Positions 1-64,000 of a stretch of DNA of 64,000 bases are shown here, piece by piece (within the stretch, counting starts at the first letter, position 1; each line of letters starts with the position of its first letter). The position numbers and the translations under genes were made by a program. Under the pieces are notes generated by a model. That model did no database searches. It was not told where the DNA came from and saw nothing but the letters and a program-made list of their open reading frames with translations. Origin of the DNA: Pseudomonadales bacterium (lineage in GTDB: Bacteria > Patescibacteriota > Microgenomatia > UBA1400 > PJMF01); contig JACKFY010000002.1 of the NCBI GenBank assembly GCA_020632235.1, forward strand, positions 96,894 to 160,893, in the 5' to 3' direction.

Positions 1-1295
1 AGATCATCTTTCTGTTGAGTGATAAGATCCTTTACTGCTTGAATAGTTTTACCACTAGCGGGAAATTTCACAGCTTCCCCTGTGCGTGGGTCAACTTGGA
101 TCTCCCATTTTAAGGTTTGGTCTGCCCCCGATGATGTTACTGTATACTGATAGAATAGTCTACCAGTATGTCCGTAGACATCCTCGGCGGAATCTAACAG
201 CATTTTCCCAAGTGTTGTACTTGGGCTTGGAAACGTTGATGCGTCCCATTCTGAATATGTGGCCCACCACTCGACTCTCTCTTGCATTTTTTCAAGGGAG
301 TAAATACGGTCAATCCAGTCTGGGACTTGACCAATTTGGTACTCGGTGATGGTGCCGTCAGTTGGGTCCACAACAATGACGGCGTCGGCGATCATACCAA
401 CGTTGCCAACGCTGTATCGCCACACAGTTCCGGTGTAAAAGGGATTACCCTCATTATCAATTTCTAGTACATCTAGGTTCTCAACCTCGCAACCACAATC
501 AAGCGTGAAGTTGAGGTAGACATGACGACCAAGGTCTTCCGACCAGCGAGCATCAGGGACAAACCGCAAGGCGTGCCCAGGAACAAATGTAGTTGTAGCA
601 TCCATTACTTTCGCGGGACGAATGAAGTAGCCTGGAAGGACTCCTCCCGCTTGTCGAAACCCCCGCCAGTTGGTAACACGGAGATCAGTGATATAGTATT
701 GATCTCCGTTGATCGTCTGCTCAAAGGTTTTCCCCACTTGAGCATAGGATCCAACATCGCCTGGCATCACACCTTGGGCTTCAAGGTTTGCCGCCGCTGG
801 TGAAATTTTGATTAAGTCATCATCAGAAGCGCTTGCTTCCAAATCAGATTGTGTAGCCTCTCTTGGTTCGAGGAGCGCTGCGATCTCGTCCCACTCACTA
901 TTATTGCCGAGTGACGCAGGACGAACAGCACAACTAGCAGTGACTATCCATACGATGAATAGTACAAATCCAATTGCTATTGTCAGTACAGATCCGTCTG
1001 CACTGAATTTGTGATTACCAAACCTATCGGTGTCGCCCCCCATCATTTCAGCGAGTAAAGTAGCGACAAGCGCGGATAAGAACACAATCAGTCCGCTGAT
1101 GAAAACCCCTCCACTACTCCAGTGAGCAAAGTGGGGCATTAGGGTGTAGAGAGCTAAGAGCTCCAGGAGCGCTCCAAGAATGAAGGCCGCAATACTGCGG
1201 CCAACTTTCAGTCCTCCTGTTACAGCACTGATGGCACCAGTTGTAACTAGTGCTGGGAGTCCGATAAGGAGAGAGTATAGTACCATAGTTGACAT
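1..1295 (-). CDS. hypothetical membrane protein, start in window, 3' end truncated by window edge (absent from ORF track because no stop falls in the window)
   Basis: Manual minus-strand translation from ATG 1295-1293 (AAAGGAG 6 nt upstream) gives an uninterrupted >430-codon frame MSTMVLYSLLIGLPALVTTGAISAVTGGLKVGRSIAAFILGALLELLALYTLMPHF... with 3-4 N-terminal hydrophobic helices then a soluble domain; frame verified at codons starting 1139, 839 and 35. Confidence 0.5.
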   Translation of the reverse strand, partial: MSTMVLYSLLIGLPALVTTGAISAVTGGLKVGRSIAAFILGALLELLALYTLMPHFAHWSSGGVFISGLIVFLSALVATLLAEMMGGDTDRFGNHKFSADGSVLTIAIGFVLFIVWIVTASCAVRPASLGNNSEWDEIAALLEPREATQSDLEASASDDDLIKISPAAANLEAQGVMPGDVGSYAQVGKTFEQTINGDQYYITDLRVTNWRGFRQAGGVLPGYFIRPAKVMDATTTFVPGHALRFVPDARWSEDLGRHVYLNFTLDCGCEVENLDVLEIDNEGNPFYTGTVWRYSVGNVGMIADAVIVVDPTDGTITEYQIGQVPDWIDRIYSLEKMQERVEWWATYSEWDASTFPSPSTTLGKMLLDSAEDVYGHTGRLFYQYTVTSSGADQTLKWEIQVDPRTGEAVKFPASGKTIQAVKDLITQQKDD

Positions 1296-1306
1296 TTCAA
1301 GCTCCT

Positions 1307-1882
1307 TTATTGCTTGATGAAGCTGATTTCCAGCTTCTGGTTTCGATCGATATGACTATTCAATTGTACATCTGACAGAGAGATAGGGGAGATGCTTGAG
1401 GCATCTATGACCCAAAGAGCTCTCTCTGCATCGACCATGACGATTTGCCCTGGGGCATCTCGCCAGGTGAATGGTTGTAGCGCGTTCAGATGAAACTGCC
1501 GCGCGCCAATTTGTACGACAACAGCGGTCCCGTCAAGCGACACGGCCTTCACGAATGATGGTCGTGTTTGTTCCCACTCCTCAGTGAGTTGAAAGCTTTG
1601 GGTAGAAGCGTAGCGTATTTCATCCTGATGAATCAGGGTAAAGTTCACTATATTTTCTTTTTCCCGTAACTCAAGTGACTCCGATGGAGTGAGCCAGCCA
1701 TCAATATCGGTTTCCCACCAGGGTGCTGAAACCTCGGGGGTTACTTCAGTGATGACTGCAGTGGGAGCTACTCTACGCAGCTCAGGGTTATTGAGTAAGC
1801 CTGGTGGGCCAAATGCAAAACAGGCGACCACAATTGCAATAAACAAACAAATTTCTAATATTGGCGCATATATTTTTTTCAT
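1307..1882 (-). CDS. hypothetical N-terminally membrane-anchored protein, 12 nt upstream of the previous gene (operon)
   Basis: 191-aa ORF with single N-terminal hydrophobic helix (ILEICLFIAIVVACFAF), no recognisable catalytic motif. Confidence 0.45.
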   Translation of the reverse strand: MKKIYAPILEICLFIAIVVACFAFGPPGLLNNPELRRVAPTAVITEVTPEVSAPWWETDIDGWLTPSESLELREKENIVNFTLIHQDEIRYASTQSFQLTEEWEQTRPSFVKAVSLDGTAVVVQIGARQFHLNALQPFTWRDAPGQIVMVDAERALWVIDASSISPISLSDVQLNSHIDRNQKLEISFIKQ

Positions 1883-2092
1883 ACCAACAACCTCCTTTTG
1901 TAAATTAAGTTGTTTTTAAAGAGCACCCTCACTCACCGCCCATTCCCTCACAAAAAGAGAGAAGAGCAATGGCAAGAGTACGTGCTAACGTGACGTTAGC
2001 AGCAAGAAGTATATCAGAACAAATCACTAATGTCAATAATAAATATATTATAGGTTTATTTAAAACAGAAGTTGGTGTATACTAGAGGGGTA

Positions 2093-3013
2093 ATGAACGA
2101 ACATGATTACTCGGTACTGTCTAAGCCTGGTTTTTCCTCGCAATCTCGAGAAGGCAGAGAGTTGCGCATGAGGTATTTCATGCTGACTGATAGGCTCATT
2201 CATACCATTCAAAGCGGCATAGAGGTAAGAGCTGCAGAGGGGGGGGTGGAGTATAAGTCGATTGATGTTGTTTTATTTTTAGACAAATCAGCGCGTCCGG
2301 TTTCGTGGTTGCTGCGAGATTTATGGCCAGTTTTGGCACAAGATAGTGCCGGATTTGTTCCTGCTATGCCTGAAATCCGCTATATAAATATAGGGAAAGA
2401 TCAACAGGTAACTCCTGATGATGTAATGCGCTTGCGGGCGGTATTTATGCAGCCAAAGAATAGGAGGCTTGTGGCGGAGGGCGTCATCGACAGACCTTCG
2501 TTTCTTGACAACAAAACAATCTTGGTGGTAGATGAGGTGCGCGCTACAGGCAAAACATTAAAAAATGCTTTGCTCGTGTTGAGGCGTTCGTTTCCCACAA
2601 CGCACTTTAGGGGAACCTACTGGATGGACTCAATCGGAGTGCAAAACCAAGGCCCTTTTGCAACAATGGGCGAAAACCCAGTGTGGTATCGATCTGACAC
2701 AGATATTGGTAGAGGTGTAAAGTCAAAGGGAGTTAGCATGCCAAACGGAGACAATAATCCCTACAGAGCTTCTCGGTTGTCTTGGGATTTTTTGAGCAGA
2801 AGATGGGAGTCTCCAGATTTACTTTCCCAAAAATTGAGAGAAGATATCAAGCACTTGACAACCCACCCAGATGTGCCTATTAGAGCCCATCCAGCCAGAT
2901 CAGAGGATGAAGGCTTTGAGTTATATAAAAGACGAATGGAGCGGCTAAATCCTGGACTCACGTTTACAGAAATAATGAAACAGATTCATGAAATTTTGGA
3001 TGTAAGGAGGTAG
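2093..3013 (+). CDS. phosphoribosyltransferase (PRTase)-domain protein
   Basis: PRTase PRPP-binding signature ILVVDEVRATGKTL; track ORF begins at TTG 2072, ATG at 2093 preceded by GAGGGG is the more likely start. Confidence 0.55.
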   Translation: MNEHDYSVLSKPGFSSQSREGRELRMRYFMLTDRLIHTIQSGIEVRAAEGGVEYKSIDVVLFLDKSARPVSWLLRDLWPVLAQDSAGFVPAMPEIRYINIGKDQQVTPDDVMRLRAVFMQPKNRRLVAEGVIDRPSFLDNKTILVVDEVRATGKTLKNALLVLRRSFPTTHFRGTYWMDSIGVQNQGPFATMGENPVWYRSDTDIGRGVKSKGVSMPNGDNNPYRASRLSWDFLSRRWESPDLLSQKLREDIKHLTTHPDVPIRAHPARSEDEGFELYKRRMERLNPGLTFTEIMKQIHEILDVRR

Positions 3014-3242
3014 TCTCTTGATAGAATAGAACATATGCCCCGACCATATACATAGCCGGGGCAAAAAAATTACTTGAGGGCTTTTCGTACTAGCAGAAAA
3101 GCTAGTGCGAGCCCTCCAACTACCAGTAGGGCAGTCATATGCCCTCCTTTCTTTTTGGCACAAACAAAAAAACGCATGTGTTTGATGGTTTATGCCATTT
3201 TAACATCTTTTATTATACACCTATCCTCTCAGTTATAAGTCT

Positions 3243-5414
3243 TTATCGCTTCTTTGCGTACCGTTCTCGACTCACCTTGATCACTTTTTCTCTATTTTGA
3301 TTGCTACTACTAGCCAGCGGGAGAGTGTGGGCGGGGAAGGGTTTGGAGGCAATATTATCTATAGTGAGCTTATTTATCACCTGGTGTTTGCCAAGTGAAA
3401 CGAGGTCGTCGGTAGTGTACAAACCGCCAAATTCTTTTTGGAACACCTGCGCGTCATCTGCCCCCATCACAAAACTAATCATACTGCCGCAGTTGCCAAA
3501 GATAGCCTTCTGCACGTCTTCAGGGATTTGGGCAATAAACTGGTTGGCCAGGGTAAGATTGAGTCGGTACTTTCGTGCCTCCGAAAGGATTTTATTAAAC
3601 GACTCAGTCGCAAAGTTTTGAAACTCGTCTACATATAGATAAAAATCACTACGTTCCTCCTCTGGCATCTTGACTCTACCCATAGCAGCCAGCTGTATCT
3701 TGGTAATAAGCATTGCCCCAAGTAATGTAGCGTTATCTTCGCCTAGCCTGCCCTGCGAGAGATTAACGAGTAGGATTTTTTTGTTGTCCATCAGCTCTTC
3801 GATGCTAAACGAGCTTTTATGAGCGTTAACCACGCTACGAACGATAGGTGACGAGACAAACTGCCCCACTTTATTGAGAATGGAAGCAATAGACTCAGTC
3901 CGCTGACGCTCGTTTAATTTGTTGTACTCATCTACCCAAAATGACTTGAGGATCTCATCGTCAAGGTTCTCGATCATCTTGTCGCGAAACTTTTTATTTA
4001 CCAATAGCTCAACAATATCTGACATCCGGGCGCTTTCTACCGTGAGAAGGGTTAGAAGCGTGTTGCGCAAGATATACTCGAGTCGTGGTCCCCAAGAGTA
4101 GCCGTAGAGCTTATGAAAAATAGAGATAATCCCAGAGGCAATTAGCTCTCGATGCACGACATTCTCACCCTCAAATAGGTTTATCTTGACTGTTCTCTCG
4201 GGGTCACTGGGATTAAAGTACACCACGTCATTAATGCGATGTGACGGGATGTAATCAAGTAGCGTCTCGACAAGGTCTCCATGTGGGTCTATCACGCACA
4301 GCCCCTCACCTTTCTTGATGTCGTGTATAGCCATGTTGGCGAGTAGTGTAGACTTCCCGGTACCGGTTTTGCCGATTACGTACATATGACGTCTTCTATC
4401 AGGTCTTTTAATGCCATAGATAGTGGGTGAGTTTTTATATATGGTTTTGGCAAATGGATTGGTATTTTGTTTTGCCTCTTCTGTGCTGTTACTAGTAATA
4501 ATAGGCAGGTTTTCTGGCGGCTCACCCAGCAAGGACTTTCCCCAGGCTATATTGGGAATAGTAGCAAGGTTTTTATTAGGCAGATGCCAAATGGTCGCTA
4601 GCTCTGAAGTATTGAGAAAGTATGAGTGTCCAAGCGAAAATGTTCGCTCCACAACGTGTTTGCGTGCTTTTTTCTTAAAAAAAAGTGGTTTTTTAAGTGT
4701 AAACTGGTTACTTTCGCTGAGCGAAAAAACTTGAGATGAGGCATATATTGCCTCAAGTATGTATCGTGTTCTCTCGTGTGTTGGGGCACTGGTGAGTGCG
4801 CGTACGCTTGTTTTGAGGGTCTGTTTGCTCATTTTTTTTGCAATATGCGCTTGTTGAGTGCTTGATAGAGATGGTTTTTCATCAGCGTTCAGGGTTGCTG
4901 GGGTGTGGATGAGCCCACCTCCTTGGGAGACGAGCACTTGAATAAGGGCGGAGTCATGTTCTTGAAACTTTGAGAGGGTGGAGAGAAGAGCGCTGAGCGG
5001 ATCGGTGTCAGCAAACTGGTCGTATGTTTTGATGGGAAGTGAAGAGTCTCTTCCAAGGTCTAAAAAAGCAAATTCTGTAATGGGTTGTGGTTGGTAGTTT
5101 TGCTCAAGGCCAGATTGGTGAGCGGAAAATACATGGATATAATCATCTTGAGTTGTGTTAATTAGTATTTGAGGAAAACTTGCGCTGAGCGAGCTTTCAA
5201 TGTAGCTTTGTACTTTTTTTGGGCACACACAGTAAAATGATACTGTTTGGTTGCGCGCCAATATTTCGAATGAAATAGGATCACTTTTGCCTAGTAGTTT
5301 GTGGAAAAGAGCATCTTTGATGGTTGGAATTGTTTCAAATAGATACTCGGCGGCAGAGGCAAGAGACTCACTATCTCTACCTGTTCTCAGCTCTAATACT
5401 ATGGGGTTTTGCAT
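3243..5414 (-). CDS. TraD/TraG (VirD4)-like coupling-protein-family P-loop ATPase (HerA/FtsK superfamily), soluble (no TM helices)
   Basis: Walker A VIGKTGTGKSTL, Walker B YLYVDEFQNF, C-terminal TraG-D_C-like block SEARKYRLNLTLANQFIAQIPEDVQKAIFGNCGSMISF; N-terminal ~340 aa unassigned. Confidence 0.65.
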   Translation of the reverse strand: MQNPIVLELRTGRDSESLASAAEYLFETIPTIKDALFHKLLGKSDPISFEILARNQTVSFYCVCPKKVQSYIESSLSASFPQILINTTQDDYIHVFSAHQSGLEQNYQPQPITEFAFLDLGRDSSLPIKTYDQFADTDPLSALLSTLSKFQEHDSALIQVLVSQGGGLIHTPATLNADEKPSLSSTQQAHIAKKMSKQTLKTSVRALTSAPTHERTRYILEAIYASSQVFSLSESNQFTLKKPLFFKKKARKHVVERTFSLGHSYFLNTSELATIWHLPNKNLATIPNIAWGKSLLGEPPENLPIITSNSTEEAKQNTNPFAKTIYKNSPTIYGIKRPDRRRHMYVIGKTGTGKSTLLANMAIHDIKKGEGLCVIDPHGDLVETLLDYIPSHRINDVVYFNPSDPERTVKINLFEGENVVHRELIASGIISIFHKLYGYSWGPRLEYILRNTLLTLLTVESARMSDIVELLVNKKFRDKMIENLDDEILKSFWVDEYNKLNERQRTESIASILNKVGQFVSSPIVRSVVNAHKSSFSIEELMDNKKILLVNLSQGRLGEDNATLLGAMLITKIQLAAMGRVKMPEEERSDFYLYVDEFQNFATESFNKILSEARKYRLNLTLANQFIAQIPEDVQKAIFGNCGSMISFVMGADDAQVFQKEFGGLYTTDDLVSLGKHQVINKLTIDNIASKPFPAHTLPLASSSNQNREKVIKVSRERYAKKR

Positions 5415-5433
5415 GGTAGATCAGTATAACACT

Positions 5434-6909
5434 TTACCCACTTCCATTTTCTCTGTCTATCACCCCGTAGTCTTCTACAGCTGCTTTTTGACCCTGACGA
5501 AAACCAATCGATATACCCTCATCAGTCACGTGTATAACACTAGAAAAACGCTGGGCAAATTCATTTTTTCTATCAGGCAAACCCTCATCAGAGCTTTCAC
5601 TCCTGACCGAGTCAAGAAGGTAGAGTATTTTTATCGCCTCGGCAGTCATTTCTGCTCCTTGTTCTTCGTCATCACACTCGGTAATTCTGCCAATGAGGTT
5701 TGAAAGCAGAGTCGAGAAATAGATTTGTAGTTCTTCGTAGCGCTTTATTTTTTTATCAAACTTGCTTTTTTCTTCATCTTCAGCGTTATTTTTCCAGACT
5801 TCTAGTTGTTTTTTTGATGGATGCAAGCCTGAAAAAAGTGCAAATTTCCACGCATCTACATCTGCAGTCTTTCCTTGACTACCAATAATTCGTTGTCTCC
5901 AGTACATCTCATATTCTTTGTATAGCTTTGTTTGAAAGTTGTTAAAAGACTGGGCAATATATGCTGCTAACGTAATTTTTTCTTCAGTGCTTGCTTCTGA
6001 CATCTTGACGAGAAGCTCCAGATTTTCTGGATCAATGTTTATTTGATAGTTGTCAGGGGATTGTGCAAGAATGTTTTCCAACTCATGCAAGAACGCCTCT
6101 CTATAATTGCCAGTGAGATGAGGTAGTTTTGAGAGGGCGTCGGTTATTTTTGCTAAGTGCTGGATTCTTTTGGAAACCTTCCCTCTTTTTAGTTCTGGCT
6201 CAGCATCACTGCTTTTAAATACAGCATACTTTGGGAGTGGCACCAGATTTAGTTTTTTTCTTCCACTCTCGGTGAGGCGCAACACTACATTAAAGTGCCC
6301 GAGTGGCGCACTCTGTGAGCCCCTTCCTAGGCCAGTTTGGGTCCTTGATTGGTCTATTTCTGTGACTGATGTAATGTTCGCGTAGCCAGTTAGGCCGTAT
6401 ATCTCTATACTATAGTCAACACCTTCTTGCAAATCACGTTTTTTAGCCAGGTTTTTTAAGACCCGTTTTGCTTCATCAATATGACGAGCAATAACCTCAA
6501 AAAAAGCAGCGTGTTGTTGAGGGCTTAATCGCAATAAGTCATGATCTAACTTTGTTTCTTCTACATCCCACCACACAATAATGTGCGGGGCATAGGGAGG
6601 TGTTTCATCGTGCTGGCCAACATGTTCTCTCATTATTTGTTGAAGAGAGACATCTGTGTGGGGCGAGGCAGCTGGGGCACTCATGACGATCCCGCTTGTC
6701 TGGGGGTCGTCAATTGTAGTACTTGGAGTGAGGTGTGTGCTGAACTGTTTTTGTAGATAGTGTGCTAGATTTTCAGCTTGGTCTTTCAAAATTTGCGCCA
6801 GACTTCGGTCGTCATCGTTTCGTGGCAGAACGGAAGGTATCACTAAATGAGCTAGTGGGTATGCTGCCATCTTTCTTAAGGTAGCCTGGACAGCTGCTTC
6901 AACACTCAT
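5434..6909 (-). CDS. hypothetical protein, 19-nt upstream operon partner of the ATPase; weak relaxase-like HDE(x6)PH motif
   Basis: 491 aa, ATG start; motif GQHDETPPYAPHIIVWWD reminiscent of MOB-family relaxase motif III (HxDE...PHxH) but the second His is missing. Confidence 0.45.
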   Translation of the reverse strand: MSVEAAVQATLRKMAAYPLAHLVIPSVLPRNDDDRSLAQILKDQAENLAHYLQKQFSTHLTPSTTIDDPQTSGIVMSAPAASPHTDVSLQQIMREHVGQHDETPPYAPHIIVWWDVEETKLDHDLLRLSPQQHAAFFEVIARHIDEAKRVLKNLAKKRDLQEGVDYSIEIYGLTGYANITSVTEIDQSRTQTGLGRGSQSAPLGHFNVVLRLTESGRKKLNLVPLPKYAVFKSSDAEPELKRGKVSKRIQHLAKITDALSKLPHLTGNYREAFLHELENILAQSPDNYQINIDPENLELLVKMSEASTEEKITLAAYIAQSFNNFQTKLYKEYEMYWRQRIIGSQGKTADVDAWKFALFSGLHPSKKQLEVWKNNAEDEEKSKFDKKIKRYEELQIYFSTLLSNLIGRITECDDEEQGAEMTAEAIKILYLLDSVRSESSDEGLPDRKNEFAQRFSSVIHVTDEGISIGFRQGQKAAVEDYGVIDRENGSG

Positions 6910-7084
6910 GGTGCTAGTTCTTCCTGTTTTTTATACACTCTCATCTCTATTGTTGAAAAATAGTATTTTTCCCTGAGTATTTTGTCATTAAATTATACTA
7001 TAAGATATCACATAGTTCAATGAAATTATATTATGAGTCTTTTTTAGTAGAAAAATAAGTTATAGCTTGATGAGTAGGGAATTA

Positions 7085-7345
7085 TAAAACCCTTTTACCA
7101 TGCTTTTGCTTGGTGTTTCCCCTTACAAGGGGAATATAAACCCCCCTGTCCCGTGCTCCGCTTGGGTTGCCCGCCCCGACTTCACATTAGGGCTTCCTTA
7201 CGAAAGTAAGAGTCAAACTTAGATTTCTCTCCGCCAGCTGGCGGATCGAACTGACAAGACAGAGTGATAAAGCAGACTCTGAAACACCCGCCTGTATCCC
7301 GACTTTTAGTCGAGGAAGAACTTCGGGCAGGAGTTCAGAGTCAGT
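7085..7345. repeat. mosaic hairpin-rich intergenic repeat, copy A (two modules)
   Basis: aaaacccttttaccatgcttttgcttggtgtttccccttacaaggggaa 7085-7135 is 52/56 identical to 11553-11603; second module taaaccccc..ctgtcccg ... atcccgacttttagtcgagg shares AAAACCC / CCCGAC-loop-GTCGGG parts with copies at 22148 and 49275. Confidence 0.55.
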
Positions 7346-7484
7346 AAAGAGGTGGGGGTCTAAAAAGCAAAAAAGCATTATTATCGCTGGGCAGATCCCA
7401 CGTATAACAATGCTTTTTCTTGAGCAATAACCTAGTAAACTAGGAAATAACTTGTACTTATGAAGTTACCAAGTATTTTTGTTA

Positions 7485-7513
7485 TTGTACAGCCCATCTT
7501 TATGCTCTATAAT
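7485..7513 (+). promoter_or_regulatory. near-consensus sigma70-type promoter (TTGTAC-17-TATAAT) upstream of rho, implying a ~365-nt leader
   Basis: TTGTAC 7485-7490, 17-nt spacer, TATAAT 7508-7513. Confidence 0.4.
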
Positions 7514-7562
7514 AGGTCAATATCTATCAATTTTCTTTAAAAATCTACAATAAGGGTGTTGT

Positions 7563-7621
7563 GTGGAGGTTCGGCAGTAGGGCAGGCAGCCGAGCTTCCA
7601 CCCAGCGCCTTTGTTTTTTTT
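7563..7621 (+). promoter_or_regulatory. 13-bp stem-loop followed by a U8 tract in the rho leader (candidate attenuator/autoregulatory structure)
   Basis: GTGGAGGTTCGGC (7563-7575) pairs with GCCGAGCTTCCAC (7589-7601) incl. 2 G-U pairs; ~11-nt spacer then TTTGTTTTTTTT. Confidence 0.35.
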
Positions 7622-7884
7622 CTTCAGAATATATCTTTTTTGATATGTTGCTTAACATAGTGTTATTTTTTGTAGTGGTATTGACAGAATGGATAAAAGC
7701 AATTATAGTAAAATTTGTTATTCCAACCCTTTCCCTGTAGAGCAAGAGGATTTTGGAGAAATCACATAACTATATTTCATATATCATGTTTGTTAGCCAG
7801 CGTGCGCGTCCTGCGCCATTATTCCCAAAGAAAAACGAGCCTTTGTGCTCAAGTAGGTAGTAAGTATGTTGTAACGAAAAGTAC

Positions 7885-9192
7885 GTGAACAATATGACAG
7901 ACATAACAAAAAAAAGCACAAAAACTCCAGTGACCAAGAAAAATTCTCCTAAACCAAAAAACGAGCCAGTAGTAAAAAAACGAACTGTTCCTCCAGTAAT
8001 TCCTCTCAAACAGGCAAAGTCTGACACTATGGGCGAAAAACCCCCGTCAGGCAATAAACGAGAAACAAAGATTATTGAAGGAGTGCTCGATACATCCCGA
8101 GATGGTCATGGAGTAGTCAGGGTGGGAATGGGGGGTAATGAAGAGTTTGATGCCTACATTGCCACCTCTCATATTCGTCGTTTGGGCTTAAGGGCGGGAG
8201 ATATCATCACCGGGCCGGTGCGTGAACCAAAGGACAACGAGCGATACTGGGGTCTGCTCAAGGTAGAGACCGTAAACGGCTTGTCACCAGCCGAGTTTAC
8301 TAAAGCAAAACGACCAAAGTTCCGCAACCTTACTCCGGTGTACCCTGACGAACAGATCAAGCTTGAGATAGGTCAAGAACCACTCGCGCTGCGTATTATC
8401 GATATGGTGGCACCAATAGGAAAAGGGCAGAGGAGCTTGATTGTTTCCCCTCCAAAAGCAGGAAAAACAACACTCTTAAAAGAGATTGCCACGGGTGTTG
8501 CCCAAAACCACCCAGAGATTCATATTATGGCAGTGTTGGTAGGCGAGCGGCCAGAAGAAGTAACCGACATTCGTCGTCACATTGAGCGTATTACCAAGGG
8601 TAAGGGTGAAGTAGCTGCTAGTAACTTTGACGAGTCGGCACAAAGTCAGTGTCATGTGGCAGAGTTAGCCCTTGAGCGAGCTATGCGTATGGTAGAGATG
8701 GGTGCCGATGTGCTTATATTACTTGACTCAATCACTCGTTTGGCGAGGGCGTACAACCTCGCCATTCCTACGTCTGGTAGGACGCTGTCTGGTGGCTTTG
8801 ACCCACAGGCGTTATTTCCGCCTAAAAAATTCTTTGGGGCAGCACGTAATTTCGAAGTGCCTGGAAGTTTGACCATTGTTGGCACAGCCCTTATTGATAC
8901 GGGTTCGCGCATGGATGAGGTGATTTTTGAAGAGTTTAAGGGTACGGGCAATCAAGAGGTTCATCTTGACAGACGCCTAGCAGAGAGGCGTACGTATCCA
9001 GCACTTGATGTACAACGATCTGGCACCCGCCGAGACGACTTACTTATCGAGCCTATGACGTACCAATCAATCCTCACGCTACATAGAATGCTTGATACAC
9101 TAGATCAAAATGAGCGTACGGCTACACTCATCAACCAAATGCGTCGCACCACAACGAATAAAGAATTTTTAGCTTCTCTCAAGACAGCGTAG
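7885..9192 (+). CDS. rho: transcription termination factor Rho with Lys-rich N-terminal extension
   Basis: Walker A GKGQRSLIVSPPKAGKTTLL, RecA-like core and C-terminal RTYPALDVQRSGTRRDDLL; track start is GTG 7885, ATG at 7894 is an alternative. Confidence 0.9.
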   Translation: MNNMTDITKKSTKTPVTKKNSPKPKNEPVVKKRTVPPVIPLKQAKSDTMGEKPPSGNKRETKIIEGVLDTSRDGHGVVRVGMGGNEEFDAYIATSHIRRLGLRAGDIITGPVREPKDNERYWGLLKVETVNGLSPAEFTKAKRPKFRNLTPVYPDEQIKLEIGQEPLALRIIDMVAPIGKGQRSLIVSPPKAGKTTLLKEIATGVAQNHPEIHIMAVLVGERPEEVTDIRRHIERITKGKGEVAASNFDESAQSQCHVAELALERAMRMVEMGADVLILLDSITRLARAYNLAIPTSGRTLSGGFDPQALFPPKKFFGAARNFEVPGSLTIVGTALIDTGSRMDEVIFEEFKGTGNQEVHLDRRLAERRTYPALDVQRSGTRRDDLLIEPMTYQSILTLHRMLDTLDQNERTATLINQMRRTTTNKEFLASLKTA

Positions 9193-9223
9193 TTGTCCTA
9201 CATTGTGCTAGAATGCAGTCTCA

Positions 9224-10363
9224 ATGAGAACGTGGCAGCGCACTAATCGCCCCCATACTATCTGGACAGACTTGAAGGAATTTTTTGCCTTTTGTAAAAA
9301 GTATGTCTGGACGCGGGGGTATGCTTACTTCTCTCGGTTTGAGGGTGCTAAAAATGTTGTGGTAGACGCTCTCTACAAGCGCAGAGGAAAGTACGCTCGA
9401 CCATTTTTACACTTTGGGGCGGTAGGTCTTACTTTTTTGGTTGTAACCATTGGTCCTTACATACTTTCGAGCAGAGACACCACAGAGCCGTCTCAGCCCA
9501 CCAGAAGCGTGCTTTCGGCAGCCAATGCAAACGAGAGTTTTTACACCCAACAGGCAGAAGAGGTAAAACAGTATAGAGGTGGCGAGATCATCATTCATAC
9601 TGTTGCGGAAAACGAAACACTTTCCCAAATAGCTGCTCGCTACGGGCTTTCTGTAGATACTATTTTGTGGGAAAATAATCTTTCTGAAAAAGATAGTCTC
9701 AAGCCAGGTACTGAGCTGCGCATTTTGCCGGTAGATGGAGTACGTCACAAGGTTTCTCGTGGTGAGACTATTTACTCAATTGGGAAAAAGTATGGACTGG
9801 ATGCAGCCCAGGTGCAGGTTATTGTTGACTATCCGTTTAATGAGTTTCTCAATGATGAAACATTTGAGTTGGCTACAGGTCAGTACGTGGTAGTGCCGGG
9901 GGGAAAACCTCCAGAGAAAACAACGAGTGCTGCTACCACTCGATCTGGGACGACAGTGGCGCGTGCTGCCCAACAAACACCAGACGCAGGGGCAGTGACG
10001 GCTACGGGTAGTTTTGTTTGGCCTGCGTCAGGGCGTATTACGCAGGGATATAGTTTTTACCACAAGGCATTTGATATTGCCAATCAGGGCGGTGGGCCTA
10101 TCTTGGCAGGCGATAGTGGTACCGTTACTGCTGCTGGTTGGGACTCTAGCGGATATGGTAATAGAGTGATCATTGACCATGGCAATGGATACAGCACCCT
10201 GTATGGACATATGCGGGTGCTGCAAGTGAGTGTTGGCCAGACGGTGAGCAGGGGTAGTGTGATAGGCCAGATGGGTAGTACGGGTAGATCAACCGGCACA
10301 CATCTTCATTTTGAGGTGCGACAAGGTGGAATATTGTTGAATCCAGGATCATTTTTGAGGTAG
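9224..10363 (+). CDS. membrane-anchored LysM-LysM-M23 family metallopeptidase
   Basis: N-terminal TM helix, two LysM repeats (TLSQIAARYGLSVDTILWENNL; ETIYSIGKKYGLDAAQ), M23 motifs GYGNRVIIDHGNGYSTLYGHM and GSTGRSTGTHLHFEV. Confidence 0.85.
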   Translation: MRTWQRTNRPHTIWTDLKEFFAFCKKYVWTRGYAYFSRFEGAKNVVVDALYKRRGKYARPFLHFGAVGLTFLVVTIGPYILSSRDTTEPSQPTRSVLSAANANESFYTQQAEEVKQYRGGEIIIHTVAENETLSQIAARYGLSVDTILWENNLSEKDSLKPGTELRILPVDGVRHKVSRGETIYSIGKKYGLDAAQVQVIVDYPFNEFLNDETFELATGQYVVVPGGKPPEKTTSAATTRSGTTVARAAQQTPDAGAVTATGSFVWPASGRITQGYSFYHKAFDIANQGGGPILAGDSGTVTAAGWDSSGYGNRVIIDHGNGYSTLYGHMRVLQVSVGQTVSRGSVIGQMGSTGRSTGTHLHFEVRQGGILLNPGSFLR

Positions 10364-10365
10364 TA

Positions 10366-11547
10366 ATGATAGATCTAGTAACTCTCACACTCAAAGGCGG
10401 TGATGGTGGCAACGGACGCGTTTCTTTTCGAAGAGAAGCGCGCGTGATGAAGGGAGGGCCAAACGGAGGGCGGGGAGGGGACGGAGGTAGTGTTTTAATC
10501 AGAGCCTCCAAGCATCTGGCAACACTCAAGCAGTATGCAGGAAAGACGCATTTTTCAGCAGAGGATGGTCGATTTGGGGGAAGACAAAAGCAAACAGGTA
10601 AAAATGGTGCTTCACTGGTGTTAGAAGTGCCACTGGGCACACAAGTAACCGTTACTGCAGAGAACAGCATCTCGGATTACAGAAGAAGGAAAAAGAAGAC
10701 TGATGGCCGCCTGAAAAGAGGTGACGCGCGTCTTCAGCGCTACTTACTGCCCAGAGAAGGTGCCCCTATTCCCGGCAGAGAGCCAGATGAACTGCAAGAA
10801 CTAACGCCACCACTTGTAGTTGCAGAGCTACTTGAAGACGGACAAGAGCTTCTCATATGCCAGGGAGGGTATGGTGGGCGGGGAAATGACTCGTTCAAAG
10901 GCCCTGAGCGCACAACGCCACTCATTGCTGAGTACGGCTCGTTTGGAGAGGAAAAAGTGGTGCAGCTAGAGCTAAAGCTCTTGGCTGATGTCGGGCTAGT
11001 TGGATATCCCAACGTTGGTAAAAGCACCATTGTGTCGTCTTTGACTGGTGCAAGCACAAAAATTGGCGCCTATCCATTTACTACATTGGAGCCTCATCTG
11101 GGTGTACTTCGTGTTTCTAGCTCGAGTAGTGTTGAGGAAGAGCTGGTGATAGCTGATATTCCTGGGCTGATAGAGGGGGCAAGTGAAGGCAAGGGTTTGG
11201 GTCATGACTTTTTGCGTCACATAGAAAACACCCGCGCGCTGTGGTTTGTGTTGGCGCTTGAAGAAGCAGATGTGTTTGATGAACAGAAAGATGCCTCTTT
11301 TCTCGCCAAGTTGCTCTATGAGCAGTATGCTGCCCTTCTGAGTGAACTTCACTCACACAACCCCGTTGTGTTAGAAAAGCAGCAAGTAGTAACGGTCAAC
11401 AAAGTTGATCTCTACTCTGAGGATGTGCGACAGGCCATCACTCAAGTATTTACACATAAGGGGATAGAGGTGTTGTTGATGAGTGCGGCGACCGGAGAGG
11501 GAGTTTCCCAAGTGAAAGAGCGAGTGTTTGAGGTTGTGTTGGTGTAG
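10366..11547 (+). CDS. obg: GTPase Obg/CgtA (with an insertion in the Gly-rich Obg fold)
   Basis: GGDGGNGRVSFRREA...GGPNGGRGGDGG Obg fold, G1 GYPNVGKST, 3-nt gap after the M23 peptidase. Confidence 0.9.
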   Translation: MIDLVTLTLKGGDGGNGRVSFRREARVMKGGPNGGRGGDGGSVLIRASKHLATLKQYAGKTHFSAEDGRFGGRQKQTGKNGASLVLEVPLGTQVTVTAENSISDYRRRKKKTDGRLKRGDARLQRYLLPREGAPIPGREPDELQELTPPLVVAELLEDGQELLICQGGYGGRGNDSFKGPERTTPLIAEYGSFGEEKVVQLELKLLADVGLVGYPNVGKSTIVSSLTGASTKIGAYPFTTLEPHLGVLRVSSSSSVEEELVIADIPGLIEGASEGKGLGHDFLRHIENTRALWFVLALEEADVFDEQKDASFLAKLLYEQYAALLSELHSHNPVVLEKQQVVTVNKVDLYSEDVRQAITQVFTHKGIEVLLMSAATGEGVSQVKERVFEVVLV

Positions 11548-11548
11548 T

Positions 11549-11606
11549 TAAAACCCTTTTACCACGCTCTTGCTTGGTTTTTCCCCTTACAAGGGGAAGG
11601 CAAAAT
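11549..11606. repeat. mosaic intergenic repeat, copy B (single module), immediately after obg stop
   Basis: aaaacccttttaccacgctcttgcttggtttttccccttacaaggggaagg, near-identical to 7085-7135. Confidence 0.55.
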
Positions 11607-11622
11607 CTTTCGAGATGACCGG

Positions 11623-13776
11623 CTATGTTGCTGGCGCCTCAGGCGACGGCGAGCTGGTGGTTTCTAGATCCTGCGTGGGGTCAGTCTCTTTGTCGCTAGC
11701 ATTTGGAGTTGCTTGCGCATCTATCTCTTCTGTTGTGGCAGGGTCACTGACTGCGTCTTCTGGGTTTTGCAGTGCTTCATTGAGTAAGCTTGGTTGTTCT
11801 ACCGTACTCTCGTCGGCAGCTTGTTCCTGATTTTGCGCTGCTGCCTGCTGTTCTGCCAGCGGCTGTACCTCTCCTAGTTCTTGCTGCACCTGCGCATACT
11901 CTGCGCTCGCAGGGTCAATGAGTGCGAGTGTTCTTTGATAGGCAATGACTGCATTTTGGTAGTCTCCGAGGTTGGCAAGTGAGATTGCAAGGTTATACTG
12001 TGCCTGTGGGTAGTCTGGCTTGAGGTCTGTGGCCTGCGCAAAGAGTTGCGCTGCTTGTGCATACTCTTCTGCGTTAAAGAAGATCGTCGCTAGGTTGTTG
12101 CGCAGAGCAGGGTTGGTGGGGTCAGTTTCTATAGCGGTAATGTAGCTTTGGACAGCAAATTGGTCTGCTCCCTCAATACTGCCGATGAGGTTGGCATATA
12201 TTTGTGCCAAAACTGTCCAATTTTGGGTATCAGATGGGTCCAATATTGTGGCAGACCGAGCTTCTCTGACGGCTTGCGTTATGAGCGTGTTGACCTGTTC
12301 CTGCTCTGCTTGGGTTATATCTTTGTTGCTTGATAGGGCAGCAGCAACCAGGATGTTGCTGGCAGCATACTCGCGCCTCATGTAGTCTAGGTACGGGTTT
12401 AGCTCTACTGCTTTTTGTTGATTGGTGTAGAGACCTACCCCGTCATCATTTTGTGCTGCTTTGGCAGACTCATTCATGTAAAAATGAGCGGCGTAAGCCC
12501 GCCCTGTTTGATAGATGAGCCAAGCCACCAGAAGTAATGGAATAACTCCTGCTGATAGAGAGAGTGCGCGCCTGAGAGTACTTTTAGACGACTGTGTTGT
12601 TTTTGTAGCATGTTGATCGCCATCAAGTAGTTTTACAGAGAATGGATGGAGTTGTAGTCGCCTAAACCTATCTTTTTCGGCTGCCGTATACAACATAATC
12701 ATCAAGGCTAATATGACCAGCAGAACAATATTACTTGGTAGAAACACCTGTGAGATAAACACGGTAGCTATGAGTAGCCCAAGAGCTTTCGAGGAGCTGC
12801 CGCTGTCACCCAGCTGCATAAGAAATGATCCGGCAAATAAAAGGTATGTGGTAACCCCCAAAACCCCCATGCTGACAATGAGTGTGAGCGGGGTGTTTGC
12901 AGCAAAGCCAAACGGTATGTTCCAGGCTGGACTTGTGTTTACAGTGACAGGTTTGTACTGCGTATACGCATTTGTGTACAAGCTACTACCGACACCAATT
13001 ACAGCAGTGCGAGGAGATCTGAGTGAGTCAAGCGCTATTGACCAACTGGTGCTAAAACTGGGGAGTATAACCTCAGCTGGTTTTCCAGGCAGAAGAGACC
13101 AAATATGCACACCTGCTCCTACTAACAAAATGGGCAGAAGCACGAGATGAAGTGTGCTTATTTTTTTTCTAAAGAAAGAAAGACTTATGACGCCAAGTAT
13201 TGAGAGCATAATAACTTCTAGAGATATCAGGGCAGATCCAGTCAGACTAAACACCAGGCTGGATGGGAGAGAGAGACCAAATAGAGCATTGAGTGCTTGA
13301 CTGGGTCCAAATCCAAGTAATTGCAGTGTGGCCAAGACACTTAGAATAGAAGAAGTAATAGCAAGGCAAGTGATAAGTGCTTCTGAAAGGTTTTTTTTAA
13401 TTAAGGATGGGCCGAGTACTCCGATGGCTGCCAGGCCGATGTAGACACCGCCCGCGCCAAGAATATTTTCTTGGGGATACGTAGTGGTAAAGAATGTACT
13501 TGCCGCTGCTGCTAGACCAAATAAAACAAGGGGAAGTGTAAAAGGCCCAGTAATGATCTCTACTGCTTTTATTTTGATTGAACGCAGTGTGTAGAGTGTT
13601 ACTGTGGCGAGTATAAAAAAGAAAAATGTATACAGCTTGGTAGTAGAAACAAAATTATCGGTGATGGGCAGCACAAACAAAATGATGGAGCACATCATGG
13701 CAAAAGAAAAAATAGTCATGAGTGATTGGAGGGCAGAGGCGTGTTTCATAGGCATCATACAGTGTAGTACATACAA
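11623..13776 (-). CDS. O-antigen ligase/polymerase-like (Wzy_C-type) polytopic membrane protein with C-terminal TPR repeats and acidic tail
   Basis: ~10 predicted TM helices over the first ~400 aa; C-terminal TPR-like repeats (AQIYANLIGSIEGADQFAVQSYITAIETDP..; AEEYAQAAQLFAQATDLKPDYPQAQYNLAISLANLGDYQNAVIAYQRTLALIDP); start uncertain (several Met near N-terminus). Confidence 0.55.
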   Translation of the reverse strand: MYVLHCMMPMKHASALQSLMTIFSFAMMCSIILFVLPITDNFVSTTKLYTFFFFILATVTLYTLRSIKIKAVEIITGPFTLPLVLFGLAAAASTFFTTTYPQENILGAGGVYIGLAAIGVLGPSLIKKNLSEALITCLAITSSILSVLATLQLLGFGPSQALNALFGLSLPSSLVFSLTGSALISLEVIMLSILGVISLSFFRKKISTLHLVLLPILLVGAGVHIWSLLPGKPAEVILPSFSTSWSIALDSLRSPRTAVIGVGSSLYTNAYTQYKPVTVNTSPAWNIPFGFAANTPLTLIVSMGVLGVTTYLLFAGSFLMQLGDSGSSSKALGLLIATVFISQVFLPSNIVLLVILALMIMLYTAAEKDRFRRLQLHPFSVKLLDGDQHATKTTQSSKSTLRRALSLSAGVIPLLLVAWLIYQTGRAYAAHFYMNESAKAAQNDDGVGLYTNQQKAVELNPYLDYMRREYAASNILVAAALSSNKDITQAEQEQVNTLITQAVREARSATILDPSDTQNWTVLAQIYANLIGSIEGADQFAVQSYITAIETDPTNPALRNNLATIFFNAEEYAQAAQLFAQATDLKPDYPQAQYNLAISLANLGDYQNAVIAYQRTLALIDPASAEYAQVQQELGEVQPLAEQQAAAQNQEQAADESTVEQPSLLNEALQNPEDAVSDPATTEEIDAQATPNASDKETDPTQDLETTSSPSPEAPAT

Positions 13777-13872
13777 AACGATGCTGTAAAGCCAGAGATT
13801 GTTGCCACTTGCTGATATTCTCGTACTTGCGATAGCAAAGCAGCTTTACTATGATGCAGAGAGGAAAAACTG

Positions 13873-14304
13873 ATGAAAAAAACTGGCTTTACCCTTATTG
13901 AAATACTTATTGTTGTGTCTATTATTGGTATCTTGGCGGCTCTTATTGTAGGAAACTTTTTGTCAGCCAGAGAAAGAGCAGCCGATGGAGCCATGAAAGG
14001 AGAGTTGGGTCAGCTGAAAACAGCTCTTCAGTTGTACTACAATGATAATCAGTCTTTTCCTTCCAGTCTTCCAGCAGAAGATCAGCAGTTTTCTGACAAT
14101 GGAACTACCTATATGGGTTCTATACCGAGAGTTGATTACTACGAGCAGCTAGACTCTGGTGATGATTTTCTTTCGTGTTCGGGGCTTGAACGCGCCGCTG
14201 ATGATCAAAAGGTGACACTAGAGAGATGTGATGTTGATGAATCTGTTGTTGAAACTTTGGCTTCTGAGGGAAGAGAAAATCCCTACTGTGTCTGTGCGGA
14301 TTAG
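13873..14304 (+). CDS. type IV pilin / pseudopilin (prepilin N-terminal cleavage-methylation domain)
   Basis: MKKTGFTLIEILIVVSIIGILAALIV class III signal with G|FTLIE cleavage/methylation site; Cys-rich C-terminus; divergent from the ligase-like gene (96-bp shared upstream region). Confidence 0.8.
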   Translation: MKKTGFTLIEILIVVSIIGILAALIVGNFLSARERAADGAMKGELGQLKTALQLYYNDNQSFPSSLPAEDQQFSDNGTTYMGSIPRVDYYEQLDSGDDFLSCSGLERAADDQKVTLERCDVDESVVETLASEGRENPYCVCAD

Positions 14305-17300
14305 TTGATAATCCACCAGTTAAAGGTGACGTCGTTTGATGATGGGTTATCAAAGCCAACGGTAAGTAGCGCCTCATTTTCTAGAGTTTCTGGATTATCT
14401 GTTTGTTGATTTTTGATATACAACACCTGATTGCCTGTACTCCCCACAGGCGTGATGTAGACGAGTGAGTCTTGCGTGAGGCTGCTAGCAATGATGGAGA
14501 GCTCTGTTTGATTACTCTTGATCGTTGCTTTGCCGGAAGAAGCGCTGGTTGCTAGGGGTTCTCCCTCTGGCTGCTGTGTGAAGTCTTGGGCGTTGAGCCC
14601 CAGCTTGCTAAATTGAGCCTCGCCGTCTGCATCAATGCTGGCAACAGCAGTCTGTGTTTCGTCAACAACTTCAAAGCTAGAATCTAGCACCTCGCCAGAG
14701 CTCGTAGCAACGCCGGCCACCTGTACGCGCAGTGGGTTTTCGTACGAGGTGGGTTGGAGTAAGTCTCCCAAGAGCGACCCTTCAACTGCAACGTCACCAG
14801 CAACTGTTAGGTTGCCATCAATTTTTGCCAGACCAGAATCATCAAGAGTGAGGAGTCCTGCCAGTAGCTCAATTGTACCCATTCCCTCTGGCTGAATGTG
14901 CAGGGTGTCTTGACTGTCTGCGGCCTGGTAGCTGAGTACTCCATCTGCCAGTGTGGTGCGCTCGCCAATAGCAATGCTACTTCCCACCCCCAGCATATCT
15001 GAAACATACGCAATACCATTTACATTAAAGTAGGTTGTGACGTACACAGCATCTGGCACAATGACGGTTTCAGTGGCACTGAGGTTTAAGTCCTCAAGAG
15101 AAAGATCTAATTCTGAGGTGCTCACTGGTGTGTAGCCCAGACCTTCTGCAACGCTGGCTGCCGCAGTGGCCGGGGCAGGGTTTTCCGGCTGGATACCACG
15201 AATGATGTCAATCAGGCTTTGCTCATTAAGTGATGAGGCAACTTTGTCATCAAGCCCATCGATGTTTTGTGCATATAATGTACCCGAGACAGTAGCGTTC
15301 ATAAACTCTGCTGTTTGGGCGTTTATCTCTCTCATTTGAGCAATTTCTGTTTCAAGGTAGGAAAGGCGGGCAGACTCTGCGGTGATACTTTCACTTGCTA
15401 AAGTACCCGATATGGTAGCTTCTTGTGCCAGTAATGTGCTCAAATTGGTTTCTTCTTGTACCACTAGGTTGTTGGTGGTCACTGTTTCTGCAGCTACCTT
15501 TCCGCTAAAGGTAGCGTTGCCTTGATTATCTATTTGAGCTACTACACTACCGTTACTATTTTTCACGGCTAGATTATTGATTACAGCATCTTCCGGCAAA
15601 CTTTGGCGTTGTTGTTCAGTATTGATAATCCTTTTAATCATGGACTCGATAGACTCGCCTTTGATAGAAAGAGCAGAGGTGTTCAAACTTTGCACCTCTG
15701 CCGTTTTGGTTACAACCAGCTCTTTAGTGTGTACGAGTCCGGCAGTCATATTCGCAATAAAGGCTTTAGAAGCACCAATGACTGCAGAGAGAGGAGAGCT
15801 GACACCTGCTGGCGTGGCTGTGTACGTGCCGTTTTGTTTTGCAATAATGACTGTGCCGTCTGGTGCGAGTGAGATCTTTTCTAGCTTAGTCAGTTTTGAC
15901 TTGTTGGACATAATAAGTGATTGTTGTTCTTGCACGGCATTCACCAGTACTGCAGTGAGTTGTTTGTACTTCACACCTTCTATTTGGCCATTGGCGTATG
16001 TTGCTAGTAGTGGATCAATTTGTTCTACCTCTTCTGCAACGAAACCAAGATCATGCATGCCATCTGCCTTCCAGTCAAATACAACTGGTCTCAGTTGCAT
16101 TACTTCATTCAGACCCAGGTCAAGGCTTTCAATGTTTTCTTTGTACCTTTGGCTGGAAGAACAGGTGCTTAAGGCATTGAGAGTATTTCTACATACGTCT
16201 GTAGCACCATTAAAAGATAATACACCAAGAAACAGGCCGCCTGTCAATGCGCCATTGCCATTAACATGAAGTGCTTGTGTTGGTGTTACGCCAATTCCTA
16301 ATTGGCCAGAACTATTGATTTCTAGAGCAGTGTTGCTACCTGGAGTTGTGCCGGTGCCAATAAAGAACGAGTCGTCGTTGTCGTTTCCCGCATCATCTTG
16401 CACACCCATCCAAAAGTCAGTATCTGTTGAGGTAGAAGTATCAAATATAATAGAAGAATCTGCTTTATTGAGTGTTAAATCACCACTAAGAGTTCCCCCA
16501 CTTAATGCTAAATATCTGCCGTCGAGCTGAGTTCTCGTGAGTAAGTCACCACCTGCATTATTATCAAGATAGCCTTCTGTACCCAGGTCTGAGTAGGCAG
16601 AAAATGAGTTGTCACTTACAGAGCCACCACTTATAGTGAGGTCATTTGCCACATATGCATCGGCGATTGCACTGCCTTGCCAGGTACCAGTACCAATAGT
16701 CCCCAGTGTCGTAATGCTTGTTTGTCCTGCATAGGTAGAAGCTATTCTCAAACCACTCGCACTCTTTGAAAGCGTAGAGCCATCTAGTTCAAGAGAGAAG
16801 ACAGTGCCAGACTCTTCTATGCCAAGACCATCTGCAGAGTAGGTGGTATTAGTATCATTACTGCCCGTAGCACTAATGGTAATAGTGTCTGTTGTAGCAT
16901 TGGTGGTGATAGTCACATTAGAGCCTGCTGCAAGAGTAAGAGTGTCATTGTTTTGATCAGATACGACGTTTGATTGTCCTGAGACTGCTATGTTTTTAAA
17001 GATGTTTTGTTGTGAACCTCTATCACTGTTGGTAACAGTAAAAGTAGTACCTTCACCAGCACTACCTGATACTGATATACCCGTACCTGCTGCAACTGAC
17101 CCAGCATAGTTGCCAGTGGTGTCAGTACCAAGAGCTACTGCATCAGGTTGGATAACAACACTGCCTAGTCCTGTTCCTGCTACATCACCTGCAATATCAA
17201 TAGCAGCTTCTAGTGTGCTTTCTGTAGTGGCATCAATACTATCAAGACCATTGAGGGTACCTGTTCCTGCAAGGTTGATGGTAGTAACAGTGTCTAGTAC

Positions 17301-20243
17301 TGTCTCTAGACTAAAGGTAGTGCCTGTAAGATCTAGATCACTCCCCGCAGAGTAGGTAGTATCACTATCAGTACCAGTGATAGTGAGGGTGTCACCAGTG
17401 ATACTGGTAGATATACTGCCTGCACCAGCAACAGTGAGAGTATCTGTAGTTGTGTCTGCACTGGTACTACCTGTATCTGCAGTGAATGTCTCCCACAAGT
17501 TCTGTGCGCCAGGAATACTAACCCAATCTACACCACTACCAGTAGAAGAGAGTACTTGACCACTTGTACCTACATCTCCATTGATGTCAGTGAGTGTGCC
17601 ATTGAGCTCTAGATCACTGTCCAAATCTACAGCACCTGTGAATCTACCAGTGCCATTGACATCGAGTTTGTAGGTAGGGGTGTCATCATTTATTCCTACA
17701 TTGCCATTTAAGTCTATTCTCATAAGTTCGTCATTGGCACTTGCATATGAGTTGCGAAAGATATACCCATGCTGGGCATCCAAAACCATATTGGTTCCTA
17801 TTCTTTGAAGAGAAAAGGTATTGCCTGTTATATAAAGCGCACCAGCTTGATTCGTGCCTCTTAACGTATTTCCTATAAAATCAAATCCATTGCTCGAAGC
17901 ATTTCGGTACTGAAAACTGTCTGATGTTAATGCAACTGCTGTTGGGCTTCCAGAAAAAAACTCTTTCTCCGGATATCCAGAACTTAATCGGATCGAATTG
18001 CGCGCATTTAAATGTAAGTACGTTGAAGAACCTGAATCATAAATTCTGCTAGAGCTACTCCCAAACTTTAAAGTTCCATCGCTCTTTATGTGTAAATCAG
18101 CTGTTGGATCAGTTACCCCAATTCCAACGTTGCCACTATTCGAGTTGTAAATATTATTCCCGTTTGCTGTCCAAAGACTTCCACCTCCGACTGCGTTATC
18201 TACATAGTCTTTTGTAGTCACAACCGTTCCTATATCACCGCTGACTGTTGATTGCGAGCGGATTTTGCCGTTCACGTCGAGTTTTGAGGCTGGGGTGGTG
18301 GTACCAATCCCCACACTCCCACTCGTATCAATCCTCATCCTCTCACTGCCATTTGTTTCGAAGGCTAGTGAGTTGTTGTCATTAGTACCAAGTGTGGCCA
18401 GGCCGCCAAAGCTATTGCCGTCTTGTTTGTAATATGTTGGGTCTAGAGTTGTACTAATACTGGACCATGCAGTGCCGGTGCCGGTAGATGAAAGGATTTG
18501 CCCACTGGTACCTGCTGATGAAGTGTTATCTATAAATGCGCCAGTTACTTCCAGATCTCCCGCAATGGTGCTGTTGCTATTAAGATTTATCTCTCCTGTG
18601 CCATCAGGACTCAAGTCAATATCGCCATTACTGCCAGCACCAGTTTCAAGCAATAATGACTGAGCGGTAATAGAAAACGTGCCAGAGTCAGATCTGATAG
18701 AGGGGGAGACTTCACCTAGTACTACCTGACCGTTGTCGTTCATGGTGAGAATGGTATTGACAGTGGCAGACTCGCTGGCGTTGATGGGGAACCCTTGGAT
18801 AGTCTCGGCGTTGAGGGCGTAGGCTACTGCTTTGATGGGCTGACGAGGGGAGAGGGTTTCGCTGGCAACAGTGACCTCCAGGTACACACCGGCGTTTTCG
18901 GTAAAGACATCTTCTGCTATTTCGCTGCCACACTCGTCACCCAGTCCTGTTGAAAATATGCCATCTTGGTCGGGGGTAACACTACACGCGCCAGAATCCC
19001 ACAGCTGCGTGCCTCCACTCGGGGAATCAAAGAGCTTAAACTGCATGTTGGTGGCTGTAGTGATGGGGGTTTGAGCAGTATCAGTCAGCCTACCCTGAAA
19101 TGAGAGCGAGCGGGTGGGGCGGGTGGGGGTGGAGGGGTAGGCGAGGGAGGGTATTGTTTCTCTAACGAGTTGCTGGTACCCAAAGAAGCCCATGAGCCCC
19201 AATAGGAACACAATAATACCAAAGTTGACAAAGCTAAGCCCCCGAGAAAACACATTTTTCTTGGTATCTGAGTGCAACTCAGCAATTCGTTTTTCAATTA
19301 CCAAGTTTGTTTTTTCCTGTTCTTCCCAGTTTTTTTGCACTTCAGCGGAGTAAAGTGCATCAGGAGGGACAACTTCTGGAGTGTCTTTTTTTTCAGTATG
19401 ATTACTAGCTTGATAGTTGTCCTCAGCCTCTTGTTGCTCTATTTTCTGGATCGTATTTTTTGGTCCAAGAGTAGGCCAATTATTTTCTTGTACTCTTTGT
19501 GTATCAAAAGAGTCTTTAGTAGGTACATATGTACTCAGTTGACTGGTAGCTATGTTTGGTTTTTGTTCACCAGAATAAAAACCATAGTGTTCATCTTGAC
19601 CATTTTTAAAAGAGGTCAACCAACCAAATGAATCTTTGGATATGTTGTTGTCTCTCATCCAGTAGGCAAACTGGGAAATGCTTGTTAATTTTCGTGTGAT
19701 GGTGTTCTCAGAAAGTCCCTTGCTTTTCTCATTTTTGAGGAATTTTGATAGTTTGGTTCTTGTGATAACCGGAGTGTTCGTCTGAGCTGGCGAAAAAGAT
19801 AAAAACTGCTTGATATCACTTTTATAATTTTTAATAGTTCCCTGCGAGCAGCCGGAGTCTTTGAGTGCTAAAAGGTACTCCTCCAGATACATCTCTCCCC
19901 AAGTATTAGGAAGTTGTGCTAAAAATCGTTGCAGAATGCTCCTCAACCTAACCGAGATCCCCCTATTTTTCATTTTTTCTTCGGATATATGGATTAGCTG
20001 TTTTGGGGAGTTTTTATCAGTAAGCTCTGTAGATGCGTCAAGGAGTACCTGAGAGATAACCTCTTGGTCTTCAGCGCTCATCAATTGCTGTGAGTAAAAG
20101 CGAGCTGCTTTTGCGTGCACAACTTGGAAAATGGGGGTATGGGTAGGCATGATTATTGGTGTAGTAAAAACGTGTAATCCAGGCTTAATAGACCGTATTG
20201 CAGATATGTAACTAGGATATCTTGATTCAAGAGAGGTAGTCAA
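14301..20243 (-). CDS. giant (1980 aa) single-pass surface protein: cytoplasmic integrase-N SAM-like domain, TM helix, phage tail-fibre-like repeat region, internal S74 (endosialidase intramolecular chaperone)-like domain, ~500-aa C-terminal extension
   Basis: Residues ~100-210 resemble XerC/D N-terminal SAM-like core-binding domain (EEYLLALKDSGCSQGTIKNYKSDIKQFLSF); TM ~334-357 (FVNFGIIVFLLGLMGFFGY); repeats GSVGIGTTTPASKLDVNGKIRS / GNVGINDDTPTYKLDVNGTGRF / GNVGIGVTDPTADLHIKS; S74-like block SSQRYKENIESLDLGLNEVMQLRPVVFDWKADGMHDLGFVAEEVEQIDPLLATYANGQIEGVKYKQLTAVLVNAVQEQ at residues ~1363-1470 (nt ~15836-16157); possible later start at MSAEDQ (nt 20081). Confidence 0.75.
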   Translation of the reverse strand: MTTSLESRYPSYISAIRSIKPGLHVFTTPIIMPTHTPIFQVVHAKAARFYSQQLMSAEDQEVISQVLLDASTELTDKNSPKQLIHISEEKMKNRGISVRLRSILQRFLAQLPNTWGEMYLEEYLLALKDSGCSQGTIKNYKSDIKQFLSFSPAQTNTPVITRTKLSKFLKNEKSKGLSENTITRKLTSISQFAYWMRDNNISKDSFGWLTSFKNGQDEHYGFYSGEQKPNIATSQLSTYVPTKDSFDTQRVQENNWPTLGPKNTIQKIEQQEAEDNYQASNHTEKKDTPEVVPPDALYSAEVQKNWEEQEKTNLVIEKRIAELHSDTKKNVFSRGLSFVNFGIIVFLLGLMGFFGYQQLVRETIPSLAYPSTPTRPTRSLSFQGRLTDTAQTPITTATNMQFKLFDSPSGGTQLWDSGACSVTPDQDGIFSTGLGDECGSEIAEDVFTENAGVYLEVTVASETLSPRQPIKAVAYALNAETIQGFPINASESATVNTILTMNDNGQVVLGEVSPSIRSDSGTFSITAQSLLLETGAGSNGDIDLSPDGTGEINLNSNSTIAGDLEVTGAFIDNTSSAGTSGQILSSTGTGTAWSSISTTLDPTYYKQDGNSFGGLATLGTNDNNSLAFETNGSERMRIDTSGSVGIGTTTPASKLDVNGKIRSQSTVSGDIGTVVTTKDYVDNAVGGGSLWTANGNNIYNSNSGNVGIGVTDPTADLHIKSDGTLKFGSSSSRIYDSGSSTYLHLNARNSIRLSSGYPEKEFFSGSPTAVALTSDSFQYRNASSNGFDFIGNTLRGTNQAGALYITGNTFSLQRIGTNMVLDAQHGYIFRNSYASANDELMRIDLNGNVGINDDTPTYKLDVNGTGRFTGAVDLDSDLELNGTLTDINGDVGTSGQVLSSTGSGVDWVSIPGAQNLWETFTADTGSTSADTTTDTLTVAGAGSISTSITGDTLTITGTDSDTTYSAGSDLDLTGTTFSLETVLDTVTTINLAGTGTLNGLDSIDATTESTLEAAIDIAGDVAGTGLGSVVIQPDAVALGTDTTGNYAGSVAAGTGISVSGSAGEGTTFTVTNSDRGSQQNIFKNIAVSGQSNVVSDQNNDTLTLAAGSNVTITTNATTDTITISATGSNDTNTTYSADGLGIEESGTVFSLELDGSTLSKSASGLRIASTYAGQTSITTLGTIGTGTWQGSAIADAYVANDLTISGGSVSDNSFSAYSDLGTEGYLDNNAGGDLLTRTQLDGRYLALSGGTLSGDLTLNKADSSIIFDTSTSTDTDFWMGVQDDAGNDNDDSFFIGTGTTPGSNTALEINSSGQLGIGVTPTQALHVNGNGALTGGLFLGVLSFNGATDVCRNTLNALSTCSSSQRYKENIESLDLGLNEVMQLRPVVFDWKADGMHDLGFVAEEVEQIDPLLATYANGQIEGVKYKQLTAVLVNAVQEQQSLIMSNKSKLTKLEKISLAPDGTVIIAKQNGTYTATPAGVSSPLSAVIGASKAFIANMTAGLVHTKELVVTKTAEVQSLNTSALSIKGESIESMIKRIINTEQQRQSLPEDAVINNLAVKNSNGSVVAQIDNQGNATFSGKVAAETVTTNNLVVQEETNLSTLLAQEATISGTLASESITAESARLSYLETEIAQMREINAQTAEFMNATVSGTLYAQNIDGLDDKVASSLNEQSLIDIIRGIQPENPAPATAAASVAEGLGYTPVSTSELDLSLEDLNLSATETVIVPDAVYVTTYFNVNGIAYVSDMLGVGSSIAIGERTTLADGVLSYQAADSQDTLHIQPEGMGTIELLAGLLTLDDSGLAKIDGNLTVAGDVAVEGSLLGDLLQPTSYENPLRVQVAGVATSSGEVLDSSFEVVDETQTAVASIDADGEAQFSKLGLNAQDFTQQPEGEPLATSASSGKATIKSNQTELSIIASSLTQDSLVYITPVGSTGNQVLYIKNQQTDNPETLENEALLTVGFDNPSSNDVTFNWWIIN

Positions 20244-20684
20244 GACCGCATAGAGTCTCTATTTTTGGGTGAGTAACTGCCTGGTGTAGAGTAATGCAAC
20301 CTTTGTTGATTCGGTAATTATTTCACTCATTTCACAAGTATCAAAGTGATGATATATATGGTTTTTATTTGCCTTTGTACATCAAAATATGCTTTTTATC
20401 TTTTTTTTCTTATTGCATACATTCCTGTTGATTTGTGCAGAAAAACTTGTTTTAATGAAGCAATAACTAAACATCACTAATAACAGTATTTTTTTCAGGC
20501 TAAACACATGATCTCTCTCATTGTTTTTCACACTTTTACGAAGAAACACGAGATTCGCATGATGATCTGTAGAAAACTATCTATTTTTGCAGAAAAGATG
20601 GTGGTTTATATACCGAGAAATAACGCGGGAAAAAGATGGAGGTGAAAAAGAGGTAGAATGATGTAGATGAAAAACGTGAAATAA

Positions 20685-21446
20685 ATGAGAACTACAACCG
20701 AAAAACTACTGCTTTTGACGTACCCTAGTACCCAAGAAGCCCGTGGAGTACCACTTGATACTTTGGCGCTGCTACTTCCAGATCACGCCCCAGAGGGGAG
20801 GAGGTCGCTCCTCTACTATCTAGAAAAACAAGGGTACGTTTCACTTGTGGAAGCTGGTGAAACTAGGCAGATCATCCTCTTGGATAGGGGGACGAGGCAC
20901 GTACATGATCGTTTTCCGTCTTTTTCTACAAATAATGATCAGGAGTGGGTGATAGTGATGTTTCGCACTGCTCCAAAGGCAGATGCACAGTTTCGCTACC
21001 TAAGGTCACTTCTCATGCAGAGAAGGGCAGCGTGCATCCAGTCGGGAGTGTACCTACTGCCAAGTAACTCTTTTCAGACCATCCAGCGTGAGCTGCAAGT
21101 AAAGTACGATGGGTCAGTCTTGGTTGCCGAGGTTGGACGGTGGATATTCGGATCTTCCAGCACTATAGGATTGGACTACTTTCATCTAAATGATGCGCTT
21201 GTTAACCTCTCAAGTATTAGCAGAGATATAAACACTATGCTAGAAAAAATAAACAGTAAAAAAAGATTGACCAGTAAAGTAAAAATGGACTATTTATCAA
21301 TTGTAGATAGGTACTATGCGGTGGTAGATCAAGACTCAGGTGCAACCAAGTATTGTTTTCCCGAGAGCAAAGGGGTAGGGCAGGTATTGGTAGAGTTGCA
21401 AAATCTTCACCACACACTTTCGTATTATTATCGCATATCAAAATAG
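20685..21446 (+). CDS. PaaX-like winged-helix transcriptional regulator (N-terminal wHTH plus PaaX_C-like domain)
   Basis: N-terminal LLLLTYPS..LLYYLEKQGYVSLVEAGETRQIILLDRGTRH wHTH pattern; C-terminal WVIVMFRTAPKADAQFRYLRSLLMQRRAACIQSGVYLLP resembles PaaX_C. Confidence 0.45.
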   Translation: MRTTTEKLLLLTYPSTQEARGVPLDTLALLLPDHAPEGRRSLLYYLEKQGYVSLVEAGETRQIILLDRGTRHVHDRFPSFSTNNDQEWVIVMFRTAPKADAQFRYLRSLLMQRRAACIQSGVYLLPSNSFQTIQRELQVKYDGSVLVAEVGRWIFGSSSTIGLDYFHLNDALVNLSSISRDINTMLEKINSKKRLTSKVKMDYLSIVDRYYAVVDQDSGATKYCFPESKGVGQVLVELQNLHHTLSYYYRISK

Positions 21447-21959
21447 CGCCTTTTACTATTTTTTACCTAGTATAGTAATATTTTTTCAGAATTTGGTTTC
21501 TATTTTTCTCTTGGCTTCATACAAATCTCTTTTTACTTAGTATATTTGGGTAGATGCGGTATGAAGCAGTCATCTATTTTTAATGAGGTATATCTATATC
21601 TATATAGCACGAACATATGGTTTGCAGTAATGTTGCACCAGGCTTTGCAGTAATATATCGGTGATGGTGCGGTAATAAAAATAAGGCATTTTTGCAGTTT
21701 TTTGCAAACAGAAAAAAGAGTTATAGCTGCGAATAAAACACAAATATACTTCTTTTTTTACTCAGTATGTTACCTTACACATACATTCGTGTATTATTTG
21801 TGTTTTGTGTACAACATCGAAATGAGTACAATTTATTTTTTACTATACTTTTAGATGAAGTACTGTTATAGAGACTCAACTATAAAAGTCACAAAGTATT
21901 TCTTTTGACTCTTTTGTTGAAACAATTTTGCGCATTACTGTGTGAAAAGAAGTATTGAA

Positions 21960-22216
21960 GACGAAAATGGAGCGTTTGAGAGGTGTTTAGTCTGGACCCC
22001 TCACCATTCTCTGGTGAGGGTTTCCCGCCTGTCACCCACCCTGTCACTTCGACTAGCCCTATCTGTCATGTCGACCGTGAGTGGAGACATCTGCTACGAC
22101 TGTCCGTCAGGTGACGGATTAGCGGGCAGGTCCCCTTATGAAGAGGAATGTAAACCCATCTGTCCCGACTTAAGTCGGGACGTCTTCCCTTACAAGGGAA
22201 GCGCTAAATACCGCAC
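21960..22216. repeat. mosaic intergenic repeat, copy C (multi-module); the 120-aa track ORF 21942..22304 lies inside it and is probably not coding
   Basis: contains cccgcctgtcacccaccctgtcacttcgac (cf. 35177-35204 and 7287-7296), gtaaacccatctgtcccgacttaagtcgggac and cttcccttacaagggaag (cf. copies A, B, E). Confidence 0.55.
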
Positions 22217-24214
22217 TCACTGTGCTGCAAGCAGCAGACTGTTGTTGGTAGACTCCATGAGACGATATCCATATTTGTATGCCGTAAGTGTTTGGTCTTT
22301 GTAAGCGAGGCGTGCGGAGCCGTTTTTATCGGTGATATAGATGGCTGTGGTATCTCCATTTTGGCCGGTGTACGTTATGCAGTGCGAGATGCCAGCTCCT
22401 GATTGGTCAAAAACTTTGATAAAGGGACCTTTTCTTTTTCGCACTAGCACAACACCAACGCATAACAGGTAGAAAACGAACACAATGCCATTAATGAAAG
22501 AAGGGTACAGTATGGTAATCCCTAGTGAAAATAAAAACCAAAAGAATCCAGAAACTCCTCTGGTAGCGGAAAACATCACGAGCGTCACTCTACGTAGTCT
22601 GTGCGCATGCATCTGTACTTCACAGGGAATACTAAGAACGCTTTCTTGAGTTGTTTCCAGCAACTCTCCTTTGTAAAACTGGTGATAGTTAAGGTAGGTA
22701 GGTCTCTCTTCCATGGTAGGAAACTGGGCGTAGGCGTCATCTATTTCTAGAGAGTATGCACCTGTTGGCACGAGAGGAAGTCGCCCGTCTTCATTAGAAA
22801 AAACAAGGGTTTGCTCTACTTCTTCACCTGTATCGCTATACTTCTTGTAAAGAACTGGCATAAAACTAGCTGGCTTGCCAGAAAATACATCAAATACAAG
22901 ACTGGGTCTTTTTCTTGCCAACAATGGAGCGCACACGGCGCTGAGTGCTGCCAGCATCCCTGCAATACTCGTCTGCAGACCTAGTATGCCGGCTACGACA
23001 AGTGTTTTTAGTAGTGCAAACATGATGAGGGTGAGTGGTAGAGCATATGACCACCATGTTAGCTGGCTTTTTTCTTCATCTTGCGTACTTGATTGAACTT
23101 CGCTACTTGGTGCAGCTTGAATTACTTGGCTGTGAGGTTTCATTCCAGGAAGAAGCAGGGGCGGAGTGACTAGGGGAGTAGTGATTGTTTCCAGCAGCGT
23201 TACTTCTTTTGGTGGTTGACTGCTGCCCACTTGTTCTTGACCAGCACTTGATGGAGAAGGTTGTAGGGTCCAAGGCGGTTTCCACCAAGGTTTTGGCGTG
23301 ATGTCTGGAGAAGGAGAAGGGGTAATGTACGATATCACTGGATTGGAGGGGTTGGGGGTTGGGGGAGGGTCGATCTGTGGTGCTTCTTCGTCATGAATGT
23401 AGATGGGAAAGTGCTCTATTAAGGAAATATTCCCGACTGAGTCGGTGATGGTAAAGCGCAAAAAAATGACAGAGTTTTTAGGAACATCAGGTAGTGAGAG
23501 TAGCCAGTTGGGACTAGTCAAAACAAACATTGTAGGGGTGGCTACTTCTACCCCTCCCCTGGTAAAAGAAACAGTGACCTGAGATCCCGTTTCGCCAGAG
23601 CCTCTCAACACCTCATTATCGTCCCAGAATTCTAGTGGTGATGTAGGCACGCTGGCAGTATTTTGCGATGTGGTGGCGAGTGAGTAGTTGCCCGCTTGAG
23701 TGATAATTAGGTATGGAGTAGTTGCATCCACCGTAAGTTGCCAAGAAGCAGAGGTTGTTTGATTGCCCGCAGCGTCAACTGCGGTGACTGCCCAGGTGTG
23801 ACTGCCATCAGGCACGATTTTATTACTCTGTAGCGTGTATATGTTGTCAACAGCGTTGTACGTAACAGTAAATAACCCAGCTGCTGTATCTGTAATGGGT
23901 ATACCGCTCAAAAATGGGGAGCCATCAACTACGATGGTATATGAAGAAATACCAACGTTATCACTTGCCCCATACCAAGAGAAAATAGGCGTGTTGTCAC
24001 TGGTGACAGTACCATCTGCAGGAGTAATGAGCACAGGCGTGCTGGGTGCTACCACGTCAGGCACGCTGCCACGCACATTTGTTCCATATGTTGACGTGCT
24101 TGTTTGGGCTACTACACCAACAATGTTGAAGGTGCATAGCAGTACAGCGCTTAATCCTAGAATAAGGCTCAACTGCACTCCCTGCTTCATAGCAACCACC
24201 TCTCTTGAGAGCAT
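22217..24214 (-). CDS. secreted/membrane surface protein with N-terminal Ig-like domains, Pro-rich linker, TM helices and a C-terminal domain
   Basis: signal peptide region LSLILGLSAVLLCTFNIVGVVA; Ig-like blocks (TPADGTVTSDNTPIFSWYGASDNVGISSYTIVVDGS.. repeated); PPPTPNPSNP / PSPSPDITPKPWWKPPW linker; hydrophobic helices around LTWWSYALPLTLIMFALLKTLVVAGILGL. Confidence 0.55.
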   Translation of the reverse strand: MLSREVVAMKQGVQLSLILGLSAVLLCTFNIVGVVAQTSTSTYGTNVRGSVPDVVAPSTPVLITPADGTVTSDNTPIFSWYGASDNVGISSYTIVVDGSPFLSGIPITDTAAGLFTVTYNAVDNIYTLQSNKIVPDGSHTWAVTAVDAAGNQTTSASWQLTVDATTPYLIITQAGNYSLATTSQNTASVPTSPLEFWDDNEVLRGSGETGSQVTVSFTRGGVEVATPTMFVLTSPNWLLSLPDVPKNSVIFLRFTITDSVGNISLIEHFPIYIHDEEAPQIDPPPTPNPSNPVISYITPSPSPDITPKPWWKPPWTLQPSPSSAGQEQVGSSQPPKEVTLLETITTPLVTPPLLLPGMKPHSQVIQAAPSSEVQSSTQDEEKSQLTWWSYALPLTLIMFALLKTLVVAGILGLQTSIAGMLAALSAVCAPLLARKRPSLVFDVFSGKPASFMPVLYKKYSDTGEEVEQTLVFSNEDGRLPLVPTGAYSLEIDDAYAQFPTMEERPTYLNYHQFYKGELLETTQESVLSIPCEVQMHAHRLRRVTLVMFSATRGVSGFFWFLFSLGITILYPSFINGIVFVFYLLCVGVVLVRKRKGPFIKVFDQSGAGISHCITYTGQNGDTTAIYITDKNGSARLAYKDQTLTAYKYGYRLMESTNNSLLLAAQ

Positions 24215-24234
24215 CTAGTAGAAGATAGCCGTTT

Positions 24235-25278
24235 TTATGCTTTCTTCTTGTTTAGTTTTGACTCTAACTCAGCAATGCGAGCGTCTCTGTCATCTTGGCG
24301 GTGCAGCATATGTCTTCGAACACTCACCATAGCAGCAATAAGGGCAAGAAGAGCTACCAGCACTGCTGTAATAAGCTTGACAGGCAAGAGCCAGAAAGAA
24401 GACTGAGCCATAATAACTTGTCCATTTTGACCGTAGTTTGCGGTTAGCTCGGCTGAGTATCTACCTGTTCCCCAAATAGCATCCCATTCACCAGAGAACA
24501 TTTTTTCTTTAAGGGGGAAGATATTTTTTGAACCACCATCGGGACTCTCGACCTCAAACGATGCCACCTCATTACCCCACATGCTTGTAATAGTCATCTT
24601 TAATGTGGGATTGATGTGAATATCAGATTGATTTTCGACAGTAAATGAGTACGGAACGGGACCAAACTCACTCAGAGAGGGAAGTGAAAAGTCTCTAATA
24701 AAGGCCTGTTCATTGATGGCACCATCAACTACGACATATAGGAGGGTTCCTACTTCTTGTTTTACCGCACTCTCATTTTCACTATCAACGGTTTGTGTCT
24801 GGCCAACAGGGGAGTGAAGGACCATTGCGTAGTGACCGCCAGGAAGGGCATCACTTGGTGCTTCAATAAGCACGTATACGGCAACTGTTTCTCCTGGTTG
24901 AATGGTCTGACCGCTTGGTGTAATGGTGAGCCAATCACTCAGCGCCCATCTATTTGACGTTTCCTCGTCTACCGGAAGAGGGGTGGTGCCATCTTCATCA
25001 ACAATAAAATCACGCGCGAGACTGGTGATTTGGATGGGGTTTGTCGAGGTATTACGCACGCGTAGCTCGACCTGCTTTTTTTCTCCTGGTTGAAGTGTGA
25101 GCTCTCTATTTTCTCCCTCTCTAGGAGGGATAGCAGTTAGTGTGGCTACTTCAGCAACAGCATTCTGAGTTGTTGTAGTGGGCTCGGCTTCTTGTGCCAA
25201 GGCTGGGGTGACAAAAACACCGCATGCCAGAGCTACTACCACAGCTGATCTTTTGAGTGAAACGAGGGCAGGTTTCAT
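24235..25278 (-). CDS. DUF916/DUF3324-like (WxL-locus CscB-type) cell-surface protein: signal peptide, two beta-rich domains, C-terminal TM anchor plus basic tail
   Basis: MKPALVSLKRSAVVVALACGVFVTPALA signal; LTLQPGEKKQVELRVRNTSTNPIQIT pattern typical of DUF916; C-terminus LLPVKLITAVLVALLALIAAMVSVRRHMLHRQDDRD. Confidence 0.5.
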   Translation of the reverse strand: MKPALVSLKRSAVVVALACGVFVTPALAQEAEPTTTTQNAVAEVATLTAIPPREGENRELTLQPGEKKQVELRVRNTSTNPIQITSLARDFIVDEDGTTPLPVDEETSNRWALSDWLTITPSGQTIQPGETVAVYVLIEAPSDALPGGHYAMVLHSPVGQTQTVDSENESAVKQEVGTLLYVVVDGAINEQAFIRDFSLPSLSEFGPVPYSFTVENQSDIHINPTLKMTITSMWGNEVASFEVESPDGGSKNIFPLKEKMFSGEWDAIWGTGRYSAELTANYGQNGQVIMAQSSFWLLPVKLITAVLVALLALIAAMVSVRRHMLHRQDDRDARIAELESKLNKKKA

Positions 25279-25301
25279 TACGTATTCCTTTCTTGAGTTT
25301 T

Positions 25302-26741
25302 TTAGAATGTGGCGGTTGCTCGATATGTTACGTTGTTTTCATACTCTCCTGCTTGCGTAGTCACAGCAGGGATAATGCGGTAGCACACGTCAAGGTTTTG
25401 GTTATCAGCCACTGTTGTTCCAGAGAAAATCTGAACAGGAGTTTCGGAGTTTTGTGCATCAGCAAAGTGTTTGGTAGAGAATGTGCGACTTGACTCATTA
25501 TAGCTAAATGCCTCAGTGGTAGTAGCACTTACGTCATGGAGTGAGTAACCAAAGCCTTTCTTGGTAGTATCAGAGCCCCATTCTGCTGAAGTTGTTTGGC
25601 TAATTCCACCCACATCTTCAAATGCATCTTGAATACAATTTGGATCGCCAGCGCTCGTTGGAGTAGCATTCGTACAGCCATCACCGTCCTTGCTCATTTG
25701 ATCATCTTCAATGGCGGTTACAACAAACCCTCCAGCAGCATTTGTAGAGACGGCTAGATTTTGGGCTGCTTGAGCAAATGAAGCGAGGCTCAGAGGACCA
25801 AATGGAACGGCAGTGGGAGTCGTGGCAACGGTTGTTGCTACTCCACAGCGACTAGCACTACTTGCTACGCCAGTAATAGTGAAGGTGAGCTGTGGATCAA
25901 CGCTAGCAGTAATGCGAACGGACTCGATAGTACCTACCGATACTGTGGTGCTGTCAATAACAGATGAAGAGTTATCTAGATTTTGTACAATAATTTTGTG
26001 CGAATCGGCCGTGCCTTCGGTGTGTGTTGCCGTGGGAGCAGGATTAATGAGGCCATTAATCACCATAGGGTTGGCAGCAAAACTAGAGCTTGTTGCGCCG
26101 GTTCCAGTGTATGGACAGGTAAAGCTATGATACAGCTGACTATTGATAGTTACTGCGCCAGCAGATGCAGCTGCAGTCCCAAAAACATAGGTACTACCAA
26201 CATCAGATGGACAAGTGACCGTTGCGCCAGCAGAAGTAAAGTCCCAAAAACCAGCGTCAGGATTGTCATCATTATTATTGCTTGCAGCAGCAGGAATAAG
26301 TACGCGGAAAGAGCCCGCATTTACCGCATTTGCAGTAGTAAATCGAACTGAGAGATCAGCTGACTGTGGTGAGTAGATGGTGTCTCCTGCAGTCTCATCT
26401 CCTGAAACAATGCCAGATCCAAGTTCGAGCGTGTCTGCATCAGACACGTTCTGTACGGTATATGAGTTTCCATTTATAACGATCGTATCATTATTTTGAA
26501 TACCAGCAGTAGAGACAGAAGTTCCGGTAGTAGGAGTAGTGTCTATGCCCAAAATACTTGATCCAACGGTATTTCCACTGCCCACTTCACCGAAGAACGA
26601 CAGGCGGGGAGTAGAGAGCGTAACGGAAGTATTGGTTAAACTAGCAGACTCACTTTGGTGGGAGAAGGCTGTAGCCCCCATGAGTAGCACGAGGATGCCC
26701 CCGATACATGCGCGTTTTGTAGATGAAGAGAGTGACAGCAT
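25302..26741 (-). CDS. secreted protein with C-terminal WxL-like domain (Tyr-variant motif), N-terminal Thr/Gly-rich beta region
   Basis: signal peptide MLSLSSSTKRACIGGILVLLMGATAFS; C-terminal EWGSDTTKKGFGYSL...QAGEYENNVTYRATATF-end shares the GFGY and AGEYExxΦxY(T/R)A blocks with the 247-aa neighbour and resembles the terminal aGxYxGxltWtLxxaP of WxL domains. Confidence 0.5.
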   Translation of the reverse strand: MLSLSSSTKRACIGGILVLLMGATAFSHQSESASLTNTSVTLSTPRLSFFGEVGSGNTVGSSILGIDTTPTTGTSVSTAGIQNNDTIVINGNSYTVQNVSDADTLELGSGIVSGDETAGDTIYSPQSADLSVRFTTANAVNAGSFRVLIPAAASNNNDDNPDAGFWDFTSAGATVTCPSDVGSTYVFGTAAASAGAVTINSQLYHSFTCPYTGTGATSSSFAANPMVINGLINPAPTATHTEGTADSHKIIVQNLDNSSSVIDSTTVSVGTIESVRITASVDPQLTFTITGVASSASRCGVATTVATTPTAVPFGPLSLASFAQAAQNLAVSTNAAGGFVVTAIEDDQMSKDGDGCTNATPTSAGDPNCIQDAFEDVGGISQTTSAEWGSDTTKKGFGYSLHDVSATTTEAFSYNESSRTFSTKHFADAQNSETPVQIFSGTTVADNQNLDVCYRIIPAVTTQAGEYENNVTYRATATF

Positions 26742-26852
26742 AAATAAGACTTTGTTTAAATTTTAGTACGTACAACCAAAATACTAGATAGATTTTGAGT
26801 GACACGCAAGTACTAAAAATTAGGTGGAGTGATGAGGAGTATGTTTTTAGGC

Positions 26853-27785
26853 TTAGTACTCGGTTGATGTTGTGGGCTGCTTTTGCTTCTTGTAGGTAAA
26901 AATTAAGATGCAGATGATGCATGTAGCTACAAAGAGCAGTGAGAAGGGAGCGGCAATAACGATGTATTCGGCGCTGTGTGTTTGTCCAGAAGGGTTTGAC
27001 ACGAGTAATGTTTGTACGCTGTACACTCCAAATAGAGGTGGAGAAACCACCATTTTTTGCATGGGTTTTGTTTCCTCCGAGAGGGGTTCGTCAGTAAAAA
27101 ACCGCAGCGGTCTACCACTGAAAGCAAGCGCAGCGTCTGGATAGATGTTGTAATGACCAATAGTGCTACCTCTCCAGTTTGTAATTTCTGCTGCGCCAGA
27201 TGCTTCTTGGGTGAGTGAGGCTGTGTTAGTAAGCCACCCTGAAGTCTCGATAGCTTGAAATGTGTCTACCACTTTTGGCAGGTGCAGGTGCGCCTCTAGT
27301 GCTGGCAGCACCTCTCCATCATCAATAGAAATAATAATGTTGCTGCCGATGACATTTTGTACTCTGGGTGCCCCAGAGGCTTCTGAGTCTGTTTGAAATA
27401 ACACAGTCAAATGGTACTCATTTTGTGCAGCCGCTTGATCAACAGTTATGGGAATCGTAATAACTCTTGACTCTGTTGGTGTAAGAGAGATGGGCTCTGT
27501 AAATGATGTGCTAGAAAAGTAGGGAAAGCTCGTGTGATCAGATAGAATGGGTTGTCCTGTTTTATCGCTTGCTGTAAAGTCTACTGCTGCTGGGGTGATG
27601 ATAAGCTCGGTCAAGCTATTGTTTGTGATGATTATCTCAACTGCGCGCGATTCTCCTGGATTTAGAGCGATATATTGAACAGGAGGGGAAACAGTAAGCG
27701 AGCTGTTAGCCTTCACTTCACTGTTTGGTTGGATAAGGAACAACCCCAGTGCGAGACAGAAAGAAAAACAGAGCTTTTTGATCAT
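26853..27785 (-). CDS. DUF916/DUF3324-like cell-surface protein (paralog of 24235..25278), C-terminal TM anchor
   Basis: start taken at MIKKLCFSFCLALGLFLIQP (track ORF extends to 27854, overlapping upstream gene); SLTVSPPVQYIALNPGESRAVEIIITNNSLTELIITP; C-terminal VIAAPFSLLFVATCIICILIFTYKKQKQ. Confidence 0.5.
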   Translation of the reverse strand: MIKKLCFSFCLALGLFLIQPNSEVKANSSLTVSPPVQYIALNPGESRAVEIIITNNSLTELIITPAAVDFTASDKTGQPILSDHTSFPYFSSTSFTEPISLTPTESRVITIPITVDQAAAQNEYHLTVLFQTDSEASGAPRVQNVIGSNIIISIDDGEVLPALEAHLHLPKVVDTFQAIETSGWLTNTASLTQEASGAAEITNWRGSTIGHYNIYPDAALAFSGRPLRFFTDEPLSEETKPMQKMVVSPPLFGVYSVQTLLVSNPSGQTHSAEYIVIAAPFSLLFVATCIICILIFTYKKQKQPTTSTEY

Positions 27786-27789
27786 AGTA

Positions 27790-28533
27790 TTAGTACCCCG
27801 GCACTGCTGTGTAGATAATACCCGTTTCGTACTCGCCTGCCGTTTCACTACCAAACATCCCTGCTTTGTAGGTAACAGTAGACTGTCTATCGCTCACTAC
27901 ACCAGTACCACTCATGACAACTTGTGCTGGTTCTGCTACTGCCTGATTGGCAAATGGCCGAAAGTGCGAGAGCGTACTAAAGTCTGCAGGTATATCTTGG
28001 CCTGACATGTTGTAGCCAAACCCCCCAATATTTTGATTGTTCCAGACTTTTGCCTCCGAGATGGTGCACGCCCCAGCATCGCAGGTTGTGTTGGGAATGG
28101 TTTGGCTGGGAGTAGTGGTGTGTTCGAGAGGGTGGAGCTCGCGCGCGTAGACTGTGTATCCACCAGCGCCTTTGGTTGAGACAGTTAGAGTGTGGGAGTC
28201 TGTGTTGTGTGTGCCTGCAGTGAGTGTTCCAAAATCAATAGCTGTCTTGGAAATAGTGAACGTAAATTCCTGAAGTGGATAGATGTACTGAAACCCACTA
28301 CCCACAAAGTATGAGTCGCTACCGTACTGTCCAAATGGCCCGGCTGCAGTTTGACCAACAGTATCGGTGACTTTGTAGTTGCTACTCGACTTTTCTCCAG
28401 AAGTAATATTAAAGTTGCCAAACTGGATTTTATACGAACTAGATTCTAGATTGTCCGCCTGGATTGGCATAGCACACACCATGAATGGTATGAGCATGAG
28501 TACTATTGTTCGTGCATATTGTTTTCTATTCAT
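27790..28533 (-). CDS. small secreted WxL-like domain protein (Tyr-variant terminal motif)
   Basis: signal MNRKQYARTIVLMLIPFMVCAMPIQA; C-terminal VWNNQNIGGFGYNMSG...TAGEYETGIIYTAVPGY-end homologous to C-terminus of 25302..26741. Confidence 0.5.
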   Translation of the reverse strand: MNRKQYARTIVLMLIPFMVCAMPIQADNLESSSYKIQFGNFNITSGEKSSSNYKVTDTVGQTAAGPFGQYGSDSYFVGSGFQYIYPLQEFTFTISKTAIDFGTLTAGTHNTDSHTLTVSTKGAGGYTVYARELHPLEHTTTPSQTIPNTTCDAGACTISEAKVWNNQNIGGFGYNMSGQDIPADFSTLSHFRPFANQAVAEPAQVVMSGTGVVSDRQSTVTYKAGMFGSETAGEYETGIIYTAVPGY

Positions 28534-29201
28534 AGAGATTGCTCTTGCTTTTCTACTTCGCTGATGACGAGTGAGAGCTGTGTTTTCATTTCGTCTCTGG
28601 TTATTTCTTCATCGGTAATCATTTTTTCTAGGGTGGCCAACTTTGGCATGATGTATTGCTCTACAAACACCACCTCTTTATTTTTTGCATCTTCTCCATT
28701 TTGGGCACGTTGTTCTTCCATTATTGCCTTGTGAGCATGTGTTACTGCACGCTCATGTTCTCTTTTGGTAAATAAAAACAGAATGAAAAGAAGCGGGAGT
28801 AAGAGTAGTGGGGCGAAGTCAAGTAGCGTGTTGATGGGGTGTTGGGTGAGTAGGAGTAATCCAGCGCCGAGTACGGCGATGAGTCCAGGCAAAAGGGGAA
28901 CAAAAAATGCCACTAAAAAGGTGAAGCTAGTCAAAAGGAGGCTTAAAAGTGATGGATAGTCTTTCAGCGAGCTTAAAGCAATAAGCATGATGACCACCAA
29001 ACACAACATCTCAAACGGTCCATAAGACACAGCACTTTTTGATTTTCGCTGCCGAAACTTCATCAAAACGACACACACAGATCCCACCGCAATTAACTGT
29101 GGTGAGTAGCTGGCTAGCGTGGCATGCATAGACCAGATATATGCGCCCAACACCACACAGGTCATGAAGATGGCGTACTTGGCAGATGACATAGTACACA
29201 T
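28530..29201 (-). CDS. hypothetical membrane protein with cytoplasmic coiled-coil C-terminus; heads the surface-protein gene string
   Basis: 4-5 hydrophobic helices (LIAVGSVCVVLM, LCLVVIMLIALSSL, FLVAFFVPLLPGLIAVLGAGLLLL..), C-terminal charged heptad-like region. Confidence 0.45.
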   Translation of the reverse strand: MCTMSSAKYAIFMTCVVLGAYIWSMHATLASYSPQLIAVGSVCVVLMKFRQRKSKSAVSYGPFEMLCLVVIMLIALSSLKDYPSLLSLLLTSFTFLVAFFVPLLPGLIAVLGAGLLLLTQHPINTLLDFAPLLLLPLLFILFLFTKREHERAVTHAHKAIMEEQRAQNGEDAKNKEVVFVEQYIMPKLATLEKMITDEEITRDEMKTQLSLVISEVEKQEQSL

Positions 29202-29217
29202 GATACACTATCTTGCT

Positions 29218-32200
29218 ATGAAACACTCGTATGACCCAGCAACACTAGAGAAGAGATGGCAGAAATTCTGGGAAGAGCAGCAGTTGTTTCAAGACACAGC
29301 GATAGTGCCGGAGGGGAAAAAGAAAGAGTACTTGTTGTTTGCCTTTGCCTACCCCTCAGGCTCTGGTTTACATGTGGGTCATGTTGAGAGTAAAGCCGCG
29401 CTTGATATCTTGGCGCGTTACTACCGAATGCAGGGAAAGCATGTATTTTTCCCGGTGGGGTGGGATGCGTTTGGCTTGCCGGCAGAAAACTATGCTATTA
29501 AGACAGGGGTGCATCCTGCCCAAACGACTGATGACGCCATTACTACCTTTCAAAAGCAGATCAAGAGAATTGGCATTTCGTATGACTGGAAAAATGAGCT
29601 TCGCACCAGTGACCCCACCTACTATCGCTGGACGCAGTGGATATTCTTAGAGCTTTTCAAAGCAGGTCTCGCCTATAAAAAATCAGCACCAGTCAACTGG
29701 TGCCCGTCATGCAACACCGTGCTGGCCAACGAGCAGGTAGTAAATGGTGAGTGTGAACGCTGTGGTGCTAGTGTTATTCAAAAAGAGATGAATCAATGGT
29801 TTTTTAAGATCACCCAGTATCAAGACGAGCTTATTTCTGGACTCGATCAGGTGGACTGGCCAGCACCAACCAAGCAACAACAACTCAACTGGATAGGCAA
29901 GAGTGAGGGGCTTTCCATCAGTTTTCCCTTGATGACTGCACCCACTAACCACTCCTGTAGTACAAATAGTTTATATGACCACCCATATCAACACACACTA
30001 CAAATTGCTCGAGATTTTTACTTGAGCTACTTGCAGGGCAAGCAGGTTTTTTCTCCTCTTTTAGATGATGTTGTGTTGCTCACCCGATCGTTTTGGAACC
30101 ACTTACTAGAAAAAGATAGAAAACAATCACAAGTATTGTTTCGTTTGTACGCCTTGCCCAAAGTGTACAATCTGCTTTCTGTTGCTGAGGGGACGCTACA
30201 ATACTCGAAAGGAAATGACACAAAAAAACATGTGGAGTTTTGGAGTTGGCAAGCAGAAATTGAAGGGGTGAGAGTAGGAGTAACGGTTCGGAGTGTTAAT
30301 AACACCCACAAACACTTGTATTCAATAACCTGGCTTAGTGAAACGGAAAACTTTTCTAATAAACAAAAAACCGCGCCGTCTCCAGCAGATCAGAGTCTGC
30401 TGCGTCAGGATTGTAAAAACAGTGTCCTTCAGCGCGATAATTTCGTTAATCATACCACGATAATGGAGTATTTGTCAATGTTGTTATCAAAGACTCCTAT
30501 TATAACTCTTAAAGCCTGGACCAAGTTTTGGGAAACAGTGTATGGTGTTACATTTCTTGTTATTGCCCCAGAAACGTTTGAACAGCTTGGGTTGTCTGAG
30601 TATCTTGCGCAAGATCTCCAGCAAAAAGTAGCTGACTACATCAACACAGCAAAGAATAAAACAGAGGAAGAGCGAGCTGTTGATGAAAAGAACAAGACGG
30701 GTGTGGACACTGGTTTGAAGGCTCAAAACCCAGTGACGGGGGAATTTATCCCGCTCTTTATAGCAGACTATGTACTTGAGGGGGTTGGTACAGGAGTAGT
30801 CATGGGCGTGCCTGCCCACGACCAAAGAGACTTTGCCTTTGCCAAAAAGTACAACTTGCCGATCAAGCAAGTAGTATCGTACGCAGACAAAGCTTTAAAT
30901 ATTCAAGTAAAAAACGGCGAGCGAGCAGCCGAGCAAGAAGGAATCCTGATAAACTCTGGCCAGTTTGATGGTCAAGAAGCCTGGGGCGAGGGCAAACAAA
31001 ACATGGCAGACTGGCTGGTAAAAGAAGGGCGTGCAGAGTGGAATACTACCTACAAACTTCGTGACTGGCTCATTTCCAGACAGCGCTATTGGGGTACGCC
31101 CATCCCGATTGTGTACGATCCAGACGGGAAGCCTCACCCGGTGAAAGAAGAGCACTTGCCTTGGACGCTTCCCACCGACGTTGATTTTAAGCCTACCGGT
31201 GAGTCTCCGCTGCGGTCTTCGCGCGAACTACAAGCGCGAGTCGAGCGGTTGTATGGTACAGGTTGGGTACCAGAATATGACACAATGGACACATTTGTGG
31301 ACTCAAGTTGGTACTATCTTCGGTATACATCTATTGATGACAACACACACGCATTTGATGCAAAAAAGGTTCAATCTCTGCTTCCTGTTGATTTGTACAT
31401 GATTGGCCCCGAGCACATCGTGCTTCACTTGCTCTACTCACGGTTTTTTACCAAGTTTTTACGCGATCAAGGTTTGTTAGATTTTGATGAGCCGTTTGTA
31501 AAGATGCGCCATCAAGGCATGATCTTGGGTCCTGATGGCAAAAAGATGAGTAAAAGCAAAGGTAACGTTATCAATCCCGACGACGTGGTAGACAAGTTTG
31601 GCGCCGACACCCTGCGTATGTACGAGATGTTTATGGGGCCGATAGACGCTGACAAACCATGGAGCACTACCTCGGTAGCTGGCGTGTATCGTTTCTTGAG
31701 CAGGTATAACTCGCTGGTGCGACAGGCGTTAGATTACAACTCCAGCACTAGCACAAAAAAGACACTGCCCAGCTCTTCCTTACAAAAAAAATTACACCAG
31801 GTAGGACTAAAAGTTTCGAGTGATATCCCCGAGATGCGGTTTAATACTGCTATTGCTGCCTTGATGGAGTTGGTTAATGAATGGCAAACAGAGGGGCAAG
31901 AGTTGTCACTCGGCGATACTGTGCGAGCAGCACTACTGATTGCGCCATTTGCGCCATTTTTAGCAGAAGAGCTCTACAGTCTATTACCAGCAGGACAAAG
32001 AAAGTGCAAGAGTGTGCACCTCGAAGATTGGCCAGAGTTCTCGCCAGAGCTAGCAAAAGAAGATGCTGTTATTATAGCAGCGCAGGTCAATGGCAAAGTA
32101 CGATCAGAGCTACTGGTCGATAGCTCTGCGATAGACAATCAAACTCTTATAGAAGAAAAAGCTCTAATGGATACAAAAGTTACCCATTGGATTGATGGCA

Positions 32201-32274
32201 AAACAGTTTTAAAAGTTATTTACGTACCAGGTAAAATCATTAATTTTGTACTCAATACAAATGAGGGGGCGTAG
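29218..32274 (+). CDS. leuS: leucine--tRNA ligase with ~195-aa lineage-specific insertion between catalytic core and CP1 editing domain
   Basis: start set at MKHSYDPATLEKRWQ (track ORF starts 29119); HIGH motif GLHVGHVESKAALD, KMSKS motif KMSKSKGNVI, CP1 remnants TFLVIAPE and GTGVVMGVPAHDQRDF; total ~1018 aa. Confidence 0.9.
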   Translation: MKHSYDPATLEKRWQKFWEEQQLFQDTAIVPEGKKKEYLLFAFAYPSGSGLHVGHVESKAALDILARYYRMQGKHVFFPVGWDAFGLPAENYAIKTGVHPAQTTDDAITTFQKQIKRIGISYDWKNELRTSDPTYYRWTQWIFLELFKAGLAYKKSAPVNWCPSCNTVLANEQVVNGECERCGASVIQKEMNQWFFKITQYQDELISGLDQVDWPAPTKQQQLNWIGKSEGLSISFPLMTAPTNHSCSTNSLYDHPYQHTLQIARDFYLSYLQGKQVFSPLLDDVVLLTRSFWNHLLEKDRKQSQVLFRLYALPKVYNLLSVAEGTLQYSKGNDTKKHVEFWSWQAEIEGVRVGVTVRSVNNTHKHLYSITWLSETENFSNKQKTAPSPADQSLLRQDCKNSVLQRDNFVNHTTIMEYLSMLLSKTPIITLKAWTKFWETVYGVTFLVIAPETFEQLGLSEYLAQDLQQKVADYINTAKNKTEEERAVDEKNKTGVDTGLKAQNPVTGEFIPLFIADYVLEGVGTGVVMGVPAHDQRDFAFAKKYNLPIKQVVSYADKALNIQVKNGERAAEQEGILINSGQFDGQEAWGEGKQNMADWLVKEGRAEWNTTYKLRDWLISRQRYWGTPIPIVYDPDGKPHPVKEEHLPWTLPTDVDFKPTGESPLRSSRELQARVERLYGTGWVPEYDTMDTFVDSSWYYLRYTSIDDNTHAFDAKKVQSLLPVDLYMIGPEHIVLHLLYSRFFTKFLRDQGLLDFDEPFVKMRHQGMILGPDGKKMSKSKGNVINPDDVVDKFGADTLRMYEMFMGPIDADKPWSTTSVAGVYRFLSRYNSLVRQALDYNSSTSTKKTLPSSSLQKKLHQVGLKVSSDIPEMRFNTAIAALMELVNEWQTEGQELSLGDTVRAALLIAPFAPFLAEELYSLLPAGQRKCKSVHLEDWPEFSPELAKEDAVIIAAQVNGKVRSELLVDSSAIDNQTLIEEKALMDTKVTHWIDGKTVLKVIYVPGKIINFVLNTNEGA

Positions 32275-32376
32275 CTCCATCTTCTCTGTGGGTGATAATT
32301 GACTATCATTGCTTTACTCGTACTGCTTAAGATGTAGTTGCGTTGTAGTTAGATTCCCCTCTATCATAGATAGTGC

Positions 32377-35151
32377 ATGCCACCCACCACACAAGAAAAG
32401 AGACGAGAGGGAAGTGTGTCTCGTACGCTCAAGCGTCTTGTTGGTGTACTTCTGTTTCTCATCGCTACCATCATCATTGTCATCTGGATTCTGTGCTGCC
32501 TTGGTTTGCGGTGTGTTTCTGCTGGCGGAGTGTTAGGATCACTTTTTTCTTTAACGGGCAATACTACTGTTAAAACTTCTACCACTGACCATAGAGCTGG
32601 CGTAACTTCATCTGTTCGCCCTACACACTCTCCGACTACTGCAACTTCTCCTTTTCCAACTACCCCATCATTGGTAATTGAAAATACTGACTCTAAAACA
32701 AGGCAAGAAGAGAGCAGACAGGCAGGAGGCGACACGTTTATTACTCAGTACTATTACCCGATTACTAAGCTGGGAGACACCCTCATAACCAAAGTGATAG
32801 AAGTGACCGAGACTATTACTGCGCCTAATATTGTTTATTCATTACTAGCAGGTGATGGCATTCACATTTCTGATACTCAAAGCCCCACCATTACTAATAC
32901 TGGCGTAACTTCTCTTCAGGGAAGCACGGGGGATATAGTGCTCTCGGCAGGAAGTGGTATTTCTATAGATGGGACCACTATTTCTGCTACTGCATATGGC
33001 GGTACGCCTGCGGAGTATCAACAGGCCACTGGTTTTACAAATGATGGCAGTGTTACACGACTTACAGATACCACCGACCTAGTAGGAATAGGAACGCTTA
33101 CTCCTGCATACAAGCTTGATGTCCAGGCGGGAACAGGCATTGTTGGCCAGTTTTCCGGCCGTGTTATAGGTGGTGATGCAGTAAGCAGCAATGAGTTTGC
33201 TACCCTCTCACAAGTGCAAGCTGCTAGTAACAATACATACATGCTTGATGGAAATAGTTTTGGCACACTTGCTACGCTTGGTACTAATGATAGCTATGAC
33301 CTAGCATTTGAAACAGCTGGGTTCGAAAAGATGAGGATTCTTCAGAACGGAAATGTAGGAATAGGTACTACTTCACCAGGATACAAGCTGGAACTAGCAG
33401 GCACTTCTTCAATAGAAGATAGAACAATTGGCATTAACGGTACTCCTGTAGTGTACTTGCCAGATCAAAATGATTTTACTGGCTCACTGATTGTGGGTAA
33501 TGGAGGTGCTAATCTGGCAACAAATACATATGAAGGAAAATATAATACGTATGTTGGAATAAATTCAGGCCTTTCTAACACTTTGGGAGATTTTAATACT
33601 GGCGTAGGAGCTGGTTCTCTCAGGAACCTTACAACTGGATTTAATAATGCTGTTTTAGGTACTAATGCGATGCAGAACGCAGTTTCTGCTGCCAAGAATA
33701 CGGTGCTAGGCGTTGCTGCTTTAGAAGTAGGTGATGCTGGTACCAATAATACTGTGGCTGGTTACTTGGGGGCGCGGTATGTAAATGGAAATAATAATGT
33801 TTCTCTTGGTTCATATAGTTTGTATCTGCCAACAGGCGTTACAAGTGACAACACAGTAGTCGGAGCATACGCAGGCAGAGGTGCGGGCAGCGGAGCAAGT
33901 GCTGATTTAGTAGGTAATACCTTATTGGGTTATCGGTCTGGATATGCATTGCGAACGGGTGGAAACGACAATACACTTTTAGGAAATAGAGCCGGAGAAA
34001 ATATTACCAGTGGTGCGCGAAATATTGTAATTGGCTACGATCTGAATGCTCCTGCAGCCACTGGCTCCAATCAATTAAACATCGGTAATCTTATTTTCGG
34101 AACTGGTGTGGATGGAATAAATGATACACTTTCTTCTGGCAATGTCGGCATCGGCACGACCACCCCTAACGCCAAGCTCGATGTCAACGGCCTCATCCTT
34201 GCCCAATCTTTGGGTAGTGCGCCTGCGGGGGTAAGTGGCCATGCAGGGATCTTTGCCCAAGACGTATCGGGAAGTAGCGAGCTGTTTGCCCTAGACGCAG
34301 CAGGAAATACGACACAGCTATCACCCCACAACCCAGCAACTGGTACTTGGTGGTTTAATTCTAGCAACACTATTACGGGTGAAAGTTTGCTTGTAGATAT
34401 GGAAGGTCTTATTAAACAGACTGACCTGCTCCTTGGAGGAGGCTACATTACTGAAAACGGTACTACTACCAGTAGCTCTACTAACTACCTGACTTCCACT
34501 CAAGCCAACACTACTCAGCTAGCAGCGCTCTCTGATACAGTGGCAGCGGTCGATCTCGACCAATATTTAGAGAAAACAACCCTAGAGAACAACGTGACTT
34601 TGACCCAGTCACTGACAAAATTTGTGAAGAAGGTGGTGTTTGCTGCCCAGGTGACGTTCCAACAATCAGTTTCATTTATGAGATCAGTGACATTTGATGG
34701 AGTAGCAACATTCTATGAAGCACCAGTGTTGAGTGACAATATGGCTGGGCAAGCGACTATCCTTTCTGGCAGCACTAGGGTAGAGGTGGCGTTTAGCACT
34801 TCGTTTAGTAGTACACCTGTAGTAACCGTTACTCCTCATGCATTCACTGATGGGCAGTACAGAATTACCCAGCAGAGCACAACAGGCTTTGTCATAGAGC
34901 TCTCGCAACCTCAAGGTGGTGACACCGTCTTTAGTTGGCAGGCGTTGCAAGTTTCTCAGGTTGGGCAGGCACAGTCATCAGGGTCACCTTTACCAACTCC
35001 GATACCTTCACCAGACCCAAGTTCTCCTAGCGTCGACCCGACGCCTTCACCCACTCCAGAGCCAAGCGTTACTCCGTTATCTAGTCCATCACCCACTCCA
35101 GAACCGAGTGTGAGTCCCTCGCCTAGTCCTGAGGCGTCTCCTGGTCCGTAG
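32377..35151 (+). CDS. 924-aa signal-anchored surface protein with phage tail-fibre-like repeats (paralog of the giant protein repeat region) and Pro/Ser/Thr-rich C-terminal tail
   Basis: N-terminal TM LVGVLLFLIATIIIVIWILCCLGL; DGNSFGTLATLGTNDSYDLAFETAGFEKMRILQNGNVGIGTTSPGYKLELAG and GNVGIGTTTPNAKLDVNG match repeats in 14301..20243; C-terminus PTPIPSPDPSSPSVDPTPSPTPEPSVTPLSSPSPTPEPSVSPSPSPEASPGP. Confidence 0.7.
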   Translation: MPPTTQEKRREGSVSRTLKRLVGVLLFLIATIIIVIWILCCLGLRCVSAGGVLGSLFSLTGNTTVKTSTTDHRAGVTSSVRPTHSPTTATSPFPTTPSLVIENTDSKTRQEESRQAGGDTFITQYYYPITKLGDTLITKVIEVTETITAPNIVYSLLAGDGIHISDTQSPTITNTGVTSLQGSTGDIVLSAGSGISIDGTTISATAYGGTPAEYQQATGFTNDGSVTRLTDTTDLVGIGTLTPAYKLDVQAGTGIVGQFSGRVIGGDAVSSNEFATLSQVQAASNNTYMLDGNSFGTLATLGTNDSYDLAFETAGFEKMRILQNGNVGIGTTSPGYKLELAGTSSIEDRTIGINGTPVVYLPDQNDFTGSLIVGNGGANLATNTYEGKYNTYVGINSGLSNTLGDFNTGVGAGSLRNLTTGFNNAVLGTNAMQNAVSAAKNTVLGVAALEVGDAGTNNTVAGYLGARYVNGNNNVSLGSYSLYLPTGVTSDNTVVGAYAGRGAGSGASADLVGNTLLGYRSGYALRTGGNDNTLLGNRAGENITSGARNIVIGYDLNAPAATGSNQLNIGNLIFGTGVDGINDTLSSGNVGIGTTTPNAKLDVNGLILAQSLGSAPAGVSGHAGIFAQDVSGSSELFALDAAGNTTQLSPHNPATGTWWFNSSNTITGESLLVDMEGLIKQTDLLLGGGYITENGTTTSSSTNYLTSTQANTTQLAALSDTVAAVDLDQYLEKTTLENNVTLTQSLTKFVKKVVFAAQVTFQQSVSFMRSVTFDGVATFYEAPVLSDNMAGQATILSGSTRVEVAFSTSFSSTPVVTVTPHAFTDGQYRITQQSTTGFVIELSQPQGGDTVFSWQALQVSQVGQAQSSGSPLPTPIPSPDPSSPSVDPTPSPTPEPSVTPLSSPSPTPEPSVSPSPSPEASPGP

Positions 35152-35159
35152 CACTCCTT

Positions 35160-35290
35160 CCGCTCGCACTTCTGCCTTGTCACCCAACCTGTCATCTCGA
35201 CCGCAAGTGGAGAGATCTTTGTGAGATTTCTTCCCCCCCCCACTTTGTTCCAGTGGATATGACAACGTAAGCTTTCTGTAAGGTACTGCG
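35160..35290. repeat. mosaic intergenic repeat, copy D (partial)
   Basis: gccttgtcacccaacctgtcatctcgaccgcaagtggagagatct aligns with 22027-22090 of copy C. Confidence 0.4.
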
Positions 35291-35305
35291 CGTATACTCA
35301 CGCCT

Positions 35306-35947
35306 ATGTTTGAGGAAGCTCGTCATAGGTTGACTTTTTCTTCTTTTTCTAAAGGTACAATATTGTCACTAATTAGTACCATTTTTGGAATATGTTTGGC
35401 TTTCTATGGTATATATATGGTCTATTCTGATGCCAATACTCCACAACCAGTATTTTCCAGCTTTGACCAACTGGAGCCAGAAGTAGTCGTGATTGATGTT
35501 TCAGGAGCAGTTGTGCACCCTGGGGTTATTGAAGTACTTTCAAACCAAAGAGTTGCAACGGCAATTGAAAAAGCAGGCGGGTTTCACACAGAGGCGGATG
35601 AGGCATACATCCAAAGTACGCTCAACTTAGCCAGAGTGGTGAGTGATGGTGAGAAAATATATGTGCCGTTTGAGGGGGAGTTGGCAGCTCAGCAAGCTCT
35701 TGTTGCCGCTCAGGTGGCAGATGACCCCCTGAATAGCTTTGCAGTCAATAGCTCTTCTACTACGACAGGGGGTATTTCCCTCAATACTGCGACTGCTAGT
35801 GAACTCATGGAGCTAAAAGGTATTGGCGAGAAACGTGCTGAAGATATTATTGCTGGTCGGCCATACAGCACTGTGGATGAGCTATTAAAGCAAAGCATTA
35901 TTTCTGAATCACTGTTCAATAGCATCCAATCAGAATTAGTATTATAG
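35306..35947 (+). CDS. comEA: competence protein ComEA (SLBB domain plus helix-hairpin-helix DNA-binding domain)
   Basis: N-terminal TM; SLBB VVVIDVSGAVVHPGVIEV..RVATAIEKAGG; HhH ISLNTATASELMELKGIGEKRAEDIIAGRPYSTVDEL. Confidence 0.85.
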   Translation: MFEEARHRLTFSSFSKGTILSLISTIFGICLAFYGIYMVYSDANTPQPVFSSFDQLEPEVVVIDVSGAVVHPGVIEVLSNQRVATAIEKAGGFHTEADEAYIQSTLNLARVVSDGEKIYVPFEGELAAQQALVAAQVADDPLNSFAVNSSSTTTGGISLNTATASELMELKGIGEKRAEDIIAGRPYSTVDELLKQSIISESLFNSIQSELVL

Positions 35948-36083
35948 AGACGAAGCTATTGGACGTAGTAGAGCCGTATTACAGTTATATGAAGACACTT
36001 TGTAAATAAAAAAGGACTGATGTACCTATGGTAGGAAGAAAGCCTTTGCTAGCTTATTGAAGGGTAGTTCTCATCTGTATTGA

Positions 36084-37484
36084 TTGGGGAAAAGTATGAA
36101 GACAAAATCACCAATACAGTATGGTCATTTGATTCTCTTACTACTACTTATATTTTTGTGTGTATCTCGCGTATTATATTTTTATGCAAAAAAAGCCAAA
36201 CAACCTGGTAGTTCGGAACTTGTTCACTCGGTTATCATGCGAGAAGAACCCAAATACTGCAGTGTGTATGGATTAGAGTATATATATTATGTACCGAACT
36301 GTTGGCAGTACGCAGATGGCAAGAGGTATGCAGTAATACTCAAGACAGTTGAAGACAAACGTACTCAAAGCAGTACAGTTAGCAGTCAAGGTGGTCGGTT
36401 TGATAGTGGCATTTTTCAGCGTAAAAAGGCTGACGTAATCAGCATTGATAGGTATGACTACTCTCCATTTTCATTAGCAGATTACTATAGGTACTTTGAG
36501 GAAATATGGTCTCGTGTGCTTGCCGGTCTTTCACGAACATTTGCGCGCCTTGCTCCGGCTGATACCAACTGGATGACGCAGGCAGCGTTGTTTGGTTTTA
36601 CTACTCAAATGCCAGAAGATGTGCAACAGTCGCTAAAAATACTTGGTATACAGCACATGATTGCTGTTTCAGGATATCATATTAGCTTTTTTGTGTTGCT
36701 GTTTTCTCCGTTACTTACCCGATTTTTCCAGAGAAAACAGCTTATTTTTATCATCACTTTTTTCACTATAGGGTACTGGATGATGATAGGGTTAGTTCCA
36801 TCTGTTGATAGGGCAGTGCTGAGTGCGGTTATAGCACTGTGTTTAAAAAAAGCCGTTTTTCGGCAGGTTGATGCGGTCCGCCTCTGTATAGTAGTTGGGT
36901 GTATTTGGGTGTTTCTGCGTCCGGCAGTGATAGCATCGCTTTCATTTCAGCTTTCGTACCTGGCCACTCTTGGCATCTGTTTATTTTCTCGCTTGCAGCG
37001 AGAGTACTCTATTGCCAGCGCGCTTGAAACCATGGATGTGGGAGAAGAGCAGGTTTCGTTTCACCTCTTTACAGTACTAAAAGAAAGTTTTCTTGTTTCT
37101 CTGGTTGCGCAGCTATGGACGCTGCCTGTGCTGTGGTACACGTTTCAAGAGTATCCATTGGTATCACTTGCGGCCAACACTGTGTTGTTTTGGCTTTCTC
37201 CATTGATGATAGTAACGAGTTTGTATGTCTACGGAGTATTTTTTGTTGGATTACTGTCGTTTTCTACTGCATCAATACTAAGTTTTATGCTGATTCAGCC
37301 AACAAAATTTGCATCAGAAGGGATTTCATATTTGCTATCGATAAGTAGGTATTATCAAGATACAATCCTGTCGCTGCCTGATGTGACGCTGCCGTTTGTT
37401 GCTGGATACTATGGCGTGTTACTGATACTTTTTACAGTGTTGCCACACTATGTTTTGAGACGAGCAAAGGCATGGCATGCGTAA
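36084..37484 (+). CDS. comEC: ComEC/Rec2 N-terminal part (DUF4131-like plus competence membrane domain)
   Basis: polytopic; competence-domain signature GIQHMIAVSGYHISFFVLL; stop overlaps the next ORF start (ATGCGTAA). Confidence 0.7.
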   Translation: MGKSMKTKSPIQYGHLILLLLLIFLCVSRVLYFYAKKAKQPGSSELVHSVIMREEPKYCSVYGLEYIYYVPNCWQYADGKRYAVILKTVEDKRTQSSTVSSQGGRFDSGIFQRKKADVISIDRYDYSPFSLADYYRYFEEIWSRVLAGLSRTFARLAPADTNWMTQAALFGFTTQMPEDVQQSLKILGIQHMIAVSGYHISFFVLLFSPLLTRFFQRKQLIFIITFFTIGYWMMIGLVPSVDRAVLSAVIALCLKKAVFRQVDAVRLCIVVGCIWVFLRPAVIASLSFQLSYLATLGICLFSRLQREYSIASALETMDVGEEQVSFHLFTVLKESFLVSLVAQLWTLPVLWYTFQEYPLVSLAANTVLFWLSPLMIVTSLYVYGVFFVGLLSFSTASILSFMLIQPTKFASEGISYLLSISRYYQDTILSLPDVTLPFVAGYYGVLLILFTVLPHYVLRRAKAWHA

Positions 37485-38391
37485 CGTAGCACTAGCGTTA
37501 TGTTGTGTGGTTGTGCTGATGAGTGTTGTCGTCACCTTGTTCCAATTTCCTGATCAAAACCTGTATGTGACAACCTGTGATGTGGGCCAAGGGGATGGAA
37601 TTTTAATACAAAAAGGCTACACACAGGTTATTATTGACACAGGCAATGATGCTTACAAGTTGTTCTCATGTCTTGATCAGTTTATGCCTAGAGGTGATAG
37701 GGTGGTAGAGTTACTGGTGATTACCCATCCAGACCTTGATCACTACGGGGTAGCCCGCTCATTACTTGATAGATACCAGGTACAAACACTTTTTACGCTG
37801 CCGTACGCAAAAGATGACGAAGAGTTTGATGCTTTTGTAGCAGCAGTTCGTGCTGAAGAGTCTACAGGAATGCGGGTCCTTTTCCCCGAGAAAACACCCC
37901 GATCATTTCTCTTTTCTGGCGTTGCACTGCGCCAGCTATGGCCAAGAATAGCACCTCATTATGCCAAAGCAAAAAGTACTCATAGCAGCAATGATGCCGA
38001 AGGAGATGACCCACGATTTTTTGCTACAACCGAAGATGTAAATGACCAGTCTATAGTGTTTCTTCTTGAGTATGGAGATTTTTCAGCGCTTTTCACAGGA
38101 GATCTGGAGGCAACAGGAGAACTAGCGCTTGTAGTGAGTGATGTGCTAATAGATGTTGATGTGTTAAAAGTAGGGCATCACGGCTCAAAAACCAGCACAA
38201 CAGAGAGTTTTTTGCACAACACACGCCCCGAAATCGCCGTAATTAGCGCGGGTCGTGACAATACATACGGTCACCCCGCATCGGAAACGCTAGAGCGACT
38301 GCATAACTATGCTGTTGCAGAAATTGTGCGAACTGATAGCGAGGGCACCATTACTATTGGTATAAACAAAACAGCATATTGGATAGAGTAA
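37477..38391 (+). CDS. comEC: ComEC/Rec2 C-terminal metallo-beta-lactamase domain encoded as a separate ORF
   Basis: TCDVGQGDGILIQ and ITHPDLDHYGV (HxHxDH-type) motifs, VGHHGSKTSTT; 8-nt overlap with upstream ORF. Confidence 0.7.
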   Translation: MRNVALALCCVVVLMSVVVTLFQFPDQNLYVTTCDVGQGDGILIQKGYTQVIIDTGNDAYKLFSCLDQFMPRGDRVVELLVITHPDLDHYGVARSLLDRYQVQTLFTLPYAKDDEEFDAFVAAVRAEESTGMRVLFPEKTPRSFLFSGVALRQLWPRIAPHYAKAKSTHSSNDAEGDDPRFFATTEDVNDQSIVFLLEYGDFSALFTGDLEATGELALVVSDVLIDVDVLKVGHHGSKTSTTESFLHNTRPEIAVISAGRDNTYGHPASETLERLHNYAVAEIVRTDSEGTITIGINKTAYWIE

Positions 38392-38779
38392 TGCGGTTCG
38401 GTGTGTATTCGCTCTCGGACAATACTGCAAATATATTTTGATCGTACACGAACGTGAAAGTGTACGCAAGTAGCACATGTGCTGTGTTTTTGATTTTTAT
38501 ACGAATAAGTATTTTTTTGAGTATATATTGACGGCATGAAGTACGTATTTTATTAAAAGAAACAAAAACCAAAAAGAATACAATAAATACTCAACTTTGT
38601 TTGTGTTTTATACGGTCTATGAGTATTGATTAGTCAAGTAGAAAGAAGATACTTTGTACTAGAAAGTTTGCTTGACTGCATATGGTGTTGCGCGAACGTC
38701 AATATAAGATATAAAGTAGTACTATTTGAACACAAAGTGTTCTAGCGTAGTTTTTTGGTAGCTGGTATACTTGCGGGTG

Positions 38780-40090
38780 ATGTCACTTGCACCACACACC
38801 ACAACACTACCCACAGGCCTTACACTCATCACTATTCCCATGGAGTCGGTGCGCTCTGTTACAACTATGGCGATGGTAAACACCGGCTCGCGATATGAAG
38901 ATGAGAGCAGGGCGGGCATCGCCCACTTTTTAGAGCACATGGTGTTTAAAGGAACCAAGCAGTACCCTGACGCACAAACCATTGCCCGCAGCGTTGATGC
39001 TATTGGGGGTGAGAGTAATGCATTTACTTCCAAAGAATACACGGGTTACTACGTGACTGCTGCCAGCCAACACATACAAACAGCAGTGAGCATAGTTTCA
39101 GACCAGATGTTGCAACCACTGTTTCGTCAAGAGGATATAGATCGTGAAAGTGGGGTGATTATAGAGGAGATCAACATGTACGCAGACACCCCAGCCCGCC
39201 AAGTAGGTGTGCAGTTTGAGTCACTCCTGTATGCTGGCGGCCTCAAGCGAGACGTACTTGGGACAAAGGAAACAGTTGCATCTCTTACTACGGCAGACTT
39301 TCAAGCTTTCATGAACGAGTGGTATGGGCAGGAAAATATGGTATTGGTGCTTGCTGGTGATAGTACTGTAGTAGATCATAGCGATACCCTTGCATATGTT
39401 ACTGAATGCTTTGATATAGAAAGTAACAGAAGTGGAAAAAAAGACGTACGCTCTGGTATGAAAACGACACCATTTACCTTTGACTTACTTTCCGTTCAGC
39501 ACAAAGATACCGAACAAGCACATCTGGTGTTGGGCTGGCCGCAGGAGGGCAGGCATGCTGGCAACAAACATGCGCGTATTTTGGTTGCCACTATTCTTGG
39601 TGGAACGATGAGCTCTCGGTTGTTCTCGGAAGTGCGTGAAAAACGAGGGCTGTGCTACTACGTGCACAGCGATAGTGATGTGTACCACGATAGTGGGAGC
39701 ATGGGTGCCTCGGCTGGGGTTGATCCAACCCGCATTCATGAGGCGCTAGAGGTTATTACGAGTGAATTCGCTGCCACTGCAGATGGAAGTAAGCCGTTGA
39801 CAACAGAAGAACTAGAAACAGCGAAAGCTTATATTTCTGGCAGCACAACGTTGCGTATGGAGAGCAGTAAAAGTGTGGCCCAACACTTTGGGCTGAGGCG
39901 GATTTTGGAAGACAGCGACGAAACAGTAGAAGAGACGCTTGAGAAAATCAATGCGGTGAGCTTAAAACAGGTAAACGAGTTGTGTGCAAAACTGTTTCAG
40001 CCAGGCGCAATGCGCCTGGCAGTTATTGGTCCGTACAAAGACGAGGATGAGTTTAGGAAGTATACTAATCTTACCAAGACACACTTATAA
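38780..40090 (+). CDS. M16 family (insulinase/pitrilysin-like) zinc peptidase
   Basis: inverted zinc motif HFLEHMVFKGT; ATG 38780 preferred over track TTG 38771. Confidence 0.85.
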   Translation: MSLAPHTTTLPTGLTLITIPMESVRSVTTMAMVNTGSRYEDESRAGIAHFLEHMVFKGTKQYPDAQTIARSVDAIGGESNAFTSKEYTGYYVTAASQHIQTAVSIVSDQMLQPLFRQEDIDRESGVIIEEINMYADTPARQVGVQFESLLYAGGLKRDVLGTKETVASLTTADFQAFMNEWYGQENMVLVLAGDSTVVDHSDTLAYVTECFDIESNRSGKKDVRSGMKTTPFTFDLLSVQHKDTEQAHLVLGWPQEGRHAGNKHARILVATILGGTMSSRLFSEVREKRGLCYYVHSDSDVYHDSGSMGASAGVDPTRIHEALEVITSEFAATADGSKPLTTEELETAKAYISGSTTLRMESSKSVAQHFGLRRILEDSDETVEETLEKINAVSLKQVNELCAKLFQPGAMRLAVIGPYKDEDEFRKYTNLTKTHL

Positions 40091-40108
40091 AGTAACACTA
40101 GGAACACT

Positions 40109-40582
40109 ATGCCTAATACACGAACAGCAGTATTGGTAAAGCCAGATGGCTTGCAGCGAGGTTTGATCGGTGAGATCATCACTCGTTTTGAGAGAAAGGG
40201 GTTAAAGTTGGTTGGCCTGAAAATGCTTGATATGACAGACGAACAGCTTTCTGAGTGGTACGCCGAGCACAAAGAAAAAAACTTCTTTGATGATCTCAAG
40301 TCATTCATGGGCTCAAAACCTATTGTAGCTATGGTGTGGCAAGGTATCGATGCGGTGCCTGTGGTGCGCAAGTTGGTTGGCACCACTTTGGGTAGAGAGG
40401 CCGAGGCGGGCTCCATTCGCGGTGATTTTGGCATGAGCCAGCAGTATAACTTGATCCATGCATCCGCTAACAACGATGATGCTGTGAGAGAAGTTGCTAT
40501 AGTTTTTAGCGAGAACGAGTTATTTGACTACCAAACAGTTATGGAAGGCGTGATCTACGCTGATTATGAGATGGGCTCGTAG
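40109..40582 (+). CDS. ndk: nucleoside-diphosphate kinase
   Basis: NTRTAVLVKPDGLQRGLIGEIITRFERKGLKLVGLKM, active-site region NLIHASAN. Confidence 0.9.
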   Translation: MPNTRTAVLVKPDGLQRGLIGEIITRFERKGLKLVGLKMLDMTDEQLSEWYAEHKEKNFFDDLKSFMGSKPIVAMVWQGIDAVPVVRKLVGTTLGREAEAGSIRGDFGMSQQYNLIHASANNDDAVREVAIVFSENELFDYQTVMEGVIYADYEMGS

Positions 40583-40590
40583 CGCTTGGC

Positions 40591-41016
40591 TCAAGAGAGA
40601 AGAGCGAGCAGTTCTTTTGGGGTGTGTGCTGTGACGGTGTCTATTTTTTGAAAGTCTTTGCCATACGTGCATAGCAAGCAGTTTTTTGGTACCTGGAGGG
40701 CGATGATGCAGTCGGCCAGTTTGATCTTGGTTTTTTTGTGCAGCTTGATAGCATCTGTAATGTTTGTTTTCTCGATAAGAGTAAGATGTTGGAGATTAAA
40801 AATATTTTCTAAAAAAAGAAGAGCACGATCTTTTTTAAGCCTGTATGTTTTTGTAAGCACATAGTACACCTCAAGGCACACAGCGCTTGACGTATGGGGA
40901 ATAATATATTTTTGCTCACTTAGAGTAAAAAGAGTTTGACATTCAGTATACTGTTGCTCATTATCCCTCAAGTAATACCGAAGAAACGTATTGGTATCAA
41001 AAAAAACCGAATACAT
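40591..41016 (-). CDS. vapC: PIN-domain ribonuclease toxin (VapC-like)
   Basis: N-terminal FFDTNTFLRYYL PIN signature, 141 aa, 2 nt downstream of antitoxin ORF. Confidence 0.7.
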   Translation of the reverse strand: MYSVFFDTNTFLRYYLRDNEQQYTECQTLFTLSEQKYIIPHTSSAVCLEVYYVLTKTYRLKKDRALLFLENIFNLQHLTLIEKTNITDAIKLHKKTKIKLADCIIALQVPKNCLLCTYGKDFQKIDTVTAHTPKELLALLS

Positions 41017-41018
41017 GT

Positions 41019-41261
41019 TTATAAATCTGAGTAATCTATGTAGTCTCGAATATTATCGATATCAATATTTGGGTTTTTTTTATGATATTTGTTTAAGGCA
41101 CCACCCAACTCAAGGAATCTACTCTTAGTTGGCTTTAACACCAATGAGTTATCTTTAACCGTTGCTTCAAAAAGAGTGGGTGCATCAATCCCCATTGATT
41201 TTCTAATCTGCTCGGGAATATAGACTTGCCAAGATCGAGTCATGTTTATTGTTGTTTGCAT
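41019..41261 (-). CDS. vapB: AbrB/MazE/SpoVT-type antitoxin (VapB-like)
   Basis: start placed at MQTTINMTRSWQVYIPEQIRKSMGIDAP (swapped-hairpin beta-barrel pattern); track ORF extends to 41327 through the tRNA remnant. Confidence 0.6.
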   Translation of the reverse strand: MQTTINMTRSWQVYIPEQIRKSMGIDAPTLFEATVKDNSLVLKPTKSRFLELGGALNKYHKKNPNIDIDNIRDYIDYSDL

Positions 41262-41348
41262 ACCAATACTGATTATACAACAATAATGATATAAACGTGC
41301 CCCCGCTAGAAATCCTTGCCTGCGCAAGCAGGGAACCTAGATGTAACG

Positions 41349-41420
41349 TGCCCCCGCTAGGAATCGAACCTAGATTTAAGGTTTAGGAAACCTCCGTTCT
41401 ATCCATTGAACTACGGGAGC
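41349..41420 (-). tRNA. tRNA-Arg (anticodon CCT)
   Basis: manual fold of reverse complement: acceptor GCTCCCG/CGGGGGC, D-arm GTTC-AATGGAT-GAAC, anticodon stem GAGGT/ACCTT loop TTCCTAA (CCT), T-arm CTAGG-TTCGATT-CCTAG, discriminator A; no encoded CCA. Confidence 0.85.
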
Positions 41421-42530
41421 TACTGTTTGTGTGCTATTATACCAGGTGTGAAGCAGTCATACCCAGCAGTGAAAAATATCGCCAGCGGCTCATCGTTGCT
41501 CAGACCTGACGGCACTTCGTTTTGGCAGTTTCTCAAAAAAGAAAAAATTGCCTATCAAAAAGACCACTTTCCATTTTTGACCGCTCATAAAATCCCAAGA
41601 TTAAAAGAAGTGTATGACTTTGAGGCGTTTATGGCGCTACAGTCACGCGGCCAGGCTTTGGCCTATCTGTACCAGGGTTTTGGAAGGTCTCTTGACTACG
41701 TGGGTCCCGTACTTGATAGTGAACTAGAGCATGGCTTTAATGATCACACCGACAGGCACACCTTGTGGGTGAGTCAAGTAGTAGCAGAGCTCTTGCATCG
41801 TTCTGGAAAAAGCTACCTGGGAAAGAAAGACTACAATGAAAAAACAGAAGTGCTTGCTACTTTGGTAGGTATGACGCATGACATTGGTAACTTTGTGAGT
41901 AGAAAAGAGCACTCCACCTATAGTGCGTGGATGTTAGGAAAGCTGTTTGGTAATACCTATAGCGATGTAAAAGCCTGGGAGGCGGTAGAGTACAGTATAT
42001 TGTTTCATGAAGAGCCGGTGTTGGTGCAGCAGGGCGTGCATCTCTCGGACGGTATCCCACTACAGTGGGCGCTTGTTTTGGCCGACAAAATGCATGTGGG
42101 CAGAGATAGAATTGGTGGGCGATCGGTGGAATCTGGGGTCAAAAAACGGGCGTTTGATAAAGATGTGCATATTTTGCTTAATGCACTTATTGTGCGCTCG
42201 ACGTGGTACTTTGAAGTCAATACATTTGTATGGCATCTTGATTTTAGTGTTGACCAGTTGGGCGAAAAGTTTGCCTCGTTTAGCAAGGGCAACAAACGTC
42301 TGTGGTTGCCGCGGTTTTTTCAAAAGCATTTCTTGAAAAAGGGGACGATCTATAGAGAGTCGTTTGCCAAGCTCTTTTCTGATGTGTATGGTGATCGCAT
42401 GAGTATGGCTGCCGAGTCTGCATTTTTACTCTTTCCCTACATCAACACGTTCAAAGTACGTCTGGTAGACAACGACACCAGGCAAAAGGTGGGGAGCGGT
42501 GAAATGGTAGTGTGGGAGAAGAAGCGGTAG
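41406..42530 (+). CDS. HD-domain phosphohydrolase family protein
   Basis: HD motif region MTHDIGNFVSRKEHSTYSAW and upstream H..H; track start 41406 overlaps the opposite-strand tRNA by 15 nt, true start may be downstream. Confidence 0.55.
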   Translation: MNYGSYCLCAIIPGVKQSYPAVKNIASGSSLLRPDGTSFWQFLKKEKIAYQKDHFPFLTAHKIPRLKEVYDFEAFMALQSRGQALAYLYQGFGRSLDYVGPVLDSELEHGFNDHTDRHTLWVSQVVAELLHRSGKSYLGKKDYNEKTEVLATLVGMTHDIGNFVSRKEHSTYSAWMLGKLFGNTYSDVKAWEAVEYSILFHEEPVLVQQGVHLSDGIPLQWALVLADKMHVGRDRIGGRSVESGVKKRAFDKDVHILLNALIVRSTWYFEVNTFVWHLDFSVDQLGEKFASFSKGNKRLWLPRFFQKHFLKKGTIYRESFAKLFSDVYGDRMSMAAESAFLLFPYINTFKVRLVDNDTRQKVGSGEMVVWEKKR

Positions 42531-42533
42531 TGG

Positions 42534-43874
42534 CTACCTAATTTCAACAGCATATAAGTTAACTGGTGCATCAAGGCTCAAGACAGTAGCAATCACCACT
42601 CTGCTGCCATCTGGCCACGGGTACAAAAAGTTATTTTCAAATGGGCCCGAGTACAGCACTGTTTGGTTGGTGCCGTCATAGTTTATGATGTTGATGGCGG
42701 CATCTTTGATGTAGATCAGGTGTTTGGAGTCAGGGAACCACTGGAGCGTATCCACCGCGACACTGGTGTGATAAGCAGCAAACTGCTGTGCAGTTTGGGC
42801 AGCTGCTGTTGCCTGGAGGGTGGCAAAGGCACTAGGTGAAGCAACGCTCGTCAAGAGAGTTGGTCGCGCGGTAGCAGACAGAAATACTTTTTCAGTAGTA
42901 TCAGCCGAGGGGCTAGCGGCTCCCACCATGAAGTTAGTATCTTCCTCTCTGTCATAGACATAGATAGTTTCTGGCGTGAGCGTCCTCGTCTGCTGTTGAG
43001 AGTTGATGCTGGGTGGGGCAGTAACAAGAGATTCTGGTATGGTGAGGCTTTCTTTTGCTGTGTAGAGCAATCGTTTTTTATCAGGTGAGATATAGGTATT
43101 TGTAGCACTTTGCGTGGCAATCTGGCGAATTTCTGGTGGAAACTCTCGCAGGTACTCGACCTCTCGCAGGTACATTTCTTCTTCCCAGGTAGAAAGAAGC
43201 GTGCTGAGGCGCAGTTCTTGGTCTGGTAGGGTGCGTAGTTCATTTGTCTTACTGATGTCAAGCAACATTGTTTTAACAGGGGTTTGTACCAAAAGTTCGG
43301 TACTATCAGGCGACCAAATGTAATTGGCTTGGCCTAGTTCATACTCCGGAACATCAACTGCAACCTGTTTTGCACCTTTTTGAAATCCCAGAGGATTATC
43401 TGAAAGTTCGAGGACGTAGATACCTTTTTTCAGCTCTGATGACGCTGAGGCGTTGTAGTAGGCAATCTTGAGTCCGTCTGGTGAGGGAGAAAGCGAGCTG
43501 ATGCCGGTAAACGTGAGAGCAGTTAGGTTAGGAGAGATAGGAAACAGCGTGGCGTTTGTTTGAGTGACCAGCTCTGATTCAAGGAGGAGTTGTTTTTTCC
43601 AAGTGTTGTAGCCTTCTTTTTTAATCTCAACATTGTATGTTCCGGGTGTAAGGTACAGCGTATCATCGGTGGCTGTAGTGAGGGTGCCATCAACATATAC
43701 TTCCGCCCCGGTAGGGAACGAGTTGGCTGCTAGCAAGGCAGAGCCCTGGGTGATGTTTTCGTCAAAACTGCGAAATTTTCCCTGGGCATACTGGATGGCA
43801 ATGAGTGTACCCAAAAAAATAATGAGCCCTGAAAAAACGGTGTAGATTACTCGATGATTTATACGACGCTTCAT
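42534..43874 (-). CDS. N-terminally anchored PEGA-domain plus TolB-like beta-propeller protein
   Basis: start taken at MKRRINHRVIYTVFSGLIIFLG (track ORF to 43916); PEGA block PTGAEVYVDGTLTTATDDTLYLTPGTYNVEIKKEGYNTWKK; recurring propeller-like SPDG/SPD motifs (LSPSPDGLKIAY, WSPDSTELL, YISPDKKRLLY, WFPDSKHLIY). Confidence 0.55.
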   Translation of the reverse strand: MKRRINHRVIYTVFSGLIIFLGTLIAIQYAQGKFRSFDENITQGSALLAANSFPTGAEVYVDGTLTTATDDTLYLTPGTYNVEIKKEGYNTWKKQLLLESELVTQTNATLFPISPNLTALTFTGISSLSPSPDGLKIAYYNASASSELKKGIYVLELSDNPLGFQKGAKQVAVDVPEYELGQANYIWSPDSTELLVQTPVKTMLLDISKTNELRTLPDQELRLSTLLSTWEEEMYLREVEYLREFPPEIRQIATQSATNTYISPDKKRLLYTAKESLTIPESLVTAPPSINSQQQTRTLTPETIYVYDREEDTNFMVGAASPSADTTEKVFLSATARPTLLTSVASPSAFATLQATAAAQTAQQFAAYHTSVAVDTLQWFPDSKHLIYIKDAAINIINYDGTNQTVLYSGPFENNFLYPWPDGSRVVIATVLSLDAPVNLYAVEIR

Positions 43875-43927
43875 TGTTGTATAGTATAGCAAGATGTGAG
43901 AAGTATGAGCAAGCAAGTGGTATTCCT

Positions 43928-44950
43928 ATGAGTGTGTTTAAAAGGACAATCGGTGTTGACATGGGTACGGCTCGCACTCGCCTCTGGAGTAGTGATGTGC
44001 CAGAAAGCATACTAGATGAGGCAAGTTGTATAGCAGTCGACACTCGATCAGAGACTGTTGTGGCAGTAGGTGATGAAGCAGCCCAGATGCAGGGGAGGGT
44101 AGGCGCACACCTTACTACCGTGTGGCCCGTGCGGCAGGGAGAGGTGGTTGATCCAGCTGCTGCAAAAGCACTTCTGCGTCATCTTGTATCGAGTCGATCG
44201 AGTAGAGTAACCTCTGTGTTTCCTGCAAGCGTTATGATCGCGACCCCCAGTATGGCTACTGCTGTTGGGAGAGAATTTTTTTCTTTTGCTGCAGGTGCTG
44301 TTGGCACCCGAGAGGTGGTAAGTATTGCCCAACCCTTGGCTGCGGGGATTGGTGCGGGAGTACCCATTGCTGACGCATCTGGAGCGTTTGTATTGCAGTT
44401 GGGTGCAGGGGTAGTAGAAGCAGCCGCGGTATCACTGGGGAGTGTTGTTGCACACCGCTCGGGTGTTTTTGGTGGAAACTGGTTGTTGGAACGCCTGCAG
44501 CGAGATGTAGAAAAAGCATATGGGATACGAGTCAGCCTGGATGATGTAAGAATATTGTTACATACTTGCACCACTTTTATACCAAAAAAGGAACACATAT
44601 TCCCGTTGTTTGGTCAAGATCGGCATACAGGTGAGCCAAAACAAGTTGAAGTATCTTCAAGTATATTTACTACTACGCTTGCGTCATGGCTTGATTTGTG
44701 CGCAAAACAACTGCAAGAATTGTTAATGGCGGTGCCCACGCAGCTTGTTTCAGATAGCATGAATAAGGGTGTTTTGCTATCTGGCGGTTTGGCACACATC
44801 CCTGGGGTGAGCGAGGCTCTTGCTACTGCAGCTGGAGTGCCAATGAGTGTGGTTGATGAGCCAGGCACAGCGGTTATTCATGGCGTGCAGACAGCCGTTA
44901 CTCATCTGGATGAGTTCAAAAAAAGCGTTATGTATCAAAGTGATGAGTAG
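43928..44950 (+). CDS. actin-like ATPase, MreB/Mbl family (divergent)
   Basis: phosphate-1 IGVDMGTARTRL, C-terminal LLSGGLAHIPGVSEAL (cf. MreB LTGGGALLRGL); start at MSVFKRTIGVDMG preferred over track start 43874. Confidence 0.6.
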   Translation: MSVFKRTIGVDMGTARTRLWSSDVPESILDEASCIAVDTRSETVVAVGDEAAQMQGRVGAHLTTVWPVRQGEVVDPAAAKALLRHLVSSRSSRVTSVFPASVMIATPSMATAVGREFFSFAAGAVGTREVVSIAQPLAAGIGAGVPIADASGAFVLQLGAGVVEAAAVSLGSVVAHRSGVFGGNWLLERLQRDVEKAYGIRVSLDDVRILLHTCTTFIPKKEHIFPLFGQDRHTGEPKQVEVSSSIFTTTLASWLDLCAKQLQELLMAVPTQLVSDSMNKGVLLSGGLAHIPGVSEALATAAGVPMSVVDEPGTAVIHGVQTAVTHLDEFKKSVMYQSDE

Positions 44951-44952
44951 TA

Positions 44953-46410
44953 CTACGCGTGTGTCTTCAGCTTGGTTACTTCTTGCTTAAACTGGTTTCC
45001 CCTATCGGCGTAGTTTGTAAATGTGCCAAAGCTAGGGCTGCCTGGACTGAGCAACACAATGTTTCCTGGCGAGGCGTGCTGCTGTGCTTCTCGTGCTGCC
45101 TGCTGCATTGTTGCTACAAAGACAATCGAGATAGTATGTGTTGGGTTGATCTTTGTTAGTTCTTTTTGTATGTCCTCACCTGTTGGGCGAAACAAGACGA
45201 GGTGCGCCACCGAGTTTGCGAGTAATTCTTGGGCAAGTGCGTGAAATGACAGCCCTCGGCTGTAGCCGCCTGCAATGAGCACAACTGGAGTGTCTGGAAA
45301 TGACTTGAGTGCAGCAATGGTTGCGTCTGGTGTGGTAGAGAGTGAGTCGTTGTAGTACTGTACTTCTTTGATTGTGTCTACATACTCGAGTCGGTGGGCA
45401 AGAGGTTGAAAGTGCTCGATGCTCGTCTGCACTCTTTGCTGAGGAATACTGTACATCTTGGCAATGGCGAGAGCGGGGAGAATGTTGTAGCAGTTGTGGT
45501 CTCCTGGTAGCTGCACCCTTGATCTCTCAATAACTGTTTTTCCCTTCAGCTTGATTGTACTTGGGGCAATACGGTACTCACTAGTGTCAACTTTTACACC
45601 AGTAGAGAGGTGGGCTATATCTGTTGATTCGCTAAACGCTGCATTATAGATGACTGTGTCGCGTGTTGTTTGAAAACGAGTAATAGATGCTTTTGCCTGT
45701 TTGTATTCTTCATACGAACTGTAGTAGTCAAGGTGTTCGGGCGTGACGTTTTGCACAACTGCGATGTGGGGACTTACGGTGAGTGGGGAGAGCTGGTGGC
45801 TGGAGAGCTCTAGCACAAAGATGGTTTTTTTTGTCTCTTGGCTACTTGTTTTGTCAATTGGTTGTTTTTGATGTGTGTCTGTTGCTATTCGCCATTTTTC
45901 CCAGACATCCAGTGGGGGAACACCGATGTTGCCACCCAGAAAAACGTGGGTTGTTCCTAGAAAGTCGGAAAGTACGGTGTAGATAAGGCTTGCAGTGGTG
46001 CTCTTTCCCTTGGTTCCTGTCACACCAATGATGGTGGAAGTATCACAGGCACACTTGAAAAATAGGTCGGTATTACTTGTTTTTTTTGCATGAGGAAACG
46101 CACGCTCTAGCGCTTGTATAACTGGCGCATTTGGTGGAATACCGGGAGAGAGGGAGAGTGTGACATGCTCTTTTGTTGGTGCGCGGCTAGGTATCTCTTT
46201 TGCTGAGAGTACTGCGTGATCGCCTTGCTTGAGTATTGTTTGCCACCGGGCGCTCAACTCTGCCATAGGCTTATCGTCAACAAAGAGAATGGCTGTTGTA
46301 GGGAAGTGTTGCGTTAAGAATTGATAGGTAGAAAATCCCTCCCGACCCAACCCCACAATAACGACAGTGCCACTACAAAGCTCAATAACTGACTGGGGAA
46401 ACACACTCAT
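44953..46410 (-). CDS. murD: UDP-N-acetylmuramoyl-L-alanine--D-glutamate ligase (MurD-type Mur ligase)
   Basis: N-terminal Rossmann VVIVGLGREGFSTYQFL, Mur ligase P-loop IIGVTGTKGKSTTASLI; start at MSVFPQSV (track ORF to 46506 would overlap the upstream gene). Confidence 0.75.
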   Translation of the reverse strand: MSVFPQSVIELCSGTVVIVGLGREGFSTYQFLTQHFPTTAILFVDDKPMAELSARWQTILKQGDHAVLSAKEIPSRAPTKEHVTLSLSPGIPPNAPVIQALERAFPHAKKTSNTDLFFKCACDTSTIIGVTGTKGKSTTASLIYTVLSDFLGTTHVFLGGNIGVPPLDVWEKWRIATDTHQKQPIDKTSSQETKKTIFVLELSSHQLSPLTVSPHIAVVQNVTPEHLDYYSSYEEYKQAKASITRFQTTRDTVIYNAAFSESTDIAHLSTGVKVDTSEYRIAPSTIKLKGKTVIERSRVQLPGDHNCYNILPALAIAKMYSIPQQRVQTSIEHFQPLAHRLEYVDTIKEVQYYNDSLSTTPDATIAALKSFPDTPVVLIAGGYSRGLSFHALAQELLANSVAHLVLFRPTGEDIQKELTKINPTHTISIVFVATMQQAAREAQQHASPGNIVLLSPGSPSFGTFTNYADRGNQFKQEVTKLKTHA

Positions 46411-47903
46411 ATACCAAGACTTTCTCTTGCGCTTGGTATATCTACAGCCAGCTGGTTTTGCAAGTTTTCTGCTAGATTTATAGGCACTGCGTGCTCTGTG
46501 TTCCAACCAGTAATAAGTGCTTTTGCTCTTTCTGGCAGGTTTTTTTCGTGCAGGAGTACTCTCTGTTGCACTTTTTGAAGTACTACAGGCAGGTTTTTTT
46601 TATTTTCTTGATAGACTCTGACAGCAAGCCAGAACGAAATAATAGACTCTTCGTACAGACCCACGCACTCAAGTGGTTTGTTTTTCCCATATCCTGTCAA
46701 GTCAACTGCAGTAGTAATGAGTTTTTTATTTTCAAATAGGTTGCTACCAAAGTAGTTCTCGATGTCACTTTGTTCTAAAAACGGAAAGAGAATAATAAAG
46801 GCAAAGAGGCATTTGGGGCAGTCTTGACACCAGGTATTTGTTTTTCGACCACGGTTGCAACTACGAAAGACGGGGTGAAAGCGCTCTTGATGAGCAAATA
46901 ACATACCAATTTGTAGCTCGTAGAGCGGTCGGAGGAGCGAAAAATAGTAGGGGGGAATGGTGTTTTTACTGGAGAGTGTGCGATGTGCGTACTCTTGAAA
47001 TGCAGTTTCAAAGTGAAATGATTTTGAGTACTGGTGGTTTATTTCTTGGCCAAACAGCGTCGTATTACCTTCGTTAGCACTTCTTTCATTGGAAAGGGCG
47101 ATAGCATCAAAGTCTTTGAGTCTTGCCAAGAGTGTGGTCAGGAACGCAACACTCGCAGAAAATGGCACGTGACCATTACGGTAGCCTTCTTGATTGAGCC
47201 GCAGTACTGTTGGATCTAGTATCCTATCTATTACGAAATGTTTTGATAGATTGCTTAATGCTATGATATCTTTTGTTGCTTGGGTGGGGTTGATAGCAAC
47301 ACTCGCAAGTGATTGCTGTGCTTGGTCGGCGTACAGATTTTGTAGTTGGGTCAGGGTGACGACTGAGTCTTTTCCGCCTCCAATAGGAATGAGTGCCGTG
47401 TGGGGTTTTGGTGGCACCCCGCCCGCACCAAGATCTACAGTAGCGTCCGAGTGGAGCGAGAGAGGCATAGCATCTGTATTACTTACAATCTGTACAAAGT
47501 CTTTCTCGTTGGGGTCAATCTGGTTGACGAAAAAGAACTCACCCATGCCATGGAGCAACAGGGAGTGCCACCAAGCCACCTGCCAGTCATCTAAATAGGC
47601 GACGCGTACATCAATGACCGGAGAAACGGTTGATTTCCAGTAGCTGAGGAGCTCTACCAGGCCTAGAGAGGCGAGAAGACTATGCAGTTCACTCGGGGGA
47701 ATGGCTACGACATCGTGCTGGGTGACATTGTGGAGTGTGAGCGTGTGGGTGAAGGAGTGATCTGGTGGGGTGCTGTAGCGAAAGGTGATGTGAAGCGCGT
47801 TATCGGTGACGCGCCACTCTATAGCATCAAAAGAAATGGTGGGGTACTGTGATCGAAGTACTGCAGTTGTTTTCATGTAGCATTCATTATAGCGTATGTA
47901 CAA
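46407..47903 (-). CDS. PP-loop ATP pyrophosphatase superfamily protein with CxxCxxC cluster, function unknown
   Basis: LIPIGGGKDSVVTL (SGGKDS-type PP-loop) at residue ~175; CQDCPKC near residue 360; 4-nt overlap with murD start. Confidence 0.45.
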   Translation of the reverse strand: MYIRYNECYMKTTAVLRSQYPTISFDAIEWRVTDNALHITFRYSTPPDHSFTHTLTLHNVTQHDVVAIPPSELHSLLASLGLVELLSYWKSTVSPVIDVRVAYLDDWQVAWWHSLLLHGMGEFFFVNQIDPNEKDFVQIVSNTDAMPLSLHSDATVDLGAGGVPPKPHTALIPIGGGKDSVVTLTQLQNLYADQAQQSLASVAINPTQATKDIIALSNLSKHFVIDRILDPTVLRLNQEGYRNGHVPFSASVAFLTTLLARLKDFDAIALSNERSANEGNTTLFGQEINHQYSKSFHFETAFQEYAHRTLSSKNTIPPYYFSLLRPLYELQIGMLFAHQERFHPVFRSCNRGRKTNTWCQDCPKCLFAFIILFPFLEQSDIENYFGSNLFENKKLITTAVDLTGYGKNKPLECVGLYEESIISFWLAVRVYQENKKNLPVVLQKVQQRVLLHEKNLPERAKALITGWNTEHAVPINLAENLQNQLAVDIPSARESLGI

Positions 47904-48376
47904 AAGAGCTTCATCAAAAAGTTATAAGATATCTTTGCATCGTCTGAACATTGGTGACTGATCACTTGTTTTTTTGCACCCTTCTCTTTAAAGGCGAAGT
48001 ATTTTTTTTGGCAGAGTTATGCTCTTTTTTTGTGAAAAAAAGCACGTTTTTACTCTAGAAAAAATATACTCATTTTGTGCAGTGTGGCGGTGTTTAAAGT
48101 AGATGGAGTAACAGTGGCTTTCAGCTCGTTGCAGCAGGGCATGCATCTGCTATTCATTTCGTACGTTTGGTTTTTGTTTACCGAAGTGGAAAGATGCTGA
48201 AGTGTACTATTTTTAATAGAGTATCCCCCTTTAAAGGGAGTGCAAGCCCAGAGCTTGTTTGTCTTGCATGTTCTGATATAAAAACCAGCTTGCGAGAATG
48301 GATGAGAGTGCCTAAAATGGGCAGAAACGTTTGGATGCTGTTTGGACAGCGAATATACGTATACAGGAGGCACTGA

Positions 48377-49273
48377 GTGAAAAAAAATAATGATACAAAA
48401 GTGAAAATTTTTGACTTATCTTTTTTTGGCAGTAAAAAGCATCAACTGCTAGATTCAATAAACCTACAGAAACCCCCAAGACAGGCTAAAAATAGTCCTA
48501 TAACAGTGATTTTTACACCAAATCCGGAGCACATCGTGCAGTCCAAGAGCGACGTAGAGTTTTACCATCTCTTGCTGCAAGCAGACATTCGCATACCCGA
48601 TGGAATAGGCCTTATAGTTTCATCTCGGTTGCTATTTTTGCTTGGAAAGCTCCCAAAGCCACTTGCAGAGCGCATCACGGGTGTAGACCTGAGCACATCA
48701 TTACTTCATTTAGCCTGGCAGGCAGATACAACTGCTTTGCTTGTTGGTGGAAAAGACTATCAAACAGGGAAAAAATATACTGTCCGAATACATCTTGGTG
48801 ATATCTCATATACTGTGCGCGATGTAGAGCAACTGAGTGGTTCTCGCACCCAAGCTCCAGGTAAGAAATCAACAGATGGCAGTAAAAACGGCTTGGTTTA
48901 TCATGAATTATGGTGGAGTGGTGGTTTTGCAGATGTTTCTAGACCTACGCAAACAGAGGTTGCTCGGCTACACGCTGCGATCCAAACTCTTCGCCCTGCA
49001 GTTGTGTTTGTGGCGTTTGGCGCGCCATACCAAGAGCGTTGGGTGATGCAAGAGAAGGAGTTTTTGCGCCAAAACGGTGTTCGGGTAGTGTTGGTGGTGG
49101 GTGGGGCGTTTGATATGTTGCTTGGCAAATTACCTCGCGCGCCACGATGGATGCGCGCGGTAGGGCTCGAGTGGCTGTTTCGTTTGGTGCGTGAGCCGTG
49201 GCGCTGGCGACGCCAGCGCGCACTCTTGGTGTATGTGTGGCTCACGCTCAAAGAAGCGTTTCGTCGTGGGTGA
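48377..49273 (+). CDS. WecB/TagA/CpsF-family glycosyltransferase
   Basis: N-terminal VKIFDLSFFGSKKHQLLDSI and RIPDGIGLIVSSRLL match the family's conserved N-terminal and DG-containing blocks. Confidence 0.7.
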   Translation: MKKNNDTKVKIFDLSFFGSKKHQLLDSINLQKPPRQAKNSPITVIFTPNPEHIVQSKSDVEFYHLLLQADIRIPDGIGLIVSSRLLFLLGKLPKPLAERITGVDLSTSLLHLAWQADTTALLVGGKDYQTGKKYTVRIHLGDISYTVRDVEQLSGSRTQAPGKKSTDGSKNGLVYHELWWSGGFADVSRPTQTEVARLHAAIQTLRPAVVFVAFGAPYQERWVMQEKEFLRQNGVRVVLVVGGAFDMLLGKLPRAPRWMRAVGLEWLFRLVREPWRWRRQRALLVYVWLTLKEAFRRG

Positions 49274-49274
49274 T

Positions 49275-49365
49275 ACAAAACCCCTCTATCCCGACTAAAG
49301 TCGGGATGTCCCTGCCCCCCCGATGTTTCATCGGGGGGTCTCCTTACAAAAGGGAGAGGGGGCTG
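49275..49365. repeat. mosaic intergenic repeat, copy E
   Basis: acaaaacccctctatcccgactaaagtcgggat + inserted hairpin cccccccgatgtttcatcgggggg + tctccttacaaaagggagagg; same AAAACCC / CCCGAC-loop-GTCGGG / CCTTACAAGGG parts as copies A-C. Confidence 0.5.
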
Positions 49366-49369
49366 GATT

Positions 49370-49651
49370 TTATTCGTCAGAGATGGTAGTTATACCAAGT
49401 AGCCAGAGCACTGACTCTTTTTTGTATCGGCGGTCACCTCGAGAATTAATACGGATAGGGTTGAGTTTACCCCTCTTGCCCCATCTTTTTATAGTCAGTG
49501 GCGAGACACGCAGGAGGTCTGCTACTTCGCGTACGGTGAGTAAATCTGGCAGATTGCTAATATCTAGCTTATTAGCATCATCAGCTCTGCCTGTTTTTTT
49601 TACTTTTTGGTCAGACGCGCTGTCACTGGTTGCGGGGACGGCGGTGTTCAT
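49370..49651 (-). CDS. excisionase/MerR-family helix-turn-helix DNA-binding protein
   Basis: LLTVREVADLLRVSPLTIKRWGKRGKLNPIRINSRGDRRYK; start at MNTAV with AGGAG 4 nt upstream (track ORF extends to 49720). Confidence 0.55.
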   Translation of the reverse strand: MNTAVPATSDSASDQKVKKTGRADDANKLDISNLPDLLTVREVADLLRVSPLTIKRWGKRGKLNPIRINSRGDRRYKKESVLWLLGITTISDE

Positions 49652-49904
49652 GCTACTCCTTTCGTAGGTGAGCGTACTTGGTATACATCTGGCAGGACAA
49701 AGACATACATTGCAGATCAAAATCTGCGCAATTTGTCTTTAGTACTCTTAAAAGTAGCAGAGTAGTACCAAGTAGGTCAACAGAGTATTTTATCTGTCTC
49801 AGCAAGCTAAATAGAGTTATCTTTACTTTTCCACAATTACATCTTATAATTGTCAAAACAGTAGTAGAAAATATCTTATAGTTATTTGATGGGGAAAAGT
49901 TTGT

Positions 49905-50168
49905 ATGATTAGGCTCAACCAAAGGCAGCCAGTAGACCAGCAAAAAGCAATAGCTGCCAAATATATTTACGAGCATGGGGGGGGCGAGGATTTAGCTGCT
50001 ACTCTCAAGCAGCTCGACTCTGGAATTCAAGCTCAGCTTTTTTATATTTTTATAAGGGGTATAAATCCTGTTGGTCAGCCTTTGCCCGGGGTTTCCTCAG
50101 AAGGAATTGCGCAGTTAGCCTCACTGATATTTAGTTGGATGGCAAATAATAGAGAAGAGTGGAAGTAA
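49905..50168 (+). CDS. hypothetical small protein
   Basis: 87-aa ORF ending immediately before a strong terminator; no recognisable motif. Confidence 0.3.
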   Translation: MIRLNQRQPVDQQKAIAAKYIYEHGGGEDLAATLKQLDSGIQAQLFYIFIRGINPVGQPLPGVSSEGIAQLASLIFSWMANNREEWK

Positions 50169-50225
50169 AACCCCTCACTTTTCTGCTTGGTGGTAGCCAG
50201 GCGCGAAAGTGAGGGGTTTTTGATT
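50167..50225. terminator. bidirectional intrinsic terminator (serves rplL on minus strand and the small ORF on plus)
   Basis: aaaacccctcacttt ... aaagtgaggggttttt: 11-bp GC-rich stem flanked by A-run upstream and T-run downstream. Confidence 0.7.
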
Positions 50226-50237
50226 TTCTAGCTTAAC

Positions 50238-50645
50238 TTACTTCAGCTCGACAACACAACCAGCCTCTTCAAGTGATTTCTTGGCGGCCTCGGCGTCTTC
50301 TTTTTTAGCACCTTCCAGAACTGTCTTTGGGGCACTTTCAACAAACGTCTTGGCATCACCTAGGCCGAGTTCTGGCTTGAGAGCACGCACAGCTTTGATA
50401 GCACCGATCTTGTTTGAGCCTGCATCTTTGAGGATAACGTCAAACTCGGTTTGTTCTTCAGCTGCTGCTGCCTCGCCACCTGCTGCAGGCATGGCGCCCG
50501 CCATCATCATAGGTGCAGCGGCACTCACACCGAAGGTGTCTTCAAGGGCTGTTACGAGTTCTGATACTTCCATCAGGGAGAGTTCAGACACAGCATCAAC
50601 GATGCTTTGTACCTTTTTGGAAAGGTCTTTTTTTTCTTCTGTCAT
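50238..50645 (-). CDS. rplL: 50S ribosomal protein L7/L12
   Basis: Ala/Glu-rich hinge and C-terminal [51 protein letters not shown]. Confidence 0.9.
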
Positions 50646-50689
50646 AGGTTTCCTTTTTAGATATGACTACTTGTATTACTTACTACTGT

Positions 50690-51208
50690 TTATGCTGTTT
50701 CCTGTGCTTTCTTATCTTGTAGGGCCTTGAGTGCATAGACAAGGTTTTTTTGCCCTGCCTTTAAGACATTCACTAAACCATATGATGGACCCTGGATGCG
50801 CGCAATAAGAGTTGCGATGAGTTCGTCCTTGCCAGGTAGTTTGCTTAGTGCCAGTACTTCTTCAATAGAGAGCACCTTGTCTTCCATGTAGCCTTGCTTG
50901 ATGGTTAGTTTTTCCGTCTCGTCGTGAAAGGAAAAGAGCGCTTTGATAGCGGCAACTGCGTCGCTGTTGGAGAACACAATGGCGTTCATGCCAGTGAGGG
51001 AGTCGGTCAGCTTTCCTTTGCCTACCGCAATATCGATGAGGGTGTTTTTGGTCACCAGCATCTCGCCACCAGCGGCCGCAATTTGCTTTCTCAGCTCTAC
51101 TTGGTCATTGACAGTAGTGCCAGAGTAATCAACGATGGTAATTGATGCAGCATTCGCTACTTTATCTCTCAAAAGAGCAATTTGATCTTGGTTTTTTTGA
51201 CTTGGCAT
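50690..51208 (-). CDS. rplJ: 50S ribosomal protein L10
   Basis: 172 aa, position upstream of rplL, L10-like N-terminal [39 protein letters not shown]. Confidence 0.85.
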
Positions 51209-51626
51209 AGTTTTTGTCGTACCTAGTGTATGTAATAATTAGTTAGTTGGTTCACAAGAGAGTACGCTCAAACGCTTGCAGCGTGCGCGTAGTTGGTTTT
51301 TTACCAAGGGGAGAGTATATAGCTTTGGTAGTCTTTTGGTTAGACTGCGTAAAAGCTAGTGTGTCTTCCTCGGTGCGACTTATGTTTGCACACTGTCTTT
51401 GGAACAAGGGCTAGTATATCACGGATTACCTACCCTGCAATCTTCAAAGTTCTTGACATGCCTACCTGCGCAATTACAACAGGTCATTGTGCTTTGCCAA
51501 AACTGTGTTACTATCTGTTCTATGTATAGATGGAGTGTGTCCACCATTACTTTTAAGAAGCAACAACTTCGCGGCGCGCGGGTTGGCTTTTATGTAGCAT
51601 AAGACACACCACACATAAAACGCTCA

Positions 51627-51655
51627 CACCCGCTTAAGACAAGCGGGTTTTTTGC
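51627..51655 (+). terminator. orphan plus-strand intrinsic terminator ~290 nt upstream of thrS
   Basis: cccgctt-aagac-aagcggg followed by TTTTTT. Confidence 0.6.
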
Positions 51656-51946
51656 TTTTACACCATCGCAACTATAGGTTGGTTGGTTGAAAGCAGGGCG
51701 GTTTTTTATAAAATTGATGCAGTAGCATCCATGGTGATTGATGCGAGTATTTACTTGCAGCTATTTGATAGTCATACAGACCGAGAAACCATCCGATGCA
51801 TTCGTGATATCTTTGAGCAAACAGCACTGCAGCTTGATGCATCGTTGTTAACGGCAGATGCGCAGCTACTACAGGCTCATCCAGCCTGTATTTCTCTGGG
51901 GGAGTATCAAAAACTGTGTTAGACTAACAAAGTCTGAAAGTCTGAT

Positions 51947-53701
51947 ATGAAACAACACGCATCTAATGAAAAAAACTATCTTCAACGCCTTCGTCACTCG
52001 GCAGCGCATCTACTAGCAGCTGCAGTGCTCCAGCTCTATCCAGATGCCAAGCCAACCATAGGCCCTGCCATTGATGATGGGTTTTATTATGACTTTGACT
52101 TCCCAGAGCCGGTGGGCGAGGCCGAGCTAGCGGCTATCGAACAAAAGATGCACGCACTTCTCTCCCGCTGGAAAGAGTTTTCCCATAGGGAAGTTTCACC
52201 AAAAGAGGCACGCGCGCAGTTTGCGCGCAATGCATACAAACTGGAACTGATTGACGAACTTGACCAACAAAAAGAAGCGATCACTCTGTACACCTCGGGC
52301 GCCTTCACCGACTTGTGTCGTGGTGGACACGTAGAAAAACCCAGCGAAGAACTACAGCACTTTAAGCTCCTTTCGGTTGCTGGTGCGTACTGGCGGGGAA
52401 GTGAAAAAAATAGCATGTTGACGCGCATCTATGGCACCGCATTTTCTTCCAAAAAAGAGCTAGATGAGTATCTCCAGATGAAAGAAGAGGCAAAGAAGCG
52501 CGACCACAAAGTGCTCGGACCGCAACTTGACCTATTTACCTTTTCAGAACTTGTTGGCTCTGGCTTGCCACTCTGGACGCCCAAAGGCATGGTTATACGC
52601 TCAGAGCTTGACAACTTTGTGTGGCAGTTGCGCCAGGAAAAGGGCTACCAGCGGGTAGAAATTCCCCACATTACCAAAAAAGATCTATATGAAACCAGTG
52701 GTCATTGGGATAAGTTTAAAGATGAGTTGTTTCGTATCGTGACGCGTGAAGGGCATGAGTTTGCCATGAAGCCGATGAACTGTCCGCATCACACCCAGAT
52801 TTTTGCTAGAAAGCCGCACAGCTACCGAGAGATGCCTCAGCGGTATGCCAACACCACGATGGTTTATCGCGACGAGCAGAGTGGTGAGCTGGCTGGGCTT
52901 TCTCGAGTACGTTCGATCACCCAGGACGATGCCCATGTATTTTGTCGGCCATCTCAGATAAAAGAGGAAATGTTTAAAATCTGGGATATTATCGACACCT
53001 TTTACTCAGCCGTGGGGTTTGACCTTGACCTACGTATTTCTTTGTCTGACCCAGCAGAGCCAAAAAAATACCTGGGGAAACGAGATGACTGGTTGGTCGC
53101 CGAGGCAACGCTGCGCGAGATGGCTGATGAGCGAGGAGTAGAGGCTCAGGAAGTGGAGGGAGAAGCTGCCTTTTACGGCCCCAAGCTAGACTTTATGGCG
53201 CGGGACGCACTCGGTCGCGAGTGGCAGGTGGCGACTATTCAGCTTGATATGAACATGCCCGAACGCTTTGATCTCTATTGTATTAACGAGAGTGGTGAAA
53301 AAGAGCGGGTGGTGATGATCCACGCGGCGATTATGGGCGCTATTGAGCGCTATTTATCAATCTTAATTGAGCACTATGCAGGCGCATTTCCTGTGTGGCT
53401 GTCACCTGTGCAAGTCAAGATTTTGCCTATTTCTGATAAATTTTTGGAATACGCGCACAGTGTGGAGAAGACTTTGCAAGAGCAAGGGGTGAGGGTAGAG
53501 CTTGATGAGCGTTCCGAGCGACTTTCAGCTAAAATTCGTGATGCACAGCTAGAAAAAACTCCCTACATGTTGGTAGTAGGGGAGAAAGAACAAGCAGACA
53601 ACTCTGTTGCTGTGCGCACGCGTGAGGGTGGCGCGCAAGAGGTGCTGGCTCTTGATAGCTTTGTAGAGCAGGTTGTTAGAGAGATTAGCGAGAGAGCTTG
53701 A
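51947..53701 (+). CDS. thrS: threonine--tRNA ligase lacking the N-terminal TGS domain
   Basis: begins in the N2 editing domain (RHSAAHLLAAAV), class II motifs FRDEQSGELAGLSRVRSITQDDAHVFC, anticodon-binding C-terminus; TGA stop. Confidence 0.9.
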   Translation: MKQHASNEKNYLQRLRHSAAHLLAAAVLQLYPDAKPTIGPAIDDGFYYDFDFPEPVGEAELAAIEQKMHALLSRWKEFSHREVSPKEARAQFARNAYKLELIDELDQQKEAITLYTSGAFTDLCRGGHVEKPSEELQHFKLLSVAGAYWRGSEKNSMLTRIYGTAFSSKKELDEYLQMKEEAKKRDHKVLGPQLDLFTFSELVGSGLPLWTPKGMVIRSELDNFVWQLRQEKGYQRVEIPHITKKDLYETSGHWDKFKDELFRIVTREGHEFAMKPMNCPHHTQIFARKPHSYREMPQRYANTTMVYRDEQSGELAGLSRVRSITQDDAHVFCRPSQIKEEMFKIWDIIDTFYSAVGFDLDLRISLSDPAEPKKYLGKRDDWLVAEATLREMADERGVEAQEVEGEAAFYGPKLDFMARDALGREWQVATIQLDMNMPERFDLYCINESGEKERVVMIHAAIMGAIERYLSILIEHYAGAFPVWLSPVQVKILPISDKFLEYAHSVEKTLQEQGVRVELDERSERLSAKIRDAQLEKTPYMLVVGEKEQADNSVAVRTREGGAQEVLALDSFVEQVVREISERA

Positions 53702-53767
53702 TGTTGTGAAGAGAAATTGCTATTTTGATGCTTTGATGCTAAAATGCTCTAAATAAGTAAGAGAGGC

Positions 53768-53992
53768 ATGAGTATGCGCACCACAATTTCATTTAATGAT
53801 TCGGTCTACACAGCTTTAAAAACTCAAGCAACAGAGGCAGGCACGACTGTTTCACAGCTGGTACAGGACGCTGCCATTCATAGCTTACTTGAAAATGCAG
53901 AAGATATTGATGATGCGCTGGCGCGCTTGAGCGAGCCTACGTATTCATTTGATGATCTTCTCAAGACATTCAAGCTTGAGGGTTTGCTGTGA
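53768..53992 (+). CDS. ribbon-helix-helix (CopG/ParD-like) antitoxin
   Basis: TISFNDSVYTALKTQATEAGTTVSQLVQDA; 4-nt ATGA overlap with toxin gene. Confidence 0.7.
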   Translation: MSMRTTISFNDSVYTALKTQATEAGTTVSQLVQDAAIHSLLENAEDIDDALARLSEPTYSFDDLLKTFKLEGLL

Positions 53993-54249
53993 AGTACACT
54001 ATCAAGTACAAGAAAAGTGTTGAAAAAGATCTACGCAAACTTTCACAGAAAGATAGATCTGCAGTAGTGCGCAAGATTGTATCTCTCGGAGAGACTCCTC
54101 GTCCTGCATACAGCATTAAACTAAAAGGATCGGTCAATTTATATCGCCTACGACACGGTGCATACAGAATTATATATCAGATCTTTGATACAACGGTGAT
54201 GGTGGTAGTGGTAAAAGTAGGTCATCGCAAAGATGTATACAAACCGTAG
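53989..54249 (+). CDS. RelE/ParE-family toxin
   Basis: 86 aa, LYRLRHGAYRIIYQIFDTTVMVVVVKVGHRKDVY matches RelE/ParE C-terminal core. Confidence 0.75.
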   Translation: MKYTIKYKKSVEKDLRKLSQKDRSAVVRKIVSLGETPRPAYSIKLKGSVNLYRLRHGAYRIIYQIFDTTVMVVVVKVGHRKDVYKP

Positions 54250-55335
54250 TTAGATTGAGTTATCGCTCCATCGCTTTATCATCTTTTTTACATCAATGGC
54301 ATGCAAAAGTAGCCCCGCAGACCAAAACATCTCTGACATCTCTTCCCAGTGTCCCCAGACAGCATAGCTTTCAGTTTCTCTGAGTGGTACGTACAAAAGC
54401 ATAGGCACAAACCAGCCAAAGAGTTTGGGTGATGGGCAAAATACATCAAGTGCGTTGGCAACTGATTGACGGCCCATTTTCTTTAGTACAAACGGAATGA
54501 TCCAGGCGGTTGCGCAGTACACAGAGATGATCCAGTAGGCATAGTATACGTACTCAATAATGCCATCCAGATTATGAATGGTAATTTCTTGCTGAGAGTT
54601 TACTTTTGCTATTTCTTCGGGTGTTTCGATTCCTAGCAACCGCTGTCCCCAGCTGATTTCCTCCCCTCCAGCTACAAAGAAGACCAACCCACCAGTACAC
54701 AGCACGACGGCCAGTAGTTTAAGAAGCGCTGTTTTCGAGTGACGAAGACTCCAGCCGGCAACGCTCAGTGTTGCGGCTGCTCCAAAAAAGAAAAAGCACG
54801 TAAGGTACTCAAAGACACTATCCTCACCTTTCAAGAAGTAAAACACGGTGTGAAAATAATGCTGCTCGACAACAAATAGTAGCGAGAGTAAGAGAAACGG
54901 CAGGGAAAACTGACTGTATGGCTGCAGTTGTCTGTAGCGCTGTTTTGAACCAAACAACAAGAGAAAACTGCTGAGTAGGGCAGTGATAAGGACTAACGCG
55001 CTGGGGTGGATGTGGAACATACCAAAGGTGTAGTTTTCAAAAGTAAAAAAGTTGATCACAAGCAACAATGCGGTTAGTGGTAAAAGAAACCATTGGGCTT
55101 TGCATACTTGTGTGTGCCAGTTGTTGGAGACGCGAGCAGAGAAGAAAACCCTACTCATGATCTGTAAGCCTAGTCCTCCATAAAACACCTCCAGTAGAGT
55201 AAGAGAGAGCTTGGTTTCAATAAAGCCAGGATAGATAATAGCGTCAGCTAGCAAGAGGGCGGTAGGAGTGAGCCACGCCCACGCTAGCACACTACGCACT
55301 ATAGTGCTCCAAGATTGCTTTGTTTGCGTGCTCAT
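54250..55335 (-). CDS. hypothetical polytopic membrane protein (~10 TM helices)
   Basis: hydrophobic segments throughout, no catalytic motif recognised. Confidence 0.45.
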   Translation of the reverse strand: MSTQTKQSWSTIVRSVLAWAWLTPTALLLADAIIYPGFIETKLSLTLLEVFYGGLGLQIMSRVFFSARVSNNWHTQVCKAQWFLLPLTALLLVINFFTFENYTFGMFHIHPSALVLITALLSSFLLLFGSKQRYRQLQPYSQFSLPFLLLSLLFVVEQHYFHTVFYFLKGEDSVFEYLTCFFFFGAAATLSVAGWSLRHSKTALLKLLAVVLCTGGLVFFVAGGEEISWGQRLLGIETPEEIAKVNSQQEITIHNLDGIIEYVYYAYWIISVYCATAWIIPFVLKKMGRQSVANALDVFCPSPKLFGWFVPMLLYVPLRETESYAVWGHWEEMSEMFWSAGLLLHAIDVKKMIKRWSDNSI

Positions 55336-55392
55336 ACCATCAGGTTATACCCACTTCGCTTTTTACTTGCAAACTCATTGTGCCAAATCTTT

Positions 55393-57189
55393 TTACTCGT
55401 CCAAAAACCCGCCACTTTGATGACTCCACAGCGAAGCGTAGATGCCGTTTTTTTTAAGTAGCTTTGAGTGTGAGCCAGACTCAACAATTTTCCCCTCATC
55501 CAGCACAACGATGGCATCGAGCTTAGCAATGGTGCTTAATCTATGGGCAATCACGATGCTGGTGCGATTTTGAAATAGTTCATCAAGCGACTCTTGGATG
55601 CGCGCCTCGCTCTCGCTATCAAGCGACGAGGTGGCCTCATCGAGTACCAATATTGGCGTGTCACGTAGCATTGCGCGAGCAATAGCGATGCGCTGGCGTT
55701 GACCACCACTTAGTTTGACTCCTCGCTCGCCCACCAGTGTGTCATAGCCATCTGGCAGCGTCTCGATGAACGAGTGGGCATGTGCTTTTCTGGCAGCAGC
55801 TATGACCTGTTCTCGACTTACCTGTTGTGATCCATATCCAATGTTTTCTAGCACTGAGCGATGAAAGAGCGTGGTGTCTTGGGGTACGTATGAGATAAGC
55901 TGAGTGGCGATGTCTCGGGTTAGCTCTTTCCCATCAACCGTGATGCTTCCTTTTGGAGTGTCATATAGGCACAAAAGTAGCTTGGTCAGCGTGCTTTTTC
56001 CTCCACCACTTTTGCCTACTACACCCACTTTTTTTCCTTTTTTGATACGCAAAGAGATGCCATCAATGGCTACTTCGTTCGGGCTTTCTGGATAAGAAAA
56101 CGAGAGGTTGGTGAGTTGCAGTTCTTTGTTAAACGTGTGTTTGTGTTTCTTTTTTTCTTTTGTTGTTTCGATCTGCCGGTTGGCGGAGAGAAATCTCACA
56201 GAATCATGCCCACTTTCTACCTCTTCCAAGTTTGCAAAGAGGTAGCTATGGGCTTCTTCCCCGCGGGCTAGTTTTCTCCCAAATTCAGACAAATACCACA
56301 CAGCATCCCAAATAGTAGCGGTGAAGAGGAGTACTGTTGCCAGCAGAGTAGAGAGCTGCCCGAGCGTAATACCACCCTGGAAGTAGAGCCAAACATTCAA
56401 GACAATACTGGCAGGCCAGATGAAGTCGCGTACAAAAAAACTCATACTTCCCCAAAAAATCATGCCGTAGAGAAATGATTTTTGGGCAGCATCAAGCGCG
56501 ATGTTTTGTTTTTTTGCAACGGCTTGTACTTCCTGCTCTCTGCTGTTGTAGGCAAAAATAGCCTGGAAGTTGGCAATAGCGTCAAAGATAATGGCGTTTT
56601 TGTCTGCACCTTTGTCGGTCTCGATAGCGTTATAGTGCATGTCTCTCTCCAGCGTATACCTACCCACCAGCAGCATGCCGATAACCCCAGCCAAAAATAC
56701 AGCTCCTGTTTGCCAGTTAAGAGAACTCAAGATCAAGAATATGCCGATGATGTCCACGAGTCTGGTGATGTACTCAAAGCAAAAACTGGTCAGCACCTCT
56801 TTTGTTTCGTTCGTCAGTGTGTTGATGTGTGAGGCAATTTTTCCTGTAAATGAGTTGATGAAGTAACTATACTTTCGCTCTAGAACTCTAGAAAAAAGCC
56901 AGTTTTCATAGTGGTAGGTGATGGGCTGGATGTACTTTCGAAATAGATACTCTGAAAAGCGCCAGCTGGCGTTGTGCAGAGAGCTGGCTGTGATTAAGGC
57001 GACAACAGGCACCCAGACATCGCCGACTCCAGACGCGGTAGGCAGTGCGTCTACCAGCTGACCGATAAAGACGGGAATAGTAGCAAGGAATGCACTAGAA
57101 GCTGCAAAAGAGATTGCCACACCAGCTACCACCGTGCGGTAGGGACGCAGGTACTGCCAGAATGTTGTGAGCGACTGGTAGCGTTTCAT
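55393..57189 (-). CDS. ABC transporter fused permease/ATPase (MsbA-type exporter)
   Basis: six-helix TMD then Walker A GKSGGGKSTLTKLL, signature LSGGQRQRIAIARA, Walker B ILVLDEATSSLD. Confidence 0.85.
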   Translation of the reverse strand: MKRYQSLTTFWQYLRPYRTVVAGVAISFAASSAFLATIPVFIGQLVDALPTASGVGDVWVPVVALITASSLHNASWRFSEYLFRKYIQPITYHYENWLFSRVLERKYSYFINSFTGKIASHINTLTNETKEVLTSFCFEYITRLVDIIGIFLILSSLNWQTGAVFLAGVIGMLLVGRYTLERDMHYNAIETDKGADKNAIIFDAIANFQAIFAYNSREQEVQAVAKKQNIALDAAQKSFLYGMIFWGSMSFFVRDFIWPASIVLNVWLYFQGGITLGQLSTLLATVLLFTATIWDAVWYLSEFGRKLARGEEAHSYLFANLEEVESGHDSVRFLSANRQIETTKEKKKHKHTFNKELQLTNLSFSYPESPNEVAIDGISLRIKKGKKVGVVGKSGGGKSTLTKLLLCLYDTPKGSITVDGKELTRDIATQLISYVPQDTTLFHRSVLENIGYGSQQVSREQVIAAARKAHAHSFIETLPDGYDTLVGERGVKLSGGQRQRIAIARAMLRDTPILVLDEATSSLDSESEARIQESLDELFQNRTSIVIAHRLSTIAKLDAIVVLDEGKIVESGSHSKLLKKNGIYASLWSHQSGGFLDE

Positions 57190-57203
57190 AGGTGCGTGCC
57201 ATG

Positions 57204-57938
57204 TTATTTTGCAAGTTCTACTTTTATGCCGGGACTCATGGTGGCAGCAATAGAGAGCTTTCTTGTTTTTGTCTTGGTTGCCGTGAGGAGTGCGGTGAGG
57301 TTTTCAACAAGGTCCTTTGTCTCCATATCAGTTTTGCCGATCACCACGTGGTAGAGTGGTGCTTTTTTTTCTGTTTTGATGGTGACTGTTCCAGAGGAAA
57401 GTTGTTTCTTCTTACCTTCGATGTCTTGGGTGAGCGTGCCATTTTTGGGGTTTGGCATCAGGCCTTTGGGGCCAAGGCTGCGGGCAAACTTGGTGAGTTT
57501 TGGCATGTCAGCTGGGGTGGCTAGCAACACATCAAAATCTATGTTTCCGTCTTCAATCTGCTTGGCCACTTCTTCTGAAAATACCGCTACAGTGTATGTT
57601 TTACCTGTGTTATGTGGTAGCGCTACGCTGCCTACCTCACCCGCACTCTCCACCACCCCATGAGCGGTAATAGTGCCAGGAAATGACGAGTATGACAGCT
57701 TTTTTATCATCTCGATGGCAGAGAAGGGGTCGTACTTTCTGGTTTTGTCTACATGAGCGCGAACAGCGCTGTACTTAGCACTACGATTTTTTCTTGGTTT
57801 CTTGGCGGCCTTGATTGCTGTTGGCTTTGCTTCGCCCTCGCTTGCTGGCTCTGCAGACTGTTCTACAACATCTGCCTTGACTACCTTTGGCAAGTCTTTT
57901 GGGTCGATAGACATATCGACGTTTTTGGTGCTACCCAT
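57204..57938 (-). CDS. rplA: 50S ribosomal protein L1 (with N-terminal Lys/Ala-rich extension)
   Basis: GPKGLMPNPKNGT and core L1 blocks. Confidence 0.9.
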   Translation of the reverse strand: MGSTKNVDMSIDPKDLPKVVKADVVEQSAEPASEGEAKPTAIKAAKKPRKNRSAKYSAVRAHVDKTRKYDPFSAIEMIKKLSYSSFPGTITAHGVVESAGEVGSVALPHNTGKTYTVAVFSEEVAKQIEDGNIDFDVLLATPADMPKLTKFARSLGPKGLMPNPKNGTLTQDIEGKKKQLSSGTVTIKTEKKAPLYHVVIGKTDMETKDLVENLTALLTATKTKTRKLSIAATMSPGIKVELAK

Positions 57939-58020
57939 ATTTTCCTATTCTCCCACGTCCCCAATAGTTATCGGGATGAGTGGTGCTATTGAATACTTTT
58001 TTGTTGTGTTTGATTGGCTT

Positions 58021-58443
58021 TTACTTGACTGTTAGCCCCATGCTGCGGGCCGAGCCCATGACGATCTTCATGGCACTCTCCACACTAGTAGTGTTGAGGT
58101 CTGGTAGTTTTTCCTCTGCTATGGCTTTAATTTGGTCCATGGTGACAGTACCGGCCGACTCTCTCCCTGGTTTTTGACTGCCAGATTTTAGTTTGACCGC
58201 GCGTTTTAAGAGGTCGGTGACAGGCGGTAGCTTGAGCTCAAAGGTAAACGATTTGTCTTTATAGACTGTGATAAGGGCAGGAATGACCTGACCCCGCTTG
58301 TCTGCGGTGGCATCATTGTACTGTTTTATGAAGTCCATCATGTTGATGCCTGCCTGCCCCAAGATAGGTCCTACCGGTGGTGCGGGGGTGGCTGCGCCAG
58401 CAGGAAGGTTTAGCTTGAGTGTTGTGTCTATTTTTTTTGCCAT
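58021..58443 (-). CDS. rplK: 50S ribosomal protein L11
   Basis: PAGAATPAPPVGPILGQAGINMMDFIKQYN. Confidence 0.9.
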   Translation of the reverse strand: MAKKIDTTLKLNLPAGAATPAPPVGPILGQAGINMMDFIKQYNDATADKRGQVIPALITVYKDKSFTFELKLPPVTDLLKRAVKLKSGSQKPGRESAGTVTMDQIKAIAEEKLPDLNTTSVESAMKIVMGSARSMGLTVK

Positions 58444-58537
58444 AGATTGGGTTGCTTTTTGCTTATTACGTGCTTGGTTCTCTTGCTAAAAACAAGACGC
58501 ATGTTTTAGCGCGAGGGAGTAGTGATTGTATCACAGC

Positions 58538-59167
58538 CTACACCTTCTGCACCTGCAAGAAGTCAAGCTCAACAGGTGTTTCACGACCAAAGATATTGAC
58601 CAAGACCTCTACCTGACCTTTTTCTTCGTTAATGGTGCGTACGGTAGCTAGGAAGTCATTAAATGGACCTTCGACAATCTTGACCGCCTCGCCCTCGACA
58701 AACTCTGCCTTGAATTGTGGGGCTGCTTGGCTCATGTATTTTTGAATAGCCTCGACCTCGTGTTTGGGCAGGGCAGAGGGCTTGTTGCCAATGCCCACAA
58801 AGCCAGTTACGCCTTGAGTCGTGCGGACCGCAAGCCAAGAGTCATCAGTTAGCTCCATGTGTACTAACATATAACCAGGAAAGATTTTTTCATTGACTGT
58901 TTTTCGTTGCCCGCGCTTGATCTGGATTTTTTCCTGGGTAGGGATCAACACCTCGAGGACCTTATCGGTAAGATTGAGTGTCTCGGCACGCTGCTTGAGT
59001 GTCTCGGCTACTTTGTTTTCGTGTCCCGAGTAGGTGTGCACCACGTACCAGCGAGCTTTTTTGTTGGTTACGTCAGAAATAACCACTAGATTGGGTGAAG
59101 AAACTGTCGCTTCTTGTACCTCTGGTACCTCGGGAATATCAGTTTGGGGAGTGTCGTTGGTGTTCAT
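58538..59167 (-). CDS. nusG: transcription antiterminator NusG (with N-terminal extension)
   Basis: NGN domain KARWYVVHTYSGHENKV, KOW motif GEAVKIVEGPFNDFLATV. Confidence 0.9.
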   Translation of the reverse strand: MNTNDTPQTDIPEVPEVQEATVSSPNLVVISDVTNKKARWYVVHTYSGHENKVAETLKQRAETLNLTDKVLEVLIPTQEKIQIKRGQRKTVNEKIFPGYMLVHMELTDDSWLAVRTTQGVTGFVGIGNKPSALPKHEVEAIQKYMSQAAPQFKAEFVEGEAVKIVEGPFNDFLATVRTINEEKGQVEVLVNIFGRETPVELDFLQVQKV

Positions 59168-59201
59168 AATGCTTGGTTATTTGTACTATACTACCTGCTT
59201 T

Positions 59202-59381
59202 TTAAAAAAATAAGCTGAGTATTCTTTGGAATACATAGTCAATTACCCCGATGTAGAGGGCGATACCGCCACACACAACAACAACTAAAAGGGTGAGTTG
59301 CTGTGTCTCACTTCGAGTAGGCCAGGTGACTCGCTTTACTTCTTCAGCTACTTGACGCAGGTACTCGGCAGGGTTCAACAT
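59202..59381 (-). CDS. secE: preprotein translocase subunit SecE (59 aa; below ORF-track size cutoff)
   Basis: manual translation MLNPAEYLRQVAEEVKRVTWPTRSETQQLTLLVVVVCGGIALYIGVIDYVFQRILSLFF; position directly upstream of nusG. Confidence 0.7.
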   Translation of the reverse strand: MLNPAEYLRQVAEEVKRVTWPTRSETQQLTLLVVVVCGGIALYIGVIDYVFQRILSLFF

Positions 59382-59456
59382 AGGTATTCTTTTTACTGGA
59401 CAGCCGATTGTATCAAAGAGGGTGCAGGAAAGAAAGTGGTATCACAGGTTTTGTGA

Positions 59457-59942
59457 TTACTTTGCACCTGAAAATACATGTATTATTTTTTGTTGGTTGA
59501 GGTGATCTTCTCTGTTTGTGCCTCTATCGTCAATGGTGTTTACTACGAGATGGCGTGTTCTAATGGTTTGTCGCAGACGTAGGCGACGCAGGTACTTTGA
59601 CAGTAAAATGAGCATGCTAACGCCAATGCCAAACCCAAGTACTATTGGTGCTGGGGAGGGGTCGGCGGGGTAGGCTTGGGTGGTGGCCAGTAATCCAGCC
59701 GAGGGAGTGGCAGTGCCACTAGCGGTGCTCTCAACTGCAGCTGCGACTACTCCTTCCTCTTTTTTACTACTGCAGGAAGTGCTGCTTGGGTTGCTTGGCA
59801 GTCGGCAGCTACCAGATACGCAAGTCAGACCTCGTGCGCACTCAAGACTACTGCCGCAACTGGTGTTACAGCTGGCACGCACTTGGGCTTGTTCTGTTGT
59901 GCTTAGGGGGGTACAAGCTACGCTTTGTGTATTTTCGGGCAA
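59457..59942 (-). CDS. hypothetical Cys-rich protein with C-terminal TM helix
   Basis: CNTSCGSSLECARGLTCVSGSCRLPSNPSSTSCSS then PIVLGFGIGVSMLILL. Confidence 0.35.
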   Translation of the reverse strand: MPENTQSVACTPLSTTEQAQVRASCNTSCGSSLECARGLTCVSGSCRLPSNPSSTSCSSKKEEGVVAAAVESTASGTATPSAGLLATTQAYPADPSPAPIVLGFGIGVSMLILLSKYLRRLRLRQTIRTRHLVVNTIDDRGTNREDHLNQQKIIHVFSGAK

Positions 59943-60787
59943 GCGACAACGATTGCTCCAACAGGTGAGTGTGCCTGCACAGTCGCTATCACTGCTGCAT
60001 ACTTGGTTGCACTGCAGAGAGCCGGCGGTGGCAGCTTGGGTGTTTTCTGATTGTTCAGTACTAGAGCTTTGGTTGGTCTGTTCATCGTCTGATTCTTGAG
60101 GAGGCGGCGTGCTGGTTGGGTTGGTGTTGGGTGGTAGGGGTGGGTGGTGGGCGCTGGACTCTGGCTGGCGGGGGTAGGTGAGGGGGAGGCTGGTTGTACT
60201 TCTTTGATGGGGAAGGTGTGCGAGTAGGGGTTGTAGGCATACTTTGTTGTATCTGTGAGCAGGAAGGAACTTCCTGTTTCAATCGATACAGTGATACTTT
60301 CCGGCTGGGTTGTATGAAACGAGAGAGTAAGTGATTGGTTGCTATCAGCATACGCCTCGTCTTGGTTTAGGCCAGTAAACTCGGTAAAAACACGATACCC
60401 ACCGTCTGTTTGCTCTACCTCACTTTTTATCAATGAGAGTGGGCCACTGCCCGCAGATACTTGGAGGTCGGCGATGGCGTCACTTTGAATGAAGAGTACC
60501 AGACGTGCTGTCTGTGTGTGTTCGGGTGGGAGGGTGGTAGTAGTTCTGATTTCTTGCGCTGATGTATTCGGGTGGGTGAGAGGGAGGGGGGCGGAGGCAG
60601 TGAGTTTTGGCTGAAATACTTCATCAGTAGCCTCTTGAGCAGCTGGCTGGAGGCGACTATTGTGATCTATCAAAACACCCATTACACCAGAGACAATACA
60701 GAGGGCAGCAACGCCTGTCCAAAAAAACCGCGCGGCCTTCATGATGCGTTTTTTTCCTGTTTTGAGTGCTCTTTGCCACGGTTTCAT
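59918..60787 (-). CDS. hypothetical secreted protein with Pro/Thr-rich segment
   Basis: signal-anchor FFWTGVAALCIVSGVMGVLI; PASPSPTPASQSPAPTTHPYHPTPTQP; 25-nt overlap with downstream ORF. Confidence 0.4.
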   Translation of the reverse strand: MKPWQRALKTGKKRIMKAARFFWTGVAALCIVSGVMGVLIDHNSRLQPAAQEATDEVFQPKLTASAPLPLTHPNTSAQEIRTTTTLPPEHTQTARLVLFIQSDAIADLQVSAGSGPLSLIKSEVEQTDGGYRVFTEFTGLNQDEAYADSNQSLTLSFHTTQPESITVSIETGSSFLLTDTTKYAYNPYSHTFPIKEVQPASPSPTPASQSPAPTTHPYHPTPTQPARRLLKNQTMNRPTKALVLNNQKTPKLPPPALCSATKYAAVIATVQAHSPVGAIVVACPKIHKA

Positions 60788-60896
60788 ACGTACTACTATA
60801 ACAGGTTCGTCTAGGTAGTGTAGAATGGTTGCGCGCGTACTACGCTATAGTGTACAACGTGGCTATAAGTACTGTGTATTTTGAAGAAAGGAATGT

Positions 60897-61769
60897 ATGT
60901 CCCAGACAGCTGTTCAAAAGGCCATTATCACCGATGCAGGCTTTGCCAGTAGGTACCTTCCTATTACCAAAACAATACCCAAAGCTATGTTGCCACTGGG
61001 CAATAGACCTATTATGCAGTTTATGGTGGAGGAGTGTGCCCAGGCAGGCATTAAAGAAATTATCATTGTTGCTACACCCGAAGGAAAACCAATCTATGAA
61101 GACTACTTTAATAACAGCGTGAATCGCATTAGAAAACAACTAGCCTCGCAGGGTAAAGAAGATAGATACGAGCCTGTCCAGCAGGTGCTTGATTTCCCCA
61201 AGATTGTGGTGATTACCCAAGACCCTAGTTTGCCGTATGGCAATGGCTCGCCGGTAGCATCAGCCAAAAAATTTGTGGAAGGAGAACAGGCTTTTCTTGT
61301 GATGTACAGCGATGATGTGGTGTATGGAGCTGTAGGAGATGCCCAGACTATGGTGAGTGCGTACGCACAGAATCCAGGTGTATCTGGTGTGATCATGGCG
61401 CAGGAAGTTGATGCGAGTGTTGTCGATAAGTACGGCATTATCTCTTTGAAAGAAGATGGAGTGTCACTTGATACCATCATCGAAAAGCCAGATAAAGGCA
61501 GTGAGCCGTCCCGACTGGCGTCGTACGGGCGATATCTGCTTACGCCTGCTATTTTTGAGCACTTGGCGCCTCAAAACACAGGTAAAGATGCAGAGCTGTG
61601 GACGGTGGATGCTATCACCAAAGTTGCCCAAGATGCCCCGGTGCTTGTTGAACACACCAAGGGCGAGTGGATGACCACAGGTGACCCGGAAAACTACTTT
61701 CATGCTCATTTAGAGTACGTGCGAAAGTACGAGTCGTATGGGAGTAAAGTGGAAGAGTGGCTGGACTAG
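60897..61769 (+). CDS. galU: UTP--glucose-1-phosphate uridylyltransferase
   Basis: KAIITDAGFASRYLPITKTIPKAMLPLGNRPIMQFMVEE nucleotidyltransferase signature. Confidence 0.8.
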   Translation: MSQTAVQKAIITDAGFASRYLPITKTIPKAMLPLGNRPIMQFMVEECAQAGIKEIIIVATPEGKPIYEDYFNNSVNRIRKQLASQGKEDRYEPVQQVLDFPKIVVITQDPSLPYGNGSPVASAKKFVEGEQAFLVMYSDDVVYGAVGDAQTMVSAYAQNPGVSGVIMAQEVDASVVDKYGIISLKEDGVSLDTIIEKPDKGSEPSRLASYGRYLLTPAIFEHLAPQNTGKDAELWTVDAITKVAQDAPVLVEHTKGEWMTTGDPENYFHAHLEYVRKYESYGSKVEEWLD

Positions 61770-61773
61770 CTAG

Positions 61774-62269
61774 CTACGACCTTTCTTTACCAGCGGATCT
61801 TTCTTCTTCAAGCCAAAATCTAAAAGACTTTGATTGTAAAGAGTGGGGAACAATCATCATAAGCAAGTGCATTTCTTTCTTAATTACTTTGATAGGGTAG
61901 TCAAGAAATGATCGCCAAGCACCATCGCGCATCATGCTGAGTACTGCGGCAACCAAAGTTGGTCCATTCATACTTAATTTTGTGCACCCGTGTTGATTAT
62001 TTTTTGATGCAAGAATTTGGATCGGTAATTGCTACTTTTGGATCATGGTGGGTAGAAGAAAATTGTTTTTTCACGAGTTTTGTAGGGTCATCAGTTACAC
62101 CTAGTAGGTCTAAAAGAGGCTTGAGTCTTTCACCAGTCATAGAAGCTGTTTTAGTACCACTTCCTTGCATAACTCTTCGCACTAAGACCAAAGCCTGGGG
62201 GGGGAGATTCTCCAGTATCAGGGTTTCTCCATCTGGGTTCTGAAGCCCAAGCAAAACTAATAATCTCAT
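61774..62269 (-). pseudogene. possible frameshift-disrupted flavodoxin-like (NAD(P)H-dependent FMN reductase-like) gene split into two ORFs
   Basis: ORF 61997..62269 begins MRLLVLLGLQNPDGETL (flavodoxin-fold-like start), ends at TAA, and ORF 61774..61971 continues in the +1 frame a few nt later. Confidence 0.3.
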
Positions 62270-62640
62270 GCTGGTGTTCTCTACTTTTTGGCATTATTCC
62301 TTTTGTCTGGCAAAAAATGCATTATATCACCTATCTGGCAGAGCGCCAGATTTGAAAACATTTTTTATTTGCTATAGTCTTATCTAGTCGTAGTAGGTTG
62401 GCACTTTAATATCTTGTAGGTTGCTAGAGCGTGGGGGAACACAGCAATTTTCCTCAACAGTTCTTTGTACGGGCCTATGGGTTGTTCTCTCATCATGCGT
62501 GGTGCGGGACGCCCTGCCCACTTATTTCTTTCGGGGAATAAGGTGTTCCCTCGCGTTGTGGTGGCCTCTGTGATGTGTATTTTTGAAAAAAGTGTTTTCG
62601 CTCTGCAGTGAATGGGGTACAATTGGGCTACCTACGAAAT

Positions 62641-62712
62641 GCCGAAGTGGCTCAGTGGCAGAGCACCATCTTGGTAAGATGGGGGTCACGGGTTCGATTC
62701 CCGTCTTCGGCT
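62641..62712 (+). tRNA. tRNA-Thr (anticodon GGT)
   Basis: acceptor GCCGAAG/CTTCGGC, D-arm GCTC-AGTGGCA-GAGC, anticodon stem CCATC/GATGG loop TTGGTAA, T-arm ACGGG-TTCGATT-CCCGT. Confidence 0.9.
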
Positions 62713-62756
62713 CATGTTTTTGCTCGGGCATCTGTAAGTGTGATAACATACCCAGT

Positions 62757-63338
62757 ATGGCAGTACGAAGAACCGCACAGGTAGGACATCCAGCACTTCA
62801 GAGCGCGAATGAAATAATTTCAAATTTTTCTGATACAAAACTTCTTTCTTTGATTCAAGACCTAGAAGACACCATGCTAGCAGCAGACCTGATAGGTTTG
62901 GCAGCCCCACAGATAGGGGAGAACCATCAGGTGTTCATTACCCAACCCAGAAAAACAAAGTCTCGACCAGAGATTGCCGATGAGCTGCGGGTGTACATCA
63001 ACCCCACCATCACCCAGTTTTCAGATGAGACAGTTACTATTTTTGAAGGGTGTGGCAGCGTGGTGCATGGTCAGCTCTTTGGCCCGGTTTCTCGTCCTAA
63101 AACGATCACGATCGAGGCATTTGATAGGGTAGGGAAGAAGTTTTCTTTGACGTGCGATGGTATTTTGGCTAGGGTTATCCAGCACGAATACGACCACCTG
63201 CAGGGCGTGGAGTTTCTTGAAAAAGTCTCCGATTACAGAGAAATGATGGCGCTAGAGCACTACAAAGAAAATGTGGCTACTTCGCAACCTCATATTGATG
63301 CTTCGCAGATTTCTGCACTTGAATTCAAGTATCTCTAG
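62757..63338 (+). CDS. def: peptide deformylase
   Basis: GLAAPQIG, EGCGSV, QHEYDHLQG (HExxH) motifs; start at MAVRRTAQ after the tRNA (track ORF 62583 reads through the tRNA). Confidence 0.85.
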   Translation: MAVRRTAQVGHPALQSANEIISNFSDTKLLSLIQDLEDTMLAADLIGLAAPQIGENHQVFITQPRKTKSRPEIADELRVYINPTITQFSDETVTIFEGCGSVVHGQLFGPVSRPKTITIEAFDRVGKKFSLTCDGILARVIQHEYDHLQGVEFLEKVSDYREMMALEHYKENVATSQPHIDASQISALEFKYL

Positions 63339-63414
63339 GTTGTTTTGATCGCGCTGCTATATCTTGTTTTTGCCCAAAGGCCTCCCTCATGATAAAATTC
63401 GGTAGCAAAAATAC

Positions 63415-63497
63415 GCTAGGTTACCCAAGTGGCCAACGGGGGCAGACTGTAAATCTGCTGGCACACGCCTACATAGGTTCGAATCCTATACCTAGCA
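63415..63497 (+). tRNA. tRNA-Tyr (anticodon GTA), long variable arm
   Basis: acceptor GCTAGGT/ACCTAGC, anticodon stem GCAGA/TCTGC loop CTGTAAA, T-arm ATAGG-TTCGAAT-CCTAT. Confidence 0.85.
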
Positions 63498-63592
63498 CTT
63501 GTGCTATCTTAGCTCAGTTCCCCGACGCACAGTCGGGAGAGCCAAGAGTGTTGATAGTAAGGTGAGAGAACGGCAAACATTGGAAATATAGC

Positions 63593-63666
63593 GCCATCTT
63601 AGCTCAGTTGGTTAGAGCGGCTGTTTTGTAAACAGTAGGTCCGGGGTTCGAATCCCCGAGATGGCT
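63593..63666 (+). tRNA. tRNA-Thr (anticodon TGT)
   Basis: acceptor GCCATCT/AGATGGC, D-arm TAGCTCAGTTGGTTAGAGC, anticodon loop TTTGTAA, T-arm CGGGG-TTCGAAT-CCCCG. Confidence 0.85.
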
Positions 63667-63713
63667 CAAAATGGCCTCTCCCAAAACCCATTTTTGTGTG
63701 TATAATCGTGTGT

Positions 63714-64000
63714 ATGAGTAAACACACCACGTACCTACAACTGCGCGATGCGCAAGTTGCCCTATCTGTGGGGAAATTACGCTCTGATACAAGGGTGCAG
63801 GTAAAAATGCCGGCATTTGTAGTCAAAGCGCTTGATGCACTTTTTCCTGACACCGATAGAAGCACGCTTTTAACCAGCCTGGCTGTTGATACCTTGGTGC
63901 GGAGACTAGAGCTAGATCACGATGCGCCTGCTAGACTAGCAGCACAAGACCAAGCGGGCCTAGACACGCTCATTTTATATTTAGAAGAGAGAGAGCGTGC
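63714..64000 (+). CDS. hypothetical protein, 5' part only (runs off window end); TATAAT at 63693-63698
   Basis: manual translation MSKHTTYLQLRDAQVALSVGKLRSDTRVQVKMPAFVVKALDALFPDTDRSTLLTSLAVDTLVRRLELDHDAPARLAAQDQAGL... no stop before window end. Confidence 0.3.
   Translation, partial: MSKHTTYLQLRDAQVALSVGKLRSDTRVQVKMPAFVVKALDALFPDTDRSTLLTSLAVDTLVRRLELDHDAPARLAAQDQAGLDTLILYLEERER

Follow-up and report, generated by a model that had tools for sequence, protein, structure and literature searches.

A giant Microgenomates protein combining a recombinase-type core-binding domain, a putative tail-fibre-like surface fibre and an internal S74 domain

In phages, the S74 chaperone lies at the C-terminus and is discarded once cleaved. 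The chaperones of phage endosialidases, tailspikes and T5 pb1 share their Pfam family, fold and Ser-Lys dyad with the giant protein described here, and in both a fibre stalk precedes the domain; in the giant protein, however, S74 is embedded in a predicted continuing fibre, and the protein is chromosomally encoded with a predicted membrane anchor. The MAT fibres of Bdellovibrio bacteriovorus, like the family to which the giant protein belongs, are cellular, non-viral, tail-fibre-like surface proteins (PMC10769870; 8ond, 8ojn, 8ol4, 8oml). They are trimeric, surface-exposed and mosaic, and self-cleave at SDxxxK if S74 is present (Caulton et al. 2024, PMC10769870). Direct sequence matches show that the GxVGIGT..P..L.V repeat grammar is common to MAT fibres and the giant protein; in both groups the domain nearest the cell is conserved and the distal part is mosaic and variable, many members have S74 with a dyad of the SDxxxK type, and recognition of another cell is the proposed role. 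MAT fibres carry a signal peptide as well as a conserved N-domain of ~130 aa; the family instead has a recombinase core-binding (CB) domain in a cytoplasmic part of ~335 aa, a TM anchor, and a different, Ig/macroglobulin-like domain. S74 is C-terminal in S74-type MAT fibres but internal here, followed by a conserved module of ~520 aa, and the two groups come from different phyla with different envelopes.

Eukaryotic MYRF is, like the giant protein, a type-II membrane protein in which a DNA-binding domain (DBD) is joined to an internal ICA domain, with several hundred more residues beyond the latter (PMC3742440, PMC8326128). The order in MYRF is DBD-ICA-TM, so that cleavage frees the DBD; in the giant protein it is DBD-TM-fibre-ICA-C-module, so that cleavage would be extracellular and the DBD could not be freed. 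The DBDs are unrelated (Ndt80-like in MYRF, a recombinase CB domain here). The ~100-aa CB domain is shared in sequence and fold with XerC, XerD and IntI, but tyrosine recombinases have a catalytic domain and the giant protein does not. The CPR Pam pilus locus (Troman et al. 2026, 10.64898/2026.03.03.709456) matches the neighbourhood, with PamT-like and Pam-pilin-like genes upstream here. According to that preprint, pam operons are consistently accompanied by a 'tail fibre-like protein', which it does not analyse; this protein is a putative counterpart of the family. The giant protein has no detectable homology to Pam proteins.

The features of the locus, within a window of 64,000 nucleotides, are given in Table 1. 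An earlier note had claimed an ORF of 1980 aa. The ORF exists and has this length when read from a TTG start; the start is ambiguous between this codon and the ATG of M32. Base composition is uniform along the gene, and no DNA-level tandem repeat was seen in it. With an architecture common to full-length homologues, this leaves no sign of the assembly chimera that the note had considered; the gene is real, and 'chimeric' describes it as an evolutionary domain fusion, not as an artefact.

Table 1. Features of the giant gene and its neighbours (window coordinates)
Feature	Coordinates	Strand	Basis
Polytopic (~10 TM) membrane protein, C-terminal TPR repeats	11623..13776	-	conserved neighbour
Type IV pilin/pseudopilin-like gene, 143 aa, convergent	13873..14304	+	N_methyl motif, GspG/PilA/ComGC N-terminal matches
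Giant ORF, 1980 aa	14301..20243	-	stop TAA 14301-14303; start TTG 20243 or ATG 20150
C-terminal module, family-conserved, aa 1461-1980	14304..15863	-	homologue alignment, AF2
S74/ICA domain	15864..16157	-	PF13884, AF2, Foldseek, dyad conservation
Variable Ser/Thr/Gly-rich tail-fibre-like stalk, aa 641-1362	16158..18323	-	PDB and PHROG sequence matches
Ecto1, conserved juxtamembrane ectodomain, aa 363-640	18324..19157	-	121/121 sequences, AF2, Foldseek
Juxtamembrane helix and single TM helix, aa 298-362	19158..19352	-	Kyte-Doolittle, AF2 helices
Cytoplasmic linker, low confidence, aa 215-297	19353..19601	-	pLDDT <50
SAM-like CB domain, aa 109-214	19602..19919	-	PF02899, AF2, Foldseek
Cytoplasmic leader, not conserved, aa 1-108	19920..20243	-	phmmer
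PaaX_M-like protein, 253 aa, divergent	20685..21446	+	weak PaaX_M match, E=7.8e-4
Pam-like pilus operon, upstream	22217..28533	-	NCBIfam matches

The giant protein belongs to a large Microgenomates (CPR/Patescibacteria) family that evolves fast. Its N-terminal module recurs, always N-terminally, in at least 634 protein clusters at E<=1e-30, and relatives are encoded by 182 species-representative genomes, mostly labelled Microgenomates/Patescibacteria. Members reach 7697 aa and follow one plan from N to C: one or two copies of the SAM-like domain, a TM helix, an invariant juxtamembrane domain of Ig/macroglobulin type, a mosaic fibre that is hypervariable, S74 as an optional element, and a conserved C-terminal module of ~500 aa. 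The ends are conserved and the middle is variable. Relatives are named 'tail fiber domain-containing protein', 'site-specific integrase' or 'XerD' in databases, the latter two names being misannotations.

The leader is not conserved: in a phmmer search of 121 sequences with aa 1-100, the query matched itself alone. HMM matches to the SAM-like and S74 regions had been set beforehand as the test on which the domain assignments could fail; both exceed the Pfam curated thresholds. Phage_int_SAM_1 (PF02899) matches aa 120-196 (E=4.6e-8, 33.7 bits; gathering cut-off 22.3), and the model of the domain (pLDDT 92–95) resembles the core-binding domains of IntI (2a3v), lambda Int and Tn1549 Int (Foldseek probability 0.96–0.99), bearing out the earlier assignment of residues ~100-210. 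NCBIfam XerD/XerC models match it through their N-terminal ~85 positions only. As had been noted, no catalytic domain follows: Pfam finds no Phage_integrase domain in the protein even at E<=1, and the protein therefore cannot recombine DNA. The SAM-like domain is basic (median net charge +6), with invariant N139, Y140, S142, D143, R184 and K185; its conserved C132 is the only Cys outside the ectodomain. It is kept in most members and absent from about one-sixth of the homologues listed, some of which have just a short cytoplasmic tail, so the putative DNA-binding tail is dispensable for the fibre. The linker varies from 28 to 140 aa across homologues. A Kyte-Doolittle scan gives one TM segment, in the same position in 106 of 121 family members; its hydrophobic core spans aa ~336-354, within an AF2 helix at aa 333-362. 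The single helix proposed earlier thus stands, but its placement moves, and the cytoplasmic part grows from the ~230 aa claimed to ~335 aa.

Directly outside the membrane, ecto1 is present in all 121 sequences with many invariant columns and is modelled well (pLDDT 85–91). It resembles macroglobulin/Ig-like domains (Foldseek probability up to 0.99, E only 1e-2). Its β-sandwich (aa 380-464) carries the invariant pair C420/C438; the other ectodomain Cys pair is C1351/C1361. The tail-fibre character claimed for the stalk is backed by matches to solved structures of MAT prey-recognition fibres from Bdellovibrio (8ond, E=8.8e-7; 8ojn, E=6.4e-6) and to phrog_677 (tail fibre connector; aa 692-985). 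The picture of a ~1000-aa extracellular region built from GxVGIG repeats does not hold, as only four GxVGIG..P..L.V motifs were counted (aa 642, 704, 847 and 1313), set within the mosaic region. The stalk is poorly conserved in the family, with matches in 10 of 121 and 1 of 121 sequences, and its monomer model is poor (pLDDT <50).

Peptidase_S74 (PF13884) matches aa 1363-1411 (E=4.1e-10, 40.2 bits; cut-off 22), where the protein has the motif S1363-S-Q-R-Y-K1368-E-N-I, in agreement with the S-x-x-R-x-K-E-N-I consensus reported earlier. The best solved-structure match of the model (pLDDT 73–94) is the MyRF ICA domain 7dc3 (Foldseek probability 1.0). Among viral proteins, the fold search gave 98 matches at E<=1e-3, and named phage ICA/S74 matches superpose with an rmsd of 1.6–3 Å at 26–41% identity. 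Among 40 homologues, the dyad Ser is kept in 39 and the Lys in all. Some 612–618 residues run from S1363 to the C-terminus, ~520 of them beyond the S74/ICA domain, and in homologues S74 always lies 500–770 aa ahead of the C-terminus. The internal position of S74, with ~500 aa behind it, is thus a constant family trait, which makes the earlier idea of a processed two-fragment product plausible. As a new arrangement it is real but not unique, with hundreds of clusters in the family and a eukaryotic precedent in MYRF.

The C-terminal module contains helical/coiled-coil segments, a beta-rich part and a final β-sandwich (aa ~1889-1980) ending FNWWIIN. The terminal domain is modelled at pLDDT 77–91, most of the remainder at <50 in the monomer. 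More than 350 aa of the module align in 67 of 120 homologues, reaching their own C-termini, with invariant columns; searches for it in other protein contexts found none. The module also occurs in members lacking S74; its function thus needs no release, and cleavage may not mean separation.

The pilin and giant genes converge with overlapping stops, as claimed: TTAG at 14301-14304 reads TAG on the plus and TAA on the minus strand. The pilin neighbour is kept in L001, L002 and 8 of the 13 loci where the DNA extends far enough downstream. The TPR-protein gene lies downstream in 9 of 13 loci, and loci of Woesebacteria CH104c and Levybacteria have it as a neighbour too; a weak Wzy_C match is recorded for its L003 orthologue only. 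Upstream, the PaaX-like gene is present in 51 of 62 loci and its product is a possible locus regulator. The Pam-like operon encodes PamT-like (247 aa), 333-aa, pilin-like (479 aa), 347-aa and Big_13 (665 aa) products. The matches to CPR_pilus_PamT (E=4e-11) and CPR_Pam_pilin_C (E=8e-3 in the window, 6e-7 in the L001 orthologue) are below the curated cut-offs. Four of the five products have an N-terminal hydrophobic, signal-like segment, none being detected in the 479-aa product, and those of 333 and 347 aa have a C-terminal TM segment.

At least three Pam-like genes lie upstream of the giant gene, on its strand, in 48 of 62 loci. The giant protein could accordingly be read as a pilus component, either an anchor or platform for a donor-strand-exchange pilus or the source of a tip adhesin through an S74-released C-terminal trimer. 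The preprint found no machinery dedicated to assembling Pam pili across the envelope, and it has the tail-fibre-like protein as a central neighbourhood node (10.64898/2026.03.03.709456), and ecto1 and the terminal knob have Ig-like or β-sandwich folds. We nevertheless consider such a role unlikely: HMMs of the knob and C-module match no Pam-operon protein (85 loci and the window), a divergent gene stands between operon and giant gene, L003 and L004 have few or no detectable Pam-like genes (the upstream flank of L003 ends at the record edge), and trimeric fibre symmetry has no obvious fit to a linear donor-strand polymer.

The basic DNA-binding fold, with its invariant residues, retention in most members and duplication in some, would also suit a protein devoted mainly to signalling. 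Such a one-component regulator, tethered in the membrane, would sense contact through its giant ectodomain and control transcription or some DNA transaction through its CB domain, comparably to ToxR/CadC and, loosely, to MYRF, which pairs DNA-binding and ICA domains in a type-II membrane protein (PMC3742440, PMC8326128). This too appears improbable, since members without the SAM-like domain exist, no conserved DNA motif resembling an operator was found upstream, and the PaaX-like protein is a separate candidate regulator conserved at the locus. It is hardly credible that the gene is a tail-fibre gene of a phage or prophage, or that misassembly or a frameshift fused an integrase fragment to one. 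The database names and weak matches to PHROG tail and integrase families are contradicted by flanks made up not of phage genes but of housekeeping genes (Rho, Obg, M23 peptidase, LeuRS) and surface-appendage genes, among which no capsid, terminase or tail gene occurs, by recurrence of the same fusion with its TM helix at a syntenic chromosomal site across hundreds of clusters and 182 species, by the absent catalytic integrase domain, and by even composition without tandem repeats.

We therefore favour, with some reservation, a membrane-anchored, tail-fibre-like surface fibre of type-II (N-in) topology, most likely a homotrimer. The basic SAM-like domain would be cytoplasmic and the one TM helix would act as signal anchor, with the Ig/macroglobulin-like domain and its one Cys pair directly outside the membrane. 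From there the Ser/Thr/Gly-rich mosaic stalk, its repeat grammar common to phage tail fibres and Bdellovibrio MAT fibres, would extend outward to the S74/ICA domain, and the conserved ~520-aa module would prolong the fibre to the β-sandwich knob. The ICA domain would guide and check trimer folding and then probably cut the chain before S1363 through the S1363/K1368 dyad. The predicted products are a proximal membrane-bound fibre (aa 1-1362) and a distal trimer (aa 1363-1980, ~65 kDa per chain), which would be shed or kept by a non-covalent hold. The CB domain is most likely DNA-binding, but what it does is the least certain step: it may fasten the base of the fibre to the nucleoid, or serve as a membrane-bound regulator like ToxR or RodZ. 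At the cell surface, the hypervariable stalk would provide specificity or reach, and the fibre would join the adjoining Pam-like pilus and the type IV pilins in making adhesive contact to a host cell or surface. As the family usually adjoins a Pam-like pilus operon, it is a candidate host-contact device of these bacteria.

The 1980-residue product of the giant gene is best read as an adhesin fibre, probably a trimer, that is anchored in the membrane in the type-II orientation. The open reading frame is uninterrupted and its codons are counted from a TTG start; an ATG first appears at codon 32 (position 20150), and no ribosome-binding site clear enough to choose between the two starts was found. 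The pilin gene converges on the giant gene and both stops use the tetranucleotide TTAG at 14301–14304, the overlap that the earlier note had described.

Features of the giant-gene locus (window positions)
Feature	Position	Strand	Remark
TPR protein	11623–13776	-	~10 TM helices, C-terminal TPR repeats
Pilin gene	13873–14304		converges on the giant gene
Giant gene	14301–20243	-	1980 codons
PaaX_M-like (Cas2-like) protein	20685–21446	+	253 aa, weak match; divergent from the giant gene
Pam-like five-gene operon	22217–28533	-	NCBIfam matches; giant gene's strand
Second fibre-like gene	32377–35151	+	924 aa

The cytoplasmic region contains a SAM-like core-binding (CB) domain of the recombinase type. 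Residues 120–196 match Phage_int_SAM_1 in Pfam (PF02899, E=4.6e-8, 33.7 bits against a cut-off of 22.3), and the Phage_integrase catalytic domain (PF00589, R-K-H-R-H/W-Y) is absent from the protein even at E≤1. The XerD, XerC and XerA models of NCBIfam align over the first ~85–91 positions only. Where recombinases have the catalytic domain, the SAM-like domain is followed by a linker and then a transmembrane (TM) helix. AF2 with family alignments models the domain as a five-helix bundle (pLDDT 92–95). In the PDB, Foldseek matches this fold to the CB domain of the integron integrase 2a3v (rmsd 2.4–3.3 Å over 82–94 residues, probability 0.99) and also to the core-binding domains of lambda Int and Tn1549 Int. 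This fold search told more than the profile of the N-module (SAM-like domain, TM helix and juxtamembrane ectodomain), whose Xer-like matches among PDB sequences were weak (E 0.014–0.06). The domain is basic, with a median net charge of +6, and the residues invariant across the family include N139, Y140, S142, D143, R184 and K185, which sit in two motifs that align with Xer recombinase motifs. An alignment of three orthologous intergenic regions gave no conserved operator or dif-like motif 5' of the giant gene. Fold, charge and invariant residues suggest that the cytoplasmic CB domain may bind DNA, and nucleoid tethering or membrane-bound regulation would be its likeliest role; these are the least certain parts of our interpretation. 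About one-sixth of the listed relatives do without the domain, some having only a short cytoplasmic tail, and it is thus an add-on to the fibre.

The hydropathy scan of the protein gives one TM segment, residues 336–354; a single segment at the corresponding position is seen in 106 of 121 sequences (the query and the best 120 of 219 homologues). The earlier note had correctly claimed a SAM-like domain without a catalytic domain and a single TM helix, and had placed that helix too early, after ~230 residues; by the TM position the cytoplasmic region is ~335 residues long. There is no N-terminal signal peptide, this region and the TM helix standing in its place. The juxtamembrane helix, the TM helix and a β-sandwich formed by residues 380–464 are modelled confidently by AF2 (pLDDT 85–91). 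The β-sandwich resembles macroglobulin/Ig-like domains in the PDB, with Foldseek E-values of 1e-2 or weaker. The ectodomain contains every cysteine but C132, which is conserved in the SAM-like domain. These ectodomain cysteines form two pairs: C420/C438, invariant throughout the aligned family, and C1351/C1361. The distribution of charge and cysteines fits the proposed topology.

The ectodomain had been described as built from GxVGIG-type repeats. The motif GxVGIG..P..L.V occurs in only four copies (at residues 642, 704, 847 and 1313) and does not make up the ectodomain, and a search of the giant gene for a tandem DNA repeat found none. The only convincing PDB sequence matches are to fibres of Bdellovibrio bacteriovorus, namely Bd2133 (8ond, E=8.8e-7) and 8ojn (E=6.4e-6), with weaker matches to 8ol4 and 8oml (E~3e-3). 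A tail-fibre-connector PHROG matches weakly at residues 692–985. The Bdellovibrio proteins are the mosaic adhesive trimeric (MAT) fibres, surface-exposed trimers involved in prey handling, with a conserved cell-proximal domain, a β-helical stalk and diverse tips; in 13 of 21 the terminus is an S74 domain that cleaves itself and has an SDxxxK motif (Caulton et al. 2024, PMC10769870). They carry a signal peptide, where the giant protein has its cytoplasmic region and TM helix, and then a conserved ~130-residue N-terminal domain, to which the juxtamembrane ectodomain of the giant protein may or may not be related. A regular-expression search of the giant protein for the MAT capping-loop motif V-G-G/N-pi-x-x-P-x-x-x-L gave zero exact matches; the GxVGIG motif with its four copies is related to it. 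The stalk (residues 641–1362) and most of the C-module (residues 1461–1980) have pLDDT below 50 in the AF2 model, which is of the monomer only. Because of the MAT sequence matches and the weak PHROG match, a cellular phage-derived adhesin fibre is the closest functional analogue.

The S74 domain follows the stalk. Pfam matches Peptidase_S74 (PF13884) to residues 1363–1411 (E=4.1e-10, 40.2 bits, gathering score 22), beginning with the motif S1363-S-Q-R-Y-K1368-E-N-I, in which Ser and Lys are five residues apart as in the S-D-x-x-x-K type. The domain is modelled at pLDDT 73–94 and its best solved match is the intramolecular chaperone (ICA) domain of MyRF, 7dc3 (Foldseek, PDB, probability 1.0). 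Against predicted viral structures there are 98 Foldseek matches at E≤1e-3; among these, named Peptidase-S74/ICA proteins superpose with rmsd 1.6–3 Å at 26–41% identity. Pfam match, SSQRYK motif and MyRF-like fold all support the S74 block recognised in the earlier note. Its internal position, also given there, is confirmed as well. The phage-type S74/ICA is a C-terminal domain that is released as a small chaperone. In the giant protein, ~520 residues follow the domain (~500 had been estimated), and in each complete S74-bearing homologue the site lies 500–770 residues from the C-terminus. The dyad is kept in homologues in which the domain is detected (Lys in 40/40, Ser in 39/40). Kept dyad and position argue for retained catalysis and for a fixed order of fibre, ICA and C-module. 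An internal ICA domain has a precedent in MYRF, whose ICA precedes a TM helix and a luminal domain, and whose cleavage sets free the N-terminal part as a trimeric transcription factor (PMC3742440, PMC8326128). In MYRF, the DNA-binding domain and the ICA are on the same side of the membrane and cleavage frees the former; in the giant protein, by contrast, the TM helix separates the CB domain (residues 109–214) from the ICA domain (residues 1363–1460).

The C-module ends in a β-sandwich (residues ~1889–1980, pLDDT 77–91 in AF2), the knob. With the region from S74 to the end as query, 67 of the 120 homologues (best 120 of 219) gave an alignment longer than 350 residues that ran on to the homologue's own C-terminus, and some of these lack S74. 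Since members lacking S74 retain the C-module covalently, it must work while attached; in S74-bearing members, the two fragments may stay associated or may be shed. The C-module alone retrieved 14 matches, mostly short or partial sequences and apparently fragments of the same family.

A homologue search over 5.8 billion proteins gave 219 matches, of which the best 120 span 1287–3439 residues; PF02899 is found in most of these 120 and PF13884 in many. Named source organisms are Woese-, Pace-, Levy- and Collierbacteria or 'Patescibacteria'. Searches with separate segments show conserved ends and a hypervariable mosaic middle.

Segments of the giant protein, each searched against the query and the best 120 of 219 homologues (n=121)
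Segment	Residues	Matched in	Remark
SAM-like domain		99/121	two copies in some
TM segment		75/121	phmmer
Juxtamembrane block	375–640	121/121
Stalk	640–1000	10/121
Stalk	1000–1350	1/121	query alone
S74 domain		40/121
C-terminal block	1470–1720	42/121
C-terminal block	1720–1980	78/121

Among 1.84 billion cluster representatives, the N-module profile matches at least 634 proteins at E≤1e-30, of up to 7697 residues and all with the N-module near the N-terminus, and 182 genomes encode a relative in a scan that took one genome for each GTDB species. These results show a large family of very long proteins, among which the giant protein is small. The largest relatives, of 5000–7700 residues (P0160, 7697 aa; P0167, 6346 aa; P0139, 6192 aa), are among the largest proteins that can be expected in genomes of ~1 Mb. 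At one locus (L005, 8001–22546), a 2809-residue giant gene is followed by a second of 2039 residues with many LamG/DUF2341 domains, the two overlapping by 4 nt. At others, L055, L053 and L034 for example, the N-module frame stops after 825–1332 residues and C-module matches lie further downstream, a pattern that points to genes split or frameshifted in some branches of it. A relative of both N- and C-module is located at 618–1775 (L069), at the very start of a complete genome labelled candidate division TM6/Dependentiae (CP011212.1); this is either a true occurrence outside Patescibacteria or a labelling issue. The record titles of many contigs with a CPR-type locus (L006–L085) read 'uncultured Pseudomonadales bacterium', while others name Limisphaerales, Methylococcaceae or Vitreimonas; such titles look like taxonomic mislabelling. 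Public names of relatives are 'site-specific integrase', 'XerD', 'RodZ', 'tail fiber domain-containing protein' or hypothetical. The first two, frequent in public records, are wrong, as the catalytic domain is absent, and inflate counts of mobile-element genes in CPR genomes.

The giant gene lies in a conserved chromosomal locus for surface appendages, which is no prophage and joins the gene to two pilus systems. Rho, an M23/LysM peptidase, Obg, the TPR protein and the pilin gene are on one side. The TPR protein is the most widely conserved neighbour, and it and Rho adjoin the giant gene also in the complete genome of Woesebacteria CH104c and in a Levybacteria contig. Neither a Wzy_C nor an O-glycosyltransferase identity was detected for it with Pfam or NCBIfam; the L003 orthologue alone has a precomputed, weak Wzy_C match, a lead for the idea that the TPR protein might glycosylate the Ser/Thr-rich fibre or the pilins. 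The PaaX_M-like protein may be the locus regulator. The operon encodes proteins of 247 (PamT-like), 333, 479 (Pam-pilin-C-like), 347 and 665 residues (Big_13). The 247-residue protein matches CPR_pilus_PamT (E=4e-11), and the 479-residue protein and its orthologues match CPR_Pam_pilin_C (E=8e-3 to 6e-7); because all matches are below the curated NCBIfam cut-offs, these are distant Pam relatives. By hydropathy, all the products except the 479-residue protein (4/5) have signal-like hydrophobic N-termini, and the 333- and 347-residue proteins have C-terminal TM helices, as do PamC and PamD. Pam is a donor-strand-exchange pilus of Saccharimonadia and Microgenomatia whose chaperones bear C-terminal TM helices (2026 preprint, 10.64898/2026.03.03.709456). 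The gene order of the window recurs in two orthologous loci (L001 and L002). Among genome-scan loci with at least 8 kb upstream, three or more Pam-like genes are present in 48/62 and the PaaX-like gene in 51/62; with at least 3 kb downstream, the TPR protein is present in 9/13 and pilin in 8/13. The second fibre-like gene of the window encodes an N-terminal TM helix (residues 24–42) and a weak H-type lectin match, and lacks SAM-like and S74 domains; a stretch of it is 33% identical to residues 605–864 of the giant protein (tblastn E=2e-18).

By analogy with S74 proteins and MAT fibres, the giant protein would trimerise, cleave itself before S1363, and be exposed on the surface with a role in host or substrate contact. 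A more elaborate reading, a trans-envelope coupling device with two functions, seems to us doubtful. The CB domain would link what happens at the fibre tip, or the position of the fibre, directly to the chromosome, so that contact could control genes, or the nucleoid could be tethered at the attachment pole, with no separate signalling proteins. The S74 cut would split the fibre, giving a non-covalent two-part 'breakaway' tether or freeing a conserved distal trimeric factor onto the host. A role as an integral component of the Pam-like pilus is improbable: synteny speaks for it, but a divergent gene intervenes between giant gene and operon, the protein has no NCBIfam Pam match, and HMM searches of all ORFs of the 85 loci and the window found no homology of knob or C-module to Pam-operon proteins (the only other match was the second fibre-like gene, E=0.029). 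A mainly signalling role is similarly improbable. A phage gene or assembly fusion, the chimera that the earlier note had considered, is contradicted by even base composition along the whole gene, lack of tandem repeats, housekeeping neighbours and an architecture that recurs in homologues; on these grounds we reject assembly chimera and prophage origin.

To return to the adhesin fibre, relatives are known for all its modules, and Bdellovibrio already provides a case of cells that carry adhesin fibres derived from phages. New are the cytoplasmic recombinase core-binding domain combined with a TM anchor, a juxtamembrane domain that is invariant in the family, the placing of S74 internally and ahead of a conserved C-module, and the fixed association with a Pam-like operon in an uncultured lineage. 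We found no description of the family in the literature; the only candidate mention is one line in the Pam preprint, whose neighbourhood network has 'a tail fibre-like protein' consistently co-localised, with no analysis given, which is possibly a member (10.64898/2026.03.03.709456). Two features are odd: the cytoplasmic tail of a surface fibre is a recombinase core-binding domain put to another use, and a putatively self-cleaving S74 chaperone is located in mid-fibre, not at its end. We know of no cultured member of the Microgenomates. A central question is by what means uncultured CPR bacteria find their hosts and keep hold of them, and for it the family is a concrete host-recognition candidate: large, near-universal in the lineage, hypervariable in the middle, conserved at the ends, and locked in the genome to a Pam-like pilus and type IV pilins.

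Follow-up and report, generated by a model that had tools for sequence, protein, structure and literature searches.

A Microgenomatia gene cluster resembling the pam pilus operon, with chaperone-like proteins related to the WxL-interacting proteins

In chaperone-usher pili such as Pap, Fim, CFA/I, Csu and Saf, the Ig-like domain of the subunit ends in a conserved C-terminal strand. [quoted passage not shown] Its pilins have two domains and donate a single linker strand, the filament is linear and not coiled, and the system further comprises a PamT of one domain, a pair of FimC/PapD-like chaperones that have C-terminal transmembrane (TM) helices, a tail-fibre-like neighbour and a membrane-anchored terminator with an N-terminal strand; distant PamA homologs occur in Microgenomatia, one of which is about 21% similar to the PamA of M. 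amalyticus (10.64898/2026.03.03.709456). [quoted passage not shown]

The window, the whole stretch of 64,000 nucleotides analysed here, comes from a Woesebacteria-like genome of the CPR and carries at positions 22217-29201 six co-oriented genes for exported or membrane proteins, all on the minus strand. The original prediction was correct as to the strand and the exported or membrane nature of the products, and counted five genes where there are six. From first to last they are as follows.

28530-29201, minus strand, first gene, M (ORF of 223 aa)
27790-28533, minus strand, small subunit, PamT-like (ORF of 247 aa)
26853-27785, minus strand, chaperone-like protein C1 (310 aa, with the ATG at 27785 as start)
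25302-26741, minus strand, large subunit, the predicted major two-domain pilin (ORF of 479 aa)
24235-25278, minus strand, chaperone-like protein C2 (ORF of 347 aa)
22217-24214, minus strand, last gene, B (ORF of 665 aa)

Intergenic distances across the cluster range from -4 to 111 nt. The 310-aa start of C1 is that of the gene calls on an identical public contig, and the ORF is open further, to a TTG at 27854 (26853-27854, 333 aa); the same gene calls give 235 aa for the 247-aa ORF and 199 aa for the 223-aa ORF. Hydropathy places hydrophobic, signal-like N-termini on the 665-, 347-, 310- and 247-aa proteins, and a signal-like N-terminus of the 479-aa protein was judged by inspection. Co-occurrence across CPR genomes, which the original prediction had named as a check, was found, as the six-gene order recurs in about 80 loci. 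With P for the subunits (small, then large), C for the chaperones and B for the Ig membrane protein, all six genes stand in the order M-P-C-P-C-B in 32 of 81 related CPR loci, and the other loci are nearly all contig-truncated substrings of this order. A 1980-aa Peptidase_S74 'tail-fibre-like' protein adjoins the cluster.

A C-terminal domain is common to the 479-aa and the 247-aa protein, as had been predicted; the two are 29% identical across 175 residues (BLASTP, E 2e-8) and their families align in hhalign with E 3.6e-46. Modelled with AlphaFold2 (pLDDT 91.6), the pilin has two beta domains, with strands at residues 36-271 in the N-terminal domain and at 285-477 in the C-terminal domain, and between them a non-strand segment of 13 residues (272-284). 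The features of the two subunits referred to below are these.

25938-26636, minus strand, N-terminal beta-sandwich of the pilin in the AlphaFold2 model (residues about 36-268)
25890-25937, minus strand, linker of the pilin, a putative donor strand, VGTIESVRITASVDPQ (residues 269-284)
25305-25889, minus strand, C-terminal domain of the pilin (residues 285-479)
25713-25739, minus strand, G-F/Y-x-V motif of the pilin
25539-25559, minus strand, KGFGYSL of the pilin
25305-25352, minus strand, terminal motif of the pilin, AGEYENNVTYRATATF, at the protein end
Residues about 30-88 of the small subunit, conserved N-terminal segment, following the signal peptide
27793-28269, minus strand, C-terminal pilin domain of the small subunit (residues 89-247)
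28144-28170, minus strand, motif 1 of the small subunit, GAGGYTVYA
27793-27840, minus strand, terminal motif of the small subunit, AGEYETGIIYTAVPGY, at the protein end

The family of the C-terminal domain comprises 1043 representative clusters at E<=1e-3. Conservation was counted over 146 representatives clustered at 50% identity. The GFGY block and the terminal AGxYxNxΦTY block, which the original prediction expected to be kept in homologs, are near-invariant: G396 is present in 141 representatives, F397 in 117, G465 and Y467 in 144 each, Y473 in 123 (with F in a further 23) and the terminal F in 126 (Y in 18). Conservation of these terminal blocks far exceeds chance. The first motif of the domain reads G-Y-x-V, with G in 143 representatives, Y in 131 and W in only one, and the second reads T-Y/F-T-A. 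The pilin has six invariant Cys, and its linker, in which E273, V275 and A279 are fully invariant, is among the most conserved segments. Near-invariance of both the linker and the extreme C-terminal strand is the pattern expected of strand-exchange interfaces.

The likeness to Pam was assessed from two NCBIfam HMMs, NF058579 (PamT) and NF058581 (Pam pilin C domain), with curated cut-offs of 240 and 55 bits, and from the descriptions in the preprint. The 247-aa protein matches CPR_pilus_PamT with E 4e-11 and 42.8 bits, against the curated cut-off of 240, and CPR_Pam_pilin_C with E 2.5e-4; the 479-aa protein matches CPR_Pam_pilin_C with E 0.008, and the scores of the window proteins with this second model, 16.3-21.1 bits, lie below its curated threshold of 55. 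Orthologs of the 247-aa protein (n=43) match PamT in 33 cases (best E 8.7e-16) and Pam_pilin_C in 42 (best E 1.5e-10), and homologs of the 479-aa protein (n=73) match CPR_Pam_pilin_C in 59 (best E 1.2e-8). The scores of the window proteins all lie far under the curated cut-offs; the cluster is a distant branch and not an NCBI-defined equivalog. We consider it quite probable that it is a pam operon of a Microgenomatia/Woesebacteria type, and since the subunits match models made for a solved pilus, a donor-strand-exchange filament is likelier than the non-covalent, wall-bound complex originally suggested.

Both chaperone-like proteins, C1 (310 aa) and C2 (347 aa), have a PapD/FimC-like two-domain build. 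In C1 the signal peptide is followed by two beta-sandwich domains with homology to DUF916 and DUF3324; C2 likewise has a signal peptide, and then one DUF916-like and one DUF3324-like domain. By hydropathy each has one C-terminal TM helix and then a basic tail.

26901-26969, minus strand, TM helix of C1
24313-24381, minus strand, TM helix of C2, with a basic helical tail beyond

As judged by sequence the two are paralogs (BLASTP E 1e-5; families in hhalign, E 3e-38). Residues 158-175 of C2 form a low-confidence loop ahead of a hydrophobic strand, which would place it at the position of the F1-G1 loop of pilus chaperones. Among 79 homologs of the 347-aa protein, 78 match Pfam PF06030 (WxLIP_PGBD, DUF916; best E 2.7e-7), and DUF3324 is absent among the Pfam matches listed for the helper proteins. 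In hhalign the C1 family aligns with 81 Firmicute WxLIP proteins at 97.4% probability (E 9.1e-12, 249 columns), and over both paralog families the values are 97.4-97.7% (E 9e-12 and 1.4e-12) over 231-249 columns that take in both domains, with scores of 90-98 as compared to 11-34 for control family pairs. By sequence, the homology of both TM-anchored helpers to the WxL-interacting proteins known from Enterococcus, Listeria and Lactobacillus is robust, and their original assignment to the DUF916/DUF3324 type holds.

The same data bear on another possibility, that these are merely co-transcribed Ig-fold adhesins or envelope proteins that are exported without any specific chaperone-subunit assembly, the helpers being generic Ig-domain proteins of the envelope. 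The structural matches of the pilin model, which are generic beta-sandwiches, and the weak matches of many Ig-like Pfam families to the 347-aa protein would fit such a collection. However, the similarity to WxLIP is specific (97% probability, against 11% or less for controls), subunit and chaperone-like genes alternate in a strict six-gene order throughout the recurring loci, and the inter-domain linker and the extreme C-terminal strand are near-invariant, so that we regard this explanation as highly improbable.

The remaining two genes encode membrane proteins. In 46 related CPR loci M comes first. By hydropathy it is polytopic, with four hydrophobic segments, and its C-terminal tail is charged; neither M nor 41 homologs matched a Pfam or NCBIfam family. 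To the eye, the tail has the appearance of a coiled coil. B has about five hydrophobic segments by hydropathy. Its signal or anchor segment is followed by a pair of extracellular Ig-like domains and a Pro-rich spacer; then come two TM pairs (394-425 and 556-591), separated by a CarboxypepD_reg-like domain, and a beta domain at the C-terminus. The protein matches Pfam Big_13 with E 9e-7, and in a set of 32 orthologs Big_13 is matched by 30 and CarboxypepD_reg by 22. The mature N-terminus of the B family, TNPKxRxxxVTATVPD, resembles the pilin linker VKVTATVxPQ, and in the window copy the motif is degenerate (TNVRGSVPDVV, nt 24050-24082). With a pilin-linker HMM, B proteins account for about 10 of the 25 best non-pilin matches, at individual E values of 0.2-8 and always at the mature N-terminus. 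We tentatively propose B as a candidate PamR-like terminator or membrane anchor.

A plausible scheme for assembly is that all components are exported by Sec, and that the 347-aa and 310-aa WxLIP homologs stay anchored to the cytoplasmic membrane through their C-terminal helix, where each would cap the open groove of a subunit C-terminal domain with a strand of its own. The 247-aa PamT-like protein may nucleate the distal end as a putative 'tip', although it retains a segment that aligns with the linker region of the pilin. Pilins of 479 aa would be added singly, the linker of each (residues about 269-284) slotting into the groove of its predecessor, one wall of which would be formed by the extreme C-terminal AGxYxNxΦTY..F strand. 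The 665-aa Ig-domain protein may end and anchor the fibre through an N-terminal strand, with the 223-aa membrane protein as an accessory, and the resulting filament may serve in host or surface contact of an episymbiotic cell.

An alternative to the Pam reading is a platform of the WxL/Csc type, in which the subunits would lie non-covalently on the wall or envelope, held and stabilised by the DUF916-DUF3324-TM proteins; attachment would be through the N-terminal domain of the 479-aa protein, displayed on this platform, and no filament would form. The robust helper homology favours it, as both domains and the C-terminal TM helix are common to WxLIP and the helpers. So does the layout, which was rightly predicted to be WxL-like: both kinds of cluster have a small domain-only subunit and a large one with the domain at its extreme C-terminus, in the same order of small subunit, helper and large subunit. 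In both systems (for WxL, as published) a helper strand is predicted to complete the beta-sandwich of the subunit.

The signals that relate the subunit domain to WxL are weak, reciprocal and collinear. The two share the collinear blocks FG, G-[WY]-x-[LV] and aGxYxxxΦT[WY]; WxL proteins make up seven of the nine best Firmicute matches of a Pam C-terminal-domain HMM (p 5.8e-5) and P-family proteins four of the seven best CPR matches of a WxL HMM (p 1e-3), the best cross-matches having E 0.0022 and 9e-4; and jackhmmer started from a Listeria WxL protein arrived in round 4 at a PamT-like protein (E 6.2e-4), after which it added that family only. Against this, Pfam WxL (PF13731) matches neither window subunit (E<=1) nor any of 73 homologs of the 479-aa protein, and in hhalign the domain aligns with a 117-sequence WxL profile at a probability of 1-4.8%, with a score of 24 that exceeds reversed and shuffled decoys but is lower than that of an unrelated Ig-like family pair (34). 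The solved WxL chain 9i25_A is missing from the structural top lists for the pilin model. Of the WxL-like terminus with Tyr in place of Trp in the original prediction, the collinear blocks are borne out, and the domain is a candidate remote homolog of the WxL domain. Both Trp-x-Leu motifs are replaced family-wide, by Tyr-x-Val and Tyr-x-Ala, and among bona fide WxL relatives the aromatic residue is variable as well (YNL and FDL in an Enterococcus plasmid cluster, LSL in Clavibacter). Most WxL clusters include a small LPXTG protein, whereas none of the six proteins here has an LPXTG-like motif; WxL clusters also have one helper gene where there are two here, and they belong to another phylum. 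The closest experimentally characterised relatives by HMM are filament subunits. On balance we think a platform of this kind unlikely. The non-filament WxL model is itself largely in silico, so that such a platform may not exclude the Pam reading.

No link between Pam and WxL was found in the literature searched. It is conceivable, and to us nearly as probable as the contrary, that Pam pili, Firmicute WxL/Csc systems and the plasmid DUF916 loci of Clavibacter and Deinococcus descend from one ancient usher-less donor-strand system, the chaperones of which may be the DUF916-DUF3324 proteins. If so, WxL domains would be pilin-type acceptors with the two 'WxL' strands lining the groove, WxLIP would be a PapD-like chaperone and not a host-binding anchor, and a donor strand would be the one at the WxL N-terminus, carried on its flexible linker; more speculatively, the short strand of the small LPXTG protein would also be a donor. 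The WxL proteins of Enterococcus, Listeria and Lactobacillus would then make short fibres or chains instead of a peptidoglycan-bound platform.

With the chaperone-usher pili of diderms the cluster shares an Ig-like subunit domain with a conserved C-terminal strand, a PapD-like two-domain chaperone and donor-strand complementation and exchange, the last being only proposed here. It differs in that none of the six proteins matches a Pfam or NCBIfam Usher family, the chaperones are membrane-anchored, the subunit has an additional N-terminal domain, and the putative donor strand is the inter-domain linker and not an N-terminal extension.

The M. amalyticus Pam system is closer, although several components differ. 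It has three two-domain pilins, PamA, PamB and PamE, where this cluster has one; its pilins carry paired cysteines, and the pilin here the six invariant ones. The candidate anchor here is a polytopic 665-aa Big_13/CarboxypepD_reg protein, much larger than the RbmA-like, single-pass PamR, whose type is marked by FnIII/Ig domains in tandem, a strand at the N-terminus and a membrane anchor. The four-TM first gene, M, is an addition undescribed in the M. amalyticus pam operon, and the ATP synthase, CorB and MFS genes of the Pam neighbourhood are absent from the 64-kb window (for the ATP synthase operon, among the larger ORFs scanned). Common to both systems are a CPR host, Sec export of all parts, a two-domain pilin whose one linker is conserved and whose C-terminal domain is a truncated Ig domain, a PamT-like single-domain subunit, a pair of PapD/FimC-like chaperones each anchored by a C-terminal TM helix, the lack of an usher, and a giant tail-fibre-like protein in the neighbourhood.

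Six tightly packed minus-strand open reading frames lie at positions 22217–29201, encoding proteins of 665, 347, 479, 333, 247 and 223 aa with intergenic gaps of −4 to 111 nt. In an identical public contig the 333-, 247- and 223-aa frames are called as 310, 235 and 199 aa, and because of the first of these calls the 333-aa frame probably begins at the ATG at 27785. By hydropathy and inspection we see signal-like N-terminal segments in five of the six proteins. The 347- and 310-aa proteins, which are paralogs (BLASTP 1e-5; hhalign between the families 3e-38), each carry a single C-terminal transmembrane (TM) helix followed by a basic tail. The 665-aa protein has about five hydrophobic segments and the 223-aa protein four; members of the 223-aa family show no consistent match to Pfam. 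An LPXTG motif is found in none of the six proteins, and a promoter and terminator scan gave no signal above that of shuffled sequences. A relation to type IV pili was dropped, as none of the six proteins matches a type IV pilin family.

A C-terminal domain is common to the 479- and 247-aa proteins, which align with 29% identity across 175 residues (E 2e-8). Its consensus, taken from 146 representatives clustered at 50% identity, contains the blocks K-G-F-G-Y-S-L and A-G-x-Y-x-N-x-[IVL]-T-[YF]-T-A-T-A-T-[FY]-end. The original prediction had described clustered genes for exported proteins with shared C-terminal blocks, and the reading frames, hydropathy, BLASTP and the 146-representative alignment bear this out; the terminal blocks are real and strongly conserved, G and Y of the last block each being present in 144 of the 146, and an upstream G-Y-x-V-T-A block is likewise conserved. 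Searched against 1.84 billion representatives, a profile of this domain retrieves 1043 representative clusters at E ≤ 1e-3. Neither the subunits nor the subunit profile gave anything useful when searched against PDB sequences.

Matches to NCBIfam models place these subunits near the Pam pilus, an usher-less, donor-strand type of filament of CPR bacteria. The 247-aa protein matches CPR_pilus_PamT (E 4e-11) and CPR_Pam_pilin_C (2.5e-4), and the 479-aa protein matches CPR_Pam_pilin_C (E 0.008). Across the families, Pam_pilin_C is matched by 59 of 73 large and 42 of 43 small subunits, and PamT by 33 of the 43 small subunits, with best E-values of 1e-8 to 9e-16. Every one of these scores is far under the curated NCBIfam cut-offs, and the operon is therefore a distant Pam branch. 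AlphaFold2 models the 479-aa protein (pLDDT 91.6) with strands at 36–271 and 285–477 and a non-strand stretch at 272–284 between them. Segment 269–287, V/I-G-V-I-E-A-V-K/R-V-T-A-T/S-V-x-P-Q-I-T-F, ranks among the best-conserved stretches, with E273, V275 and A279 invariant, and in this it is like the donated linker of Pam, which is also conserved (bioRxiv 10.64898/2026.03.03.709456). The protein also has six invariant cysteines. The model of the 347-aa protein (pLDDT 87.1) comprises two beta-sandwiches and a long C-terminal helix, with a low-confidence loop at 161–170 (pLDDT 63) preceding a hydrophobic strand.

The NCBI proteins identical to those encoded here (MCB9801879–83) carry the label 'Pseudomonadales bacterium', from a MAG. 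Near-identical proteins are labelled 'Candidatus Woesebacteria bacterium' and close homologs are assigned to Patescibacteria, Pacebacteria and Microgenomates, and because of these labels we take the source organism to be a CPR bacterium of the Microgenomatia, the Pseudomonadales label of the MAG being probably wrong. Writing M for the 223-aa protein, P for the two subunits, C for the chaperone-like 310- and 347-aa proteins and B for the 665-aa protein, the order M-P-C-P-C-B is complete in 32 of 81 related loci drawn from metagenomes and genomes, and nearly all the remainder are substrings of it truncated by contig ends. The alternative that the genes are a loose set of exported Ig-like proteins is contradicted by this strict synteny and by the specific homologies, and we regard it as very improbable. 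The surroundings of the operon are as follows.

3243–5414, minus strand: TrwB/VirD4-type coupling-protein ATPase (TrwB_AAD_bind, TraG-D_C)
14301–20243, minus strand: 1980-aa surface protein with Phage_int_SAM-like (residues 120–196) and Peptidase_S74 intramolecular-chaperone (residues 1363–1411) domains
20685–21446, plus strand: 253-aa protein weakly matching PaaX_M (Cas2-like), between the operon and the 1980-aa gene
29119–32274, plus strand: leucyl-tRNA synthetase, 1051 aa (1034 aa in an alternative gene call; 883 aa in L084, a related CPR locus)
32377–35151, plus strand: 924-aa surface protein, flanking the operon opposite the 1980-aa protein
35306–38391, plus strand: competence genes ComEA (SLBB+HHH) and ComEC (Competence + Lactamase_B)

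The operon adjoins leuS in distant CPR relatives as well, and ComEA/ComEC-type Pfam domains flank leuS in L084 too, so that the wider neighbourhood is syntenic. A mobile or phage origin was dropped, as GC is unremarkable across the cluster and the operon stands beside leuS in CPR genomes unrelated to this one. Genes neighbouring pam encode tail-fibre-like proteins and ATP synthase (10.64898/2026.03.03.709456); because of its Phage_int_SAM-like and Peptidase_S74 domains the 1980-aa protein probably corresponds to the former, and no ATP synthase is found among the window ORFs scanned. By eye, the 1980- and 924-aa proteins have repetitive Gly/Thr/Ser-rich 'fibre' sequence in common, and the leucyl-tRNA synthetase has an apparent insertion of about 150–190 residues around 280–470. 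L084 has a 4322-aa counterpart of the 1980-aa protein at the equivalent place, a 259-aa gene at the position of the 253-aa gene, the product of which may be a regulator, and an additional gene without counterpart in the window (L084:8029–8739; 236 aa, weak N_methyl, type IV pilin-like match) between its PamT-like gene and first chaperone-like gene. The TrwB/VirD4-type ATPase hints at an upstream type IV secretion or conjugation module.

The original prediction assigned the two TM-anchored proteins a DUF916/DUF3324-like layout, and this is correct. Pfam WxLIP_PGBD (DUF916) is matched by 78 of 79 homologs of the 347-aa protein, some of them already named DUF916 proteins by NCBI. Against Firmicute profiles built from 80 WxL loci fetched with WxLIP (the DUF916-DUF3324-TM helper of such clusters) as bait, the two CPR chaperone-like families give hhalign probabilities of 97.4% and 97.7% (aligned columns, 249 and 231; E 9e-12 and 1.4e-12). 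Both DUF916 and DUF3324 are covered, including PPRLGDD~~L~LKPGE with NQIDK~~~YFDLK~~PGQ. These pairings score 90–98, against 11–34 for controls that pair other beta-rich families of the same loci. On these profile comparisons we consider the homology of Pam-type chaperones and WxLIP solid. [quoted passage not shown] The structure of a WxL–WxLIP complex has now been solved (9i25); we found no paper describing it, and none in the literature searched joins WxL or DUF916 to CPR or Pam. The homology joins two literatures without mutual citation. DUF916-type proteins also occur outside Firmicutes and CPR, on plasmids of Clavibacter phaseoli (L166:4095–5909) and Deinococcus sp. (L165:3842–9527), matching the CPR chaperone HMM at E 1.6e-19 and 3.2e-24 and the Firmicute WxLIP HMM only at about 3e-8 to 5e-8. 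The Clavibacter protein has a 208-aa neighbour (WxL HMM 8e-10; C-terminus ..AGDYSSTITLSLFE), and those in Deinococcus end ..AGDKTAAVNFKLTGTF and ..AGRSQAVLSWSVEAR and precede a 1090-aa CarboxypepD_reg protein, which together suggests a wider family of DUF916-type loci.

The C-terminal domain of the 479- and 247-aa proteins had itself been likened to WxL, and here the evidence is divided. Pfam WxL matches neither protein, nor any of 73 sequences homologous to the 479-aa protein. Three profiles of the Pam C-terminal domain, each built in a different way, give 0.9–4.8% probability (P 0.008–0.065) when aligned by hhalign with a 117-sequence WxL profile. A further profile-comparison search with the domain found nothing relevant, and the unrelated pair of 347-aa and 665-aa families outscored the pairing with WxL (34 vs 24). 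On the other side, the best local alignments comprise three collinear blocks, namely ΦDFG, LtVst..GGYxVtA (Pam) with VqVtD.rgt.GWxLtv (WxL), and aAGxYxxxItY with gxYxxtitW, and real scores exceed those of reversed (9.6–13) and column-shuffled (7–12) decoys. In a set of 1179 Firmicute ORFs the Pam domain HMM finds nine matches at E ≤ 1, of which seven are WxL proteins (p 5.8e-5), the best being a small Lactiplantibacillus WxL protein (E 0.0022; C-terminus AAGEYESKVTWTL). Conversely, the WxL HMM matches seven of 1721 CPR ORFs, and four of these belong to the P family (p 1e-3); the top match (E 9e-4) is a PamT-like protein with GGASGWQVLA. This protein enters a jackhmmer search from a canonical Listeria WxL seed at round 4 (E 6.2e-4, 2908 ORFs), after which only P-family proteins are gained; other seeds gave no WxL-to-P-family bridge at 1e-3. 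The aromatic residue varies within genuine WxL relatives: a cluster on an Enterococcus plasmid has YNL and FDL, and the 208-aa Clavibacter protein (WxL HMM 8e-10) has LSL. WxL models as described in the literature likewise resemble a pilin, the strands bearing the two motifs lying side by side as a buried platform, which is covered by an N-terminal strand attached through a long, flexible linker. We put homology of the Pam and WxL subunit domains at about even odds.

A non-filamentous WxL-type wall complex, as originally predicted, has the helper homology and these partial resemblances in its favour and the Pam matches against it; we consider it unlikely, and it may not truly exclude a pilus if WxL clusters are strand-exchange systems. 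Were the subunit domains also related, WxL loci, which are many and have been implicated in the virulence of enterococci and Listeria and in the adhesion of lactobacilli, would be testable as strand-exchange fibres. Two Firmicute WxL clusters contain small LPXTG proteins (L001:11445–11777 and L002:4592–4885) with a signal peptide, a short strand-like stretch (AMEIGITFS.., ..KASVVIKK; by eye), a low-complexity, disordered-looking spacer and the sortase motif, a layout expected, by analogy with PamR, of a wall-tying donor-strand 'terminator'. In two other loci (L127:6802–7518 and L135:3601–4608) the arrangement is inverted, C-P-M diverging from P-C. These loci have the small subunits closest to WxL (motif 1 'GWQV' in L127; a 335-aa protein in L135) and may be a bridging subfamily.

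Returning to the pilus that we favour, the mature N-terminus of B proteins, TNPK-x-R-x-x-x-V-T-A-T-V-P-D, resembles the pilin linker V-K-V-T-A-T-V-x-P-Q. B proteins make up about 10 of the 25 best non-pilin matches of a 19-residue linker HMM, always at the mature N-terminus and with individual E-values of only 0.2–8, and the window's own copy is degenerate here (NVRGSVPD). We infer that the 665-aa protein is a candidate anchor, the N-terminus of its family fitting the N-terminal strand insertion proposed for PamR.

Two filaments of Ca. Mycosynbacter amalyticus have been solved by cryo-EM (Troman et al., bioRxiv 10.64898/2026.03.03.709456). Its pam operon encodes a single-domain PamT, a membrane-anchored terminator PamR and the FimC/PapD-like chaperones PamC and PamD with C-terminal TM helices, lacks an usher, and has distant PamA homologs reported from Microgenomatia (same preprint). 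The present operon matches this anatomy in its two-domain pilin, PamT-like subunit and two chaperone-like proteins, and extends the Pam pilus to a Woesebacteria/Microgenomatia lineage as a defined candidate means for ultrasmall cells to reach hosts or surfaces. It differs from that of M. amalyticus in having a single two-domain pilin, an added 4-TM first gene without family match and, in place of the RbmA-like PamR, a polytopic 665-aa protein with Big_13, Big_6 and CarboxypepD_reg domains. The locus is a new, divergent example of a kind already described in 2026, in a compact, highly syntenic form that comprises a single pilin, a PamT-like subunit, a pair of chaperones and two membrane proteins; what is added here is the homology of the Pam chaperones with WxLIP and the proposal, which can be tested, that WxL clusters are fibre systems of a related kind.

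Follow-up and report, generated by a model that had tools for sequence, protein, structure and literature searches.

We consider it likely that the gene lying between leuS and comEA in this stretch of DNA (the window, 64,000 nucleotides in all) encodes a CPR cell-surface fibre adhesin, and that its position beside the competence genes reflects the insertion of a modular fibre gene at a variable junction of the backbone. In the protein, here called fib924, a transmembrane helix would keep the N-terminus in the cytoplasmic membrane and a Thr/Ser-rich linker would take the chain across the wall, to be followed by a shaft that combines a YadA-head-like beta-roll with modules edged by 'VGIGTTxPxxKL' capping loops like those of the MAT fibres of Bdellovibrio and of S74 phage fibres. 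A non-proteolytic ~75-aa module would stand in place of the S74 chaperone of its relatives, so that nothing would be cleaved off, and a distal H-type-lectin-like beta-sandwich would bind a glycan or other ligand on the surface of a host or partner cell. The gene itself, of a frequently exchanged kind, would have entered a variable junction of the conserved order leuS-comEA-comEC-M16-ndk, beside a surface-appendage island made up of the giant fibre and Pam-like pilus genes.

Layout of the fibre gene and its neighbours

The first-pass annotation had set a 924-aa protein directly 5' of comEA and comEC on the same strand, and this is confirmed, the ORF ending 154 bp upstream of comEA with comEC next; the range it gave, 32377-35947, is however not one gene and comprises the fibre together with comEA. 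The features are as follows.

14301-20243, minus strand: giant 1980-aa S74-type fibre paralogue sharing the ~54-aa module
29218-32274, plus strand: leuS, the ancestral upstream neighbour of comEA (Pfam)
32377-35151, plus strand: fib924, 924-aa mosaic surface-fibre gene (ORF)
32437-32511, plus strand: single predicted transmembrane helix near the N-terminus, aa ~21-45, preceded by a tail rich in Lys and Arg (hydropathy, AF2)
32527-32751, plus strand: Thr/Ser-rich low-complexity linker, aa 51-125 (composition)
32752-33237, plus strand: proximal part of the shaft, aa 126-287; capping loop 1, LVGIGTLTPAYKLDV, lies at nt 33082-33119 (repeat family D1)
33238-33399, plus strand: ~54-aa module DGNSFGTLATLGTND...GNVGIGTTSPGYKLEL with the second capping loop inside (alignment to the giant protein)
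33472-34131, plus strand: left-handed beta-roll like a YadA head, aa 366-585, with about ten repeats of 16-18 aa ('N-T-x-x-G')
34132-34191, plus strand: third capping loop SGNVGIGTTTPNAKLDVNGL, and the point at which the shaft of the sister assembly differs (motif scan, L005 divergence)
34213-34461, plus strand: unnamed ~75-aa module, aa ~613-695, '...DVSGSSELFALDAAGNTTQLSPHNPATGTWWF...VDMEGL...GGGYITE' (P0003 alignment)
34732-34956, plus strand: H-type-lectin-like beta-sandwich tip, aa 786-860 (PF09458, AF2, Foldseek)
34963-35148, plus strand: Pro/Ser-rich C-terminal tail, aa 863-924, carrying a 42-nt tandem duplication (composition, repeat D2)
35306-35947, plus strand: comEA, with a transmembrane segment, SLBB and helix-hairpin-helix (Pfam SLBB, HHH_3; NCBIfam comEA)
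36084-38391, plus strand: comEC as two ORFs (Pfam/NCBIfam)

The sole hydrophobic segment of fib924 peaks at 3.28 at aa 24 (Kyte-Doolittle, 19 residues) and the AF2 model has a helix there (aa 13-41, block-mean pLDDT 60-83); the protein would be anchored in the membrane here, with an N-in/C-out orientation. The linker (aa 51-125; T 22%, S 13%), which would act as a wall-spanning spacer, has pLDDT values below 50, and none of 120 homologues gives an alignment to aa 1-120. The AF2 model is that of a monomer and is confident only at aa ~300-610 and 786-860. At the other end of the protein the Pro/Ser-rich tail noted previously is indeed present, with Pro making up 35% and Ser 27% of the last 62 residues and repeat D2 lying at nt 35044-35127; a Pro-rich tail is also found in the homologue P0003. 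The composition of the gene is native-like (GC3 0.36 vs 0.355 for comEA), and therefore any insertion is not recent.

In the flanking genes, the true start of leuS is probably Met34 of the listed ORF, judging from the LeuRS of the relative L006, the alignment of which to the window leuS begins at aa 35. The two comEC ORFs, which overlap by 8 nt, carry the Competence domain (36084-37484) and the metallo-beta-lactamase domain (37477-38391) respectively, and comEC is split in the same way in the Patescibacteria relatives L006, L010, L011, L020, L023, L038 and L067.

Shared modules and the lectin-like tip

The repeat vocabulary that fib924 was thought to share with the giant protein is real (BLASTP E = 3e-20), with aa 288-341 being 66% identical to aa 605-658 of the giant protein, and it includes the capping loops. 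The near-collinearity that had been described is upheld for this one module and the capping loops but does not extend far, as apart from these there is only a looser 33% alignment spanning aa 288-605. At the DNA level the module is only 69% identical over 133 nt, which indicates an old paralogy and not a recent duplication; furthermore 75 of the 120 listed homologues have it (E < 1e-8), and it is thus family-wide and not private to these two genes. It aligns to the Bd3182 fibre 8ojn and is modelled by AF2 with pLDDT 74-90. The window has four copies of the strict motif G.VGIG...P...L, two in the fib924 gene and two in that of the giant protein, and a third, looser copy lies in the fib924 gene at 33082. 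The three capping loops of fib924, LVGIGTLTPAYKL, NVGIGTTSPGYKL and NVGIGTTTPNAKL, agree with the MAT-fibre consensus V-G-G/N-pi-x-x-P-x-x-x-L (PMC10769870) and can be aligned to the chains of Bd3182 and Bd2133.

As had been noted, fib924 does not have an S74 domain: searches of pieces of the protein and of its C-terminal third gave no Peptidase_S74 (PF13884) match to E <= 5; in the giant protein such a match lies at aa 1363-1411. P0003 is collinear with fib924 over aa 134-906, the H-lectin-like end included, and has a true S74 (SDQRLK...) at the site of the unnamed ~75-aa module, with no SDxxxK motif at the aligned position in fib924; since the S74 domain appears to be replaced by this module, no autoproteolytic maturation would be expected. 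The module is widespread but has no match in Pfam, PHROG or phage genomes, and it alone is what many of the best 150 matches of an exhaustive search share with fib924, often at their C-terminal end.

There are 903 homologues of fib924 at E <= 1e-3, many of them named 'tail fiber domain-containing protein' and having PF13884. The core (aa 220-610) is common to about 100 of the 120 listed matches and the tip to only 3-19. A C-terminal query returned 1751 representatives at E <= 1e-3, and both C-terminal modules were also found independently in other proteins. In the sister assembly L005 a fragment of the gene is present, under the label Candidatus Woesebacteria; its sequence departs from that of the window exactly upstream of nt 34135, where it has a different shaft, and fibre genes of this type may swap modules at the capping-loop motif. 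Two homologues, P0032 and P0038, adjoin ATP synthase operons; in CPR genomes, according to a 2026 preprint, the pam pilus operon and ATP synthase are consistently accompanied by a tail-fibre-like protein.

The tip (aa 786-860, pLDDT 75-88 in AF2) matches the H_lectin family PF09458 with 18.8 bits (E 0.0018), below the Pfam gathering cut-off of 24 bits, and all four aligned family segments match the same model, the best at E 1.9e-7. Foldseek matches of the tip, marginal in their E-values (4e-3 to 2e-2), are to the LKA1 tailspike gp49, Helix agglutinins, the R2 pyocin fibre and discoidin II, and the beta-sandwich fold matches 4q56, 2ce6 and 3wmp with target-normalised TM of 0.56-0.59 (E 6e-3 to 1e-2, probability 1.00). 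The lectin-like tip argues for a binding role, its ligand on a host or partner most likely being a glycan, or else some other molecule, of the cell surface. The earlier description of the protein as an adhesin resembling phage receptor-binding proteins therefore stands, given the MAT-fibre matches and a tip like those of H-type lectins and the receptor-binding domains of phage tailspikes and pyocin fibres. H-type lectins are homotrimers in which ligand is bound at the protomer interfaces (PMC6048534); we infer that fib924 would form a trimer, be exposed at the cell surface, bind glycan and attach to a host.

The leuS-comEA junction

Among 80 comEC loci sampled from other genomes, none has a fibre at the junction, and any fibre motif within 10 kb was found at only two, in neither case adjacent or on the same strand. 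In 15 of these loci, all from Patescibacteria, leuS and comEC lie on one strand, with comEA detected in nine of those; a fibre gene between leuS and comEA/comEC is found in none of the 15, and in 12 the first com gene after leuS begins within 1.3 kb. In the closest relative, L006, the LeuRS of which is 52% identical, comEA follows leuS after 42 bp. The order in L020 is giant-fibre-like fragment, Pam-like genes, leuS, comEA, comEC, M16, ndk, PEGA and mreB, with two small ORFs only in the leuS-comEA interval. In the reverse direction, neither comEA nor comEC occurs at any of 87 fibre loci (7 homologue contexts and 80 metagenomic fibre loci); as a positive control, the ComEC HMM gave 80 matches in the ORFs of the 80 comEC loci. 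That relatives have leuS directly before the com genes and no fibre makes the adjacency look like a lineage-specific insertion and not a functional link. Of the genomes open to comparison only those of this lineage show it, the lineage being poorly sampled and the nearest ComEC outside the same species only 27-28% identical, so that the relatives are distant ones.

Another reading, which we regard as unlikely, is that fib924 works with the giant S74 fibre and with the products of the Pam-like pilus cluster (22217-28533, minus strand) as one host-attachment apparatus, leuS being merely embedded in the island. The fibre lies 3.8 kb from the Pam-like cluster, in which a 247-aa protein (27790-28533) matches NCBIfam CPR_pilus_PamT (E 3.9e-11) and a 479-aa protein matches the Pam pilin C-domain model (E 0.008); furthermore in L020 and L010 homologues of these genes directly precede leuS/comEA, and the preprint places a tail-fibre-like protein with pam operons. 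However, the Pam matches fall far short of the curated cut-offs (42.8 vs 240 bits), no equivalent of fib924 stands at the junction in L020 or L010 although both possess the Pam-like genes, and the pam-linked fibre of the preprint could equally be the giant protein.

It is a good deal less probable that the fibre is functionally coupled to ComEA and ComEC, binding a cell whilst the co-expressed uptake machinery imports DNA released at contact. Such a coupling of cell contact and DNA acquisition was suggested in the first-pass annotation and failed the synteny check, as the arrangement is kept in neither direction (0/80 comEC and 0/87 fibre loci) and the closest relative has comEA straight after leuS; moreover the known Com systems use type IV pili and not fibres of this type. 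In its favour, fib924 and comEA are co-oriented and separated by 154 bp in which no intrinsic terminator is predicted, so that the two may be co-transcribed. The gap between leuS and comEA is 0-42 bp in L006, L011 and L067, which suggests that read-through across the junction is normal, and Patescibacteria have retained competence genes that function (PMC10633639). Promoter and terminator consensus scans did no better than shuffled background, and the intergenic fold has z = -0.97. There is a similarly slight chance that fib924, having landed in the tightly packed leuS-comEA-comEC of one Woesebacteria-like lineage, is now co-transcribed with the uptake genes. In that case the means of attaching to a host or partner and of importing its DNA would be produced in concert, a lineage-specific and recently wired coupling that would be invisible to tests of conserved synteny.

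We think it very improbable that fib924 is a prophage or tailocin remnant and thus a virion tail fibre and not a cellular adhesin. There are weak PHROG matches to a tail spike and a virion structural protein, tblastn finds tail-fibre genes in phages of Pelagibacter and Synechococcus with identities of 30-35%, and the tip fold is like tailspike and pyocin-fibre domains. Against this, an N-terminal transmembrane anchor would not be expected of a virion fibre, the gene is flanked by leuS and comEA and its surroundings show no genes for phage structure, integration or lysis, no close relative is found in IMG/VR, and the composition matches that of host genes. Just as improbable is an envelope or S-layer-like structural protein or an enzyme (e.g. 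a depolymerase) on a beta-helix scaffold, as the matches to these are to a generic beta-roll fold at 4-10% identity, against 13-23% for adhesin heads, an ice-binding protein (31% over 111 residues) being the exception, no catalytic domain is found with Pfam or NCBIfam, and the lectin-like tip speaks for binding.

Taken as an inserted surface adhesin, the gene indicates how fibre genes may come to occupy variable junctions of a backbone that is conserved elsewhere, and that in such compact genomes a fibre near a housekeeping or competence gene should not be taken for functional linkage where support from synteny is lacking. Adhesins are essential in episymbiotic ultrasmall bacteria (PMC10633639), and fibres like fib924 are reasonable candidates for host recognition in them.

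Comparison with known fibres

The protein clearly exemplifies a type of modular surface fibre common to Patescibacteria, Bdellovibrio and phages. The closest known system is the NS74 subgroup (Bd2133, Bd1334, Bd2439) of the mosaic adhesive trimer (MAT) fibres (Caulton et al. 2024, PMC10769870). The best PDB sequence matches are Bdellovibrio Bd3182 and Bd2133, and the top 14 Foldseek matches are all Bdellovibrio fibres, at marginal E-values of 0.05-0.7, with similarity confined to short stretches of 37-84 aligned columns. Like the NS74 fibres, fib924 is a fibre of ~1000 aa with repeated capping loops, no S74 and a variable lectin-like C-terminal tip, and has an S74-bearing paralogue in its own genome. 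MAT fibres have a signal peptide and then a conserved ~130-aa N-terminal beta-rich domain, whereas the anchor of fib924 is a predicted transmembrane helix and Thr/Ser linker; the MAT-type domain is probably absent, since aa 1-125 consist of the helix and a low-complexity linker to which no homologue aligns. The organisms also differ, Bdellovibrio being a diderm predator and that of fib924 a Patescibacteria bacterium presumed to have no outer membrane, and the YadA-like head, unnamed module and H-lectin-type tip of fib924 are not among the six solved MAT tips.

The S74 phage tail fibres, endosialidases and CPR tail-fibre proteins (P0003, P0032 and the giant protein) have shaft modules and capping loops as in fib924, which differs from them in having the ~75-aa module instead of the S74 domain. 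The beta-roll is comparable to the YadA-like heads of trimeric autotransporter adhesins (YadA, UspA1, BpaC, BoaA); however, a Pfam search of fib924 found no YadA_head match and no C-terminal beta-barrel anchor, and as it would be anchored N-terminally by a transmembrane helix it would not be an autotransporter. Finally, the tip can be likened to the H-type lectins (Helix pomatia/aspersa agglutinin, discoidin II, SLL-2) and to the tip domain of ETEC CofB, the last of which indicates that H-lectin-type domains can bind peptides rather than sugars. As in these lectins, the tip of fib924 is predicted to be a ~75-aa beta-sandwich of six to eight strands, placed distally on what is presumably a trimeric fibre.

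Architecture and relationships of the fibre

The gene under study, fib924, encodes an NS74 surface fibre that is MAT-like or tail-fibre-like, and the first-pass reading of a "phage-like adhesin" is a reasonable one. The mosaic adhesive trimer (MAT) fibres of Bdellovibrio, known in S74 and non-S74 (NS74) forms, have a defined capping-loop consensus (PMC10769870); three "VGIGTTxPxxKL" motifs within the core of fib924 match that consensus, in accord with its best PDB sequence matches being Bd3182 and Bd2133. All of the 14 best Foldseek hits of its AF2 model are Bdellovibrio fibres, though the matched stretches are short and the E-values weak. An IMG/VR scan with fib924 as single-protein query found nothing. 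We infer that fib924 forms a trimer, is exposed at the surface and binds a ligand. The gene and its C-terminal modules are as follows.

32377-35151, +, fib924 ORF, 924 aa
34213-34461, +, first C-terminal module (aa ~613-695), ~75 aa, strongly conserved, unnamed
aa 786-860 of fib924, second C-terminal module, with H_lectin matches and a beta-sandwich model

The sole hydrophobic segment (aa ~21-45) lies behind a Lys/Arg-rich N-tail, an arrangement that suggests an N-in/C-out membrane anchor, and is followed by a Thr/Ser-rich linker (aa 51-125) to which none of the 120 best homologues aligns. These homologues are mostly ~1000-1600 aa long and about 100 of the 120 have in common a conserved core (aa ~220-610); many carry PF13884, some are titled "tail fiber domain-containing protein", and the few with a labelled source come from Patescibacteria, Elusimicrobia and Bacteriovoracaceae.

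The C-terminal third comprises two modules, each of which also occurs independently elsewhere. A word-indexed search with the C-terminal 261 aa retrieved nothing but this protein itself, from a sister assembly; in an exhaustive HMMER search, 1751 cluster representatives match this third at E <= 1e-3. The ~75-aa module (consensus ...YAxDVSSSSELFAxDEAGNxTQLSPHNPxTGEWxFYSxNxKTG...VxMExL...GGxFxEE) forms the very C-terminus of many other proteins, whose lengths run from 76 to more than 2000 aa, and has no match in Pfam, PHROG or, by tblastn, the INPHARED phage genomes. One homologue, P0003, is collinear with fib924 over aa 134-906 (30% identity) and has a genuine S74 domain (SDQRLK...) in the place of this module.

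For the second module, H_lectin falls below threshold in fib924 itself and matches all four aligned homologous tip segments (best E 1.9e-7). It is modelled as a beta-sandwich (pLDDT 75-88) whose fold resembles Helix agglutinins, SLL-2, discoidin II, the LKA1 tailspike C-domain and the R2 pyocin fibre; a tip profile run against PDB sequences gave nothing meaningful. H-type lectins work as homotrimers, with ligand bound where protomers meet (PMC6048534), as would fit a module at the end of a three-fold fibre. Particular to fib924 is its combination of putative TM anchor, YadA-like head, unnamed terminal-type module and H-lectin-like tip.

A sister contig, JAGQLT010000010.1 (GCA_020429115.1, locus L005), is 99.95% identical to window 34135-47484, and its first 700 nt (region 1-760) encode in frame a different fibre shaft; the switch to the C-terminal part that both have in common falls precisely on the capping-loop motif SGNVGIGTTTPNAKLDVNGL (window 34135-34194). 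The difference may be genuine, a module swap between strains, or it may reflect an assembly chimera formed through a repeat.

The first-pass annotation had described fib924 as sharing the repeats of a giant 1980-aa fibre (window 14301-20243, minus strand), lacking its S74 block and ending in a PT/PS-rich tail, all of which is confirmed, minor corrections aside. The two proteins align by pairwise BLASTP at E = 3e-20 and the quoted stretch is a common ~54-aa module, 66% identical; Peptidase_S74 lies at aa 1363-1411 of the giant protein, and in fib924 neither a Pfam domain nor, even at permissive thresholds, an S74 match was found, whilst Pro makes up 35% and Ser 27% of its C-terminal 62 residues. 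The DNA of the shared stretch is 69% identical over 133 nt only, so the relationship is old, which rules out fib924 as a recent duplicate of the giant gene.

The giant protein is itself an unusual fusion: a cytoplasmic Phage_int_SAM_1 domain (integrase N-terminal, DNA-binding type) at aa 120-196 precedes a hydrophobic stretch near aa 340-360 that, judged by eye, is probably membrane-spanning, after which come the fibre, its S74 domain and ~570 aa more.

The leuS-com locus

As first annotated, fib924 lies directly 5' of comEA and then comEC on the same strand, with ORF calls and domains in agreement.

35306-35947, +, comEA, with SLBB and HHH_3 domains
36084-37484, +, comEC ORF 1, Competence domain
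37477-38391, +, comEC ORF 2, metallo-beta-lactamase domain

The gaps are 154 bp from fib924 to comEA and 136 bp from comEA to comEC, and the two comEC ORFs (36084-38391) overlap by 8 nt. The same split between Competence and metallo-beta-lactamase domains is found in many Patescibacteria relatives; it is therefore a feature of the lineage and a frameshift error can be dismissed. Between fib924 and comEA no promoter or terminator stands above shuffled background, so co-transcription of the two genes is possible; an Rfam scan of window 31500-39000 found no RNA family.

The base composition of fib924 (GC3) matches that of its neighbours, which rules out recent horizontal transfer on grounds of composition, and no flanking direct repeats mark an insertion scar, the only repeats being internal motifs and a tail duplication. 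Together these argue that the insertion of fib924 was not recent.

Several further observations were made around the locus. LeuRS (window ORF 29119-32274, plus strand) has a ~190-aa insertion at aa 283-471, just before the editing domain, that has no domain match and is missing from the 832-aa enzyme of the closest relative; translation probably begins at Met34 (nt 29218), in which case leuS no longer overlaps the minus-strand ORF upstream. Genes for a PIN-domain toxin and, upstream of it, a small MazE-like antitoxin (40591-41420, minus strand) adjoin tRNA-Arg(CCT); their domain names derive from gene calls on the near-identical contig L005. Public taxon labels for this lineage look unreliable (records P0121, P0127, L006, L010, L020): proteins of one genome carry both "Pseudomonadales bacterium" and "Candidatus Woesebacteria bacterium" labels, and syntenic relatives are labelled Pseudomonadales, Gammaproteobacteria, Clostridia and Nanoarchaeia.

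Comparison of com and fibre loci

The first-pass annotation had proposed that fib924 couples cell contact to DNA acquisition, with conserved synteny in relatives as a check. A single-protein scan of genome contigs with ComEC found no relatives, and an exact look-up of the fib924 protein in the assembly collection gave no record. An alignment-based ComEC scan, one genome per species, gave 80 loci with 10-kb flanks; the lineage is thinly sampled, with one near-identical ComEC, from the same species, and identities of 27-28% for the next best. In 15 Patescibacteria loci leuS and comEC lie on one strand, with comEA detected in nine, usually with an M16 peptidase gene and ndk downstream, and in 12 of the 15 the next com gene follows leuS within 1.3 kb. 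None of the 15 has a fibre gene at the leuS-comEA junction. A fibre motif occurs within 10 kb of comEC in only 2/80 loci, both times on the opposite strand, once beyond leuS and once 7 kb downstream.

The closest relative, L006 (LeuRS and M16 each 52% identical to those of the window), has the order obg, TPR, 1.2 kb, leuS, comEA, comEC, argS, M16, with argS between comEC and M16, a leuS-comEA gap of 42 bp and comEA overlapping comEC. Unlike L006, the window has fib924 between leuS and comEA, and its TPR-leuS interval is about 15 kb (13777-29217) as against 1.2 kb (5633-6811), holding the giant fibre, a 253-aa ORF and a Pam-like/secreted-protein block. Another locus, L020, preserves nearly the whole window (a giant-fibre-like fragment, two secreted-block homologues, leuS, comEA, comEC, M16, ndk, PEGA, mreB) with only two small ORFs at the place of fib924. 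These gene orders indicate that the leuS-comEA junction varies within an otherwise conserved backbone and that fib924 is cargo there in this lineage only.

From the fibre side, comEA and comEC are absent from the contexts of all seven homologues inspected (P0001, P0002, P0003, P0005, P0032, P0038, P0053). A metagenome scan with an alignment of the 54-aa module as query gave 80 loci (647 kb in total), none of which matched ComEA or the ComEC HMM; as a control, that HMM was run on the ORFs of the 80 comEC loci and scored 80 matches. Conserved synteny was thus not found from either side and, with no com genes at the fibre loci and no fibre gene at the com junctions, the comparative evidence does not support a coupling of fib924 to DNA uptake.

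Window 3243-5414 (minus strand) encodes a VirD4/TraG-like coupling protein of type IV secretion (TrwB_AAD_bind, TraG-D_C), and two of the fibre homologues, P0001 and P0003, have similar DUF8128/TraG genes beside them. Another homologue, P0032, has transposase genes on its flanks.

Putative surface-appendage genes upstream of leuS

22217-28533, -, five co-oriented ORFs, likely a divergent Pam-type (CPR chaperone-usher-like) pilus cluster

The assignment of this block would follow from a 247-aa protein that matches NCBIfam CPR_pilus_PamT (E 3.9e-11, far below cut-off) and a 479-aa protein with a weak match to the Pam-pilin C-domain. L020 and L010 have homologues of these genes immediately 5' of leuS/comEA. 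According to a 2026 preprint on the Pam pilus of CPR bacteria, pam operons are consistently accompanied by a tail-fibre-like protein and by ATP synthase genes; the ATP synthase operons adjoining fibre homologues P0032 and P0038 agree with this. Taken with the Pam-like block and its homologues, this co-localisation places the fibre genes of the window more plausibly in a surface-appendage neighbourhood than in a competence locus.
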